Program-made: the position numbers and the translations under genes
In this document: positions 1 to 64,000 of the stretch, one piece after another
Layout: each line of letters begins with the position of its first letter
Position numbering within the stretch: position 1 is the stretch's first letter
Assembly (NCBI GenBank): GCA_001643675.2
Contig: LSRY02000034.1
Span: 992,001-1,056,000 of the forward strand
From: Monocercomonoides exilis PA203
Lineage: Eukaryota > Protista > Preaxostyla
DNA length: 64,000 nucleotides
Reading direction: 5' to 3'
Notes under the pieces: model-generated
Database searches by the model: none
What the model was told of the DNA's origin: nothing
Seen by the model: the letters and a program-made list of their open reading frames with translations, nothing else

Positions 1-1017
1 CAAATCGAAGCGCTTGGAGAAGGAAAAGATTTTTGGAAGGAGATATTTCAGATATCTGTTAGCAAAATTTTGAAAACAGAAGGAATGAAAATTTTTCATT
101 GAAAACGTGCAATGCAAATGAAATAAGGTATTGAAAACTCCTTGATTGTTATTGCTGAAGGTTGCTGTAACATTTTTGAAGCGATTATTTATTTATTTAT
201 TTTTGTTTGTTTTCAATGCGAGAGATTCAATTGTTTTTAGAGGAGGGGAAAGTTGTTTTTCCACAGCAAAGGCAGCAAGCTCCCATTTATTGGAACAACA
301 GTTTGAATGGTGAATGATGAACTTCTTTGAGAAGGCTTTTCATTTTTTGTTTGTGAACTCAGATCAAACCAGCTAAGAAGATAAAGGGATGAAAAAAGCA
401 AATAAAAATAACATATTCAGATGAACCGACAGGAAAACGTTGTGGAAATTCATCAGCCGAAGATTTATCTGCATCAACATCATTCCATCTGATAATGCGC
501 CAGTTGCAGCAGAAACATTTCAATGGCCAATGACTGTTTCATTCAACACACAAAATGTTTTTGCTGTTTGTGCTGTTAATTTTGGTGATTCTCGTTTTGC
601 CGAATATTCATCAAGAAATACAGCTGACTTCTTCTCATATGACTCAACTTCCCTACGAGCCACTCCAACAAAGAGAGAAATTTTATTCACAAGATCTGTT
701 CATCTTCTTCTTCATGTTTTATTGCTGACAGCCGTATTTGACTATCTTCTTCTGCTTCGTCTTCCTAATTTTTTTGGATACGAAATGAGCGAAAACTGAG
801 CTAATCTGATAAAAATCCATCCTTTTTGAGCATTGATCAAAAAGACATCGCTTTTGGAGATTCTTTTTTTGGAAAACGTTTCTGACCTTCACATCAGCAC
901 ATAAGAATGAAACAAGGAGAAGATGAGAAAAGATTAAAAAAGCTTCATGGAGAAGACAAGAAAATCAGCCCAACCGAAAAGATAGACAAGTCACTTTCAC
1001 AGAAACGCATCTGAACC

Positions 1018-1218
1018 TTCTTCTTCTTCTTCTTCTTCTTCTTCTTCTTCCTCTTCCTCTTCCTCTTCCTCTTCCTCTTCCTCTTCCTCTTCCTCTTCCT
1101 CTTCCTCTTCCTCTTCCTCTTCCTCTTCCTCTTCCTCTTCCTCTTCCTCTTCCTCTTCCTCTTCCTCTTCCTCTTCCTCTTCCTCTTCCTCTTCCTCTTC
1201 CTCTTCCTCTTCCTCTTC
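1018..1218. repeat. Compound microsatellite (CTT)n/(CTTCCT)n
   Basis: Directly visible ~200-bp pure pyrimidine tract; it explains the poly-K/R and poly-E ORFs in the track. Confidence 0.95.
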
Positions 1219-1710
1219 AGCGCTTGCAACCGATCTTTCAGATGCCTCGGTGGCAGCGGTGCCATACACTTCTGCATCAGCATTGCATAACATCGAGAGG
1301 CGACTGCGGATTGTTGAATCTGAAGAATGTGAGGAATTTGCAAATCACAAAAAGTCATTGCTGATAGCTCTGCTGATGCTGCTGGGATTTGTTGTGGTGC
1401 AGCGGGTGGTGCTGTGTTGGGTGGTGCGCATGTATACAACATGGCACTTTTGGTAATGCTTTCTGTTCCGCTTGTGGCTCAGCTTCAGTCGCTTGCCACA
1501 TCGAAGGTGATCACGAAGTCGGGGAGCAAGCTGACGTTCGCGGAGGAGGATATGAATGAATTTCCTTCAATCGACGATCGGTTTGACCCTTCGCTGCTGC
1601 CGTCGGTGAAAGCGCTGCTGGTGTCGCTATCTCCGCAGCCGAAGAGTGTTGTGGTGAAAGCAGTGCGAAGAAGCCGAGGAAGGAAAAGGAGGAGGGGAAG
1701 AAATACATAA
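1219..1710 (+). other. GC-richer, probably dispersed-repeat ORF or relic (…MALLVMLSVPLVAQLQSLATSKVITKSGSKLTFAEEDMNEFPSIDDRF…), function unknown
   Basis: GC island between two microsatellites. ORF 1414-1710, with stops in the upstream part of the same frame. No recognisable domain. Confidence 0.35.
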
Positions 1711-1844
1711 AGAGAAAAATTGCATAGTAGATGGGAAAGACGAGTGTGATGCTTTGATGATACTGGCCAATAATAGACACTGTTTGAAGAAAAAGCAGGA
1801 GAAGATGAAAAATGGAGGGAAAAATATGGCGAAGAATAAGAATA

Positions 1845-1899
1845 AGAAGAAGAAGAAGAAGAAGCAAAGAAGGAGAAAGATGATAATGATGATGATGAT

Positions 1900-1930
<31 letters not shown>

Positions 1931-2010
1931 AAGAAGGAGAAGGAGAAGGAGAAGGAGAAGGTGAAGGTGAAGGTGAAGGTGAAGGTGAAGGTGAAGGTGA
2001 AGGTGAAGGA
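1845..2010. repeat. Compound microsatellite (AAG)n-(GAT)n-(GAG)n-(GAAGGA)n-(GAAGGT)n
   Basis: Directly visible. Confidence 0.9.
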
Positions 2011-2202
2011 GTAATTGTTGTTATTGTTGTTGAAGAAGTTGTTGAACGAGATAGATGAAGAATGAATTGGTGTTGCCCGCACTGATAAAAAAGACTCTTT
2101 TCGGATTGTTATCAAATTCTTCCTCTCTTCTTCTTCTTCTTCTGGCTGAACAAATGCAATTTCAGAAAAGTTTGAAATTGAAAAAGCTCTTTTGTTTCAA
2201 AC

Positions 2203-2349
2203 GAATGCAAAATAATCTGAAATATTCAATGATAAATCATCACAATAATATTTTTTGCGAAGAAGATCAAATCTTTCATTAAAGCTTAGAATAATTTCTT
2301 CGTATCCTTCTTCTTCCATCGTTTCAAACATTTGCCTTTTCAGCTCTTT

Positions 2350-2410
<61 letters not shown>

Positions 2411-2520
2411 TTCTTCTTCTTTGTTTATTTGACATGTTTCATGACATTATGATTTGACATGTCTGTTTTCAACCGAGTTGCGGAATTATCTTCAAAAAAT
2501 ATTGAACGGACATGAACGGG
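2203..2520 (-). pseudogene. C-terminal relic of the repeated hypothetical family, interrupted by an (AAAG)n expansion
   Basis: Minus strand reads RKELKRQMFETMEEEGYEEIILSFNE and aligns with 2669-2890 of the adjacent copy. A (CTTT)n tract lies at 2346-2420. Confidence 0.75.
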
Positions 2521-2654
2521 GGAATTTATTTTCGGTGATTTTTTATTTTTTTGAAATGTTTGAAGAAGAAGAAGAAGAAGAAGAAAGAAGAAAGAAAAAG
2601 AAAAAGAAAAAGAATTGATTTTCTGTGCAACTTTATTCACAGCACTCCATTTTC

Positions 2655-4060
2655 TCAAATATTAACAGAATAATCCGAGATATTCAACGATAATTCGTCT
2701 CCATAAAAATATTTTCTTTTTAGTGTATTCAATCTTTCATGAAGGCTGATGATTATCTCTTCGTATCCTTCTTCTTCTATCTTTTCAAGCACCTTCCTTT
2801 TCAACTCTTTTCTTTTCGCTTCTTCCATTTCATTGTACGTTTTTTCTTTCAACCGCCTTGAAATATTCTCAAAAAATGTCAAGCTATGGTGTGTTATTTC
2901 GTCAATCAATGTTGGCTTCCGAATATCCTCCAAAACGCAACCGACAGCTCCACTTTTCAGCAAGTCATCAACTGGTACAAATCCGTTACCTGCGGCATTT
3001 CTCAAGGAAAAAACGCACCAGTATCTAATTTCTTCGTAATTATCCTTCGCTGTTCGATATATCTGAACAACGCTTCCTATCAGCTCAACATATTCTTCAT
3101 TCCACAATTTGCATGAGTCAAAATAGGACTTTATTGTTTTCATCCATCCCGTGATTACAAGCACTTCTTTTGTTTCTTTTCCTCTTTCATCTTCTTTTCT
3201 TGTCCAGTCAACATTTTTTCTCAGTTCTTCTAGTTTTCTTGCAGCCTCTTTCCCAAAATGCAGCTCATTCACAATAATTATTTCCAAACTTTCATTGGAA
3301 TAAAATCTATGTATCAAAAACTCCCAAGCATATTGATAGGCCAGATGAGTAAGATTGCGATGCTTTTGGTGATATTTGATGATCTCTTTGATTTCACTTA
3401 AATGCAGCTCCTTATCGATTTTCTAATTAAAAACAATTCAATCAATCAATAAACAAATAAAAGCATACCACCCACATCGCGATATTTTTCAAAGCAAGAA
3501 ATGCCCTTTCCACTTCTTCTTGAGTTTCTTCGCTTTCCTCTTTCTTCAATACAACTTTCAAAAGGTGATGAACTCCTACAGAAGTTACTTTTTTTGGAGA
3601 AACTTGAAAGCCAACATGCAGCATAATACAGCATTCGCAAAGATCAGCAAGAAGCTTTTCATTTTTCCCTTCTTTTTTCTGTTCTTCTTCAGAAATCATC
3701 TTCTTTAATCTTTCATTCAGCGAACATTCTTTAAAGAATCGGATATATATATATTCGAGTGCTTTGTAATATCCAATATTCTTCAGCAATAAGCATGCAT
3801 TTTCCATTGATATTTTCTTTTCTTCAATCATTTTGTTTATTTGATTGAAGAATTTTATGGAAAAGGCGGATCAAAATTGCGCTTCATTCATTTTATCAAT
3901 AACTTCATTCATTTCAATGATTTTCTGTTTCTGCTCATCCTCGCTGCAATGCTCCTGTTTTGAATTTAATTCTTCAAAGAAAGAAATTCAATAGACAAGA
4001 ATTAAAATGCAAAAAAATGAATGCAAACTATTGAACTTTTTTGTGTTGTCTGTCTCCTAT
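2655..4060 (-). pseudogene. Repeated hypothetical family copy 1 (in-frame TGA at 3871-3873)
   Basis: Family motifs MIEEKK…LLKxxGY, DLCEC, NLTHLAYQYAW, IVNELHF, EEEGYEE, LNISDY. Premature stop in exon 2; first exon degraded. Confidence 0.8.
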
Positions 4061-7000
4061 AAACAGATTTTTTAAAAAAAATTGAACAAGAAAACAACAT
4101 CATTATGATATTTACATTGAATTTAAATATGTTTGGATTGAAGAAGTTAATGAAAACAAATACTCAAAATATTTATAAAATATATTCTTCCACACATTTT
4201 TGTCTTTTATTGCCATTTATAACAAAGGATAATGAGTGGAAGCAATGATAAATAATTAATCTTTATTTGTTATGGATTCAAAGATCATCATATTTGAAAG
4301 AACGGAATTATCCATTCACTGATTGAGATTCAGTGAGTGAACATTACCTGTAGAGCTAGGAATATTATTTCCTGTGGAGGCAACAGACAATGGTGGAGAT
4401 GCAATATTTTTGAAATACTTTCTGATAATTATTGGAGATTGGATGGCCAGGGGGAATACAACAATTTCATCAATTACACAAAAAGGCGTAATGTATGTAA
4501 TTTATATTGTTCTACATGTTGTGAAGATATTTCTATCTGTATCCTCTCCAGAGTCCAGAAATCCTGCTTATTGTTGAAATGGCCAATCTCCGCTTTGGAG
4601 AGCAATACGATGTAAATGGTGCAGATTATTATATAGCCATTGGGAAATAAATGAAGTTGCGCAAGATACATGATTATTATAATTTTTTATTTGGTTCAAG
4701 AGGTGAAAACAAACTCAACTGTAATATTAAAAAAAGAAGATTTATGGATGGTATTCTGTAAAGGACAAAATCTGCACAAAATTATATAGAATTTTGGAAT
4801 TTAATGCAGTGAAGCAGTTTGTGGTATTTTTTGGCAAGGAAAGCAACTGGCAATATCGAGGGAAGGATATTTATCACACAAAAAAGGCAAGAATTCAATG
4901 GGAAAAAGGAGAGCCCCAAAATGTCAATTATATTTGTAAGATTTTCCTGTTGCTCAGACAGGCCAGGCAGACATGGAAAGCGACGAAATTCTATTTCTGA
5001 TTCTGCTTTTGCTTCAAAAGAAAGGAGAAACGCCAACGACGAGACATCCAACAGTTGAATGCATAATGGAAATCAAACTTCATTCGGGTCAACCACATCT
5101 GAATTTTGTACTCCAAAGCTCCAGGCATTTTGAGCAAGCAAGGCGATAATCATTCACAGTTTTCTTTCTATTACTTCAATGCTAATTACAAAAAATGCAG
5201 ATTATTTGATACAATCCTCATCAAGAGTTGCAATCCAGAAATTTTATTAATTTGTTCTATTTTCATTTTAACGAATTGGAGTTGATTTATGATAATTTGT
5301 TAGCTTTGCTTTGGATGCGTTGATGTGATGGTTGAAGTTAGTCAAGACGTATATGTTTTCTCAGACGAACTTCGAGAGTAGACAATTTCTCTGAAGGCTG
5401 TTTAATGTGTTTATTTCTGGTTGTTATGACGTTGGCTTGTGTTTATCTTGCATTGCGGCTTCTATTAGAAATGGTTTTTAAAAATGGGGAATTCTTCATA
5501 TTCTGCTTTCAAGCGAACATATTTTCTGGAACTGATTGAGTTTCTCTGCTGCTTGTGTGCCAACAAGAAGAATGAAGCATCACACATTCATTCATCTTCT
5601 TGCAGTGTTGCTGCTATTATTCAGTAAATGTAGTTTTCTTTACTGATCTGTTTCCACAGCGAATGTGAGCTAATTCAATGAGATGGGAGATTTTATTGGG
5701 TCTTAGCAGAAGAAAGCAGTAGCGCAAGAAGAACAAAAGATTGCCTGATCAGAAGCAGATGAAGATGAATAAATATTATCTGGGTTTATTGGGAAAGATG
5801 AAGGGAAAGGCGAATAAGGAGGCAAAAAGGGAAAAGAATACGCGATGATACGACAATGTAATGGAGAAAAGGAGTCAACAGAGAAGCAAAAGATGGTTTT
5901 ATGATTGGATTATTCTCTTCTGGCATTTTTGTGTGGATTGAGCAAAAGAAGTAATTAGAGCGAACAGGTCTTTGGGCAGAGGATATTTGCGAAAGTGACG
6001 TGATTTGGTCTTGCTCAATTTGTATTTATCTGTTGTTTCATTCACGAGAATTTCATCTCAAGCAATGGAATGTAGTTTAAAAAAGGAATTATCAATTTCA
6101 TTTAATCCTTATGTGCTTTCTGAATACTGAACAGCAGGAAAATGAATGCAAACGCTATTTCAGTGAAAAAGAAAAGCAATGTTTTGTATCAGTCTTGCTA
6201 AGTTTATTCTTCAGTGAGAAGCATGCAAAAAATGCTCTTGTAGATTATGCCTTGCAACAGAATGACAACATTTCAGCGACCTGTGAAATTGTTTGAAGAA
6301 GGAAAGGAACTCAAGCAAATGCAAAACCAGAAGATGAAAGAAGAAGAATATGCATATGATCGTTTTCTGCTGAATCTCAATGCAAAGCTTTCATTCTCTG
6401 TTTTCATCGTGAAGTCTCCTTCCTTCTAGCAAAAATGGCTTTGGCAGTCAAATGTGCTCAACAAGTTGCAAAGAAAAGATGAAAAATCAATTTTTGCTAC
6501 TGCATCGCCAAACACAAAGCATCGTTTCTTGAATGCTGGACATGTCATTTGCTGACTTTCTTTGAATGATTCGTTTCTAAGCATTTCTATAAAATTAACT
6601 TCTGAAGCACTTGCTCTCTGTTGACTGCAATTAGACTTCTTTTTTTTAAAATCCCTTTCTTTGGCAATGTTTGATAATTATTCTTTCCTCAACTTTTTTT
6701 TTTTGTTTTTGTTGCTTTTTTCAAAAATGATACTTCAACAAATTTGAGTTGATGCCGAAGCTGATTGAAAGAGTAAGAATCAATAAAATGAATATGAATG
6801 CAATCTCGAATGTTCTTGTTTTCCCTCAGAATCTTCAAAGCATTTAGCAAGAAATAACTTCCTAACAGGCATTTTTTTGATTATGATTTTCACCTCCTCC
6901 CTCAAACTCCACTTATGTATTCACTCTTTATTCCATTTCAATATCTAAAAAATGTTATTTAAAAGGAAAACATACAAGAAATTTTTAAAAAAAACTCCTC

Positions 7001-7237
7001 TTCAACATAAACTTTAGGTTTGATCACAAAAAGGCAATTGATTTTTCTTTCTGATCTTTTTCAGCCAATCATTGCAATTTTGTGAAACTTTCTTTTGTTG
7101 AGTTTTTTGACAGAAAAAACAAATAATAAGAATAATGATCTTTTCAATTTTGAAAATTATCAATTTTGTTTGTGTTTTTCTTTTATTATGTTGGAAGAGG
7201 AACGGTTTTGAATAAATATAGAAAAAAATATATTTGA

Positions 7238-8700
7238 ATGATGAAGGTGTCTTATGGAAACAAACCTGGTTGTGAAATTCGAGAAATGTCTCCAACAGAA
7301 AATTTTTCTCGTTTGTTTGTTTCGCTTATTTTTATGAAGCACCTTTCCTTCTGTTATTCATGAAAATTTGAAGAATTGGTTTGTGAACAAGAACAGTGCG
7401 ATGAGAATGCTCAAAGACAGAAAATTGAGGAAATGATCGAGCTTGCTGATAAAATGGAAAGAAAAGAATTTTATTCAATCTTTTCAATTACATTTTACCA
7501 AAAAATCGACAAAATGATTGAAGAAAAGAAATTGTCATGGGGAAACGCAATTTTGTTGTTGAAGCACATGGGTTACTTCAAAAGATTGAAAAACGTTTCC
7601 GATTTCGCATTTGATTATTCCACATTGAAAAAAAGATTTGAAAAGATGGTGATAGAAGAAGAGAAGAAAAAAGAAAGGAAAGATGAGAAGCTATTGGTTG
7701 ATCTTTATGAATGCATTCAACTGCACAACACTCGTCCTGCTTCAGATGATTTCCTGTCAGTTTGTGTGCCATTCCTTATAAAAGTTGCATTGAACAGAGA
7801 GGGAAACGAGGAAACTAGAAAAGAAGTGGAAATTGCATTGCTAACATTAAGTAATGTTGGCCAATATACTGTATGAACATTTTGATCTCATTTTTGATAT
7901 TATTGATTTTTATAAATATTATTTCTCGCAAGCACATTGAAAAAGAACAATTTTTGAGTGAAATTAATGGAATCATAAAACATCATCAAGCACATCACAA
8001 TCTCACTCAGCTCGCCTATCAATCAGCATGGCAGTTTTTCGTAAGCAGATTATTCTATGATGAAAGTTTAGAAGATATTATTGTGAATGAATTGCATTTT
8101 GGAAGAGAGGCAGCAAGTGAAATGAAGGAGCTTTCAAAGAGTGTGAGTTGGAAGAGAAAAAAAGAGGAAGAGGAAAAAAAAGAAGAGAAAGGGGCGTTAA
8201 TTATCGGGAGATGGCTATATTCAATTGAATATTATTTATCCCATTGCAAAATGTGGAATGGAGAGCATTCTGAGCTTATTGGCTGCATTGTTAAGATGTT
8301 TCAAGCATCAAGAGATAATTACAAAGAAATTCACGTTAATTGCCTATATTTATTTAGAAAATCAATAGAAAAGAAAAATGTGAAAATTGAAGACTTGTTG
8401 AATGAAGGAGCCATCGATCTTTGTTCTGATGAAATGAAGCGATCAATTTTGAATGTTGGAATTGCATGGGAATGCTTGCTTTTCTTTTTGAATGTTTCAA
8501 TGCGATTGAAAGAAGAAGATGATGATGAAACAAAAGAAGCGAAAAGAAAAGAGTTGAAAAGAAAGATATATGAAAAGATGGAAGAAAAAGGATATGAAGA
8601 CAGCTTTGTCAGCTTTTATGGAGTTATTTTATTTCTTCATGGTGAATATCAAGATGACGATTTGTCGTTAAATGTTGAAGATTACTTTGCAAATGTTTGA
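7238..8700 (+). CDS. Repeated hypothetical family copy 2, apparently intact (exons 7238-7310, 7374-7870, 7933-8700)
   Basis: GT-AG introns 7311-7373 and 7871-7932 join the exons in frame. Motifs HHNLTQLAYQSAWQF, IVNELHFGREAA, KMEEKGYED. Confidence 0.85.
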
Positions 8701-9005
8701 TGAAAAGCAGTTCCTTGAGATAATCGCTCAATTGATGTTTTTCATTTTATATCATTTCACAAACTGGGAAAATAATCATTTTAAAATTCAAATTGATAAG
8801 GATTATAACTTATTAAAATTATTGCAATTGAAAAGCTAAGGTAATATCTGTTGACAATTTAATTTTTAACATTCAATTTCAAGGATAAATGTGCAAAATT
8901 CTTTCATTTTTGAAAGTAACAATGATGAATTCCAAACTTTTTCTGATATCATATCATCATAAGTCTTTCATTCTTAAAAAAGAAGAAGAAATTGAGGAAA
9001 ATATT

Positions 9006-9404
9006 GGAAAGATTGCACATATGCGGACCCTTTTGATCATAGAACCATAATAATATTTATAGGGTTTAAATGAATTCTTTTTCTGACTTTTGTAGTTGTT
9101 TTAGGGTTAGGGTTATCATAAAAATCTTCTTCAAAAAGTTGTTTTAGGCTGTAGGGTTGTGTCTCGAATCTTCTTTATAGGGTTTTGATGAGAAAAATGA
9201 GTTTTTTTGTTGACTAAATTTTTAGGGTTAGGGATATCAATAAAAAAATAAATGAAAACACAACCCTTTGGGGTGCAGAAATAGCACAACAGGTTAGGGT
9301 GTTGGAACAGGACGAGAAGGATGCGGGTTCGATTCCTCCCGTATTCTTCTTTTTTTTGCAAAAATTTTCAAAAAATGAAAGGTCCGCATAAGTGCATTCT
9401 TGCC
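9006..9404. mobile_element. 399-bp TIR element (MITE), Merlin-like signature, carrying TTAGGG boxes and a tRNA-like unit
   Basis: TIRs GGAAAGATTGCACATATGCGGACC / GGCAAGAATGCACTTATGCGGACC match at 21/24. Perfect 8-bp TSD AAAATATT at 8998-9005 and 9405-9412. Confidence 0.88.
9275..9357 (+). ncRNA. tRNA-derived Pol III unit (A box, B box, T8 terminator); not a functional tRNA
   Basis: A box TAGCACAACAGG at 9282-9293, B box GGTTCGATTCC at 9326-9336, T-run at 9350-9357. Acceptor and anticodon stems do not pair. Confidence 0.55.
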
Positions 9405-9530
9405 AAAATATTTAAAATATTGCGCAGTGCAAAATTCATAATTCAAAAAATTACAAACCAAATTGAATTGACAAATGAAATTACATTGGTTTGGATCAAA
9501 TAAATAATTTGTTTATGAGAATACTCTGAA

Positions 9531-11269
9531 ATGAGTGTGAATTTCTTTTTACGAAATGAAGCTTTTTGAAAATTTAATTAAAATATTAATATTTTTTCAA
9601 TTATCTACTGCCGACAATTGTTGATGCGAAATGCAAAGACGATTTGCCAAATGAACTGATAAATATGTTTGCATCTTTTAATTTTTTTAAAACGGTTTAT
9701 TGGAATTTCGTATTTTGTTGAAAATGCTCTAAATGTGGATTTGTTTTTTCGTTTTCGATGCTGTCAAAGGATTCTCGAGAATTGCGATTATAACACGTTG
9801 CTGGCTCTTCAAAAAGTGAACAAGAAAATGAAAATGCTCGTTCAAAACGAAGTGTTTGTTTAAGACGTTATTCTATTTTTTGGCACTGAAAAAGATTATT
9901 TTAAAAAAAAAAAACATTTTCAGGTTGTGGATGAATCAGTGCTCCTCTTCGTTTCCGCATTTCAGAGAAATATTAGGGCTTAATTCAACAAATATTCAGC
10001 CACTATCTCTAAATGATTGCGGGTTTCGCCCAAGCAAAGAAAACTTAGTTAAATATGGATTAAGCGAGAAAGGATGGAAAAGAACTTTTTTGTGTGAAAA
10101 AATCAATTTGTAATTTTCGTAAATAAATAATTCTCATTCAACTTCTTTTTTTGCTGCATATTCATTGATCTTTTGAGCAGGGCCTATTTGAAAGTTGCCA
10201 ATTCAATTCAAACAGGAAATAATAGGATAAAAAGTGTTGCAAAAAAGAAATATAATCAAGCGATGATTCTTTGGGGAGTTTTATTTGTTTTTCTTTTGAT
10301 TGTTGTGGGACTTGCAATGGCTGGTTGCATGATGATTCCTTTTGCTGCTGAGGCTTTGGAGAAAAAAAGCCGGCCCAATTGCCTTGTGTCTTTTACATTT
10401 AGCGGCATTACTTTCAGCATTGGAGTTGTTGCTGCTTCATTTTATTTTGTTTTTAAAAATTCAGATTGTGGATACTTTTTGTTATTAATTCTGATATGCT
10501 TTCTTATTCCTCCTGCACTGTGGTTGGATGGGGTGATGAAGACCAGCATCTACATTCCTCTTATTCCTTATGAAATAGCATATTTGTGTCTGATATTATA
10601 TTTTGCAAACAGATTTTTGAAAAAATGTGCTTTTTACCCAATACTTTTGAATTTATTGGCGATTGTCTGCTCTTTTGCTTCTTTCTTGTTGGTCGTGCTC
10701 AAAGCTGATGGTATGAACTTATTATTTCGCTTTATTGTTTATTGTTTTGGTTTTATTTTCTTTCTGATTTTGCTTTTTTTTTCACTCCTTTCTTTTGATC
10801 ATTCAATTTTTCTTTTTCGGACAAATTAATTCGTTTTTTATTTGTTTGCTTTTCTTTATTTTTCTTGCTTTTGTTAGGTATTGGTTCTTATTGCTGGACT
10901 ATCTCATTAATTCCTATGTATGTGGCATACTGGTTCGCACACTGCCACATAATTGATTATTTATTTTGCAAAGATCACGATTTGTGTTATTCATATGCTT
11001 GCACTGTCGTTTTGTTCATTTTACTGTTATTGCAATCATTGCTTCTAACTCTCCGGATGGACAGATTTGTGAAAGGGCATTTTTGCTTATATTTTATTCC
11101 GCTGTTTTTGTATATCCTAGTTGGTTTAATAAAGTTGTGTCTATATTCATATTCATTTTGGAGAAAAGCACATAAACATTCAAAAAATGCAATGAATGAC
11201 TGCTATGTGAAGATGCCTCCACCCAAGCCAGCCGAAAATGAAGCCTTACTTTTGTGTTATTTGAAATGA
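9531..11269 (+). CDS. F-box + multi-pass membrane protein (TMEM185/TMEM60-like); exons 9531-9534, 9639-9666, 9770-9853, 9924-10091, 10181-10710, 10878-11269
   Basis: Phase-compatible GT-AG splicing gives MNDLPNELINMILENCDYNTLLALQKVNKKMKMLVQNEVLW, which fits the F-box consensus. Then several hydrophobic helices with repeated LWLDG…IYIPL, LKADG…SLIPM and LRMD…YFIPL motifs typical of the TMEM185 family. Confidence 0.75.
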
Positions 11270-12250
11270 AAGCTTGATTTCGAATTATTATATTGGTCAA
11301 ATTTTATTTGATAAAAACCTGTTTGGCGATTGCCTGTTTCTTTCTTTTTGAAGTTATTTTATCGCTTTTCTTCTGTTGAGCATCATTTGAGCATATTTTT
11401 ATTTTTTCTTTAAAAATATGAAAATGCGGTGAATACACTTATTCATAATTAAGCTATTTATTTCTTTATTTATTGAAGGAAAGCTCGAAAGATGCGTTTT
11501 TTTTATTATTCAAAAGTGGATAATACTCACAATCTTGTTCGTTAATTTAAGTTCTTTGTCACAAATGGTCAGGGTGAATTGAACAAAATAGATTCAAGTG
11601 AATAATAATATTCACATTATTGGCAAGAATTAATAATCAATGCCAAAAAGAAAATAAACAAAATTTAATAAAATTAAATAATACAAAATTTCTAATTTTT
11701 TATAATAACGAAAAATAGAAAGTGTCAGAAAAAATCTTTATTTTGTTGTCTGCGGTGTTTTTGTAAATAATTTTCTTTATCTTTAATCACAAAAGTTTTA
11801 AGGCACTTATCATTATTAAAAAAACAATTTGAAAATTTTATCATTTTTGTGTTTGTCCTGTAATTTGTGCAAATTCAAAATGTTTATTATCTAAAATTAT
11901 CAGGTTTTCATTTGAAATCAAAATTTTAAAAGATATGTGTGATAAATTTTTGAACGCTTATCATTTTGTTGCATTTGTTCATGTCTTTATTCATAGTTGC
12001 AGGTTAATTTTTTTGTAAAATTCCTTTGGTTTTATGATACAAATTGAAAGAAGTTTTATGTTTTTATCAAATTTCTGTTTTCGTACATGTATCCACACTT
12101 GAAATGAGTGTAATAGTATTATTAAGTTACAGTTTTTATTTAAGAAAAGTTTTGTGAGCGTGAACAGAACTTTCGATAAAATATAGCGAATATTTTTTTA
12201 ATCATTTTTTCGTTCGAGTGATGATCAATATTTTCATCTCAACAGGATTA

Positions 12251-12516
12251 TGAAAGAATAATTGGGTAATTCTTTTTGAAAAGTCGCAAATGTTTAATTT
12301 TCGAATGAATTAAAAATTTCATATAATGCTCATATTTCTGTTTCTTCTCACGAATCTTCAATGGAATGTTCGAAACAGCATTATCCAGAAATTGATTCCA
12401 TATTAGTGAAGTTTGGTGTCTATCAACAAAAATCTGAGTAAAATATGAAAATTTTGATTTATTTGAAAATGAAACATTTGCGACTTTTCAAAAAGAATTA
12501 CCCAATTATTATTTCA
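12251..12516. mobile_element. Foldback MITE-like element with ~90-bp inverted arms
   Basis: Perfect 39-bp inverted repeat at 12257-12295 / 12472-12510, extending imperfectly to ~90 bp. TSD unclear. Confidence 0.75.
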
Positions 12517-12951
12517 AACATCATCATGAACTGAATGAATGAACCATTTCTGTTCTTCGTTTTTTCAAAATCCCATTGAAATTGAAACCTTAATCAAAAC
12601 TCGAACGAAAGTTTAATTTCAAAAAGGATCAGCTATATGTTATTTTCATTATCTCGTTAATATTTGAAAAACTTTTCTTTTCTAAAAGATGTTGTGATAT
12701 GAATCATTATCAATGAAGTCAAAACATTTTTCGGTTTATTGATAATTGAAAGGATTTTTGCCTAAACGAAATTAATTTAGTTCAAATGATAAATGTATTG
12801 CAGTTGTTCGAAAGGTCGATGTTTGAGACGAAAGGAATCAAGAAATGAATCGTCAAGCAGTTTACGCTTTTCAGTGTTCATAAATCGATGTACAAAAAGA
12901 ATATCTTTGTCCATTTTTATTTCTATAAAAAAATATAATAAAATAATTTTT

Positions 12952-13226
12952 TAATGGGAAGAAATATTTCTTTTCAAGCATTTTCATGGAAAAATTATGC
13001 ACCTCTGAAGATCATAATATAATAAAAAATTTGAATTGAGTGGGTTCATTTTTTGAAATACAAATAAGGTCACGAAACTTATTGTTGCTATATCATTGAT
13101 ATATTTTTGCGTATACGAAAATCCAATTCGTTTTCAAATCAAAAAAATTTGTAAAAAAGCTTTGAATGAAACAATTTTTTCATTCTTTGTGCAATAAAAG
13201 CTTGATAGCTAGTATTTTCCCCGATA
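12952..13226. mobile_element. ~275-bp degenerate MITE-like repeat, copy 1
   Basis: Collinear similarity to 38885-39160 (e.g. GCATTTTCAT-GAAAAATTATGCAC, TGGGTTCATT, TGAAACAAT, TTGTGCAA). Ends approximate the inverted repeat GGGGAAAATA…TATTTTCCCC with TA nearby. Confidence 0.6.
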
Positions 13227-13662
13227 TGAGTTCAATCGAACAAGTGTGAAATGTTATGAAGCAGAAGAGGAAATAAAAATGTCGATGAAATCCGTCCTTA
13301 GAAGTTCAAGAAGAAAAGAGTTTTAAATAATGCTTATATTATGATAAAGATAACATGACCGAAGATCTTTCTTCAGAACAAAGCACAGGACAAAGAAAAA
13401 TTATCAGACAATATTTCTCAAAATTTGTTTATTTTTAGTTATTTAAGTGTGCATATTTTGAATTTTTCACAACAAAAATTTTGGAATTATTTAAAAAAGG
13501 AGTCAATAAACAAACGATACAATTAATGAAATAAAACAGACAACATTTTAAAATATCTCGCAGAATAATTAAAATAATCGATTAATGCCTAAATATTAGT
13601 TAGAAAAAAATTATAAACACTATCAGAGAGAAAATCAAAAAGACTGTGAAAAAAAAAGTATT

Positions 13663-16600
13663 TTATAGCAATGACCTTGTTCTTTCAGTCAGAAATCCTT
13701 CATTGTTTTGAGCCCATGGTAAGATTTGTCTCCAGATGAATTCAGACAGCGAAAGAGTTGAATGCAACGTAGCAGACGGAGCATGAGATGAAGAGGAGGA
13801 AGATGAAGAAAGAGAAGAAGAAAACTGAGAGCCAAACAACGGAACAATGCGATTATTGGAGACAACATACTTCAGCTGGTCAAAGTTCAACGATGGAATA
13901 GGATCAGGGAGAATAAAAAGCGGACAGTTTGAAATGGAACCACTCAAAGATGATGTGTCTGAAGAGGGTGAAGCAGAAGAAGCAGAAAGAGATAAATATG
14001 AAGACGACGATGGATTTGCAGAATTCATTTTATTCTTTTCTTTTATTCCTTCCTCACTTGTCCCATCCAATTTTTCCTCGCACTTTTCAGTCTCTCTTTT
14101 CTCCTCTTTCTCCTCTTTCTCCTCTTTCTCATTCTTCGCTTCTGACTGGAACGAATGAAACGGAATCAGTGGCCTTTCCCTCAGCATTGCCTGCGTCAGT
14201 GACGGGATCTCCTTCTCTCCCTCAGCAGCGATTGCATTCAGCCCCATCCACTCGCCGACTGTCGTGATGCTCCCGCTGCTGATGTCTTCTTCATAGAACA
14301 TGAACCACAGAAGCTCCGGCTTGCAGGCAGGGTTGCTGGGCGAAGGGGCAGAAGGCAGGCTGCTTGGCTGGCTGCTCTCTTGTTTGAGCGGAGATGTGCT
14401 GGAAGCAGAGGCTGGTGGGAAGGAAAAGAGCTGGGAAAGCACAGGAAGAAGGAGCTGCTCGACTCGAGAGGAGGAGGAAGGGGAAGAAGAAGAAGAAGAG
14501 AATGATGAAGATGAATTTGATTCTGATTTTTCAGTTTCTTCAGTTTTTCTATTTTGACACTTTTCTTCCTTTTCACTTCCGCTCAGCAACTTCAAGTCTT
14601 CTTTGCTTAGTAAAAGGGTTCCCTGATTGATGAAGAAAGGAGGAGGAGCATATGCTGAGTGATATGCAACCTGCAACGAAAGAAGATGAAGAGGAAGTGT
14701 TTTTGAGGAAGAAGAGGAAGATGATGCTGAAGAAGAAGAAGAAGAAGAAGATGATGATGATGATGAAGGAGAAGCAGAAGGTGAATTTTTAGCAGCTCCT
14801 CTGTTTCGGCCTGTTCTTCTTCGGCCACTTGATTCAACAGGCTTAGCCGTTTCTTGAGAAGAAGAAGAAGAAGAAGGCGAAGAAGCAGAAAGCGCATTTG
14901 AAGGAAGCTCATTGGAAGAAGAAGAAGAAGAAGAAGATGTGTTCTGGTTGAGATGCACAGGCATAACAAGAAAGAGAGAGTCAACTGCATTTGGATCAGA
15001 TTTGTATTCAGCACTACGCATCGAAGAAGAAGAAGAAGAAAAGGAGAAAGAAGAAGAAGAGGAAGATTCTGATGATGTGGAAGAAGAGGAAGAGGAAGAG
15101 GAAGAGGAAGATGATGAGGCAGATGATGTGCTATTTCCAGTGTTTGAATCTGCGTCTGAAGTTGAACGGGATGTTTGAGAAAGAGAATCAGGCAAAATGA
15201 ATTGATCGGATTCGTTTTTATTCCCTTCAGCTTCCTTTTGAGTGTTTTCTTCTTCTCCTCCTTCTTCTTCTTTTCCTTCTTTTTTTGAGTCGTTTTCTGT
15301 GTTGTTTTCTTCTTCTTTTTTATTTCCCTCTTCTTCCTCACATTCCTGTTGCTTCTCCTTCTTCTTCCTTTCTTCCTCCTCTTCTTCCTTTTTCTTCTTT
15401 TCTTCTTCTTTTTCTTCTTCTTTCCTCTTCCTCTCTTTTTCCTCCTCCTTCTCTTCTTCCTTTTCTTTTCTTCTTCTTCTTGCTTCTGTTCCCATCATCC
15501 CATTCCTCATCAGAAGCGGGCCGTCACTCACTCCAATGAAGCGGAATGCTACACAAGTCTTTTCATTCGATAGCGGTGAAGAAGAAGAAGAGGAAAAAGA
15601 AGAAGAAGAAGGAGAAGGAGAAGGAGAAGAAGAAGAAGAAGAAGAAGGAGAAGGAGAAGAAGAAGAAGAAGAAGAAGAAGAAGAAGAAGAAGAAGAAGAA
15701 GAAGGAGAAGGAGAAGAAGAAGAAGAAGAAGAAGAAGGAGGAGAAGAAGAAGAAGAAGATGATGATGATGAGGAGGAGGAGGATGATGATGACAATTGTG
15801 AAGTAACATTATGTTCTGAAGAAGCATCATGTGTGTTATTGTTCTTGTTTCTTGTTGCAAACCTGTTCCTCAGACGCCTTTCTGACCGGCTGCTGAGAAC
15901 AATATTTCTGCTCCACACAACTTTTCTTTGGTTGTTTTTCTTTCTGTTTGGCTTTTCTTCTTTGTTTTCTTCACTTTCTTTTCCTTCTTTTATATCTTCT
16001 TTTTCTTCTTCTTCATTTTCATCATCGTCACACAAAATGTCGTTCTTGCCGTCTTCGTGGAATTCCACCTCCAATCCAATCAACTCTTTATGCCACGCAC
16101 AATTTCCATCCAAATCACAGATGGGTTTTTTATCTTCTTCGTCTTCTTCATCTTCATCACCATCATCTTCTTCTTTTTTGACTTCTTTATCTTTTTCTTT
16201 TTCTTCTTCCTCTTCCTCTTCCTTGTCCTTTTTCTTTTCTTCTTTTTCTTTTTCTTTTTTTGCTCCTTCAACTGAGTCGTCTTTTAATTCACTTTCATCT
16301 TTCTGATCTTCTTCCTTTTTCTCCTCATTCTCACTTTTCCCTTCTTCACTCTCAATTCCTGATGCATTTTCCTCTTCTTTTGCTTCTTCTTCTTTTCCTT
16401 TTCCTTCCTTCTGCTCGTTTTCCTTTTTCTCTTCCTCTTCTTTGGCTTTATCTTCAATTTCCTTTTGCTCCCCTTTTTCTTGCTTTTGTTCTTCCTTTTC
16501 ATCATTTTTGCCATTTTCATTCGTTTTCTCCTTGTATTCATCTTCCTTCCTTTTTCTTTCTTTCTCTTCCTCCTCTTTTCTTTTTCTCTCCTCTTCCTCT

Positions 16601-17732
16601 TTCAAATACATTTCTCTTTCTTCCTTCCTTTTCCTCTTCTTCTCTTCTTTCTCTTTCTTCTTCTTCTCCAAATGCTCCGCCAGCATATGCTCTGTCCAAT
16701 GGCTCCCTTCTCCTGTCGTCCCTTTCACTATCTTCCGTATCTTGCATCCATTTATCGTCACCCCGCCCCACACCGCTTTGATCAGCACAAGCGCTTGCGA
16801 TATCTCGCCATACCCGAACATCGGTATCACAAAGGCAAAGGGCGAATTCAAAGTGGAAAAATTCTTTTGCGACGATGCACCGGAAGATGACGAATCAGAA
16901 TCGTTTCCAAGTGATAGAGTGGCTGGTCGAGTTGGATATACATCTAAGGAAGAAATGTAGCACTTTATTTGTCGCATAGCTGAAAGAGTTGATATGTTAT
17001 CCACTGTTTATTATAAAAACATGAAAATACACAGAAAATAAAAGAAAATAAAATGTCAAGCAAACGAGTCGGCAGAACGGCCATCGCAAAAGCCATAAAC
17101 CAGCTAAGTTCCGTGTTTGCAATTTTGATTTTGCTTAAAAAATCTGAAAACGGTTTATGTGCAAAGCCCATTAAAAAAGAAGCATTTTCATCTTTACCAT
17201 CCCACATAGCGATATTCCTTATTAGGGGAAGGAAAATGTATCTTTCTGAATTTGATAAAGGAGCGTTGAGGATTTCCTGCTTAGATTGAGGAATAAGCAT
17301 AATTTTCACTTCATTTGGTGTTTGCTTCGAAGAAAGCAAACCAGTACTTTCCAATCTTACAAATTCAAGATAAGGCTTAAGGCATAATTTCGGGTAAATA
17401 CTCATAAACTCCCCACTACAAGGACAAAGACATGGAGAAAGATCTATTGAAAATTTTCTCGATTTCTGCAGAAGAAGTGGATATAGTGGATGATTACTAT
17501 TATGTCGCGATACAATAGATGAAAATGGTGAGCTTTTTTGTTGTTTTCTTTGCTCTTCGATCCAATCATCAATATTTTCAATTGACAATGTAGTTGTTGA
17601 TTCTCCAATCAACAAAGTCTCTTCCAAGTGCAAAACACTGAGTCCAGATCGTGCACATGCTGCTGCAATGCAAGATTCCGCAAAGCCCGTTCCAATCACA
17701 ACTACATCAAAAAAAGAAGGTAGTTCTTCCAT
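13663..17732 (-). CDS. REP: Rab escort protein (REP/CHM, GDI superfamily) with large low-complexity inserts; exons 17732-17066 and 17003-13663 (~1335 aa)
   Basis: FDVVVIGTGFAESCIAAACARSGLSVLHLE, SRKFSIDLSP, YLEF and FVIPMFGYGEISQA…AVWGG motifs. Phase-1 GT-AG intron 17065-17004. Confidence 0.85.
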
Positions 17733-18023
17733 CCAATAAAAAAAGTCCTGGGAAGGATCTAATTGAATTTGATAAAATGAAATTAACAACAAGAATGGAT
17801 TTAAGACGACAACACAGCAAAAGATGAACATTTTAAATTCCAACAAAAACTCACCCATATTAATATTAACTATTAATTTTAAAGTCCTTTTTAAAAAGGA
17901 AATAATTCAAAATAACTTTAATAGCCTACAGAGCTGTAATCAAATATTTATTTTTGCGATTTTGGAATCAGAACAAGAATTAAATATTTTTTAAGGAGTC
18001 AAATTCTTGAGATTCATTGAATT

Positions 18024-21008
18024 ATGAATGAAGACACATTGACAGACAATAGTCAAAGTGAAAAGAATGGCAAAGGACCACGAAGGCTAAGAATTTCGAT
18101 GGCAAATCTTCCCGCTGCATGCACCGAAGGACAGGCTGACGAAATATCAAAAAGAAAAGGAACACCTGCTCATTTTGCCCACAAAGATATTGCATCAACA
18201 AAAGACGAAATGAAGCAAACACTTCCACAAATCTCATCCGAATTAAATCCGAATGCTTCATCCTCGCAATTGCCAGATACCATTGAAACAACTTTTGATG
18301 AACATGAACTGCATGCAATGATTGATACAGACTTAACGGCAGTGGCAACCGCTGCTCCAATGCAAGTAAATGAATATTCCCTGTTTCAAAAAAATGCAGA
18401 AGAGCCTCAAATGATATTTGAAGAAGCTTCTTTGCCAATTTCTTCTTTGAGTCTTCTCTTTAGTGGAGAATGGAAAAAAACAGGAAAAAGAGGAGATGTT
18501 TCACAACTTATGCTAAAATTGCAACCTTTGCTGAATTCAAATAAATTAGAAGAAAAACTTCAAGGTTTAAATCGCGTCATTATTATTCTTAGAGAAACAG
18601 AGGGAAGATGTGGGACAAAATCAATAAATGAAATGGTTTCCGTTCTATTCAAACTGTTTATTGATACATCTCATCAAGTGTTAAAGAAATGTGCCCAAAT
18701 CACTGGGCTTATTGCTGAAAGCTGCGGGAATGAGGCAGTTTTTTATGCTCCTTCGCTTGTACCAACACTGCTTGTGAATCTGATTAAAACTGAAGGAGAC
18801 ACAGAGCTTTTCGGGCAGATAGAAATCTCATTGGATAAATGGCGAGATTGTATTGGATACACAAAAATGTTGGAATTTCTACCGTATGTTTTGTCAGTAG
18901 ACGAGGAAATGCTTCGAAATGAGCCAGGGAAAATCAATTTGAGGCTTTTAAGTCTGGACAGATTATTCCGATGGATGATACGGTTTTTGCTCACAATTCA
19001 CATGAGCACATTTCGTATGGAGTCTGCTAGCGATAAAAGCAATTCAAAAGTCAACGAGGCTTCGGCGCAGCCTGCTGGCGCTTCTATTTCTGCTCAAAGC
19101 ACTGCTGTGAATGCATCAGGTATATCAGCTCAAAGCAACGGAGAAAACGAACGTAATGATGATGCAACTGTTATTTCAGGGCCTTCACCGTTTGACCAGA
19201 TGGACGAGAAAGAAAAAGCACTGTTTCAACGACAAATTTCGCTTTTTCTTGTTTTTCTCCTCAAACATTTACAAAAACAAAAGCAATTCATTTCTGCTAA
19301 CTTTTCAGGTGCTTCTGTTCCGAATGGACAGATTTCTTCTTCTTCTTCTTCTTCTTCGAATGCTTCGGAACAAATAACATTCCCGTCTCACGAATGCGAA
19401 GTGTTGATTGTCCAGCTGCTTCGTGAATGCGATTGGGAGTTTGTGAAAAACATGTTATTTTCTTCGCTTTCGCTAGAAGCAACTGAATCGATCATCGAAC
19501 TTCTTGTTCGCCCAACGCAAAATGCCTCTTCGCAAATACATTCTTCTCTATTTGCATTGGGCTTGGCTGACATGAGAGGAAAAGAAGCCAGCGAAAGAAG
19601 CACGATTGATGAAAACAATGAGAATGATTCCCAAACCGATTCGTTTGCTGTTAATACAGCATCTTCATTCGCATTCACCAAGGAGCGAACTTCTTCTCAG
19701 CCACTGATAATGGCAAGGAATCCATTTGAATCGCCTTTCTCCCACACTGATTCTTCTGTTATATCTTCTTCTGATTCTACAAGTCTGGCATTTTCATCTA
19801 ATCTCGTCAACTCAGTAAGGTCTCTCTTTTCATTCATTCAGCCATCGGCCATTTCTTTTTCTTCGATGCTTTCTGCCTCTTCTTCTCCGCCTTCTTCACT
19901 TACCATTGCACAGTTTGTAAATCAATACGAACAATTAACAAATTTTTACACTTCGTTTCTATCATTTTCAAACACTTCTGGCGCAAATGCAGTTTTCTCT
20001 TCAATTCCGATCATCTTTCCTTTTTTCCTTTCGCACTCAGCTTCTCTCATCTCCATGCTATTTGCTTCGTTTTCATCATTTCATTCAAATCCTTCTTTTG
20101 GCATGTCCCTCATAAACTTAACATTACTGTCTTTTTGTGCACTTCAGTCGCTGTTTCCTTCGAAGCAGTATTCTTCGGCTATTTCAGCAGAATACACTCT
20201 TTCATTGTGCTCTGTTCTTCTTTTCTCACTTTCTCATCCGCTTTCACCGCAGCTGTTTCAGCAGCCATTCAGCAATTTGGGGGAGAAGCTGAAAGAGCTG
20301 TTGGGAAATGTGATCAGAAATTGTGATTTGACATGTGTCATTTGCTCATTTTTGACACTTTTATATCAACAAGCTCTTCCAGCGACTTCTTCATTGAAAC
20401 CCTCTGCAAGTGGCTCTTCTTCTGTTCTTTCAACACCAATTTCACAGTTGACTTCTCTCATTTCACTGCTTCATCTTTCACTTCAGCAGACCTTTGCCTT
20501 TATACCTTCTTCGATCGATGCCATCTCCTTCCCTTTGCTAGTCCCAACAATCAGTTTGTTTCTCACGTCATCTCAGGAAGCAATCGACAAAGCAACTTCT
20601 GCTTTGCCTTCGTTCAGATTGGATGCAAACGATACAAAAAGCATACAACTTGTCAAAACGTTGCTGTTTCATGCGATTCGCTCATTTCATTTTGAGCCAT
20701 CTTCCTTAATTTGTTCCTCAGGTGCTTCTTTCTCTTCTTCTTACACTTCGTTCATTCATTCTCTTTCTCTTTGTCCACACACTCCAATTCCTTTGTATTC
20801 TCTCATCAGGGTTATAATTTTTTCGTTGCACGGGCAAACTATTTTTGGTTACACAGACTCTGAAATGAAAGTTTGCTGCAAAATAACCGATGTCGATATC
20901 CAAAGAATGAACGAATTGTGGAAAATGAAGCTTGAGATGATCCAAAATGGTTATGCTTCTTCTCTTGGAGATCCTTTCTTTGTAACGATGAACGACATTA
21001 TCTCATAA
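18024..21008 (+). CDS. TOG/HEAT-repeat protein, XMAP215/ch-TOG-like (994 aa)
   Basis: One N-terminal TOG-like HEAT array (DTSHQVLKKCAQITGLIAESCG…YAPSLVPTLL). C-terminal segment NCDLTCVICSFLTLL…IQLVKTLLFH resembles the ch-TOG/MOR1 C-terminal domain. Confidence 0.6.
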   Translation: MNEDTLTDNSQSEKNGKGPRRLRISMANLPAACTEGQADEISKRKGTPAHFAHKDIASTKDEMKQTLPQISSELNPNASSSQLPDTIETTFDEHELHAMIDTDLTAVATAAPMQVNEYSLFQKNAEEPQMIFEEASLPISSLSLLFSGEWKKTGKRGDVSQLMLKLQPLLNSNKLEEKLQGLNRVIIILRETEGRCGTKSINEMVSVLFKLFIDTSHQVLKKCAQITGLIAESCGNEAVFYAPSLVPTLLVNLIKTEGDTELFGQIEISLDKWRDCIGYTKMLEFLPYVLSVDEEMLRNEPGKINLRLLSLDRLFRWMIRFLLTIHMSTFRMESASDKSNSKVNEASAQPAGASISAQSTAVNASGISAQSNGENERNDDATVISGPSPFDQMDEKEKALFQRQISLFLVFLLKHLQKQKQFISANFSGASVPNGQISSSSSSSSNASEQITFPSHECEVLIVQLLRECDWEFVKNMLFSSLSLEATESIIELLVRPTQNASSQIHSSLFALGLADMRGKEASERSTIDENNENDSQTDSFAVNTASSFAFTKERTSSQPLIMARNPFESPFSHTDSSVISSSDSTSLAFSSNLVNSVRSLFSFIQPSAISFSSMLSASSSPPSSLTIAQFVNQYEQLTNFYTSFLSFSNTSGANAVFSSIPIIFPFFLSHSASLISMLFASFSSFHSNPSFGMSLINLTLLSFCALQSLFPSKQYSSAISAEYTLSLCSVLLFSLSHPLSPQLFQQPFSNLGEKLKELLGNVIRNCDLTCVICSFLTLLYQQALPATSSLKPSASGSSSVLSTPISQLTSLISLLHLSLQQTFAFIPSSIDAISFPLLVPTISLFLTSSQEAIDKATSALPSFRLDANDTKSIQLVKTLLFHAIRSFHFEPSSLICSSGASFSSSYTSFIHSLSLCPHTPIPLYSLIRVIIFSLHGQTIFGYTDSEMKVCCKITDVDIQRMNELWKMKLEMIQNGYASSLGDPFFVTMNDIIS

Positions 21009-21213
21009 TTAATAGAGACCTATTTTCAGTGCTTTATCACAACCAAACACTTTTTTAAGTTTTTTTAAAACTGTGAAAATTCAAAATTATTATTCTTCAG
21101 TTTGTTATTGAAAATGATATTTGTTTTTTATCATTTAAAAAAATACAAATGAAGTGGATGTGAAATGAATAGATGGGAAAAGTATTGAATTGAATAAAAT
21201 TTATTATGAATTA

Positions 21214-21840
21214 TCATTTTTTTTGGTTAATTGTGAGATGTATTTCATTGTCCTCATTTGACGAATCATCTTCGGGATGCATTGGCTGTTGAGAAGCTTC
21301 TCCTTGTTTATCTCGCTCTGATATAAGTTTTGAAAGTCCTTTCGCTTTTTCAATTCTTGCTTTCCTTGCCTTTCTCCTTGCAGCTCTTTTTTCCTGATCG
21401 AGTTTTCACAATTAATAAAAAGCAAAAAAACAAAACGTAAAATACCCTCTTTTCTTCGAGATCTTTTTTTATTGCATCTTTCTTTTGTTGCCACTCTTCA
21501 TCAAGTTTTTCCTTTTGAATTTAAAACAAAATTCAGATATCTTATATAACATCAAAATTCAAACTTTCTTTGCTTCTATTTCCATCTGCTTCAATCTAAA
21601 CATTTCCTTTCTTCTGAGATGGCGATAAATATGAAACTGTTCAGAACCTGCACCAGCTGACGAGCCTGGGACCCAATTAAGAAATTCAGGAGCATCACTT
21701 CCAAGAACCTGTGATGGTCTTGTTTTTGATGGGTTAAATTTATTTACTGGTTCATCGTCGTCATCGTAATCATCCGCACCATCATCATTTTCCTCTTCTT
21801 CAAGTTCTTTGTTGTAATTTGTCAAAATGGAAATATCCAT
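21214..21840 (-). CDS. PRKRIP1: PRKR-interacting protein 1 (DUF1168) homologue; exons 21840-21565, 21511-21446, 21393-21214
   Basis: Signature VPGSSAGAGSEQFHIYRHLRRKEMFRL, followed after splicing by a basic coiled coil (EKRAARRKARK). Confidence 0.88.
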
Positions 21841-22006
21841 GTTATTATTGTGGGTGTAAGTTCAAAAATAATATGAAAAATCATTGAGATATTTATTTGT
21901 TATCGACTCAGTTGTTTTGTTCAAAAGGAATTTCACAATTTTTTTCATAACATCTTTCCATTATTTTCTTTCATTTCATTTTTTATTTGTTTTTGCTTAT
22001 CGGTTC

Positions 22007-25000
22007 ATGTCCGTAAGACATAAAACTGATGAGGAAATTCTAGATGAGAAATGGAGAATGCTGCCTTACTTCTTGAAAATGAGAGGGTTGCTGAAGAATC
22101 ACATCGATTCATTCAATCATTTTTTAGATGTGGAGATAAAACAAATTATTGAAGCAAATAAAATTGTACGATGTGAAGACGATCCTTCATTTTGGCTCGA
22201 GTTTGCATTTTATAAAAACACATCACTTCTTAATTTCGTATTTTTCGTTTAACATAATTGTTTTCGTGCTAATTTCTTAATTCTAAAAATGCAGATATTT
22301 AGATGTTCATATTGGGAAACCTGCAATTAGTGAGGATCTTGTTCTTTCGGCAACAACACCACAGATGTGCCGTCTTCGTGACTTGACATATTCTGCTCCT
22401 GTTTATGTTGATGTTCGATATACAAAAGAAAAAACAACGATTGTCACTGCACATAAAAAACTTCTTTGCCATGTTCCAATTATGCTTCGAAGTAATTACT
22501 GTGTTCTTAATGGAAAAACTGAAGCGGAACTTGCACGACTTGGAGAATGCCCTTTGGATCCTGGAGGGTATTTTATTGTTAAAGGAACAGAAAAAGTTAT
22601 TCTTATTCAAGAACAACTTTCAAAAAACAGAGTCATCATTGATGAAAGCTCAAAAAGCGAAATATTTGGTACTGTGACGAGTTCAACAGCCGAAAGAAAA
22701 TCTCGAACAGATATCCTCACAAAGAAAGGAAAATACTATCTTCATCATTCTACTCTTTCTGAGGATATTCCAATTGGAATAGCACTGCGTGCAATGGGCG
22801 TAGAGAGCGATAGCGACATTGTGGCGATGGTCGGGTGCGAGCCAGTGTTTCGTGCAGGCATGACGGCTTCAATGGAAGAGGCTGCGCTTTTGTCACTTCG
22901 CACGCAAAAGCAGGCATTGGAATGGATAGGAAACAGGATTAAGCTCCAGCGGACATCTTCATTTCGAACGCGGGCGGACGAAGCAATGGAGTTACTGTCG
23001 TCTGTAGTCTTTCCTCACATCGCTTCACCACACTTCAACTTCAGAAATAAAGCTATCTTTGTCGCATCCATTGTGCGGAAGATTATCATCGCCTCGCACG
23101 ACAAGTCTGCCCTGGACGACAAAGATTACTACGGAAACAAGCGTCTGGAGCTGGCTGGGCAGCTTCTGTCGCTTCTGTTTGAAGATCGGTTCAAGTTTTT
23201 CAACGACGAGCTGAAGCGGGCCGTCGAGCAGAACTCAAAGAGAAGGTCTCGCGCGTACGAGTTCGACATCACAAAGTCCTTCCGCCCAGATCTGATCACA
23301 GGCGGCTTTGTGCTCGCGATTTCGACTGGGAACTGGACGCTGCGGCGTTTCCATATGGACCGGCAGGGCGTAACGCAGCCACTGGCTCGTTTGTCGTTCA
23401 TCAGCACGTACGGAATGATGACGCGTCTGTCTTCGCAGTTCGAGAAGTCGAGGAAAGTGTCTGGGCCTCGTTCACTGCAGCCCTCGCAGTTTGGGATGAT
23501 CTGCCCGTCAGACACGCCCGAAGGAGAAAGCTGTGGGCTGGTGAAGAACTTTGCGCTTCTGACGCACGTCACCACAGACGACGAGATGGGACCAATTGTG
23601 GAGGTGTGCTATTCACTGGGTGTGGAAGCTCTGGAGATGCTGCCGTCGTTTGAGCTGCACAGATACACGCACGTTGTGTTCAATGGTGTGGATATTGGCG
23701 TTCATCGCAATCCAAGGCAGCTTGTGAGGCAGTTGCGGCTTCTTCGAAGACAGGGCAAAATTGGCGAGTTTGTGTCTATTGTGCTTGAAAAAACGAAGAT
23801 CAAGAACGAAGTGACAATTGCGTCGGATAGCGGGCGTGTGTGCCGGCCGCTGATTATTGTGGAGAAAGGAAAAAGTGTGCTGACTGCTAAGCATATGAGA
23901 GAACTGTACTGTGGTGTGCGGACGTTTGCCGACTGTCTGCGGGAAGGGCTTTTGGAGTATGTGGATGTGAATGAAGAGAACGATTGCATGATTGCCCTGT
24001 CGCCGAAGGACATTACACCCGAGACGACACACCTCGAAGTGGACTGCATGTCAATTCTGGGTGTTGTGGCTGGACTGATCCCGTTTCCGCACCACAACCA
24101 GTCCCCACGTAACACCTACCAGTGCGCTATGGGGAAGCAGGCAATGGGCAGCATCGCCTTCAACCAGCACAAAAGAATAGACACGCTTTTCTATTCGCTT
24201 GTGTCCCCACAGCGTCCACTGACCAAGACAAGGGTGATTGACATGATTGGATACAACCAGCTGCCAGCTGGAATGAATGCAGTTGTGGGAGTTGTGAGGT
24301 TTGTTGTGATGACTTCTCCAAATGATAAGAATTGCGTCTTATCAATAATTATATTTTTAAAATCGATTTTTTCTAATTTTTTTATTTTTTTTTTTGTTTT
24401 ATTTTTTTATGTTTTAATTATTTTTTTAACCAATTTCCTCTTTTTTTTTTAATGATATTTATCTTTTATTTTATCAAGTTATTCTGGATACGATATTGAA
24501 GATGCCATCATCCTCAACAAATCCTCTCTTGACCGGGGCTTTGCGCGCTGTGTCGTTTCCCGAAAGGCCAGCACCACCATCCGTATTTATCCGAACCAGG
24601 TGTCTGACAGAATTGTCGCCCCTCTCCCGCAAACCACCCCGCCCAGCTCTTCCCGCTTTGCCCGCCACGACCGCTATGCAGCACTCGACCGCGATGGCAT
24701 TGCTGGGCCGGGGGAGAAGCTGGAGCCGGAAGACATCTGGTGCAACAAGTGGGTTCCGCTGAACACAACGCAACCAGTTGCAGATGTGCGCTCGCTAACG
24801 GCCGAGCACTTCACGACAGCGCCGGAGAAATACAGAGGAGCAATGAATGCAGTTGTGGACCAGGTGCTGATATCGTCGAGTGCTGACTCGCCCATCCTGA
24901 TTAAAGCGCTGATGCGGCAGGTGAGGCGACCAGAGGTGGGCGACAAGTTCTCATCGAGACATGGGCAGAAGGGAGTGTGTGGATTGATTGTGGAGCAGCA

Positions 25001-25466
25001 GGACATGCCGTTTACTGATCAGGTGTGTGTGTATGTGTGTGTGTATGTATGTGCGTGTGTGTGAAAGGTTGATTGAATTGTGATGAATGAGAATTTCGAT
25101 TCATTATTAATGCATAGATATTATTTTATAATGAAGATATTTATCATCTTCAAATAAACTTCTAATATGACTGTATTTAATTAATCATTGTTTATTCACC
25201 ACAATTTTTTTTTTATTCCTTCTTCTTTTCTTTCTGCAGGGTATATGCCCAGATCTGATTATGAATCCGCATGGGTACCCTTCGCGTATGACTGTGGCGA
25301 AGCTGAAGGAGCTTGTGACTGGAAAGGCGGCTGTGATGGAAGGGAGATTCAGAGACGCCACTGCATTCAAAGGAGATCCTGTTGAGGAAGTGTGCAAGTC
25401 GCTTGTGAAGCACGGGTTTAATTACGGGGGGAAGGACTTCTTGTACTCGGGTGTGCTTGATGATTC

Positions 25467-25499
<33 letters not shown>

Positions 25500-26358
25500 G
25501 TGAGAGAGAGAGAAATAGTGAGAGAGAGAGAAATAGTGAGAGAGAGAGAGAGAGATAGATAGATAGAGAGAGAGAGGGAGAATAAAAATATGTTTCAAAA
25601 AATGGAAGGGTGTTGATTATTTTGTCATTGCTTCTGAGTAATCAGTATTGAGTGATTAGGGGAATGGAAAATATTCATTGTTAATTCTTCTTCTTCTTCT
25701 TATGCACTTATATTTCCTGAAATTCTGTTTCATTCAATAAATAAATTTCTAATTTAATAAACATTTTTTTTATTCATTTTCTGCAGGGATCACTGGCCAG
25801 CCGCTGAGTGCGTATATCTTCTTTGGGCCACTGTTCTACCAGAAGCTGAAGCACATGGTCTTGGACAAGATGCATGCGCGTTCTCGGGGGCCGAGGGCGA
25901 TGATGACGCGGCAGCCGACTGAAGGGCGGAGCAGAGACGGAGGCCTGCGGCTGGGCGAGATGGAGCGTGATTGTCTTGTCGGTTATGGCGCTGCTCTGCT
26001 GATGATGGAGAGGCTGATGCTTTCGTCTGATGTGTTCCATGTGAGCGTGTGTAATGTATGCAATTTTCTTCTTCTTCTTCTTTTTTTTCTGATTATTGTT
26101 GGATTTATTATTTGTTCATGTGTTTTATTAATAACTTTATTATTTATTTTTTTCAATATTAATTAATTTATTTATTTATTCCCTTTCCATTTTGTTTCTT
26201 AGCGTTGTGGTCTTATCGGTTATAAAGATTGGTGCCAGCACTGCCGCTCAACGCAAAACGTCTTCACAATTCGCATTCCATATGCTTGCAAACTGCTTTT
26301 CCAGGAGCTTCAGTCAATGAATGTTGTGCCTCGTTTAAGCATTGTGGATGAAATGTAG
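22007..26358 (+). CDS. RPC2: RNA polymerase III second-largest subunit; introns 22201-22294, 24299-24478, 25023-25239, 25451-25786, 26056-26202
   Basis: Pol III-type [121 protein letters not shown]. All introns are phase-consistent. Confidence 0.97.
25467..25580. repeat. Intronic (GA)n / (GAGAGAGAGAAATAGT)n repeat
   Basis: Directly visible within RPC2 intron 4. Confidence 0.9.
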
Positions 26359-27151
26359 GAAAATTTACAGAAAAGGAATGGAAATACAAAAATTGCTTTT
26401 ACAGCAGCTCTGGTTTTAATGTTTTTTTTTGTGATTTTGGAGTCACCTTCCTAAAAAGTTACATTTTGAAATGTGTGTATTGGTTATTGTTTCATTTCAC
26501 AAAAGGCTTCAATGTTTGATGTTCAGAAACGTTTTAGTGTGGAGTTCTTTGTTTCACATGCTGCCTTTTGCACTTCATTTTAGAATTATCAATGAATATG
26601 CTTTTCTACAATTTTATAATGGATTGGTTATTGATGATTTGATTGAGATAAATATTCTTGGATATTTCTTTTCTTTTCTTTTCTTTTCTTTTTTTGGAAA
26701 ATTATCATGTGTTCCATTCTTGATGAAAATAAATGATCGTTATCAATATTGTGATTCTCCTGATAAAAAAAGATTGAAGTTAAAAACTTATTTGATGTCT
26801 TTTCTGCGATATCATTTCATTTTATCCTTATATTGTTAAGTGGGGAGATTGAGACCTGTAAAAATAAATGATTTTTAATCTTCTTATTTATTGAGAATGA
26901 AGAATACAAATGTGCATAATGATGGGTTGGTGCACAATAAATAAATGTGCTCTTTGTATTTATTTTTCGGGAAAAAAAGCATTATTAGGTTTTTCTCGTT
27001 TCTTTAATGTGTTTGTTTCTATAATGTGTTGCAATGATGTATTTTGAATTTCCTTTTTTTCAAAAATTTGCAAGACTGAATAAAGGCTATCTCCAAACAA
27101 CTAAGTTGTATTGCGTAATGTGGATAACCGATTAATATTTGTTGAAAATCC

Positions 27152-27177
27152 AAAAAAAAAAAAAAAAAAAAAAAAAA

Positions 27178-27214
<37 letters not shown>
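27152..27214. repeat. Poly(A) followed by (GA)n
   Basis: Directly visible. Confidence 0.9.
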
Positions 27215-28366
27215 CAAATATTTTGATTTCTGAATGACTAAAAGAAAGTTATTTCTTTTCAACTCTGTCGTTTATTATTTTTTTCTCTTTTCATGATCAT
27301 TTTGAATGACAACAAATCAAAAAAAAGGAAAAGGAAAGATTGAAAAGGAAAAATGGACACAAAAGCCAAATCAGAGACAAACAGCTCATGACACAAATGC
27401 ACAAACAGCTGTATTCATCGATTGTTGAAGTATACATCACAAAGAATGTCATCAAGATGGAGCAAAGTTATCTTATGCAAATATAAATTGCTATTTGAAT
27501 TGGAATTGAAATCAGAAAGATGAGGGATTGACATGACGTTTGAGCAGCAGAATTTTTTTTTCCCCTATGCCTCAACGTTTGGCAGATATCGTTGAAGATG
27601 AATGGAGAGCATTCACTCTTTCCAATTGCAGATTGCAACAACACGAAAGAATCCCCCCAAAAAATAACGTACGAAATGGTTGTTTCCCTCCTCATTCCAA
27701 AGAAACTGAAATTTGATTGGACAACTTTCTTTCCTCCAAAACACCATTCTCCCTTTCATATGAAGATAAAAAAACTGGATGATGTAATTCTTTAGTGTCT
27801 AATGGAAAAGTTGTCTTCCTCATTCTTCTCCAAATCTCATTTCAACAGAAATAAAAATGGCCTTGGATGTTCAAATCTTTGAATAACATCAGAAAATATG
27901 AAAATATTTCTTTTGATATTTCACTCTCAATGAAATGAAAATTTTCCATCATTTCCGTTGGAGCTGGATTTCATTCCTTTTCTTCATGACACAAGATAAT
28001 TTTTCTATTGAATCATTCAGGCTTGATCCTCTGAAAACAACAAGGACGTTCTCCATATTCAAGAACTGTTCTTTTCTTTTCTTTTGTTCAGACAATTTGT
28101 GCCGTTTTTCTGAATTTCATTTCTTTTCATCTTTCATAACCCTATGATCCATTGACAAATGAGCTCAAAATGCAACTATTCACAAAATATGTCAAATCTT
28201 CATGAATCATCTGTTTTTGGCTTTTAACTCATTCTTCTTTGCTAAAAAACAAAAAACATCTTCACTTCACTCATTCCGTCTGCAAGATTTCTTTTTCTCT
28301 TTTCTTGAGTGTTTGCAATTGATTCTATTCGATAAAAAGATGTGATTCAAAAAGTTAATGATTTTT

Positions 28367-28402
<36 letters not shown>

Positions 28403-28651
28403 ATATTCTTTAAATAAACTTTAGGTTATGATCAAAAAGCCCAAAATATTTCCATTTCTGGATCTATACAGCCAATCCTTGCGGTTTCTTTGCACTCTTT
28501 TTTGCAATTCTTTTTATATAACAAAAACAAAAAAATTTGTATTGCTATATCTTTCGTTTTGCGAGATAATCAACGATGTTTGCTTTTATCTTTTATTTTG
28601 TTTCTTGTCAAATCTTGCCTTTCTTTTTGAATATTTTTTGGAACAAACAGA

Positions 28652-30095
28652 ATGAGTTTGTTTGATGATGATAATTCTGAAGAAGAAATACTCACTACGG
28701 ACAGAACCGAGCAGTATTCAAGTTTGCAATTTTTTAGGATTGAACAATTTTGATCAAAATTTGTCTTTTTTTTTTATTCCCTTTGCAGAATTATTTCGTA
28801 AACTTAAGCATTGCAGTGAAGATGAACAAAGAAAGAAAATCGGAGAAACGAATGAAATTGTTGATGGAATGAATGAAGAAGAACATAAGTCTGTTTTCAC
28901 AACAAGAATGTTCAAAGAAATTCATAAAATGATTGAAGAAAAGAAAATTGCAATGGAAAATGCCACTTTCCTATTGAAGCACGTTGGGCATTGCAACATC
29001 CGAAAAGGTATACTTATTGACGACTTTAAAGAATCTTCGTTGACAGAAAGATTTGATGAGATGATAATTGATGAAAATGAGAAGGAAAAAGATGAAAAAG
29101 ATGAAAGGCTTCTGATTGATCTTTGTGAATGCTATCTAACTCTTGGTAATAACTTCTCATATGAATTACATTCAATTTGCATCCCCTGTCTTCTCAATGC
29201 TGCATCAAACAAAGAAGAAAACGAGGAAACCCAAAATGAAACTGAAATGGCATTGCTTGCATTGAGCAAAGCTGTGTGTTGTGTTTGAGCATTTCTATTT
29301 CCTTTTTGATGACGCTGTTATTTTCAAATTTCAAATAAGTCTTTAAAGGAAGAACAGTATTTGAAAGAAATTTTAGAAATCATCGAGTATCATCGGGAGC
29401 ATGGAAATTTGACACGGCTTGCCTATCAATCTGCTTGGCAGTTTTTTGTTCACAGGTTTTTCAGATATGAAGACTTGGAAATAGTTATTGTAAATGAACT
29501 GAATTTTGCAAGAGAAGCAGTATGAGAACTGGAAGATCTGTCAAAAAGTGTGGACTGGAAGAGAAAAGAGGAAGAAAATGGAAGAATGGAAGTGTTTATA
29601 ATAAGGAGATGGCTCTTTGTAATTGATCATTACTTTTCCTTCTGCAAAATGTGGAACGAAGGATTTGATGGGCTTATTAGCAGCACTGTTGATGTGTTAC
29701 GAACAGCAAAGAACAATTGCAGAGAAATTTTTGAGGAATATATCTATTCCATAAGCGATGCAGCAGAAATTAGAAATGTGAAAATAGATGACTTGTTGAA
29801 AAGTGGAGCTATTGATCTCTATTTGGAGGAAACGAATCGACAAACTTTGGATGATGAAAATATGCCTTATTGCTTGTATTTCTTTTTGAGCATTTCAGAA
29901 AGATTGAAAGAAAAGGAGGATGATGAAACGGATGAAACAAAACGAAAAGAGTTGAAAAGAAAGATATTTGAAAAGATGGAGGAAGAAGGATGCGAAGATA
30001 TCATAGCTCGCTTTCATAAAATGTTTTATTATCTCAACAGAAAATATAATTACAAATTTTCAATAAATATATCTGATTATTTTGTGAATGTTTAA
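28652..30095 (+). pseudogene. Repeated hypothetical family copy 3 (in-frame TGA at 29523-29525)
   Basis: Exon 1 MSLFDDDNSEEEILTTDRTEQYS, intron 28722-28788, family motifs. Reads AREAV*ELE where a paralogue has AREAARELE. Confidence 0.82.
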
Positions 30096-30977
30096 TCATA
30101 TTCTTTTCAGCAAAAATTGAGATTCCAATAAAACATCTTTTTCATTTTTATTCATTTCACAAAATGACAAAAAAAATTTATTGAATAGTTATTAATTATG
30201 TTTTTGTTTCTTTTTCAAAATTGCTAAATTTTTGAATTTCTTTTCAATGAAATGAAATTTCTGGTGAAGAATTCAGGAGTGTGAAGAAACAAATGTTTGC
30301 TGAAGAAACCAGTCGAAAATATTGAAGGTTCAGAATAAAGAAGCAATAAAATTGATGAAGGAAAAGAAGAATAAAAATCTTATTCAAAAACAGCTTGGCT
30401 GAAGAAGGACATCTTCATTGAATTCTCTTTTTCTTTTGCTCAGAAATCTTCATTAGAAGGTCCTCCAATTTTGTTTCATTGCCCTTCACTTCCATTCCAT
30501 CCATCATCTGAAAGTGACTCAATCCCAATTCATCTGAGTTGTGTGTTGTCTTCTTTGTCGAAACGAATGAAGAAGAAGAAGAAGAAGAAGAAGAAAAGGA
30601 AGATCACAATTGTTGAAATGAAGGCAGATGCTGTGTGAATGTTTGAATGAGTAAGGGAGAGTGTGTGAATGAAGTCGAAGTTAAAGTGGAAGATGAAAAT
30701 GAGAAGAATGAATGAAATGAATGAAGAACACACAATTGAAGTTGAATATTCTTCGTGTTCAACAGAAAATAATGAATAAAAACGAAATCTCTTTTCTTCT
30801 CTTCTCTATTTTCTCCTTTTTTTTTCATTAGCCTTTTCGTCTGCTCATTTACTGTCGCCCTTCTTCTTCTTTCTTCTTCCTTTCTGAGGCAACGATGAAA
30901 TAAATGGAAATGTGTTAAGCATTCGCTTCACAGACTCAAAAGATAACCTGATGAGTATTTTGACAGCCACAAAAATC

Positions 30978-32378
30978 TTAACTTATCTGCCAAACCAGGC
31001 AGAATTTCATGAAAGCAGTCATGATATCTTCGCATCCTTCTTCCTCCATCTTTTCAAATATCTTTCTTTTGATCGCCTTTCTTTTCGCTTCTTCCTTGTC
31101 ATCATCCTTCTTTCCTTTTAATCGCCTTGAAACATTCAAAAAGAAATTCAAGCAGTCAAATGCAACCCCATTATTCAAAGTTGATTGTTTCATTTCTTCA
31201 GAACAAAGATCGATGGCTCCTTCCTTCAACAAGTCTTCAATTTTCACAGTTTTCTTTTCTGCTGATATATATAATAAATGAAGGTAATTAAATTCAATTT
31301 CTTTGTAATTATCTCTTGATGCTTTAAACACCTTAACAAGGCTGCTAATCAGTTGAACAAATTCCTCGTTCCACAATTTGTACGAAAAAATGTAGTTATC
31401 AATTAAATCGAGCCATCTTTTCAAAAGAATCTCTTCTTTCTCTTTTTTTCCTCTTTTTTCTTCATCTTTTTTCTTCCAATTCACACATCTTGTAAGTTCT
31501 TCCAGTTCTCTTGCTGCTTCTCTTGCTAAATGCAGTTCATTCGTAATTACTTCTTCCACATTTTCATACAAAAATCTGTTCATCAAAAACAGCCAAGCAG
31601 ACTGATAGGCAAGCTGAGTGAGGTTACGATGCACTTGATGATGTTGGATTATCTCTTTGATTTCATTGAGGTTAAGTTCTTGTTCAATAAACTAACAAGA
31701 AATAAGAAAATTTACAGCTTCATCAAAAAGGAAATAGAAATGCTCAAACACAACACACAGCTTTGCTCAATGCAAGCAATGCCATTTCAGTTTCATTTTG
31801 GGTTTCCTCGTTTTCTTCTTTGTTTGATGCAGCATTGAGAAGACAGGGGATGCAAATTGAATGTAATTCATATGAGAAGTCATAACCAAGAGTTAGATAG
31901 CATTCGCAAAGATCAATCATAAGCCTTTCATCTTTTTCATCCTTTTTCTTCTCATTTTCATCAATTATCATCTCTCTCATTCTTTTGCTCAATAATGAAT
32001 CACCAAAAGAATATAATGCATTCATTTTCAGCATTTTGCAATATCCAACGTGCTTCAACAACAAGATTGCATTTACCATCAAAAGCTTCTTTTCTTCAAT
32101 CATTTCATCAATATTATCGTACAATTCTTTTGTGAAAACTGATATGAATTCTTCTTCATCCATTTCATCAATCAATCCATTCATCTCCAAAATTTTCTGC
32201 ATTTGTTCATCTTCTCGGCAATTTTCCAGTTCATCGAACAATTCTGCAAAATGCATTCAAAATACAAATATATGTTCAAAACTGTTCAATATTAATATAA
32301 TTGCAAACTCAAAAACTTCGTTGTTGGTGATATATCTTGCAATCCAATTTGAGGCTTATCGCTGGTGCACGCACTCAT
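30978..32378 (-). CDS. Repeated hypothetical family copy 4 (probable 1-nt deletion near the C-terminus)
   Basis: Exon 1 MSACTSDKPQIGLQDISPTTKFL, two introns, family motifs. After KMEEEGCEDI the family-like tail (FHEIL…GYLLSL) continues in another frame. Confidence 0.8.
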
Positions 32379-33586
32379 TCTGCAGGCGGGTGGGAAAATC
32401 GTTTATTTGAGCAGACAGTTTGCAATTAACGAAATAATCAGAAAACAGCAACATGTTTGATGATCTGCAAAATGAAAAGGAAACAAGCGCAATACCTGTT
32501 GCTTTTCTTTGAAAAATTATTGAAATAATAGAATATTCAACAAAGCCTATGATCTTGCCTGTGAAAGCCAGAAAAAGAAAACTTAAGTTTCTTAATGATC
32601 CAACCAACTTTAAATAAAAATGAAGAATTGGATTTTGTTTCGAATTGTTAAATTTTGTTGATTGAGTCAGATTTTTTCTTTTATCGGAGTAGAGAAAACA
32701 AAACACGCAGAAATAGATATTTATGGAAAAAGAATGAAAACAACAGCCAAAATTAAAAAGAAAGACTTTTTCGACAATTTGCACAGTTGAATCAGACTGA
32801 AAACAAGGACAATAAATGTTTGTGTGTTTGATGAATTTCGTTTTATTTTTTTATTTTCTTTTTTTTCAATTTTCAGTTTTCATTCAAGATGACTCATTGG
32901 ATAATTGAATGGAAAAAATAAGACCAAAAATCAAAATGGAATTGTCGATTCAATTGTGAAGTCAGACAAACAGCAAAAGGAAATAGCAAAATGATTTTGA
33001 AGTGAAATGGAAAAAATAATAAAAAAATGAAGCGTTAAACAATGAAAAATAACCAAAAACATAAAGAAGTTCAGTTTATAAACAATGATATAACTCAAAA
33101 CACTCAAAACAAAAAACTCGTGAAAATACGAGCAAGTTTTTGATCTAATAAATAATACAAAAATTACCAGATCTTTTTTCAAAAATTAAAAAAATAAAAA
33201 AATATTCTCAGGAATAGCACATATTTGCATTTTGAAGGTTTCCTGTTATTTATTTTTTTCCAAAAGTGCTCTGGAGAGACAGAAAATTTTTGTTCCGTAA
33301 AAAAAGCGGGATATGATGGGGTCAGTAATTTATCGGGACCTTTATTTTTCCGGTGCCTCAATTTTTAAATAGAAAATTAAAATTCCCACTTTTTATATAT
33401 TTATTAACTTTATCAGTATGTAAGCAAACCCTGAAATTTTGGATAATCACATTTGAATTCGAAGCCTATTTCCAAAGGCGGGGAGATGGGGGATGGTTAG
33501 TCACTTCCACCAAAAAAAATAAATAAATAGGTGGGAAACAAGGTATGCCAAACCATTAAAATTCGTATTAAATGTGAATAAATATT

Positions 33587-33980
33587 GGCAATATTTAAGA
33601 AAGGTGGGCAAAATTGATCTGACCCAGTATAATTATATTTTTAGGGTTAAAATTCAAAAATAATCTCTGTATTAATTGTTTGGTTCAGGTTGTAGGGTTA
33701 GCGTAACAGTTCTTGGGCTTAGGGTTTTGTTCCCGCTCTTCTTTTTAGGGTTTGCGCTCGAAAAAAGTGGTTTATTTTTTGATCAATTTTTAGGGTTAGG
33801 GTTTTGTTATAAATATTTGTGTAAGAAAAGTATAGAAAAATAGAGCACTCTAACCGATCAGCACCAGCGACTTGCTAACAAAATTGCAAGTTGGTGAGTC
33901 GAAGGTTCGAACCCGGAGGGGTGCTCTTTTTTGCCTTTATTTAAATAAAAATTTTTTGCCCACCTTTCTTAAATCATGCC
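33587..33980. mobile_element. 394-bp TIR element (MITE), Merlin-like signature, carrying TTAGGG boxes and a structured Pol III unit
   Basis: TIRs GGCAATATTTAAGAAAGGTGGGCAAAA / GGCATGATTTAAGAAAGGTGGGCAAAA match at 25/27. Left TSD TAAATATT at 33579-33586; the complete right copy is displaced to 37166-37173 by a nested insertion. Confidence 0.88.
33843..33932 (+). ncRNA. Putative ~85-nt Pol III small RNA with a tRNA-like internal promoter
   Basis: Terminal stem GAGCACTC/GGGTGCTC, A-box-like TAACCGATCAG, internal hairpin CACCA-ACTTGC/GCAAGT-TGGTG, B box GGTTCGAACCC at 33904-33914, T6 at 33927-33932. Confidence 0.6.
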
Positions 33981-35309
33981 TAAATTAACCCTGGGTGACG
34001 TGGTGACTTCTGACGTGACATTTTTTATTATTGACGGACGTAACAAAAAATTCCACGACACAAATCAAAACCATAATATCGATTAATTGTTTTAAAATAG
34101 TTAATGTTAAAAATATAATACATTTTATTTAATTTTTAAATCAGAAAAATACAGAAAAATGTTTTTCTCAAATCTTCCATAATTCATTTTTCACTGCCGT
34201 GTAAGCGGTGAACGGAATTTTGACACGTCACTAACGTCAGTGACTCCTGACTCCACTTCAAGTCAGTTTTTCAAAAAAATCAAAAAATGTGGAAGAAGAA
34301 TAAATAAAACAAATCAAATCAAAGAATTCATATGATTACATTTTTGTCAAAGATGCAACCATAAATTTTTGCTTTTCTTTTCATATTGCAACTATTTTGA
34401 TGGAAGAAAAAATCATAACTCCAAAAAATGAAACCCTATAACACCAATTGAAGTTTATCACAATTGCATAAATATTTGAACTGGAATATTTACCAGGTAG
34501 AGATTTATTAAATATTAATCATGAATTAATGTCTTATTCATTGTTAATCGAAATGAGAAAAGCTTCAAAAACCGTTTTTGAAGATCAAACATCTTTCAAG
34601 AATATGCTGAAACTTTAGAAACATTTTGAATCTCCCACTGGATTATTGATGAAAGTTTATTCTGTAAAAGGATTGCCGCAACTGCTTCTTATTCACAATG
34701 GATAACCCAAAAATAAACAAGAAAAAATAAGAGCATATATACACAAAAAAATCTGAATGCTATTAATTGTTGAGGTTTGTGATGTTTTAATTGAATTAAC
34801 CTGTTGTTTGTTTTGACGAGCAATTCGAATTCTCATCAATAATAAAATAATTTCTTCTGCTTTTAAAGAACAAGGTTTTCAATTTTTGTGAACTTTTATT
34901 GCTTCTCGTTTTCTTTAATTTCAAATGGTCAGCAGTTACTCATCATCCGCTTCTCTTGGCTGAAATTGTTTGGAATTCACGGTTAAAGCAAAGTTAATGA
35001 AGAGACCAGATAAATACATAACGACAAGAAGAGGAGGAGATACAGCTCGGAGAAACGAGATAGCAAGATTCTTTCTATTTATTAAAAGAATATTATGTTC
35101 AAACCAGTTATTCACGGTCAATTTTCAAAGAAAAAATGAAAAGAATAAAGGATGTGTCTTTTTTTAATTGTTTTTGTTTATTCGTTCTATCGAAATGAAG
35201 TGCAGTTAATAATTTTGTTCAAGAATAGAATCTGATTTCTGTTTATTTTTTTTCCCCGTGAAATTGTGATAAATGCAATAGTTTTCATGAATAAAAATTT
35301 ATCTTTCTC

Positions 35310-36730
35310 CTTTTTTTGGAATTCACATAATAATCAGAAACCACTAACAACATTTCAGTATAAAAATTTCTGTCAAGAAAATCAAACATTTCACCTTTGC
35401 TTGTTTTGACATCTTCACATCCATCTTCTTCCATCCTTTCGAATGATCGTCATTTCAATCTCTTTCTTTTCGCTTCTTCCATTTCTTCTTTCTCCTCTTC
35501 TTTCAATCTCGTTGTAATAATTTGAAAGAATTCCAAGCTTTCTCATGTGATCCTGCAATTCAATGTTTGCCTCTGAATTTCCTCCTAAACAGCATAAACA
35601 ACTCCTTCTTTCTGAAAAGCACCAATTTTTACAGTCCTGTTTTATGCTTCTCCTTTTAAATATTCGAGGCATCCGCCGAGAAAGTCTGGACAATTTTTCT
35701 TTGATGCTCGATGCACCTGAACAATGCTGTTGATAAGTTCAACGTATTCTTCATTCCAAAATGTGCATGAGTAAAAAAAATCGAAAATTGTTGTTAACCA
35801 TCTCCTTAATATAAACTCTTCTTTCTCTTCTGTTACTCTTTTTTCTTCTTTTCCTCTCCCCCAATCAATACATCTCATCAACTCTTCCAATTCCCTTCTT
35901 GCCTCTCTCCAAAAGTGCAGCTCATTTTCAATCTCTCTCTCCTAGTTTTTGTTATTGCCCAATCTGTGGATCAAAAACGACTAAGCACATTGATAGGCGA
36001 GTAGTGAAAAATTGTGATGCTTCTGATGATATTTAATGATTTCTTTGATTTTTTTCTAAAAATGGTCTTTTTTCATTTCCTTAAAAAAAGTAAATTATAT
36101 CAATTAAATGAAGAAACGACAATTCAAAATTTATCAATAAACAAATCAAACCGAACACATATTAGAATTGCTCAGAGCCAGCAAAGCCATTTCCACCTCA
36201 TTTAATGTTTTCTCGTTTTCCTCTTTCCTCGATACAGCGTTCTGGTGCCATGGCATACAAATCGATTGTATTTCTGAAGAAGTCATAACTTATAAAAAAA
36301 ACAGCATCTACAAAGATTAATCAGCAGTTTTTCGTTCTTTCCTTCTTTCTTATCGTTTTCGTCAATTATCATCCTTTCAAATCTTTTCCTCATATAAATT
36401 TCTGAAAGGCTTGAGTGATTATTCTTTTCAGCTTATTGCAATATCTCAATTGCTCCAACAATAGAAAGATATTCACAATCGATATTATCATTTTTTCGTT
36501 CATCTTTCATATTTTTTCGATGGTTCAGCAGTGAAAATAGAGTAAATATTGAAGATATTCATATCCTTCATTACTTCATTCATTTCTTCGATTTTTGTTT
36601 CTTCCCTTCCTCAATGCAATCACAAGTTTACAAAATAATTCTGACATTCAAAAAAAAAATAAACAAATGCAATTATCATGACTTTTATGCTAAATTAAAA
36701 TTTCGCACCCATGTATTTTTCTGTGTTGTA
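35310..36730 (-). pseudogene. Repeated hypothetical family copy 5, heavily decayed
   Basis: Fragments ELHFWREARRELEELMRCIDW, WNEEYVELINSIVQV, EVEMALLALSN and VSDYYVN, with multiple stops and frameshifts. Confidence 0.8.
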
Positions 36731-37038
36731 CAATTTATATCTTTAAGATAGGAAATAAAATTTAGCATGCATTGCCATTTTGATTTAAAAAGAGAATTTG
36801 CATATTCTTTCACTAAATAAATCATGCCATATTATTAACACAAAAAGCGCAAAAACCATTCCTGTGCCTACACAATTCTTTCGTACACATGCATTTTTTC
36901 ACAACTATTAATGCAAAACATAGTTTCATTTTTTATAAATTTACGTTGTAATGGGATTTTTGTGAAATACAAAATTCTTTTGAAGACGTAGTTTAACATG
37001 CCATAATTAACAAAATATTTTTTCCCAAAAAGAAAAAT

Positions 37039-37039
<1 letters not shown>

Positions 37040-37102
<63 letters not shown>
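37040..37102. repeat. Poly(T) tract of ~63 nt
   Basis: Directly visible, just inside the right end of the 3.2-kb element. Confidence 0.95.
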
Positions 37103-37103
<1 letters not shown>

Positions 37104-37248
37104 AAAGTGGAAAACTGGTGACGGACGTGACGATATTTTTTCTTCACGTCACCCAGGCTTAGGCCTAAATATTTAATTTCAATGAAAATTGAAAATTGAA
37201 ATTAATAAATTAATAGATTGGACTTAAGATCATAACCATAATAAAAAA

Positions 37249-38755
37249 ATGACAACAGCTGTGGAACAAAAGAGAATTGCTGGACAAAGGATATTACTTG
37301 CTGCAATGAAATCTTCAGATTACAGAAGGATTGACAATCTGACTGAACGGATGGAGCGCGTTGTGCTTGATGGAGTTGTCAGGATTACAGACATTATAAA
37401 CTCCATGGAATTCTCACGCAAAAGGATTAAAAATGCTGTTCGTGCGCTGAGAAGCAAAAGGCTGGTTTCTAAAGTTGGAAGACCGCAATTTGTGATAGGT
37501 GACAAAGAACAAATTGTGCTGAATGAAATCATTATTGAATCAAGATCTGGAAGTATTTGCCTTGAAGGAAAGTTCGCGAACTGGTTTGTTGTTCCAAAAT
37601 AATATATAATTCAAATAAATAAAAAAGATGGAAAAATCTTTGAAACGTTTCAAATGACAAAAACTCACTTTATGAAAATGTTTCAGTAGCCACAGCCTAA
37701 TACTTGGTGAAGTGCTATCCAATGTTGAAAAGAAGCACTCCAAATAACGTTGATGTTTATCACACTGAAATGTCGTGCCAAATGTTCTGCAGCCCTGGTA
37801 TTCATAACTGGACAGTTTGCATGAAAAAATGAATACTGCAGAGAACTTATATTCATCATGGATGAGTCATCACTAAGAGTTTCCACCAATTCAAGACTGA
37901 GCGTGGTTCATCCAAAAAATGAAAATCCAGGATTTCGCAAAGAACCACCAAAAATGACGAATTCAACTTTTGTTTCTGCAGTGGCTGCTGATGGATTTGC
38001 ACTTCCTTCTGTGATTCTATGGCCTGGCAAAAGTCTTCCTGATGAAATGAAGCAGCTGCTGTCGCAGACTCTGGATATATGGTCGAACGAAAGTGGTTGG
38101 ATGGACTGCAACCAACTCAAAATGTTCGCACTTTCAATACTCCTTCAAGGAATTATCAATCACAGTAAGCGCATGTCACTCGAAAATTCTGCATGCGGAC
38201 TTCTCATCGACTCACACATTTCTCGAACAGATCCGACAATCTGGAGAGAATTTCAAAAAGAAAATAACGACTTTATCACCTTCATTCCTCACAGCACACA
38301 TATCACCCAGCCTCATGACAGAGGAGTCTTCGCTGTTCTCAAAACAGAACTGCAAACAAAATATGAACCTCCATCTTCATCGACATCTTCATCAAAAAGA
38401 ACATCTCTTGTGGATGCTCTCCCTCAAGAAATTCATCCCGCCCTCTCACTTGCTGTCATTCAAAAAGCCTTCGCAACAAGTGAAGTTCTTCATAACGAAT
38501 CTGGACCTATTCTCATTGAGCTGCCAGAAACTTCGAAATATTGTCCTTCAACTCATTCAAACAGATTCGACTTCTATGGAAAACCGATATCAGATAAGAA
38601 GCTTCTGAATGATTGGAGTGGACATTTATGAATAAAAGAAGAAGAAAAAGTTGATGGTGAAAAGAATTCATATGAAGAAATGAAAGAAGCAGAGCAAAAA
38701 GAAGATAATGAATTAGAGTCTTTGGTTGAAATGAAAAAAAAAGAGAAAATTTGAA
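37249..38755 (+). mobile_element. Decayed pogo/Fot1-like DDE_1 transposase (DD35D)
   Basis: MDES…TFVSAVAADG…P.VILW…NESGWMD…LLIDSHISR…FIPHSTHITQPHDRGVF. N-terminal ORF 37249-37602 contains a GRP motif. Stops and frameshifts at 37600-37850 and a TGA at 38629-38631. Confidence 0.88.
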
Positions 38756-38884
38756 GTGTAAGCAGATGATCATGAAAATGAAAAGGAAGAAATCAATGTA
38801 ATTGAAAGGAAAAAATGAAAAAGAAAAATTGTACGTAAATTGGATTTGTCATTTGTGTTTTTTTAATTTTTTTTTAATTTTTTT

Positions 38885-39160
38885 TACATGGGGAAAAATA
38901 TTTTGATTCAGGCATTTTCATTGAAAAATTATGCACTTTTCATTGACTTTTTGAGATCAAAAAATATAGAAAAAATGGGTTCATTTATTGAAATTCGAGA
39001 TATGACACAACACTTTATATTTTGATTTCAACGATGCATGTTTTCGGATATGAAAAACAAATTTATTTTGGAATCTGAGAAAGTGAAATAAAGTTATGAG
39101 TGAAACAATATTTTTATGCCTTGTGCAAAAAATGCTTGAAAATCCATATTTTCCTCCATA
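38885..39160. mobile_element. ~275-bp degenerate MITE-like repeat, copy 2
   Basis: Homologous to 12952-13226. Ends ATGGGGAAAAATAT…ATATTTTCCTCCAT; followed by a ~60-nt A-tract. Confidence 0.6.
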
Positions 39161-39163
39161 TCG

Positions 39164-39201
<38 letters not shown>

Positions 39202-40329
39202 AAAAAAAAAAAAAAAAAAAAAACCACATATGAAGTTTATATATTAATATTTTGACGTTCACAAATCAGAAAAATTCAATCACAAAAAAAGTGAAGATTC
39301 ATTAGTTAAATCCACTATATTTTGTGAATCATTCAAAAAAAGAAAACAATAGAATGTCATAATAAAGGAAAGGAAAGAAAAAAATTTCTTTTTATTGTTT
39401 TGAAATTCACTATTTGATTCGTTATTATTCAGAAGTTGCTGCTCTTGGATCAATATCTGAATTATCAAGCAAATTGAAACTTAATTTTTTTTTATTTTTT
39501 TTTTTAAATATATTTTATTAGAAAAAAAATCAATAAATTGATGTATTAAAATCTAAAAAATAAGATAAAAATTTATTGAAAGAATTGATAAATTTATTTC
39601 TCTCAGAAAGAATTCTATCGTTTGAAATTTAATTATCTTCAAATCCACAAAGGAAAATATTGATTGTTCCAACTCTTTGGAAGAACATTTTTTGAAAGCA
39701 TTGCTTCAGCATTTTGAACATTTCTTTCGTTTTTAACATTTGAATTTTGAAAAGATCAAAACTTGGACAAAAGTGTGTTTCAGAAAATGATCAGTCTTGT
39801 TTGTTTTGAAAGAATATATTCAAAGGATTTTTGTTGATTAATGCCAGGAGAATTTTCAATTATTATGAATTTTCAAAGTCAACGAAATTTTGGATGAATT
39901 TGATTCGAATTATCGAAAAATACTCTTGCATGAAGCATCTGTTAATAATTAAAAAAGCTTCCTTATTTGAAAAAAATCTGTTCATATGAATCGACAGATC
40001 GAATTCACATTTCAACAAATTAACAAAAAACCCTTCTGAAAAATTTAACATACAAAAACAACTCTGAATAACAATCATAAAATAAAATGCTTTCTTTGAA
40101 GAAATGATAAAAAAATAAAAAAAGAAACTCTCTCAAGAAATTGCCAATAAAAAATCAACATAAACTTAAACAGCAGAAAGTACCAACTTCGAAAGAAAAA
40201 TTAAAATTAAATAAAATCAAAACAAACATGAAAATGTACATTAACATTACAACACGTACACTCAAATTTAACAGTGATAAATGGTAAACAATTAGAAAAA
40301 ACCTCAATAATAAAGCTTGCTTGTGCGCA

Positions 40330-41559
40330 TTAAGCGTATTCATCATCTTTAATAATTGCTCCTGCTTCTGCTCCAACTTCCACATATTCGACTGTTCTGG
40401 CAGAATTGTTACTCTTCAGATTTCCCGCTCCTCCATCGCTTCCTAACATTACTTGCTTTGCCATCATATTTTCCATTTCAATTGCAGCCTCATGGCTTAA
40501 TTTTTCGTTTTCTTCCTTTTCTTTTCTTTCTTCCTCCTCTCTATCGATTTTTTCTTCGAACTTTCTTTCTTCTTTTGACAAAAGCCATCTCCACTCTTCT
40601 TTTCTTCTCCAGTCTTGAATTCTATGCTCCACACATGGAAGCATGACTCCTTTCAATTCGCTCGAAAATGTACTCCACGACAAGTCTCTCTCCACTCCCC
40701 ATGAATCCATGCATGTTGAAAAGCATTTAATAAATGACACAAATAAAAAGCACGTGAAAAAAGATGCTCCAATGATGATCATTACAACTCCGGCATTCCC
40801 CGAAATGGATGTTCCAACAAATAAAAATACAAATCCAGCAACAAGCAGGAGCATCAAAAATATAAAGACTTTTGATTCTGTGAGACAAAATCGATTATTG
40901 CAAGCAACCCTTTTCTTCTCTTTTTCCCAAATTCGTTTGAACTCGGTTATCACAGCTTTTTGATCTTCATCAAGGCATCTATCGTTTAGAAAAGTGTCAT
41001 TTTCTATTGATTTCCTGGCAACTTCGCGCTGAACGTCTGTCGAACGTAAAAATGGAATTTTTTCCTTTTCTGGCTCCTTTACCGCTTTGATCCCTTTCAT
41101 TAGCTGAGAAAAGAATTGCCGAGAAGGTACGCCTTCTTCGTCGATAATTGGAGCAACAAAGCTTAATTCCCATTTATTCTTCGGGGCAGCAGCTCCCAAA
41201 TTGGTAGGAGGATCACAACTTATTTCACCTGCAACTGGAACTGAATTGTTAACTCCCTCAAGATTTGGTGGTGTTGCAGTATATGCGTTAATGTTATCTG
41301 ATGTGGGCAAACTTGGCAATGGAACGGAATTTGTTGATTGAGCCTGAACTTGAGAAACAACTTTCCAAAATTCTGCCTTTTCTGCAATACTGAGTGTTTC
41401 TGAAAAATTTTCCAAGTCGATAGGCAATGGCAAAGAAGGCAAGAACTTTGAAAAGAGGCTTATACATTTATTCTTAAGATCCTCTGGCAATTGCGCAGCA
41501 AATTCCCTTATTTGTTGCGGGATATTATGTTCAATCGATTCAAAGGATTCTTTATCCAT
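40330..41559 (-). CDS. Hypothetical two-TM membrane protein with C-terminal charged coiled coil (409 aa)
   Basis: Long ATG-initiated ORF with a hydrophobic hairpin VFIFLMLLLVAGFVFLFVG / VVMIIIGASFFTCFLFVSFI. Confidence 0.8.
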   Translation of the reverse strand: MDKESFESIEHNIPQQIREFAAQLPEDLKNKCISLFSKFLPSLPLPIDLENFSETLSIAEKAEFWKVVSQVQAQSTNSVPLPSLPTSDNINAYTATPPNLEGVNNSVPVAGEISCDPPTNLGAAAPKNKWELSFVAPIIDEEGVPSRQFFSQLMKGIKAVKEPEKEKIPFLRSTDVQREVARKSIENDTFLNDRCLDEDQKAVITEFKRIWEKEKKRVACNNRFCLTESKVFIFLMLLLVAGFVFLFVGTSISGNAGVVMIIIGASFFTCFLFVSFIKCFSTCMDSWGVERDLSWSTFSSELKGVMLPCVEHRIQDWRRKEEWRWLLSKEERKFEEKIDREEEERKEKEENEKLSHEAAIEMENMMAKQVMLGSDGGAGNLKSNNSARTVEYVEVGAEAGAIIKDDEYA

Positions 41560-42326
41560 TTTTCAGATCTTTTATTCTTTCAATTAATGATTACCCTTAA
41601 TAAAGTTACAGAAGTAATTTTTGTTTTTCTTTTTTTTTTCCAAAAAAGAAATATCTTTCGGTCTATGAAGAAAAAACTTTGTGTTATGTTTTGTTGTCTT
41701 TTAACATTTTATCGCTTTAAATATTCGAAGTTCAACTTAATAGAAACATGTGAAATTTTCATCATTAAAACAATCATGATTTGATTAATAGAAAAAAAAT
41801 AAGATTTATCGAATAAAAGATTTCACACGTTCGAAAAAATGATTTTATTCCCACCTTAATCTGTTTTCTTTTTAATTATAAATTTTTGCGAACAAATTAT
41901 AATTTGGAAATCTGTCAGGAAAAAAAGTCTTTTTTTTTTTTAAATTTTTTTTCATATTAAATTTTTTTCTCCTTTTTTAGTCAAAGTTTCTTTTCTTTTG
42001 TTTTTTCAAAAAGAAACGTACTGGATAGAGAGACATACGAATCATGAAAAATAAAAATTACAAAAAATATATCACGATTTATCGAAACAGAAATGACTTT
42101 TATTTGTATAAAAAAACTAAAAAATGATTATAATTAGGATTATTTGAATTGCACAATATGTCTTTGATATCATGAAATAATGATGCTTTCATGGATTGAT
42201 TTCATGAGGATATTTCAACAAAGGCAAATGAATGAAATGAGAGAATATTGATCAAGAACATAATTCAGATCACTGATAGAAGATTATTTTATTGTTGTTT
42301 GTGCGAAGCGAAAAAGAGATTGAGAA

Positions 42327-45300
42327 ATGGGAATACCAAAATTATTCAGGTATTGAAACAATGTATTATCATTTTAAGTAAAATTATCACCATTGTTGCG
42401 CAGATGGATAAGCGAGAGATATCCGTTGATTTTATCGCCAGCTAATGTTTTTACTTGTCCTGAAATCGGTTTTTCTCTTAAATATTTGACTTTAATTCTT
42501 TATTCAATTTGAAAAACGTCATGTTTTTTTTGTAAAACAATTATTGAACGAAATAATAAACATTTGCAAATTTAACAATTAGACAATTTATATCTTGACT
42601 CAAACGGAATTATTCATAACGCAACGCATGGGAATCAAGGAATTACGCACCAGCTAACAGATGAAGAAATGATAGCAGGAATATTTCAATACATTGATAG
42701 GCTATTTCAGATAGTTAAGCCCAAAAAGCTTCTTTATATTGCTGTTGATGGTGTTGCTCCACGTGCAAAACTGAATCAACAACGATCTCGCCGTTTTAGA
42801 ACAGCTCGTGATAGAGAAATAGCTGTTCAAGAAGCAAGAGCAAAAGGGGAAGATGTACCAACTGAGGTGTTTGATAGTAACTGCATCACTCCTGGTACAG
42901 AATTTATGTTTAGATTATCGGAGTGGCTTAAATACTATGCATCAATAAAAATGAGTACCGACAAAGCCTGGGCTGGTGTTAGTGTTGTTGTGTCTGGATG
43001 TGACACACCTGGCGAAGGAGAACACAAGATCATGTCGTTTATTCGCGCACAGAGAAGCCAGCCAGGATATGACGGATCGACTTCGCATTGCATTTACGGG
43101 CAAGATGCAGATCTGATTATGTTGTCACTTGCTACCCACGAGCCAAACTTTGTGGTACTTCGAGAAGAAGTTAAGTTTGGGAGTGCCAATAGCGGTGGAG
43201 GCGGGGGAAAAGAAGACGACCGGCCAACAGCGGACAAAACACAATTCCAGTTTCTGCACATTACACTTCTGAGAGAGTATCTGGAGAAGGAGCTGAGCGG
43301 GGTGAAAGGGCGCCTGCGCTTCGAGTACGACTTCGAGCGGCTGATTGACGATTTCGTGCTTCTATGCTTTTTTGTGGGCAACGACTTTATTCCGAAGATG
43401 CCTGGGCTGGACATTGCTTCAGGCTCGCTCAGTGAGATCTTCCAGTTGTATGTGGAGCTGCTGCCGTCGCTGCCAGACTACATCACTAACCACGGGCGAG
43501 TGGATTTCCGGTCTTTTGAGAGGATCTGCCAGGGTCTGGCGTCGATGGAAAGGAGCCATTTTGCTGAGCTCGATGAGAACGAAGAGACTTTCGGGTCAGG
43601 GTCGTATTCACGCTCGTCTGGAAAAGGCGCAGGCGAATGGAAAGACGGTGAGTGGGTGAGTGGAGGAGGCGAAGGGATGCAGCAGAAGAGCGACAGAATC
43701 TGCTGTGACCACGTCGAACAGAACACACAACACAGAAATTTGGAGCAAGACAGCACTTCCAGTGCTAATGCATTAGGCACACCGTTAACATCTGCTGCTT
43801 CTCTTTCTCCTGCACATGCCTCTGCTCCTCATCAGCTTCCTCATCTTTCTCCATTTGACATCGCTTTGAGATGCCCCTCGTGGCGTTCCTCGTATTACAA
43901 GCGCAAGTTCGGGTATTCTGCGCCACCGCTGTATGTTTCTGAAGCGTGCATTGTGCATTCGAAGGATAAACACCATCTGAGAGAGGCTGCAAGAGAAATG
44001 AGGGGAGACGACGAGGAATATGAGGGAGAGGAAGATGGAGAAGGAGAAGAAGAAGGAGAAGGAGACTATTATTATGGCAACAAAGAACTTGGTGGTTATT
44101 CGCGCACATCATCAAAATGGGAGAGAAAAGGAGGGCTGATCGAAAGGCCTGATCAATACAGCAGCACACAATCTCAATCACAACCGTCTTCATCATCATC
44201 ATCTTCTTCTCCTCATTCACTTGTCCCCAAGCGCTCGTCTGTGTTTGATCCATCGCGTGAGCGGCAGTTCAGTCTGCACAGCACCTCCACTCCGCAGCAC
44301 AAGCCCTTCCGCGATCTCGTCTTCCATTACTTAGAGTCCATCCAGTGGGTCTTTTCCTATTACATCTCTGGCTGCCCGTCCTGGGGCTGGTTCTATCCTT
44401 ACCTCTACGCCCCGCTCCTGTGCGATCTGTGCGACTTGTCTTCCTTCCCCCCCATCGCCTTTGTGGAGGACAAACCTCTCCTTCCCTTTGAGCAGCTGCT
44501 GGCGGTGCTGCCGACAGCGTCGTGTGCTCTGCTTCCAGCGCCGTTCAGACCGCTTATGCAGAGCGAGGAAGTGGTGGTGAGGCAGAAAGTGGATGAGGAA
44601 GGGAACTTTGTGGGGAGTGCGTTGCTTGTGGGAGAAGGAGGAGGAGGAGGAATGGATGGGAATGAGGATGAGGATGATGAAGGAGATGATGATAACAAGA
44701 AAGCTATCAATGAAGATTATTCTTCAGCTGCGGGTAAAGCCGCAGCAGGGCAAAGCGAACAAATCGAAAAGAAGAAGAAAACAAAACTTAGAACAGTTTC
44801 GCGCCGTTTTATTTCTCCGATCGCGGCATTTTATCCGAAGGAGTTTGAAGTTGACATGGAGTTCTGCAAGATGCCATGGGAAGGGGTGTGTGTGCTGCCA
44901 TTCATCGATGTGGAGCTGCTGAAGCAGACGGCGCAGACGATCTATCCTCTTTTGTCGAGTTTGGAGCTGCGGCGCAACCAGCACCAGTTCAGCACTTTGT
45001 TTCGGTCTCCACATCATCCAGACTTCAGAATGGACATGATGCTCATCTCGTTCATACAGGAAGAGAACGAAAGAGGAAACGGAGGAGAAGCAAATGGAAT
45101 TAATTCTTCTTCTTCTTCTTCTGCCTCATCCTCTTCTCTATACAAACACCCTCTTCCTTCACACACCCATCTCTTGTCGCATCTCTTCCCTTCTTTTGTT
45201 CTGACTCCCCCAATCGACCATCCTGCTTTCCTTTCTGTTTCCAACTGCCGAATTGTGCAGCAGCCCGCGGTGCCCCACGACACACGGCCGATGCTGGCAG

Positions 45301-48300
45301 ACACTTCTCTGTTGGATCGAATGATGGCAGTGGTGGACCAGGTGAAGGAAGGAGATGAGGATGAGGAGGAGGAGGAAGAGAAAGAGAAAGAGAAAGAGAA
45401 GAAGACAGGGAAGCAAGCTGAGAAAGCGGAGAGGAAAGAAATCGAAGAGAAAATAAAGAGATTCAAAAGGATGAAGATGCAAAACAAAGAAAGAATCCAA
45501 AAGTTGCACAATCTTGTTTTCCCACCTGCTTTGCAGACTCCGTCTTCTTCGTTTATTCCTCCGAATCTTTTAGCTACTGCCTTTCCGAATGAGCAAGATA
45601 AAACTTTATCATCATCATCATCGCCATCAGCTTCAGCAAAAGAGAAAGAGAAAGAGTCAGAATCAAACACGCGAATGATCCATTCAGAAATATCTTTCCT
45701 CCGAACAGAGTTCAAAATTATCGTTTCTCTCTTAAAATACGCCAATGTTGCTTATCTTCCTCCGCCATACTCACTCCAATCAAGCACTTCTCCTCTTCAT
45801 CTTCATTCTTCTTCTTCTTCCTCTTTCACTTCTTCCTCTTTCTCTCTCCAAAAGCCACTTGCCCTTCCTTCTGCTTCTCTTGTCCGCCCCTGGCGAGAGC
45901 GAGGCCTGTCTCTCTCTTCATTCATCCTTCCTTCTTATCACCCACGTGCCAGGTTTCCCTCTCTTTACACACTTCATCCAGCATCTTTGTCATTCTTCAT
46001 CAAACACACACAGCATGTGAGTGGAGTCACATTCAACTGGGAAAGAATTAAGAAGAAGATGATCAAAGAGGACGAGATGGATCAGGAAGAAGTTGAGAAA
46101 TCGAATAATTTTATGTCTTCTTCTTCTTCTTCTCAGTTCAATGGAACAGAAAATGGATTGAACGACAGCCAACAGAAGAAGAAGAAGAAGAAGCCGTTGG
46201 ATTTGAGTGGAGGCGACAGGCTAGAAAGAATCGTGCCATTTCGCCGTTTTGGAACAAAAGCAGACAGAAGCCGGCTTTTGAAGATGAAGAACGAGAAGAA
46301 AAGCATCAGCGAAATGAATGCAGAGCTGATGATATCGAAAATGAGAGGGGTGAAAGGGATGAGTGGTATAGGGACATCAGAAGAGGAGGAGGAGAAGAAG
46401 AAAGGAAAAGAAAGTAAAGAGATTTCTTCTTCTTCTTCTTCTTCTTTGAGTGGAAATTCATCATTGAATGGAATAAATGCTCGATTTGGAAGTGGAAGAG
46501 AACCAAACACACAACAAGGAGCACAAAATGCTCGTGTGAATGATCCATTCATGGAACTGTTCAGCAGAATGAACATTAACGTCAACGTAAAACCTGTTCA
46601 GAACAAGCAAAATACTTCTAATTCAACTTCAATCCCTGTTTCTTCTTCATCTTCTTCTTCTCTTTCATCGTCTTCTTCAACCACTTCATCATCATCAACT
46701 TCATCATCATCACCAACAACCCAACAACCTCTCCTTCAAGCCCAACCTCCAGCAACTGATCCTCTTCCCTTGCCTTCAGTCATCAAAGAGATCAAAGCGC
46801 AAGTCTTCTCTTTCCTCTCCAGACAGCCGTCGCGTGTGCTGAATGTGGAGAATGCTCTGTTTGTGTCACACAGATACCATCCATTCACACTTCCTTCAGC
46901 TGCATTGATAGACAGAGAAGAGACAGACAGACAGAGAGACATGCAGAACGAGAGGAGAGGAGGAGGAGGAGGAGGAGGGTACTGGGGAAGCAGTGGCAAT
47001 AACAGCTATGGAAGATCAGGAAGGCCGCAACACGCAGGGATTGGATACAACAATGAAAGGAACACACAACATCAATCAAACCAGTCTAATTTTGTCAGCA
47101 GTCAAGGAGATTCTGGAAGCTATTGGGGCAGTCAGAAATCAAAGACATCAATTGAACGGCCTCTTTCTCTTGCTGATCCTTCTTCTTCTTCAATCTCAAC
47201 AACCTCGTTTTCTTTCCCTGCCTCTGTGACAATTCCTCCATTGCATCTTTCGTATCTCCTTCGCTTTCTTGTTGGAGCTGTTGTGTACTTCAACTATCCT
47301 CATCTGAGACCAGGGAGAGTGTGCAGAGTGGAGGCAAAGGGAATTGGCGGTTGGGTGCTCAATCCGAAGGCGTTGAAGGAAGAAGAAGAAGAGGAGGAAG
47401 AAGAAGAGGATGAGGAAGATGTTAATGAGGAGGGAGAAGAGGAAGAAGGAGAAGATGGATATGGAGCTAATTATAAGGATGGATCAGCAAATATGACTAA
47501 TAAATACAACTCAGCCGAGCAGAAGAAGAAAAGAGAGGCAGCAAGAATTCGAAGGCTGGCGAAGATGGAAGAGAGAGACGAGGAAGATGTGATGCAGAGA
47601 TTGGAGCTTGTCGACGAGAGCGAAGACGATTCTGTGTTTGAACTCGACGAAAACGATAAGCAAATAGCAAACGGAACAGCAAACAATACAACTTCATCAT
47701 CTTCTGCTAATAATAATAATAACAATAATATAAAGCAAAGCAAAGCTGCTTCTTCCTATTCCTTGAAGTCCAATCCCACACCCGATCCTTTCTTCCCCAA
47801 TTCCATTCTGTCTTTCATTCCCCCCAAGCGCAAAGCGAAAATCCTGCGCCGTTCTCTTCCTCTGGAGACATCTTCTCAATTGGAACACCATTCAGTCTCA
47901 ATCAACCCGATGGCTGTGCAGAACCCATGGAATCAGCAGCAGAAGGCATCAGCTCAGACAACTTCACAGGCAAAAGGAGGGTTTGCTGCTAAACAACAAA
48001 TGTATTCATCATCATCTTCTTCTTCATCTCCCTCTCAAAATGCCCCTTCTCCTTATTCCACCACACACACACGGGAGTCCAAAGAAGATGTGGCAGAGTT
48101 TGTGTCGAGGTGTGAGAGTCTGAAGCAGCAGCTGCTGCAGAGAAGAGGGATGGAGATAGGCGATGTGAATGTGCTGTGTTATGTGCAGCCGCTGGTTGCG
48201 ATGAAAGTGGAGGAGAAAGCAGAGAAGAAGAAGAGGAGGAAGGGGAGGAAGGGGAGAGGGAACGGGAAGAGGAGTGGAGGAAGTGAAATGAATGAGGGAG

Positions 48301-51300
48301 GAAATGATTATTATGATGAAGAAGGAGACGATTCAGAAAATGATGAAGACGATGAGGAAGAAGAAGGCAAAACGAACAAAGCAGACTGGAAGAAGCCGAA
48401 GAAGACGTCAGGAGGAAGAAGAGGAGGGAAGAATGGAATTGGATTGTGTGTCATTTCTGACAAGTCGAAAGAGGTTGTGAATGTGAATGAGGCAGACGAA
48501 GAGGAAAGGCTGCTGAATGAAGCGAGAAGGCAGCAGCAGAAGAAGAAAGCAGAAGAGATGAGGAAGAAGAAGAAAGCAGAGGAGGAAGAGAAGAGAAAGA
48601 AGGAGCAATTGAACAATGCTGCTTCTTCTTCATCAGCTGACTCAGTACAAAATAAAATGAAACATAAACGTCATATTTTGTCAACTGATTCTTCATCTCT
48701 TTCTCTTCTTTCATCATCTTCTTCTTCAATGAGCCATCTTCGTGTTGTTCCTGAATACGACGATGGAGGCATTGTGTGTGTTCCCATTCAGCTTTTAACA
48801 GCTCTGCCTGTTGTGGATGATGGAAGGTTTATTGATCTGACGAGGAAGAGGAGGGAAATGCTGATAGTGGCAGAGCGGATGGAGGAGGAGAAGAAGCTGA
48901 TGAAGATCAGAGAAGAGAGAAGGAAGAAGAGAGAGGAAGAGGCAGAGAAGATGAAGATACTCACAAAGCAGTTTGGGTTGAGCTTGGGAATTGGAACAGG
49001 AATAACATCAGAAACTGTGAAAAGCGAGGAAAAGAAGGAGAAAGATGAAAAAGGAAAAGGAAAAGGAAAAGTTGAAGAGAGCGATGAAGATGATGATGAA
49101 GAGGAGGAAGAAGAATTATTGGGAAAAGAAACTGAAAATGTAGAAAAATCAAAAGAAGGCAAACTAAAAGAAGAAGACGATGAAGACGAAGAAGAAGATG
49201 AAAGCGACAACCGTATCACTTCATCAGCGTCTGCTGCAGCGCTTTCGACTGAATCAGCCGGTTTGAATGACATTCGCCATCTGTTTGATGTTGGGAGGCT
49301 TGTTGTTGTTGGAGGGACAGGAGTGGAAGTGCTGTCAGTGACAGCAGTGAGAGAGAAGACTGTGAGGAGGAAGGAGAAGAGGAAGAGATGGGTGCAGAAG
49401 GAGAAGGAGCAAAAGGAGAAGGAGAAAGAGAAGGCAGATGAGAAAGGAGAAGAGAAAGCAAATGAATCAGAAGCCACAGCAGTGTCAGTTGAAGAGGAAG
49501 AGTATGAAGAAGAGATTGTTGACACGAAGACAGAAAAAGCGCCTCAGCCGATTCTGTCTATACCCCATCCGCTTGCTCTGCTGGGTGTTGGGGGAAGAAT
49601 TGTGGCATCGCCTGAGGATGTGAGGAGGATGGACGAGAACAGCAGGAGACACAACAAGAAGATGAGGAGGAAGATGGCAAGGGAAAGGGAAAGTGGAATG
49701 GCGAATGAGAAAGGGAAAGAAGAAGAAGAAGAAGAAGAAGAAAGAGAAGAAGAGAATGAAGCAGTTTCGTCACTCTGGGACGAGGAAGATGAAGGAGACG
49801 AAGAACAAGACAAGTTGGAGTCGATGAAGATGAGAAGGAAGGCATTTCCGACAGCTTTGAAGGGAGATTGCGTGATTGTGGAGTTGGAATACAATGCTCT
49901 TGTTTATTCTGAGCATTTTGCCACTTTGAATCCATCACCAAATGATGAAGAATTAAGCTCAACATCTTCTTCTTCTTCTTCTTCTTCTCATTTCACTCCA
50001 AACATCTACTCAAACATCCCTCCCTCTCTCATTCGTGCACACATTGTATCTCATTCGTGTCCTTCTTCTTATCTGCCTGCTTTTCCTTCTCTTCCTTCTC
50101 TTCTTAACAAACAGTCAGAGAAAGACAGTTCTGATGCCTCATCTCCTCCTCATGTGTCCATCCATCCGTATCATTCATTTCTTTCCTCTTTCTCTTCTTC
50201 TCTTTCTTCTTCCTTCACTCTTTCTCCCCTCTCCTCCCACAGCTCTTCTCTTCTCCCTCCTCCTTTCTCTCTCTTCACCAAGTTCCTCTCTCCGTTCACA
50301 CCCGAAGCACAGAACTGGTACACCCTCGACGAAGCTGCTGCCATTGTTGGGACGACTCCTGTTGCCATTGCTTGCCTCACCAGCGTGTTTGTGGTGACTG
50401 TGAGGAACTTCTCATTCAATGCGTTTTCGGCAAAGGGGAAAGGAAAAGAGAAGGAGAAAGAGAAAGAAAAGGAAAAAGAAGCAGAGAAAGATAAAGTATC
50501 AAATGGAATGGAGAAATTGAAAGCGCTTTTTGCTTCGGCGAAAGAGAAAAGCGATGGAAAAAGCACAGAAACCACACAAAATTCAGCTTCAGCCTCAAAA
50601 TTTGTTTATTCTCCTTCGCAAAAGACAGATGCACCGTCGCCTCTGACACCTCTTTCTCCTCTTTCTCCCAACAGCCAGTCAAGTCTTTCCACTCCTCCTC
50701 TGTCTCCTCCGACTTCTGCATCTTCTTCTCCTTCTTCATCGTCTTCTTCGTTGCTGGCTAATCCAAACACTGCTTCTTCTGTTTCTCCTTCTCTTCTTTC
50801 CCCTCTCACCACGCCTCCCCTTTCTCCTTCTTCTCCTTCTTCTCTTTCACCTTCTGTTTCTCCTTCTCCCTCTTCTCTTTCTCTTTCTCCTTCCTCCCCA
50901 TCTTCTGTGACTGAAATGTTCCATCCAGTTTGTGCTCCTTCTTCTTTGGCATCTGAAATGCCTCCGATGATGACAATCAACTTTGCTTTTCCTTTTTGCG
51001 ATCCAAAAACAAACATCCATTCGCCTTATTATGCACGCTTCAACTCAACCACACGTCAAGTTGATTATTCTGACGCTGCCATTGATCTTCTTCGTGAGTA
51101 CAAGACTCGTTTTCCTTCTGTTTTTTCCTTTGTTTCGTCGTCTTCGCATGTTGGCTCTTTCCTTTCGCCTTCTTCTGCTCTATCTGCCTCTGTAGCTGCT
51201 GGCCAGACCTCCTCATACATTCGCAAAGTGAATGCCACACAGATCATTCCACAAGGCACACACGAAGCATTCGATGAGCTTGTGTCATTTCTCTCGTCGG

Positions 51301-54300
51301 CGCAGAAGGAGAGGGCGATGCGGGGCTATGCAGGACACACGACGCTGATTGCGACGAAGGAAGGGGTGGAGTCGGTGATGAGGTTTTATAAGGAGACAGG
51401 GTGGGGCAGGATTGTGACGAGTGCTGATGAAGAGAGCGTGCAGAAGAAGTTTATTGATAAGAGATATAAAAATAGGAAGGGGAATGAAGAGAAAGAGAAA
51501 GAAAATGATAAAAAGATAAATGCAGTTGAAGACAAAACAACAAGCAAAGAAGCCAATGAAGACGCATCGTCTTCAAAGAATGCCTCTCGTCTCCCTCATC
51601 TTCCCCACGCCATCAACACCCCCACAAAGGCCATCCATCTGATTGTGCGAGCACGTGTCTCTCTCTCTTCTCTCATCACATCCTCCAGCGATTCTGTCAT
51701 TGGCACCTCAAAATACACAGGAGGAGAGCTCAGAGTGGGAGACAGAGTGGTAAATGTGTCATCTTCAGGTGCGGTGCCGTTCGGGCTGACTGGAACTGTC
51801 GTGTCTTCCACGACATTCACAGCGTCTGGCAGCGATGTGGAACAGCAGTTTGCTGCTTCTGGTGCTGATGAAGAGGAAGAGGAAGAGGAAGAGAGAGGAA
51901 AGGGAAAGAAGGAGAAAGAAGGGAGTGTTGGATGGCTGCAGCAGGAGGCAGCGATGAGTGGACGCACTTTTGGCTCTAAGCAGAATGAGTCTTATTCAAA
52001 TGCTCTGATCTCTTCGACTGTTCCACCAACAAATCTGAATACAAATACGAACTCTTCAAAACCACTGCCAAATCTGTTTGCTTCTGCGCTGTCAAAATAT
52101 CGCTCTTCTTCTTCTTCTTCTTCGAATTCATATTCTTCTCGTTTCCCATCATCATCCACATCATCATCATCTTCTTCTTCCTCTTCCTCTTCTTCATCTG
52201 TGTATTCCCCATCTCCACTCCGCACCTCCTCTGTCCTCTCCTCCACCCACCCGTTTCTCCTCTACCCATCCAAAAATGCTCCTTCCCCTTTAACACAGCC
52301 AGCAGGCGTGGGTGTTGACAAGTTCAGCGGCGACTCACATCTTTCACGTGCGCTGAATCCGAACCAGACAGTCGATGTTGTTTGGGATGCTCCGTTTATG
52401 AATGGCTCTGATCTGCACGGGAAGGCGCCTCTGATGCAGGGATCAGTGGCGTGTGTGAGCAGTCTGTACAGATATGCGACGTTTGTGCAGCAGAAGGAAG
52501 GGGCAAAGGGGAGAAAAGATGATGCGAATGAAGTGAATGGAAGAAGAGGAAGAGGAGGAGAAGCAGAAGGAGAAGAGGAATATCTTTATGCCCCACTTTC
52601 TGCGGAGTCTCTGTCACTTGAGGATGTTCTGAGGGAGTACAGCACATTCCAGTTGAGAGCGAAGAAGGCGTATGAAAACATTGCAGGCAGAGAAAAGATG
52701 AGATATCGAATGCTTTTGGAGAATGGGATAGATTCTGTGTCTTCAATTGTGCAGCAGGCATTCAATGAACAGTTGGTTAAACCTTCTTCTTCTTCTTCTT
52801 CTTCTTCTTCATTGACATCCTCAAAACAACGTTCTTCTTCTCGTCTTTCAGCTGATCAGTTCATTCGATCTGCGTTTTCGTTGTATCGGCTGACGTTGTG
52901 GCCGATCTTCCCCATCCCTCCCACGCAATACAAGACTGTTGGGTTCTACTCGAAACTTGCTGGAAAAAGAAGGAAAGAACTGAAGAAGACGAAGAAGGAG
53001 CTGAATGAGGGAGAAAACACAGCTGAGAAGAAAAGGCAGCTGAAGATGAAGATTCAGCAGCAGACGAAAGAAGACGCGAAGATTGTCATTCCGTTTGTGG
53101 AAGATGCTCGTCTGCCAAAAGTGCTGATGGAGTATGCAATTCGTCCACTCACCCAGAGGGAGAGGCAGAAGCCAGTGTATTTGATGCAGTCACGGTATGG
53201 AGGGTATGGAGGGTATGGAGGAAGTGTAAATGGAGGAGGAGGAGGAGGAGGAGGAATGTACAGGAGTGGAGGCTATCAGAGCAACAGTGCTGGATTCAGT
53301 TCATATTCATCGCAGCAGAGCCAGTCAAGATTCGCTTCGTCTTATTCATCGAGTGATTCTTCTGCATTGTTGTCTTCTCCTTCTTCTTCATATTCATCAT
53401 CATCATCATCTTCTTCTTCTTCTGGAAAATCAAAAGCGTCAGTTGCAATTCCACCTCCTGCCTCGCTTTTGGGAAGCAGCCAACAAAGTTCAACTTCTTC
53501 TTCTTCTTCTTCTTCTCAATTCAACTATACTCCTTCTTCATCTTCCTCTTCTTCTCCTTCCTTCAAAATAATCTCAAAACCTTCTGTTGCAATTCCGCCG
53601 CCTTCTTCTTTGCTTCCATCAAAGCCATCTTCTGCTCCTCTTCTTTCGAATCCTCAAATTTCCAAATCGAAACAAGAAGAAGCATCACAAGTTGGTTTGT
53701 TGCCAACACCAACATCTTTGCAATCATCATCATCATCATCATCTTCTTCTTCTTCTTCGTCGTCTTCTTCTCTGCTACCCACTCCATCAAGCGACTCAAA
53801 GGGAAGCACAACAGGGCGAGTGCTGACGTTTTATGAGAAGCAGCAGCTGAGAAAGAAGGAGGAAGAAGAGAGAAGAGCGAAGGAGAATGAAGGAGCAGAC
53901 AGCTCTGCGCAGACAGCTATCAACAAGAATGTGCTTCTGCCAACGCCGAAAGCAGCAAAAGAAGCAAAAGAAGCAAAAGAAGAGGAGAAAGAAAGCGAAG
54001 GAGCGAAAGAGAAGACGAAAGTGCTGTCATTTTACGAAAGGCAGAAGCTGCTGAAGGCTCAAAAGGACAGCCAAAGCAGCCAGACACAAAAACAAGAGAA
54101 TGCAAATATGACACAATCTTCATCTTCTTCAGAGGACAAAACGGTTCAGTCAGAAAATGCAGAAAAGCCACCAAAAGTGCTGTCGTTCTATGAAAGACAG
54201 CAGCTGCTGAAGAAACTGAAAGAAGAAGTGCTCAAAACAGACAAGCCATCAGCTGCTGAAGAGAAGAAGAAAGAAGAAGAAGGAGAAGAAGGAAAAGAGA

Positions 54301-57134
54301 AAGAAGCAAAAGAAGCAGACAAAGAAGGAATCTTGCCAGACGCGTCAGCAAAGCCGCTTGCCAAGCCGTTATCGTTCTATGAAAGACAGCAGCTGAGGAA
54401 GAAAGAGCAGGAAGAGAAGAAGAAGAAGATGCAGCAAGAAAAACAGACATCCAATGAAAGCAATGAAACACCGGTTTTGTCACCTCCTCTGTCACCACCT
54501 GTGCTTTCAAAGGAGCCAGCTGCATTGTCACTTTCCTCTTCTTCTTCCTCTTCTTCCTCTTCTTCTTCCTCTCAAACCGAAGTTCCAATTCTTCCAAAGC
54601 CGAAAGTGAGAAAGCCAACGTTTGCGTCGCAGTTGCTGGCGAAGCAGATGCGGCCGAAGAAAGAGGCGTTGATGAACCAGTCGTATCTGCTGCCGATTCC
54701 GCTGACACACACGACGCCGCTACAGAGCGAGGTGGATGAGTGGAACAGGAAGGAAGCAGAGAAGCGGGTGAAGATGTTGGAGGAGGTGAAGAAGAAGATG
54801 CTGAGCGGGGAGCTGGAGGCTGGGTTTGTGCTGGATGACGAAGATGACGAAGAAGATTACGATAATGAAGGCAATGATGCTATTGCTATCAATGGGATTG
54901 GTTTGAAGGAGAAAGATCGGATGGATTCAGAAGCAGGGAAGTTTTCGTATCAGCCGAATGTGTTTGGAGGAAAAAGCAAAACACTCAGCTTATCGAATGG
55001 AGCAGGCAAAGTAGTGGAAGACGGCAGAAGAGGAGGCAAGCAGAACAGAGGGATCACGCTGAGCATTGAGGAGGAAGAAGGGTTTGGTGGGGCAGAAGAC
55101 GAAGAGATGGCAGCGCTGCTGTCAGACACGCTGGGTCTGTCCTCGTCCAGCCAAGTTATGCCCCATCTGGTGGCCAACACTGAACTCCGCGACCGCTCAT
55201 TCGCTGCGCCGCACCTGACAGCGAGCGGACCGTCAGCCACAAAGCGATCGAAGAGGCAGAGAGAAGCAGAGCGGCAACTGAAGCAGGTGGATCGGGAGAG
55301 GATGAGCATGACAGCACAGTCTATGGTAGCAGTAGATGCGGATGCGGGAGAAGAGGAAAAGAAGAAGGAGAAGGAGAAGGCACAGCGGATGATTGAAGAG
55401 CTGTTTGCGAGTGCTGGTCTGAAGGCTGGGCTGAATCGAGAGGAGAAGCGCGTGAAGCAGCAGAAGATGGCAGAGCTGTCGAAGAAAGCATCAGAAATGG
55501 AAGCATCTGCCACAACTTCCTCAACAGCGCAGGTGATGTCGCTGATGATGGGCTCTCTTCCTCCACCACCTGCCGTTGATGCAAAGGGAAGTCAGCAAAA
55601 GAACAAGAAGAGAAACAGGGATGTGAATAATAAAGCGTCTGTAGCTGCGACTATTCCAACTCCTACTGCAAGAGTTTCTGCTCCATTGCTGCCTCCTCCA
55701 TCATTAACATCATCAACTTCATCATCTTCTTCTTATTCAACAAATGTGGATTCTTCAAACAGATTCTCTTATAATCCGATGCCTCGTTTGCCTGACAGCA
55801 CCAAAAAATCGATTGATAAAACAGAAACAGAGCAAAAAGAGAGGGAGAAAGTATTGAAATTATTGCTTTCAGCACCTCTTCCTCCGCCTCCCGTTGCAGT
55901 TCCCCTTCTGAAAACGCCACCACCTCCTCCATTGCTGACTGCTCGCTCATCATCATCATCTTCTTCTTCTGATCCTTCTTCCTCTTCCTCCACCTCACCT
56001 CAATCTCCTCCATCGAAGCTAAAGATTGACTCGCCTGTGTTTGTGCCTCGCGCCCTCCCATCAGCCGCAATGCCTCCATTGTTTGGCAGCACAGAAGCAG
56101 CAATGGCACAACCGAAGAAGGCAAAGACAAAGGCGAAGAAGACGGCAGAAGAGCTGCAGATGGAGAAAGCAGATAGAGTGATCAAAGCATCGCTTTCGAA
56201 TGATTTTGATATTCTCCGCTACACAACAGCATCTTCTGTGAAGCCGAATCTTCCTTCTTCTTCATCTTCAGGTGCAATGCCATCCAACCCAATTGGGCTG
56301 GGATATGAGCAAGACGAGCTCGACATACACGACATAGGCGAGCGGAACAAGCTGTTCTATCCACACATCGATCCCACGGTGCTGGCTGAGCAGAGGTTGA
56401 AGCAGGAAAGGAAGGAAAAGAAGGAAGAGAGAACTGGGGCAAGAATGGAAGTACAGCAAGGGATGGAAGAAGCACAGCTTTTTGTGCACATTCCAGTTGG
56501 TGACAGAGATGTGGAGATGGAAAAGGAAAAACAAGAGGAAAAGAGGAAGATGAGAGAGAAGCAGTATTTGCAGCAGCAGCAGCAACAACAACAGCAGCAG
56601 CAGCAGAGAGCGAATGATATTGGAGCGAAGCAAGGAGCATTCAGAAGCGAAGGACAAGCCCAAAACGATATGAGACGACCGACTTTGTTGCAGAAAGCTT
56701 CGATGCCTCAGCCTTTACTTTCTCTGAACCACACAAGCACAGCCAATTCAGCTGCAAAAGACAGCTTAGCTCAACCATCGCAAAGGAAAGCAGCCAGCAC
56801 GCTGCCTTCTGCCCCACAAAATGCATCTGTGTCGTCTGTGCCATCGCAGGCACGCTCTCCTTTCTCCTTCGAAATGGACGATGAATTGGATGATCCGTTT
56901 CTGTCGATGCTTCACTCGTCTTCTTCAGCTGGCACAGCTGGCTCATCTGTCTCGCAGCTGCATCATGCGTCGCTGTATAACACGCGCATTCCGCTACCTT
57001 CCTCATTTATTCAGGATCCGCACAAAAGGTGGCAGGCAGAACAGGCCAGAACAACCCAGCCTGGCGGCACTCACAGCTTGGCAAATCAGAAGTTCGCATA
57101 CAATCCATTTTTCAATACAGAGGGGAAGAAATAA
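42327..57134 (+). CDS. XRN1: 5'-3' exoribonuclease 1, giant (~4879 aa); exons 42327-42349, 42404-42468, 42583-57134
   Basis: MGIPKLFRWISERYP, DNLYLDSNGIIH, AVDGVAPRAKLNQQRSRRF, FDSNCITPGTEFM, PGEGEHKIM, YGQDADL, GNDFIP, SWGWFYPYLYAP, PFEQLLAVLP. XRN1-specific downstream segments include LRVGDRVVNV…VPFGLTGTVV and VDVVWDAPFMNG. Confidence 0.95.
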
Positions 57135-57769
57135 TTATTGAAAAGGAACTTTTTTTTGACATTCATTTCAATTTTTATCGTTTTATTTTCCATGAAAAAG
57201 TGGATGGAAATGAGTAAATGAGAAGGACAAATTATTTTCATCTGAATGAATTTTGAGTTTGTTTTTTTTTTTATTAGAAAAATGAACAGACTGATGAAAA
57301 GTGTCAGATGCCATGGAATTCTGTCTGTGGAAAAGCTTGTTTAAAAAGAAATTATTTTATTAAAAAAAAAAATGCAAACACCACTTTCACAGATTATTTG
57401 AGAAATAGAAATGAAAACGAAAAAAACTCAACAAAAAGAGAATGCTTGCTTTTGAATAATTCTTGCATCACAATTCATTGAAACAATAAAAAAAACCGAA
57501 AACAACAAATGAAATGTTGATTTATATTTCAAAAAGCTTTCAAAATCAAAATGAAGTAAATAAATCTCCAATAAATAACAGAATTGTTAGAGATGATCGC
57601 AAAACATCTGCCAAAGAATAAAATAATAAGCTTTATAGAGGAATGACAAAAGAAGTCTTTGAAACTTTCACAATTTACGATCAAAAGTCTGAATAAAAAA
57701 AAAGAGAGAGAAATAAAATAAAATAAAATAAATAAAAAAATGAAGAAAATGATATAAACACATGATTCA

Positions 57770-59202
57770 TCACCAAAGATAATAATCTTCAATGTTTTGA
57801 ATCAATAAATGGTCACCAAATATCCCAACAGTTTTGAAACAGCGCATCTTGACAATGCAATCTTCATAGCCTTCCTCTTCCATCTTTTCAAACACTTTTT
57901 TTTCCGTCTCTTTTCGTTTTGCCTTTTCATTTTCTCTTTCACTTTCTCCTCCTTCACTCTCCATCTTCTCATTCAATCTTTCACAAAGATGCTTGAAAAA
58001 GAACACACAACTTTCAATTGCATAAGTTTTTTCATTTGAACTGTTCATTTTAGACAAAACAATTTCAGCAACTTCCTTTTTCAGCAAATCACAAATATTC
58101 ACAGCTCTGTTAAATGTAGTATATTTCAAGGAATAAACGCACAAATCACCAATTTCTCTGTCATTATCATTTCCTGCTCGAAATATCTGAACAACGCTCC
58201 CGGCAAGCTCAACATGTTCTTCACTCCTCAATTTACATGAGTAAAAATATTGGTTCAATACAATCATCCATCTTTTTATTATCATCGTTTCTTCCTTTTC
58301 TTTTCCTCTTTTGTCTTCTTCTGTTTTCTTCCAATCCACATTTCTTACCAGCTCTTCCAGTTCTCTTCTTGCTTCTCCCACAAAATACAGTTCATTTGTT
58401 ATCACTTCTTCCAAACTTTTGTTGTTGGAAAGTCTTTTTATCAAAAACTGCCAAGCCGATTGATATGCAAGTCGCGTCAGATTGTGATGTTCCAGATGAT
58501 ATTTCATAACCTCTTTGATCTCATTTAAATATTGTTCTTGATTTATATCCTTGTTTTAAAAAATTAGAAAAAAAATCAATTGTTAAAAAAAAGGTAAAAG
58601 ATATGAATAAACTTGAATGTCATCGATGCAACTTAAAGCCAGCAAGGCCAATTCAGTTTCTTTTTTCTTTTCTTCACTTTCCTCTTTGTTCATTGCAGCT
58701 ATTAAAAAGCAATGCATACAGATCACCATCAGATTATTGCTGATTAAATCATATCCTGCCCCCCAAAATAAAAAGCATTCGCAAAGATTGATCAACAGTT
58801 TCTCATCCTTTCCCTCTTTTTTCTTTTCCTCTTCCAGAATTACTCTTCCAAATCTTTTCTTCAAAAAAGGGTTTGTAAAAAATTGGCGCTTTGTTGGTTT
58901 TTTCGCATTCTCATGTCCAACATGCTTCAGCAACATGAGGGATTTTTCAAAAGGATAATTGTTCAATTCAATCAATTTATAATTTTCATCAAATTCTTCT
59001 TTCGAGAAAAAATGCTTCAATTCTTCTTTATCCATATTCTTCAGCATTCCGTTCATCTCTTCCTTCATCAGACTTTTCTCTTCTTCTGCAAAATCTATTC
59101 CAGGAAACATTTCTTTTGCAAATAAATCAGAAATCAATTGCAATTTCCCCTCCTTTGATGGAATCAAATGAACACACCAAAACATTCCTCTGTGTCTTCC
59201 AT
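57770..59202 (-). CDS. Repeated hypothetical family copy 6, apparently intact but divergent
   Basis: ORFs 58583-59185 and 57770-58507 carry the family motifs (NLTRLAYQSAWQFL, KMEEEGYED). The start codon is tentative. Confidence 0.78.
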
Positions 59203-61076
59203 CTCCGGTATCTTTTCACAAAGACAGTGCAACCATCAGGAATCAATATTTTGCCATTTTCATTAAAGCAAAGGAATAAAAAACAGAGAAAATGGATGAA
59301 ACATAAAAATTGATAACGGAAGTGAAAAAATCATAGCTCATACCACTCTTTCCTGTATTGGAATTAAGACAAGAAAATATGGAGAAAAGAAAAGATTAAT
59401 CTAATAAGAAGAATACTTATGGTTGTCAAGTTCAAAAAAACATTTTTGAAAATTGAAATTATTCATCAATAAAATGTGCAATTAACAGACGTTGCCTATC
59501 GTCGAGTTTCAGAAATTGTATTCATCCCGAGTCGTATTGAACCGATAGACAAGAAATATTTTTTGCATTTGAAAGGGAAATCAAAAGTTATTGCAGAGTC
59601 TATGACCATGCAAGAAAAAAAGTTGAAAGACCATTAAAGGAGGCTCAAAGATTCGTTGTTTTTCTTTATAATGAAGGTGTTTCTGTCAACCACTTCCTTT
59701 TGCCATTATAACCTTTCAAATAACTGAAATGATCAATTCTTGCTTCACAGAGTCCAATTTTGTGGACTGGAGTTGAATATTGAAGAGAAACAAGTTAATA
59801 TGAGAATATGAACAAGCTTTATCCACTTCTCATAACTTATGTTTGAATGGAAGATGGAAGAATGGAAAATGAAGTATTTGTTGATGAAGTCCAGAGTTAT
59901 AGATTCCCATGAAAAAAGATAGATGCCTAATATTGAAGAGTATGTCATATTTTCATGAACTCAAAAACGATGGAAATTTTCTTCTTTTGTTCTTTCTTCC
60001 TGAAAATAGAGAATTCGAGAAAACATGCAAACTCAATTCCAAAGCTGCGGATGAAGTTCATCATTTTCTTCAAAACAATTAATGCTCCTTTTCAATATCA
60101 TTTGCATCTTTTCAATCTTCCTATTTTTTCATTTCTTTTTGTCCATATTCATCATGTTTTTACTTATTTCTTCCTCTTTTCTGTTTGTCAACTGTGTTTC
60201 AAACACTCTTTGTTTTCCTTCTCATATCTATTATCATCGCACACATTGAATGCTTTTGTGAAACTCACAGGTTGAATGTTCTGCGTTATTATCGTTTCCC
60301 TGGCAATTTCGATGGGCCACTGTGATCTATTCAGTGAAACAACAATAACCTGAGGAGGACTGGATAAAATCAGTGAATACTTTGAGAAATGAATTTTTGA
60401 AGGTGTCAGCAGAGCATCAAAAATAATCGAATGAAGAATGATAACAAATGGTTTGGTCAGCACTTGAAGGCTTAATGGCCTAAGCCTGTGCATCCAGGGG
60501 GAAAAAATTAAAAACATTCAGTCCTTTCTTCTTGTGAATATGATGTATCTTTGATTTTTTGTTTGTGGTTTATTTTTCATCATTTCTCAACTTCTAATAA
60601 AAAAAAACAATCTATTTATCATATGTCTATCGAAGGCATATCTCTTGTCTGTAATTGAGATTTTCTTCGCCGACTTTAACACGCACATATCTTCAATCCA
60701 AACCTCATTCTTATTTAATTATCAACATTAAGCTCATTGAAGTTGATGTTTGATGGAAATAAAGAAAGAATCTGAATGGATATATGTCATCTTGCAAGAA
60801 TGGGGAAGAGGATGATGAAAAATAATGCCAGAATACCAAATATTCTCAAATCCATAAGTCAGCTGTGAGAAAGAGGCGAAATAGTCAATTCATTTGGAGA
60901 CGGCTTTTGATGAAGAAAAGGAAACAACACAAATTCTGAATATTTCTTTTTTCATTGCCATGTTGCGTTTCAAAGAAATAAAAAGAAGTGCTGCTTTTAT
61001 CCAAAACCATAAAAGATTACAAAATTACAATAAAAGAATCAATTTTTGAAATTCAAAACTCGTGGTTTTTTTTCCC

Positions 61077-62554
61077 TTAAACATTGACATAATAATCAGA
61101 AACATACAATGATAACATATTATAAGAATATTTTCCATTCAGTAGATTAAACGTTACACGAAGACTTATTACACAATCTTCATATCCCTCTTCTTCCATT
61201 TTTTCGAGCATCTCAATTTTCGTTGTCTTTCGTTTTGCTTCCTCAATATCTCTATCCATCTTTTCTTTCAATCTTTTCGAAATATCTGAAAAGAACATTA
61301 GACTTTTCCACAATTTTTCATCCTCCAATGTTGGTTGCTGAAGATTCTCCAAAAAGAAATCGAAAACACCTCCTTTCAGCAAATAACCAACGCATTCAGT
61401 TGCACAAAGCGCCATTCCATAAAAAAAGGAAAAGCATCTTTCATATAATTTTTGCTCATTCTCTCTTGCAACTCTGAACAACGTGACAAGATAACGAATC
61501 AGCCCAATTTGTTCTTCATTCCACAAACCGTACATAAAAAAGATATCTGAAAACACATTGAACCACCGTTTAATTATACGGTCATCTTTCATTTCTGTTC
61601 TTCTCTTTTGAGTCTTTTCTTCTTTCCCAATCCATTCAACACATCCCGTCAGCCCATCCAATTCTCTTTTAACCTCTCTTGCAAAATACAATTCGTTCAC
61701 AATAACTTTTTCCAAAGATCGATTGTTGTGCAATCTTGCAACCAAAAATTGCCAAGCGGACTGATATGCAAGGGGAGAAAGATTTCGATTTTCCTGGTGA
61801 AATATGATTATTACTTTGATCTCATTCAAATACAATTTTTCTGGCATTCTTTTTGTTTGAAAAAATGAGAAGGAAATAATTTACGTTCAAAATGAAATTG
61901 AAATCCTCAAACTTCACTTCCCCCAATTTGACTCAATGCGAGCAAAGCCATTTCCACTTCATTTTGTGTTTCCTTGCTTTCTTCTTTGTTTAATGCAACT
62001 TTCAGAAGACAGGACACGCATATTGAAAGCAGTACCGATGAGACCCGGTTGCTAAGCAAAATATAGCATTCGCAGAGATCAACAAGAAGTATTTCATTTT
62101 TTTCATCTTTCTTCTCATTTTTTTCTATTATCAATTCTTCAAATTTTTTGTTCAATTTAGAGAGACAAAATCCAGTACCACATGTTTCTTTCAACACTTC
62201 CAATATCCGACTTGCTTCAACAGCACGAGTGCGTCATTCATCAAAAGTTTCTTTTTTTCAATCATTTCAAAGATTTCATTGAACAGCTCAAACTTGAAAA
62301 TCGAAAAGAATTCTTTTTCTTTCATCTCTTCCATCACTCCATTCATTTCAATGATTTTCTGTTTTTGCTCATCTTCATTGCAATCTTTCAGTTCACAAAA
62401 TAATTCTTAAAGACTTTTTTTAAAAAAATCATAAAAATACACAAACTATCACAACAGTAAATTCAAAAGGGAAGGTGAGCAAACTCGAAAACTTGTGCGC
62501 AATAGACTGTTTTTGTATTCCATCTTCGATCTTATTATCAGAGCCTGCTTTCAT
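61077..62554 (-). pseudogene. Repeated hypothetical family copy 7 (1-nt frameshift near 62200); possible upstream start at 62716
   Basis: Exon 1 MKAGSDNKIEDGIQKQSIAHKFS. GGATATTGG-AA-GTGTTG lacks one base relative to the GYCKxLK pattern. The last exon is intact. Confidence 0.8.
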
Positions 62555-62964
62555 TCCAATTGTAAAAATAGAATGTTCAGTTTGCAATGAAAAGTGCTTC
62601 AAAAAAAAAAATGAAAACAAAATATAATCAAACGATGTGACTGCACTGGAAAGCAAAGAGTTATCAGCGCTAACCTCATTTGCTTTTTGGGATGAACTGG
62701 AAAAAAATTGGCCCATCGATCAATTTGCCTTTATTTTTGTTATGTTTAACTTTTTTTTTTTTAAAAAATCTTGATTCCAGAACATCGCAAAGTTTTGAAG
62801 AATAAAATTGCTGTTAATCAAATCAAATGACAGAAATAAATTTGGGCGATGAAAATGAGTGAGTAGTGTTTTTATTTTGACGAAGTTGAAAAATGAATTT
62901 TGAGACAGATTGACATGTCAGAAAAATATAATATTCTAATAAATGCTCAAAAGTTTATTTCTTG

Positions 62965-63014
62965 CACCACCACCACCACCACCACCGCCTCCGCCGCAAC
63001 CACCACCACAACCA

Positions 63015-63071
<57 letters not shown>
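62965..63071. repeat. (CCA)n followed by a ~55-nt poly(A) tract
   Basis: Directly visible. Confidence 0.9.
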
Positions 63072-63073
<2 letters not shown>

Positions 63074-64000
63074 GAAAAGACAAAAAATAAATAAATAACA
63101 AAAAATAAAATGAATATCGAAATTTATAACTCTGAAAACCTTTGGTGGAAAATCCGGAATGTGGTGAATAACCCGGATATCAGAAAGAAGCAATTGTCAG
63201 ATTTTTTCAACATAAAAGTCCACTGAATTCACAATTAATATGTCTAAATTTTTTTGAAAAGTTCCTTTTGTTTAATTTTCAAATAAAAAATACTCTCGAA
63301 ATAAGACTTTTCTGAATGAAAAAAGAGCATTTTTGTAAAGACATCTTACGTATGCATGCACGTATTTCGAAATAGAGAAAAAAAATGAGTTTAAAAAATT
63401 GAGTGTGTTTTGAACTCTCAAAGTTTTGGTTATTTTTTTCTCTTTGAAAAAACTTCATTGTCAATTTATCCATTTATTTCACACATATAAACTATCCTTA
63501 TTTAAAAAATCACTTAGAGAACAGAATAATAATAATAATAAATGAATATTATTTGGTTTCATCGATGTCCTTCAAGTTTCATAATGCACTTAACATACAG
63601 TGTAGCTTATTAACTTGTTAATCTTTACAAACAAATTTATTAAAATAAAAATTTTAACTGAAAAGAAGAAATGCTAAATTATGAAATGGAAGCTTACAAC
63701 TTCCGACTCAAAATATTTGCTTTAAAACAAGCAATATGATAATCACAAATAATAACAATCAAACTTGAGCTTACTGATAAATTGAAAACGTTGGAGGAAA
63801 AAAAATAGAAAAAGAAAAAAGAAAATAATTCTCAAAAACTAATATTTCCTGCAACGTTTCACAGGCCACAAGCTCGGAGAAAGCTGCAGCCAGTGTTGAA
63901 ATTAAGGTGAAGATAAAAAAATACTTGGAATAAAATTAAAGTCAAACAAACAAAAAAAGAAAAAATATATCTCAAAAAAGTTCTTGAAAATACAATACAC

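Follow-up and report, generated by a model that had tools for sequence, protein, structure and literature searches.

The DNA analysed here, a 64-kb stretch of the Monocercomonoides exilis genome referred to as the window, carries a 399-bp MITE at positions 9006-9404, which differs by 4.3% from the consensus of its family. This family is designated family A and is compared below with families B, C, D, E, F and G. The 24-bp TIRs and the perfect 8-bp TSD described in the first-pass annotation are both present: the TIRs are 24 nt long, match at 21 of 24 positions and carry GG at both ends, and AAAATATT stands on either side of the element (Table 1). As for coding capacity, the MITE is overlapped only by chance ORFs of at most 76 aa. 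Its subterminal motif has seven invariant columns of 14 when families A, B, C and G are compared, and in L034, an autonomous Merlin element of family C, the same TTGATC..ACC motif is located between the TIR and the start codon of the transposase.

Table 1. Features of the MITE and its borders, in window coordinates
Feature	Position	Strand	Description
Left TSD	8998-9005	.	8 bp, AAAATATT; identical to 9405-9412
Left TIR	9006-9029	+	GGAAAGATTGCACATATGCGGACC, 24 nt, GG start
Subterminal motif TTGATC..ACC	9033-9046	+	common to related Merlin families
Telomere-motif box 1, TAGGGTT	9060-9066	+	column block conserved between families
Doublet, boxes 2-3	9101-9114	+	TTAGGGTTAGGGTT; TTAGGGTTAGGG at 9101-9112
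Telomere-motif box 4	9152-9158	+	from sequence and between-family alignment
Block CTTCTTTATAGGGTTTTG with box 5	9168-9187	+	best conserved interior block
Doublet, boxes 6-7	9222-9233	+	TTAGGGTTAGGG; anchor of the genome-wide pattern
AATAAA and AAATAA hexamers	9239-9252	+	poly(A)-signal-like; read from sequence
Degenerate tRNA-derived segment	9275-9347	+	tRNA positions 1-73 by box register
A-box-like TAGCACAACAGG	9282-9293	+	fits T-R-G-C-N-N-A-...-G-G
Further TTAGGG	9294-9299	+	from sequence
Hairpin of 12-14 bp	9316-9349	+	GAAGGATGCGGG / CCCGTATTCTTC; 10-nt loop holds the remainder of the B box
B box GGTTCGATTCC	9326-9336	+	11/11 to consensus GGTTCGANTCC
T8 run	9350-9357	+	Pol III terminator-like; 23 nt inside the right TIR
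Right TIR	9381-9404	-	24 nt, GG start; as reverse complement, 21/24 to left TIR
Right TSD	9405-9412	.	AAAATATT; perfect match to left copy

Telomere-motif boxes and the tRNA-derived segment

Telomere-motif boxes are one constituent of the interior of the MITE. The host telomere repeat is TTAGGG, and TAGGG occurs eight times on the plus strand of the element and not once on its minus strand. As had been noted from the letters alone, the boxes share one strand and include two doublets: the six TAGGGTT motifs within 399 bp (starting at 9060, 9102, 9108, 9152, 9178 and 9223) are all on the plus strand, and TTAGGGTTAGGG, which equals two exact host telomere units, occurs twice. Boxes 2-3 sit in an internal duplication of about 120 bp, in which 9099-9124 and 9220-9245 match at 88%. 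The block at 9168-9187 has 12 of its 20 columns invariant across four families and is also found in L034, while in families A, C, E, F and G the doublet is followed by a ATAAAAGAA block. Two poly(A) signals have been described in M. exilis (PMC8767320), and the AATAAA and AAATAA hexamers match them. Within the 64-kb window, TAGGGTT occurs 14 times against an expected 2.45, a count that none of 100 shuffles reached; 12 of the 14 occurrences lie in two MITEs (9006-9404 and 33587-33980) and only two outside them. TAGGG was found upstream of only one of 26 tRNA genes. In the sampled genome sequence, the TAGGGTT boxes are thus confined to one transposon clade and are not general promoter elements.

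The second constituent of the interior is a segment related to tRNA genes. An A box, a B box and a T8 run inside the right TIR had been proposed, and all three are present, at 9282-9293, 9326-9336 and 9350-9357, respectively. The A and B boxes are 44 nt apart from start to start, as are tRNA positions 8 and 52, and family C has the same spacing; in the genuine tRNA genes of the host, a T4-T8 run starts 1-7 nt past the 3' end in 26 of 26 cases. The modules of four families align to genuine host tRNAs better than do 300 of 300 shuffles, and for family A the nearest of the 12 distinct host tRNA sequences (eight anticodons) compared is tRNA-Arg(ACG). The segment is structured, with a paired 3' end, in families A, B and C (z of -2.2, -4.8 and -3.3); for the whole segment of family A, z is -2.24 and 5 of 200 shuffles fold equally well. 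The predicted folds vary between families and comprise hairpins, none of them a cloverleaf. ARAGORN returned zero tRNAs for the element, eight related loci and the whole window, and an Rfam search of the element and four related loci at E <=10 gave chance-level matches only and none to the tRNA model (RF00005). Given the lack of a cloverleaf and of a tRNA-model match, the segment at 9275-9347 is a relic rather than a tRNA gene, and its tRNA ancestry is supported by sequence comparison. A promoter element shared upstream of the modules and the tRNA genes was also considered and is not supported: a PWM was built from the regions 5' of 26 true tRNA genes and applied to the regions upstream of the modules, and a fraction of 0.02-0.44 of the background reached the scores of the latter.

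Genomic copies and autonomous Merlin relatives

The genome searched is an assembly of 82,301,135 bp in 101 contigs. It contains nine full-length copies of family A on different contigs, with 80-93% identity, as well as fragments, so that the element is not single-copy. Perfect TSDs, each of a different sequence, flank six of eight independent copies and are 8 bp long, like the TSD noted for the copy at 9006-9404; the flanks of the copies are unrelated, with the exception of L003 and L005, which represent one segmental duplicate. At up to three mismatches, the left TIR has 18 matches in the genome, all of them ends of family A copies, and controls have none. The element search likewise gave zero end-only matches, and neither search located an autonomous element with the TIRs of family A itself in the assembly. 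The nearest TIRs, those of a family G MITE and of the autonomous element L038, are only moderately similar. Since orphan or cross-mobilised MITEs are common, the missing autonomous partner with the same TIRs does not exclude Merlin membership.

Merlin elements are the eukaryotic relatives of bacterial IS1016/IS1595, for which GG-terminal TIRs with 8-bp TSDs are typical. At least 575 candidates for the Merlin transposase (PF12762) are present in the genome, all 150 of the 150 scored pass the cut-off, and eight of ten sampled loci are elements of 1.4-1.9 kb with GG-TIRs and perfect 8-bp TSDs. The autonomous element L034 measures 1,482 bp, is flanked by the TSD AGTTTCAT and carries an ORF that matches PF12762 with an E of 1.2e-24. 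On the sense strand 3' of this ORF lies a module consisting of TAGGGTT boxes, the TTAGGGTTAGGG doublet, an AATAAA-like signal, a tRNA relic whose A box and B box are 44 nt apart, and a T-run. Both the interior and the subterminal motif of the MITE at 9006-9404 are homologous to L034 and its MITEs, and families A, B, C and G are collinear over their full length. The proposal that Merlin DDE ORFs lie between the same TIRs therefore stands in part: such ORFs exist together with the same module, but their TIRs are related and not identical. The claim that the locus is a MITE of the Merlin superfamily is borne out by TIRs, TSDs, copies and homology to autonomous Merlin, which all agree, and the assignment of 9006-9404 as a non-autonomous, multi-copy Merlin member is secure. 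The further claim of a DNA transposon that combines a telobox array with a tRNA-derived unit of A box, B box and terminator likewise agrees with the cargo present in both the MITE and L034.

The MITEs of L034 itself are 399 bp long and have the same TIRs as L034. They comprise the ends of L034 plus 100 extra bp, with 95% identity to L034 over the 3' 257 nt; an origin by simple internal deletion of L034 is ruled out, as the 100 bp are absent from the autonomous copy. The transposases of the module-bearing families C and D are mutual closest relatives, sharing 45-49% identity as compared with 28-41% to others, and a metagenome scan with the alignment of the two yielded zero relatives. In the autonomous family D element (L037), the tRNA relic is present without any TAGGG box. 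At least five Merlin families lack the whole module, which is therefore not required for Merlin transposition in general.

Conservation, expression and the neighbouring gene

The same layout recurs at 19 or more loci in at least six families, including autonomous and non-autonomous members. A strict pattern of doublet, B box and T6 matched 19 non-telomeric loci in at least six families and gave no match in reversed controls; T6 was added because the doublet followed by a B box alone mostly matched telomere arrays. For families E and F and the D-like MITEs, the analysis covered only the opening 80 nt of each match, together with hit tables. When families A, B, C and G are compared, 38 of 65 telobox columns are invariant versus 43 of 216 spacer columns (Fisher 8e-9), and the B box with the T-run has 12 of 19 invariant columns against the same spacer (Fisher 1e-4). 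These parts are thus about three times better conserved between families than spacer and exceed the TIRs, in which 12 of 48 columns are invariant. The B box contributes seven invariant columns of 11 across the four families; the A box has one of 12 in the alignment and is poor in family B. Among copies within family A, conservation of the Pol III boxes does not exceed that of spacer (0.851 versus 0.862, p 0.65), and that of the teloboxes is only slightly higher (0.908 versus 0.862, p 0.03). The idea that the boxes are better conserved than spacer DNA consequently applies to the TTAGGG boxes and the B box between families, and fails for the Pol III boxes within the family. The D-like MITEs match family B at about 85% over its positions 20-218 and have a different tRNA-like part, a mosaic that indicates recombination between families.

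No RNA contig with a likeness of at least 90% over 9038-9505 was present in the four metatranscriptome libraries of one study, in which the flanking genes are represented at 100% identity; the data consist of contigs assembled from standard libraries, in which an RNA that is short and structured would be missed. One host locus, on contig C16 near 1,279,100, matches the TFIIIC B-block-binding domain (PF04182) at 45 bits, a match that is not specific, because PF04182 used as a control also matches seven of 14 prokaryotic genomes. An F-box gene had been assumed to start about 125 bp downstream of the element, which the sequence does not bear out: the ATG at 9531 opens only a short frame, and the F-box match falls in the ORF 9669-9863 with 18.8 bits (E 0.0015), below the Pfam cut-off of 20.5. 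RNA contigs indicate a spliced, expressed gene from about 9850 onward.

Interpretation and comparison with known systems

The locus is very probably a decayed Merlin MITE with cargo from the 3' non-coding region of an autonomous Merlin, in which the module putatively works in cis. An IS1595/ISXO2-type DDE transposase acting in trans recognised the GG-terminal 24-nt TIRs and inserted the MITE with an 8-bp duplication. The interior of the MITE is no random filler: its homologue is the non-coding DNA on the 3' side of compact (about 1.5 kb) autonomous elements that form one Merlin clade. The relic of these elements keeps its A box, its B box at tRNA spacing and a T-run and ends about 25 nt before the right TIR, and the MITE lineage has gained a second telomere-motif unit of about 100-120 bp. 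Because the boxes, the B box and the T-run are conserved between families and the TIRs and spacers are not, the module probably serves active elements in cis. The tRNA relic is most likely still a type-2 Pol III unit or a TFIIIC site; it would yield a transcript of about 75-80 nt, form a protein-bound roadblock immediately beyond the poly(A) site of the transposase, or do both. The telomere motifs are most likely bound by a host TTAGGG-binding factor of the Myb type rather than by the transposase.

It is possible, though we are inclined to doubt it, that the module is a functionless passenger. An ancestral Merlin would then have taken up flanking DNA comprising a tRNA gene and a tract of interstitial telomeric repeats, or have landed next to them with a shift of one TIR, and the apparent conservation would reflect recent shared ancestry and recombination between families. 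The unconstrained Pol III boxes among within-family copies are consistent with such a history, as are the lack of a tRNA fold and a transcript contig, the mosaic structure of families (D-like MITEs versus family B), from which recombination is evident, and the many Merlin families that manage without the module. Shared ancestry alone, however, predicts even divergence, whereas the boxes, the B box and the T-run stand at about three times the spacer value and above the TIRs. Furthermore, tRNA spacing and terminator placement survive despite the lost cloverleaf, and the module is retained by autonomous as well as non-autonomous members across at least six families. The relic might instead operate at the RNA level, as an element that processes or stabilises the 3' end of the transposase transcript and is cut by RNase P or RNase Z in the manner of MALAT1 mascRNA. 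Although its sense orientation at the extreme 3' end of the autonomous element and the structured segment with a paired 3' end in families A, B and C would suit this role, we regard it as unlikely: RNase P and RNase Z depend on an acceptor and T-arm that fold as in a tRNA, none of the predicted folds is tRNA-shaped, and conservation is concentrated in the promoter-type B box and the T-run. Moreover, the AATAAA/AAATAA signals are located about 25-35 nt upstream of the relic, and poly(A) cleavage in M. exilis takes place 20-30 nt past such signals (PMC8767320), so that the mRNA would end before it.

A role of the TAGGGTT boxes as subterminal binding sites of the Merlin transposase, comparable to those of hAT and CACTA elements and with a coincidental likeness to telomeres, appears quite improbable. 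Short repeated motifs in DNA transposons often serve as transposase sites (Ac/Ds, En/Spm), and the boxes are indeed conserved between families; yet they all lie on one strand, none is mirrored at the opposite end, and they remain the same in families whose TIRs differ. The autonomous L037 does without them, as do five other TSD-bearing Merlin families that lack the array, two of the five with unbroken transposase frames, and the doublet reproduces two exact host telomere units. A tRNA-derived SINE that came to lie by chance between inverted repeats is scarcely credible. Such a retroposon would account for a tRNA-derived head with A and B boxes, but the TIRs form the exact ends of the copies, with TSDs of a fixed 8 bp, the element has no A-rich or LINE-derived tail, the tRNA relic is at the 3' end rather than the 5' end, and the autonomous relative encodes a DDE transposase. 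The description of the locus as a DNA-TE/SINE hybrid accordingly survives as an analogy for its tRNA-derived part, no hallmark of retroposition being present.

For the Merlin MITE with its putatively cis-acting cargo, we infer that the module could produce a small RNA, be occupied by TFIIIC or exert boundary activity. A broader proposal, offered tentatively and with more doubt than confidence, is that this Merlin clade of an oxymonad keeps a tRNA-derived Pol III/TFIIIC unit and an array of sites for the telomere-repeat-binding protein of the host as functional cis docking modules for host machinery, with the tRNA part renewed or exchanged between families. Acting together, the two modules would give rise to a small RNA or to a protein-bound boundary protecting both the element and its neighbours. 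Such cargo, dispersed over the genome by MITEs, would be to a DNA transposon what the head is to a SINE. Should TFIIIC bind the relic, or should the relic be transcribed, the lineage would distribute Pol III units or boundary sites, along with telomere-protein sites, across a genome that is compact and has overlapping UTRs. An inert relic would still provide an unambiguous example of a cut-and-paste element that has captured a tRNA gene and carries it along.

Merlin families have been reported in Monocercomonoides sp. PA203 (Lopes et al. 2021, PMC8101967), and Merlin is already known in M. exilis as transposase-bearing families only. In contrast to these published families, the MITE at 9006-9404 is non-autonomous and has no autonomous partner with the same TIRs found in the assembly. 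The covered part of the supplement of that study includes the family C locus L034 and does not contain the TIR sequence of family A, and the article has no occurrence of MITEs, tRNA-like sequences or telomeric motifs (PMC8101967). The literature searched gave no precedent, either for a Pol III cassette carried by a DNA transposon or MITE or for MITEs of Monocercomonoides. The new observations are the MITE derivatives of M. exilis Merlin elements, the existence of one Merlin clade whose autonomous and non-autonomous members alike carry a conserved array of telomere motifs and the relic of a tRNA gene, and the finding that the module motifs are the best conserved parts of the elements, above the TIRs. 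They also help to classify part of the 35% of repeats listed as "unclassified" in the M. exilis assembly.

The element resembles other members of the Merlin superfamily in having GG-terminal TIRs within the range of 23-29 bp, 8-bp TSDs and an ISXO2/IS1595-type DDE transposase in its autonomous relatives. With tRNA-derived SINEs it shares a decayed tRNA gene, A and B boxes at tRNA spacing and a subsequent T-run; unlike them, it is moved by a DDE transposase via TIRs, has a fixed 8-bp TSD and carries the tRNA part at its 3' side without a tail, and its transcription is putative. In yeast and mammals, tRNA genes and the "extra TFIIIC" sites that consist of a B box only function as chromatin boundaries or Pol II roadblocks. 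The likeness to these sites lies in a perfect B box that is conserved independently of tRNA function and is situated between the end of a Pol II gene and neighbouring DNA; the difference is that the B box is here the cargo of a mobile DNA element in a metamonad, with putative occupancy and boundary activity. Teloboxes and interstitial telomeric motifs are bound by telomere-repeat factors of the Myb type, such as plant telobox proteins and yeast Tbf1. The boxes described here are similar in being short, exact host telomere units in non-telomeric DNA, conserved and on one strand, with Myb binding putative, but they differ in that, in the genome sequence sampled, they are confined to one transposon clade and are not general promoter elements.

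Family A: structure, copies and surroundings

The 399-bp element at 9006-9404 (family A) is a Merlin MITE that has been mobilised through its terminal inverted repeats (TIRs) with duplication of an 8-bp target site (TSD). The first-pass annotation described this element accurately, and its TIRs, TSD, telomere boxes, doublets, A box, B box and T8 run were all found as described. TAGGG occurs eight times on the plus strand of the element and never on the minus strand, and the A-to-B distance of 44 nt equals that between tRNA positions 8 and 52.

Features of the family A element and of other parts of the window (window coordinates)
Feature	Position	Strand	Detail
TIRs	ends of 9006-9404		left GGAAAGATTGCACATATGCGGACC; right its imperfect inverse, 21/24 positions
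TSD	both flanks of 9006-9404		AAAATATT
TAGGGTT	starts 9060, 9102, 9108, 9152, 9178, 9223	+	
Doublet TTAGGGTTAGGG	9101-9112, 9222-9233	+	each includes TAGGGTT
AATAAA, AAATAA hexamers	9239-9252	+	
A-box-like TAGCACAACAGG	9282-9293	+	
B box GGTTCGATTCC	9326-9336	+	perfect; exactly 44 nt past the A box
Hairpin	9316-9349	+	12-14 bp
T8	9350-9357	+	right TIR 23 nt further on
Family B MITE	33587-33980		TIR GGCAATATTTAAGAAAGGTGGGCAAAA; six TAGGGTT on + strand
Element adjoining family B MITE	33977-37173		termini TAACCCTGGGTGACGTG
Single uninterrupted ORF	42669-57134	+	4,821 aa; XRN 5'-3' exonuclease N-terminal, helical and SH3-like domains, very long inserts between

Searches were made in the ONT assembly of M. 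exilis PA203 (82,301,135 bases, 101 contigs; Treitli et al. 2021, PMC8767320, Table 1). As a MITE should be, the element is multi-copy: nine full-length copies, 80-93% identical, are spread over different contigs, and fragments occur as well; the pair at loci L003 and L005 arose by segmental duplication. When copies are aligned with their flanks, homology ends exactly at the TIRs, and the predicted TSD length is upheld by perfect 8-bp duplications of differing sequence around six of eight independent copies. The family A TIR, allowing up to three mismatches, is present at 18 sites genome-wide, only at the ends of family A. With 4.3% divergence from the family consensus, the window copy is not a recent insertion. 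Genome searches with the element and with its TIR found no autonomous element bearing family A's own TIRs; the closest TIRs, of only moderate likeness, belong to the autonomous element at locus L038 and to family G, a MITE at locus L016. The F-box gene start placed just downstream by the annotation was not substantiated, as the F-box match lies below the Pfam cut-off and the ATG at 9531 opens a short frame only; the spliced gene in RNA contigs runs from ~9850 onward only, downstream of the element.

The second MITE of the window (family B) is collinear with family A, and six full-length copies of it, 85-97% identical, are present in the genome. A segment of ~90 nt forms a long closed stem (z -4.8) with B box GGTTCGAACCC inside and T6 at its end. 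TAGGGTT occurs 14 times in the window against 2.45 expected, a count reached in 0 of 100 shuffles, and 12 of the 14 sit in the two MITEs, all on the plus strand. Since only two lie outside the MITEs and TAGGG is found within 200 nt upstream of just one of 26 tRNA genes, telomere motifs cannot be regarded as a general promoter element. The telomere repeat of M. exilis is TTAGGG, and a variant unit, GGGTTCAAACTAGG, recurs within TTAGGG arrays at different chromosome ends (e.g., contigs C1 2710699-2710803 and C10 1732463-1732589).

Three module-bearing MITEs, D-like, A and B, lie on the plus strand of the window's contig (C30) at 976889, 1001222 and 1025790 (the last two being window 9222 and 33790), at intervals of ~24.3 and 24.6 kb, a regularity that may be chance. 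An element of the kind adjoining the family B MITE (~2.9 kb) is also nested in the family A copy at L026 (C80 669593-673939) with an 8-bp duplication, CTCGAATC. The identical site was hit in another family A copy, at L027 (C26 661731-663606); the two insertions differ (TIR TAAACATGTGT, ~470 bp; TIR TAACCCTGGG, ~2.9 kb), and the shared site may reflect target-site preference.

Source of the interior module

Merlin elements in M. exilis are already published, with more than 100 copies, at least seven families, TIRs of 23-29 bp and 8-bp TSDs, in a paper that makes no mention of MITEs, tRNA or telomeric motifs (Lopes et al. 2021, PMC8101967). Merlin DDE reading frames are present in the genome: the IS1595/ISXO2 DDE domain PF12762 gives at least 575 candidates, and 150 of 150 scored pass the cut-off. 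Of ten loci sampled, eight hold a compact element, 1.4-1.9 kb long, that has GG-TIRs and is flanked by perfect 8-bp TSDs. Many of the candidates have unbroken frames of 300-670 aa, and their number exceeds several-fold the published figure of "over 100 copies", which refers to the older assembly.

The family A interior derives from a module that a Merlin clade carries in its 3' non-coding region, and it also contains an internal duplication. The autonomous family C element (L034:866-2347, minus strand, 1,482 bp, TSD AGTTTCAT), a locus that Lopes et al. (PMC8101967) also include in their supplement, encodes a 271-aa protein that matches PF12762 (E 1.2e-24) and is grouped with eukaryotic ISXO2-like transposases in an Atlas search. 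On the sense strand 3' of this ORF lie TAGGGTT-type boxes, TTAGGGTTAGGG, AATAAA, a tRNA-like segment and a T-run, followed by the TIR; the A box TGGTCTAGTGG and B box GGTTCAATTCC are spaced 44 nt, as in family A. Family C MITEs (399-400 bp) have TIRs identical to those of L034; their positions 1-43 correspond to its 5' end and 144-400 to its 3' end (95%), while the middle 100 bp form an additional telomere-motif unit that the autonomous copy is without.

Families A, B, C and G are collinear over their full length at 53-64% identity, despite differing TIRs. The autonomous element of family D (L037, ORF 355 aa) has the tRNA-like segment and T-run and no TAGGG box, and five further Merlin families among those sampled lack the whole module. 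Transposases C and D are mutually closest, at 45-49% identity versus 28-41% to others. A strict genome pattern (doublet, 78-108 nt, GGTTCRANNC, 8-32 nt, T6, telomeric matches left out) picks out 19 distinct loci outside telomeres, which fall into at least six sequence families, and its reversed control picks out none; searches with families B and C returned 55 and 30 candidates, respectively. The MITE families and the conserved module joining telomere motifs to a tRNA relic were found neither in the Merlin and genome papers nor in the literature searched, and the module's structure is solid and unusual.

Ancestry of the tRNA-like segment

The segment is judged to be a tRNA-gene relic that has kept promoter-type boxes and a terminator and lost the cloverleaf. 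ARAGORN calls no tRNA in it or in related loci, the Rfam tRNA model does not match the modules even at E up to 10, and folding predictions give hairpins or long closing stems, with differences between families (z -2.2, -4.8, -3.3). The modules of four families nevertheless align full-length to tRNAs of the same genome, beating 300 of 300 shuffles, with family A closest to tRNA-Arg(ACG) among 12 distinct tRNA sequences (eight anticodons). Families A and C have the canonical distance from A box to B box, and the T-run is placed as in true tRNA genes, where it lies 1-7 nt past the 3' end in 26 of 26. Upstream of many true tRNA genes (L043-L072) stands an A-run ~20-25 nt before position 1, then a pyrimidine-rich stretch and CAA/GAA abutting the gene; module upstream regions resemble this layout weakly and not significantly.

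Modules are no more similar to one another than to tRNAs, the C-G pair excepted. More than 15 D-like mosaic MITEs (e.g., C30:976709-976903, C10:693505-693698, C9:941063-941257) match the telomere-motif half of family B (20-218, 78-87%) and continue into a different, D-type tRNA-like segment. This is a hint that the tRNA part has been renewed or exchanged between families, an only suggestive conclusion given a comparison set of 12 tRNA sequences.

Conservation, possible function and alternatives

Among one representative each of families A, B, C and G, invariant columns make up 38/65 of the telomere-motif blocks (Fisher vs spacer 8e-9), 12/19 of the B box plus T-run (1e-4), 43/216 of spacer, 12/48 of the TIRs and 1/12 of the A box. 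These counts call for caution, since aligners use repeated motifs as anchors. Within family A (eight independent copies), telomere boxes are slightly better kept than spacer (0.908 vs 0.862, p 0.03) and Pol III boxes are not (0.851 vs 0.862, p 0.65). The proposal that the boxes are better conserved than spacer thus stands between families for all but the A box, and within family A for the telomere boxes only, slightly. This fits constraint on source elements with neutral decay of inserted copies; within-family conservation gives no sign that the window copy is maintained. That the whole module is a functionless passenger appears rather unlikely.

Poly(A) cleavage in M. exilis occurs 20-30 nt downstream of AATAAA-type signals (PMC8767320). 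In active elements, such signals would end the transposase mRNA at that distance, just short of the tRNA relic, which could form a separate, putative Pol III/TFIIIC-type unit at the element edge, yielding an RNA of ~75-80 nt and/or a bound roadblock; this tentative reading falls a little short of an even chance. An RNA-level processing element acting on the transposase transcript itself is an improbable role for the relic. Flanking genes are represented at 100% identity in four RNA libraries of one study (contigs over 8592-8768 and 10304-10711), in which no contig covers 9038-9505, even when 90% likeness is accepted; since assembled standard-library contigs poorly test short structured RNA, this offers no support and no refutation. 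The TFIIIC B-block-binding domain matches one genome locus (45 bits), weak evidence because the control also matches in prokaryotes.

The one-strand telomere motifs would be putative sites for a common host TTAGGG-binding factor. Repeats bound by the transposase are a highly improbable explanation, for the motifs are identical in families with different TIRs and dispensable in family D, which fits a host factor better. A SINE is excluded: unlike a tRNA-derived SINE, the family A element has TIRs, a fixed 8-bp TSD and a DDE-encoding relative.

Follow-up and report, generated by a model that had tools for sequence, protein, structure and literature searches.

A Merlin-type MITE of Monocercomonoides exilis with an apparently constrained cassette of telomere boxes and a Pol III-type unit

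The element at positions 33587-33980 of the window (the whole 64,000-nucleotide stretch of the Monocercomonoides exilis genome that was analyzed) is a non-autonomous Merlin-type MITE of 394 bp, a known kind of transposon. What is new here is the unusual and apparently constrained cassette that it carries, a set of telomere boxes joined to a Pol III-type unit, whose mechanism we infer. The features of the element, of its flanks and of a sister element near position 9 kb are as follows.

8998-9412, + strand: sister element of family A (9006-9404) with a perfect duplication, AAAATATT; six boxes, B box at 9326-9336, T8 run
33579-33586, no strand: left copy of the 8-bp target duplication, TAAATATT; the same octamer occurs again at 37166-37173
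33587-33613, + strand: left terminal inverted repeat (TIR) of 27 nt, beginning with GG (repeat search); 18 such end sites genome-wide
33614-33806, + strand: conserved core, with TTGATC just past the left end and then the telomere-repeat box array (core profile match at 33615-33806, E = 2.8e-58)
33642-33803, + strand: six TAGGGTT boxes, at 33642, 33693, 33720, 33746, 33791 and 33797, all on one strand
33843-33926, + strand: tRNA-like unit of 84 nt, with a 9-bp closing stem (33843-33851 with 33918-33926), an inner hairpin and a T-arm-like B box (MFE fold)
33904-33914, + strand: B box, GGTTCGAACCC, a perfect fit to GGTTCGANNCC
33927-33932, + strand: T6 run straight after the closing stem, Pol III terminator-like, followed by a short spacer and the right end
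33954-33980, - strand: right terminal inverted repeat of 27 nt (repeat search)
33986-37162, no strand: nested inverted-repeat element of 3,177 bp, outside the MITE proper, with its own 8-bp duplication, GCCTAAAT (33978-33985 and 37163-37170)
37166-37173, no strand: displaced right copy of the MITE target duplication TAAATATT, identical to the left octamer

The two 27-nt ends are complementary at 25 of 27 bases, and both start with GGCA. The original prediction had assigned this terminus to the 9-kb element as well, where it breaks down at the left end, which reads GGAA; the lengths that it gave for the two elements, 394 and 399 bp, were accurate. Its AT-rich 8-bp target stands as a perfect duplication, TAAATATT, with the amendment that the right copy does not adjoin the element. 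The octamer on the right flank is mismatched because the 3,177-bp element inserted at the right edge of the MITE; recovery of TAAATATT behind this nested element therefore gives the MITE a perfect target duplication. The nested element (33986-37162) has ends without a GG start, and tblastn revealed no Merlin frame in it. Within the MITE, the last two boxes overlap to form a double box (33791-33803) that lies ~40 nt 5′ of the unit, across an A-rich spacer.

The element has the properties of a MITE: it is short and without coding capacity, and it has inverted ends, a target duplication and near-identical copies. Its GG-initiated TIRs and 8-bp duplication agree with the Merlin superfamily, for which duplications of 8 or 9 bp are expected, and M. 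exilis harbors at least seven Merlin families with GG termini, ends of 23–29 nt and 8-bp duplications (Lopes et al. 2021, PMC8101967). The duplication length also fits hAT, yet the ends of sister families whose interiors are homologous to this one recur on elements encoding a Merlin transposase. The suggestion that the window holds an undescribed system does not survive this assignment, as the element is a MITE of a superfamily already reported in M. exilis (PMC8101967).

The proposed kinship with the 9-kb element was borne out. The interiors align over ~188 nt with a local score of 80, compared with 22.6 ± 2.9 (maximum 38) in 1000 dinucleotide shuffles. A whole-genome blastn search linked the two elements at E = 4.7e-9, and nhmmer did so at E = 7e-5 with the family B core alone and at E = 8e-26 with the core profile. 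The divergence that had been noted outside this interior is equally real: the 27-nt ends of the two elements, which represent families A (9 kb) and B (33587-33980), are very different, and their tRNA-like units cannot be aligned (z = −0.3).

We then searched the M. exilis assembly (82.3 Mb in 101 contigs; Nanopore assembly, PMC8767320) for further members. One transposase fragment encoded in it matches an M. exilis protein at 100% identity. Family B comprises six full copies with 85–100% identity, plus interrupted or shortened copies, and family A comprises eight or nine full copies. The core profile, built on the core, also matches families A, C, D, E and F, of which C (~409 bp), E (~399 bp) and F (404 bp) are similar in length. 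The box array and a slot for a tRNA-like unit are common to at least five families (A, B, C, E and F) with very different ends. The layout of telomere boxes and Pol III-type signals is thus kept across end types, as had been claimed for two of them; family D, with inverted repeats of ~120 nt, keeps the box array and core and is without the unit, and family G, with a distinct unit type, was seen solely as pattern-search matches. A strict pattern (double box, 85–115 nt, B box, 8–25 nt, five T) matched 19 genomic loci, and no locus when read backwards.

The modules hold in the other members as well. Among the 28 full copies of families A, B, C, E and F, perfect 8-bp duplications flank 22, the B box is exact in 24, and a run of T5–T10 is found at the same place, within 11–16 nt after the B box, in 26; all boxes lie on the same strand, with none on the opposite strand in any copy. 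A decayed old copy (L006) retains one box and has a mutated B box. The ends of these five families are 27 nt long, start with GG and are followed by TTGAT (TTGATC except in F), and their bodies differ strongly. Families B and C are ~86% identical from position 20 to ~218 and have unrelated units, 3′ spacers and outer ends. The E and F units are homologous (z = 14.8), whereas those of A, B, C and E resemble one another solely around the B box. In a MITE family, the ends are usually conserved and the interior drifts. The cassette MITEs reverse this pattern, keeping the interior and exchanging the ends and the tRNA-like unit, which suggests that these DNA transposons carry a function that acts in cis.

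A search for autonomous partners with the same module, as had been proposed, succeeded for families C and E, both of which have partners that encode a Merlin transposase. The transposase domain PF12762 (DDE_Tnp_IS1595) has at least 150 matches in the genome. Locus L055 is a complete element of 1,482 bp with family E ends and the duplication AGTTTCAT; its open frame of 276 amino acids matches PF12762 at E = 1e-24, and ~490 nt past the stop codon lie the 3′ half of the core, a unit of the E-MITE type, a T-run and the right end. Of the family E MITE core, L055 has just the 3′ half and the motif that follows the end. Two more E-type cassettes (contigs C43 and C8) lie ~450 bp downstream of Merlin DDE matches, and on contig C10 an intact DDE match is followed, ~470 bp downstream, by a C-type unit and its right end, these three being known by position only. 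Since units stand beside the transposase in E- and C-type copies, the tRNA-like unit is native to at least two autonomous Merlin lineages. Its presence at the 3′ end of these copies rules out that it is cargo of MITEs only. Judged by these sequences, the MITEs with the cassette derive from autonomous Merlin lineages.

Family B has no such partner: the assembly holds no long or autonomous element with B-type ends, and all 18 genomic sites of this end type lie in MITE copies. Longer B copies were considered as autonomous elements and ruled out, being B copies with nested inserts, one of which encodes a pogo-like DDE_1 protein. Either the B partner has been lost or family B was moved by another transposase. 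It is plausible from the divergence of the ends that subfamilies with different ends use different transposases, as had been suggested.

The cassette is not a general Merlin feature. The published autonomous families F1–F7 contain no TAGGGTT, almost no B-box heptamers and no end cores of the A, B, C or F type, and Merlin transposition therefore does not need the cassette. In the paper describing them (Lopes et al. 2021, PMC8101967), neither MITEs nor telomere repeats nor tRNA are mentioned. Two metagenomic Merlin contigs (L104 and L105), with 36–47% protein identity, have neither boxes nor a B box. A metagenome scan with the post-end motif gave no match, and a lookup of an M. exilis transposase in public contigs returned nothing.

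The contig ends of M. exilis carry TTAGGG arrays; the MITE boxes are therefore the host's own telomere unit. In an alignment of the six-family core, invariant columns concentrate on the boxes and on a CTTCTTT block. Box columns, set on family B, are identical at 0.80 in the other five families compared with 0.53 elsewhere, a difference equalled by 5 of 5000 random block placements, in an alignment that may anchor on the repeated motif itself. The boxes are not a general Pol III upstream element, as 29 of 30 true tRNA loci are without them within 400 nt upstream. Downstream of the array, unrelated units fill one slot, equally far from the double box, and in each of them the B box and terminator are intact. 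Such recurrence fits selection for having a unit of this kind; it also fits module exchange by template switching. The original prediction of selection on the module is accordingly upheld in part: the best-conserved boxes, the exact B boxes and the hits by tRNA-homing transposons (see below) argue for constraint, and the exchange of modules accommodates the same layout.

Next, we assessed the Pol III character of the unit. The hallmarks of a type 2 Pol III gene found in it are the perfect B box GGTTCGANNCC at 33904-33914 and the T6 run at 33927-33932; genuine tRNA genes of the M. exilis genome likewise show a T run shortly downstream. As RNA, the 84-nt unit folds with an MFE of −38 kcal/mol (z = −4.8 on the + strand versus −2.2 on the opposite strand). 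Its identity as a tRNA gene was rejected, the covariance model and ARAGORN both being negative and the likeness to true tRNAs being confined to the T-arm region. Rfam searches with the units returned no tRNA even at E values up to 10 and no other known RNA family at gathering and relaxed thresholds, and ARAGORN reported no tRNA in the window or in eight loci. By eye, the B-family unit has no convincing A box (TRGCNNAGTGG, ~30–60 nt upstream of the B box); A-box-like strings are present in the units of families A, C and E.

The 5′ end of the unit is a hot spot of insertion. In families B, C and E, ten of the 11 copies that carry an interruption have their breakpoint at −13 to +16 relative to it, and a search with the C-type 3′ module showed that homology resumes at element positions 244–267 in seven C copies, with the unit starting at 251. 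The inserts at unit starts are of at least four end types, and one encodes a pogo-like DDE_1 protein. Inverted-repeat transposon ends also stop 6–10 nt upstream of tRNA genes at eight of 30 tRNA loci, representing ~5 independent events. Three of the four end types found there interrupt Merlin MITEs at the unit 5′ edge too, the exception being the type at L074/L075 and L087. The tRNA-upstream ends lie at L081/L082, L088/L089, L078, L074/L075 and L087, upstream of position 1501 on the tRNA strand. The transposons that target genuine tRNA genes strike the tRNA-like unit too, and on this basis it probably acts as an RNA polymerase III gene. The B, C and E units are dissimilar in sequence, so that the invaders are unlikely to recognize a shared primary-sequence site; a Pol III start complex would be the simplest common denominator of their targets.

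The reading that we consider probable is that the element is a Merlin (IS1016/IS1595-related) MITE with a cassette kept for the element's benefit through its Pol III unit and telomere-protein boxes. In such a scheme, a Merlin DDE transposase supplied in trans would recognize the 27-nt GG-initiated ends and move the element by cut-and-paste, making the 8-bp target duplication. The cassette would combine five to six host telomere repeat units, arrayed in one orientation, with, ~40 nt downstream, a tRNA-derived unit that has an internal B box (and an A box in some families), a closing stem and a T-run. In the cell, the unit would be assembled into a Pol III transcription complex (TFIIIC/TFIIIB), the boxes would be bound by a telomere-repeat (Myb-type) protein, and the cassette would be retained through a benefit to the element, most likely open or insulated chromatin. 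The ends, duplications, copy families, autonomous relatives, motif conservation and insertion hot spot can be read directly from the genome; from these we infer protein binding, transcription and benefit. Several observations count against the Pol III and cassette reading: the unit is not recognized as a tRNA, the B unit is without a clear A box, and tRNA genes are without upstream boxes. So do the cassette-free families F1–F7, the unit-less family D, the decayed L006 copy and the lack of a B-type autonomous partner.

How the cassette would benefit the element can be put in more concrete terms. In yeasts, both TTAGGG-binding Myb proteins and tDNA/TFIIIC sites exclude nucleosomes or serve as boundaries. 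By analogy, we favor, at modest probability, the view that the box array recruits a host factor that holds the chromatin of the element open or insulated. We also put forward, as a possible and decidedly tentative interpretation, that the cassette is a chromatin module in which a telomere-protein array and a TFIIIC/Pol III unit form a boundary or anti-silencing device for Merlin elements, with the side effect that every MITE copy would serve as a decoy tRNA gene and draw tRNA-homing DNA transposons. Were this true, the Pol III machinery would connect three tiers of mobile elements.

Other explanations have to be weighed against a cassette kept for the element's benefit. One ancestral MITE core may have been joined repeatedly to other Merlin ends and 3′ parts by template switching in gap repair, with boxes and unit functionless for the element and carried over neutrally. 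The sharp borders of the B/C homology, alike from position 20 to ~218 and unrelated beyond, are what such joining would leave, as is the limited overlap of the autonomous L055 with its MITE (post-end motif plus 3′ core half); the absence of the unit from family D and of the cassette from F1–F7, and the decay of individual old copies, agree with it as well. Neutral carry-over is nevertheless rather unlikely in our view, given that the boxes are markedly more conserved than the spacers, that the B box and T-run persist in unrelated units in the same slot and at the same spacing from the last double box, and that tRNA-homing transposons use the unit as a target.

The remaining two accounts each give a function to one module, and we regard both as improbable. 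The TAGGGTT boxes could be subterminal sites for the transposase or for an element-encoded cofactor, as in Ac/Ds and the Emigrant MITE, their likeness to the telomere being incidental; heptamers repeated on the same strand near one end are a typical subterminal-repeat layout (PMC1636448, PMC3260210). The same boxes recur, however, in families whose very different ends make different transposases probable, there is no TAGGGTT at all in the published autonomous families, and the array is one-sided and matches the host telomere unit exactly. Boxes common to families with different ends, and lacking from most autonomous families, are thus unlikely to be transposase sites. The unit, in turn, could serve the transposase messenger of autonomous elements as a tRNA-like signal for 3′-end processing or termination and be a passenger in MITEs. 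In L055, the C-type copy and the other E-type copies, it does come after the transposase frame, reading on the same strand and with a T-run behind it. Yet the MITEs retain the B box and T-run with no messenger to process, ~490 nt separate the unit from the stop codon in L055, and a Pol III start complex accounts for the insertion hot spot better than RNA processing does.

Comparison with known systems sets the cassette apart from each of them. Merlin superfamily transposons, including the M. exilis families F1–F7 (PMC8101967), share the GG ends of 23–29 nt, the 8-bp duplications without consensus and, in autonomous relatives, a DDE_Tnp_IS1595 transposase, whereas the published families are without telomere boxes and mostly without B-box heptamers. 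tRNA-derived SINEs and the TFIIIC-bound SINE and tDNA insulators (Alu, B2; PMC7014570, PMC3744447) resemble the element in mobilizing a degenerate tRNA-derived Pol III promoter with a B box and a T-run, and thereby in spreading potential TFIIIC sites. SINEs, however, are retroposed: they lack inverted ends, their duplications vary in length and their tail is A-rich or derived from a LINE; the M. exilis element is a cut-and-paste transposon with 27-nt inverted ends and fixed 8-bp duplications, its unit lying at the 3′ side with the terminator directly after. Its inverted ends and fixed duplications rule out that it is itself a SINE.

The invaders recall Ty3, TRE5-A and DGLT-A, which target Pol III start sites, in that insertions cluster no more than ~15 nt from where a Pol III-type unit starts; in contrast, the M. 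exilis invaders are inverted-repeat DNA transposons, one type being pogo-like (DDE_1), and the target unit lies inside another transposon. Ac/Ds and the Emigrant MITE (PMC3260210, PMC1636448) likewise have short repeated motifs by one end of a non-autonomous element; the M. exilis motif differs in being the host telomere unit, in recurring across families whose ends are unlike and in being missing from most autonomous Merlin families.

Should the unit prove to be a functional Pol III gene, sites for TFIIIC/Pol III and for telomere proteins would be dispersed by Merlin elements across the genome of M. exilis, a well-studied amitochondriate eukaryote, which would provide a natural system for studying how DNA transposons recognize Pol III start sites. 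The hot spot also offers a way to tell, from sequence alone, which tRNA-like sequences are handled by the cell as Pol III genes.

Several individual copies showed further rearrangements. Target duplications are lacking at the two oldest B copies (L005:323-1205 and L006:394-1055, minus strand), and ~300 bp downstream of each lies a degenerate Merlin transposase frame in matching orientation. The DNA of the two loci ceases to be homologous ~20 nt beyond the MITE; their adjacency to the degenerate frames reflects either chance or a composite element. At L061:1568-4750, a near-perfect palindrome, with outer arm segments 100% identical and inner segments 99% identical, carries one family D element per arm and could be an inverted duplication or an assembly artefact. 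It is flanked by the end of a pogo-like element and by a tRNA gene that starts 5 nt past the arm. The family A copies at L040 with L044 (C80:670093-673427) and at L041/L042 (C26) are split inside the core, at positions ~148–166, by inserts of ~2.9 kb and 0.47 kb, respectively, with overlaps that suggest duplications of the 8-bp type. Finally, at L045:1800-1920, a diverged A-like element runs directly into a long CTT trinucleotide array.
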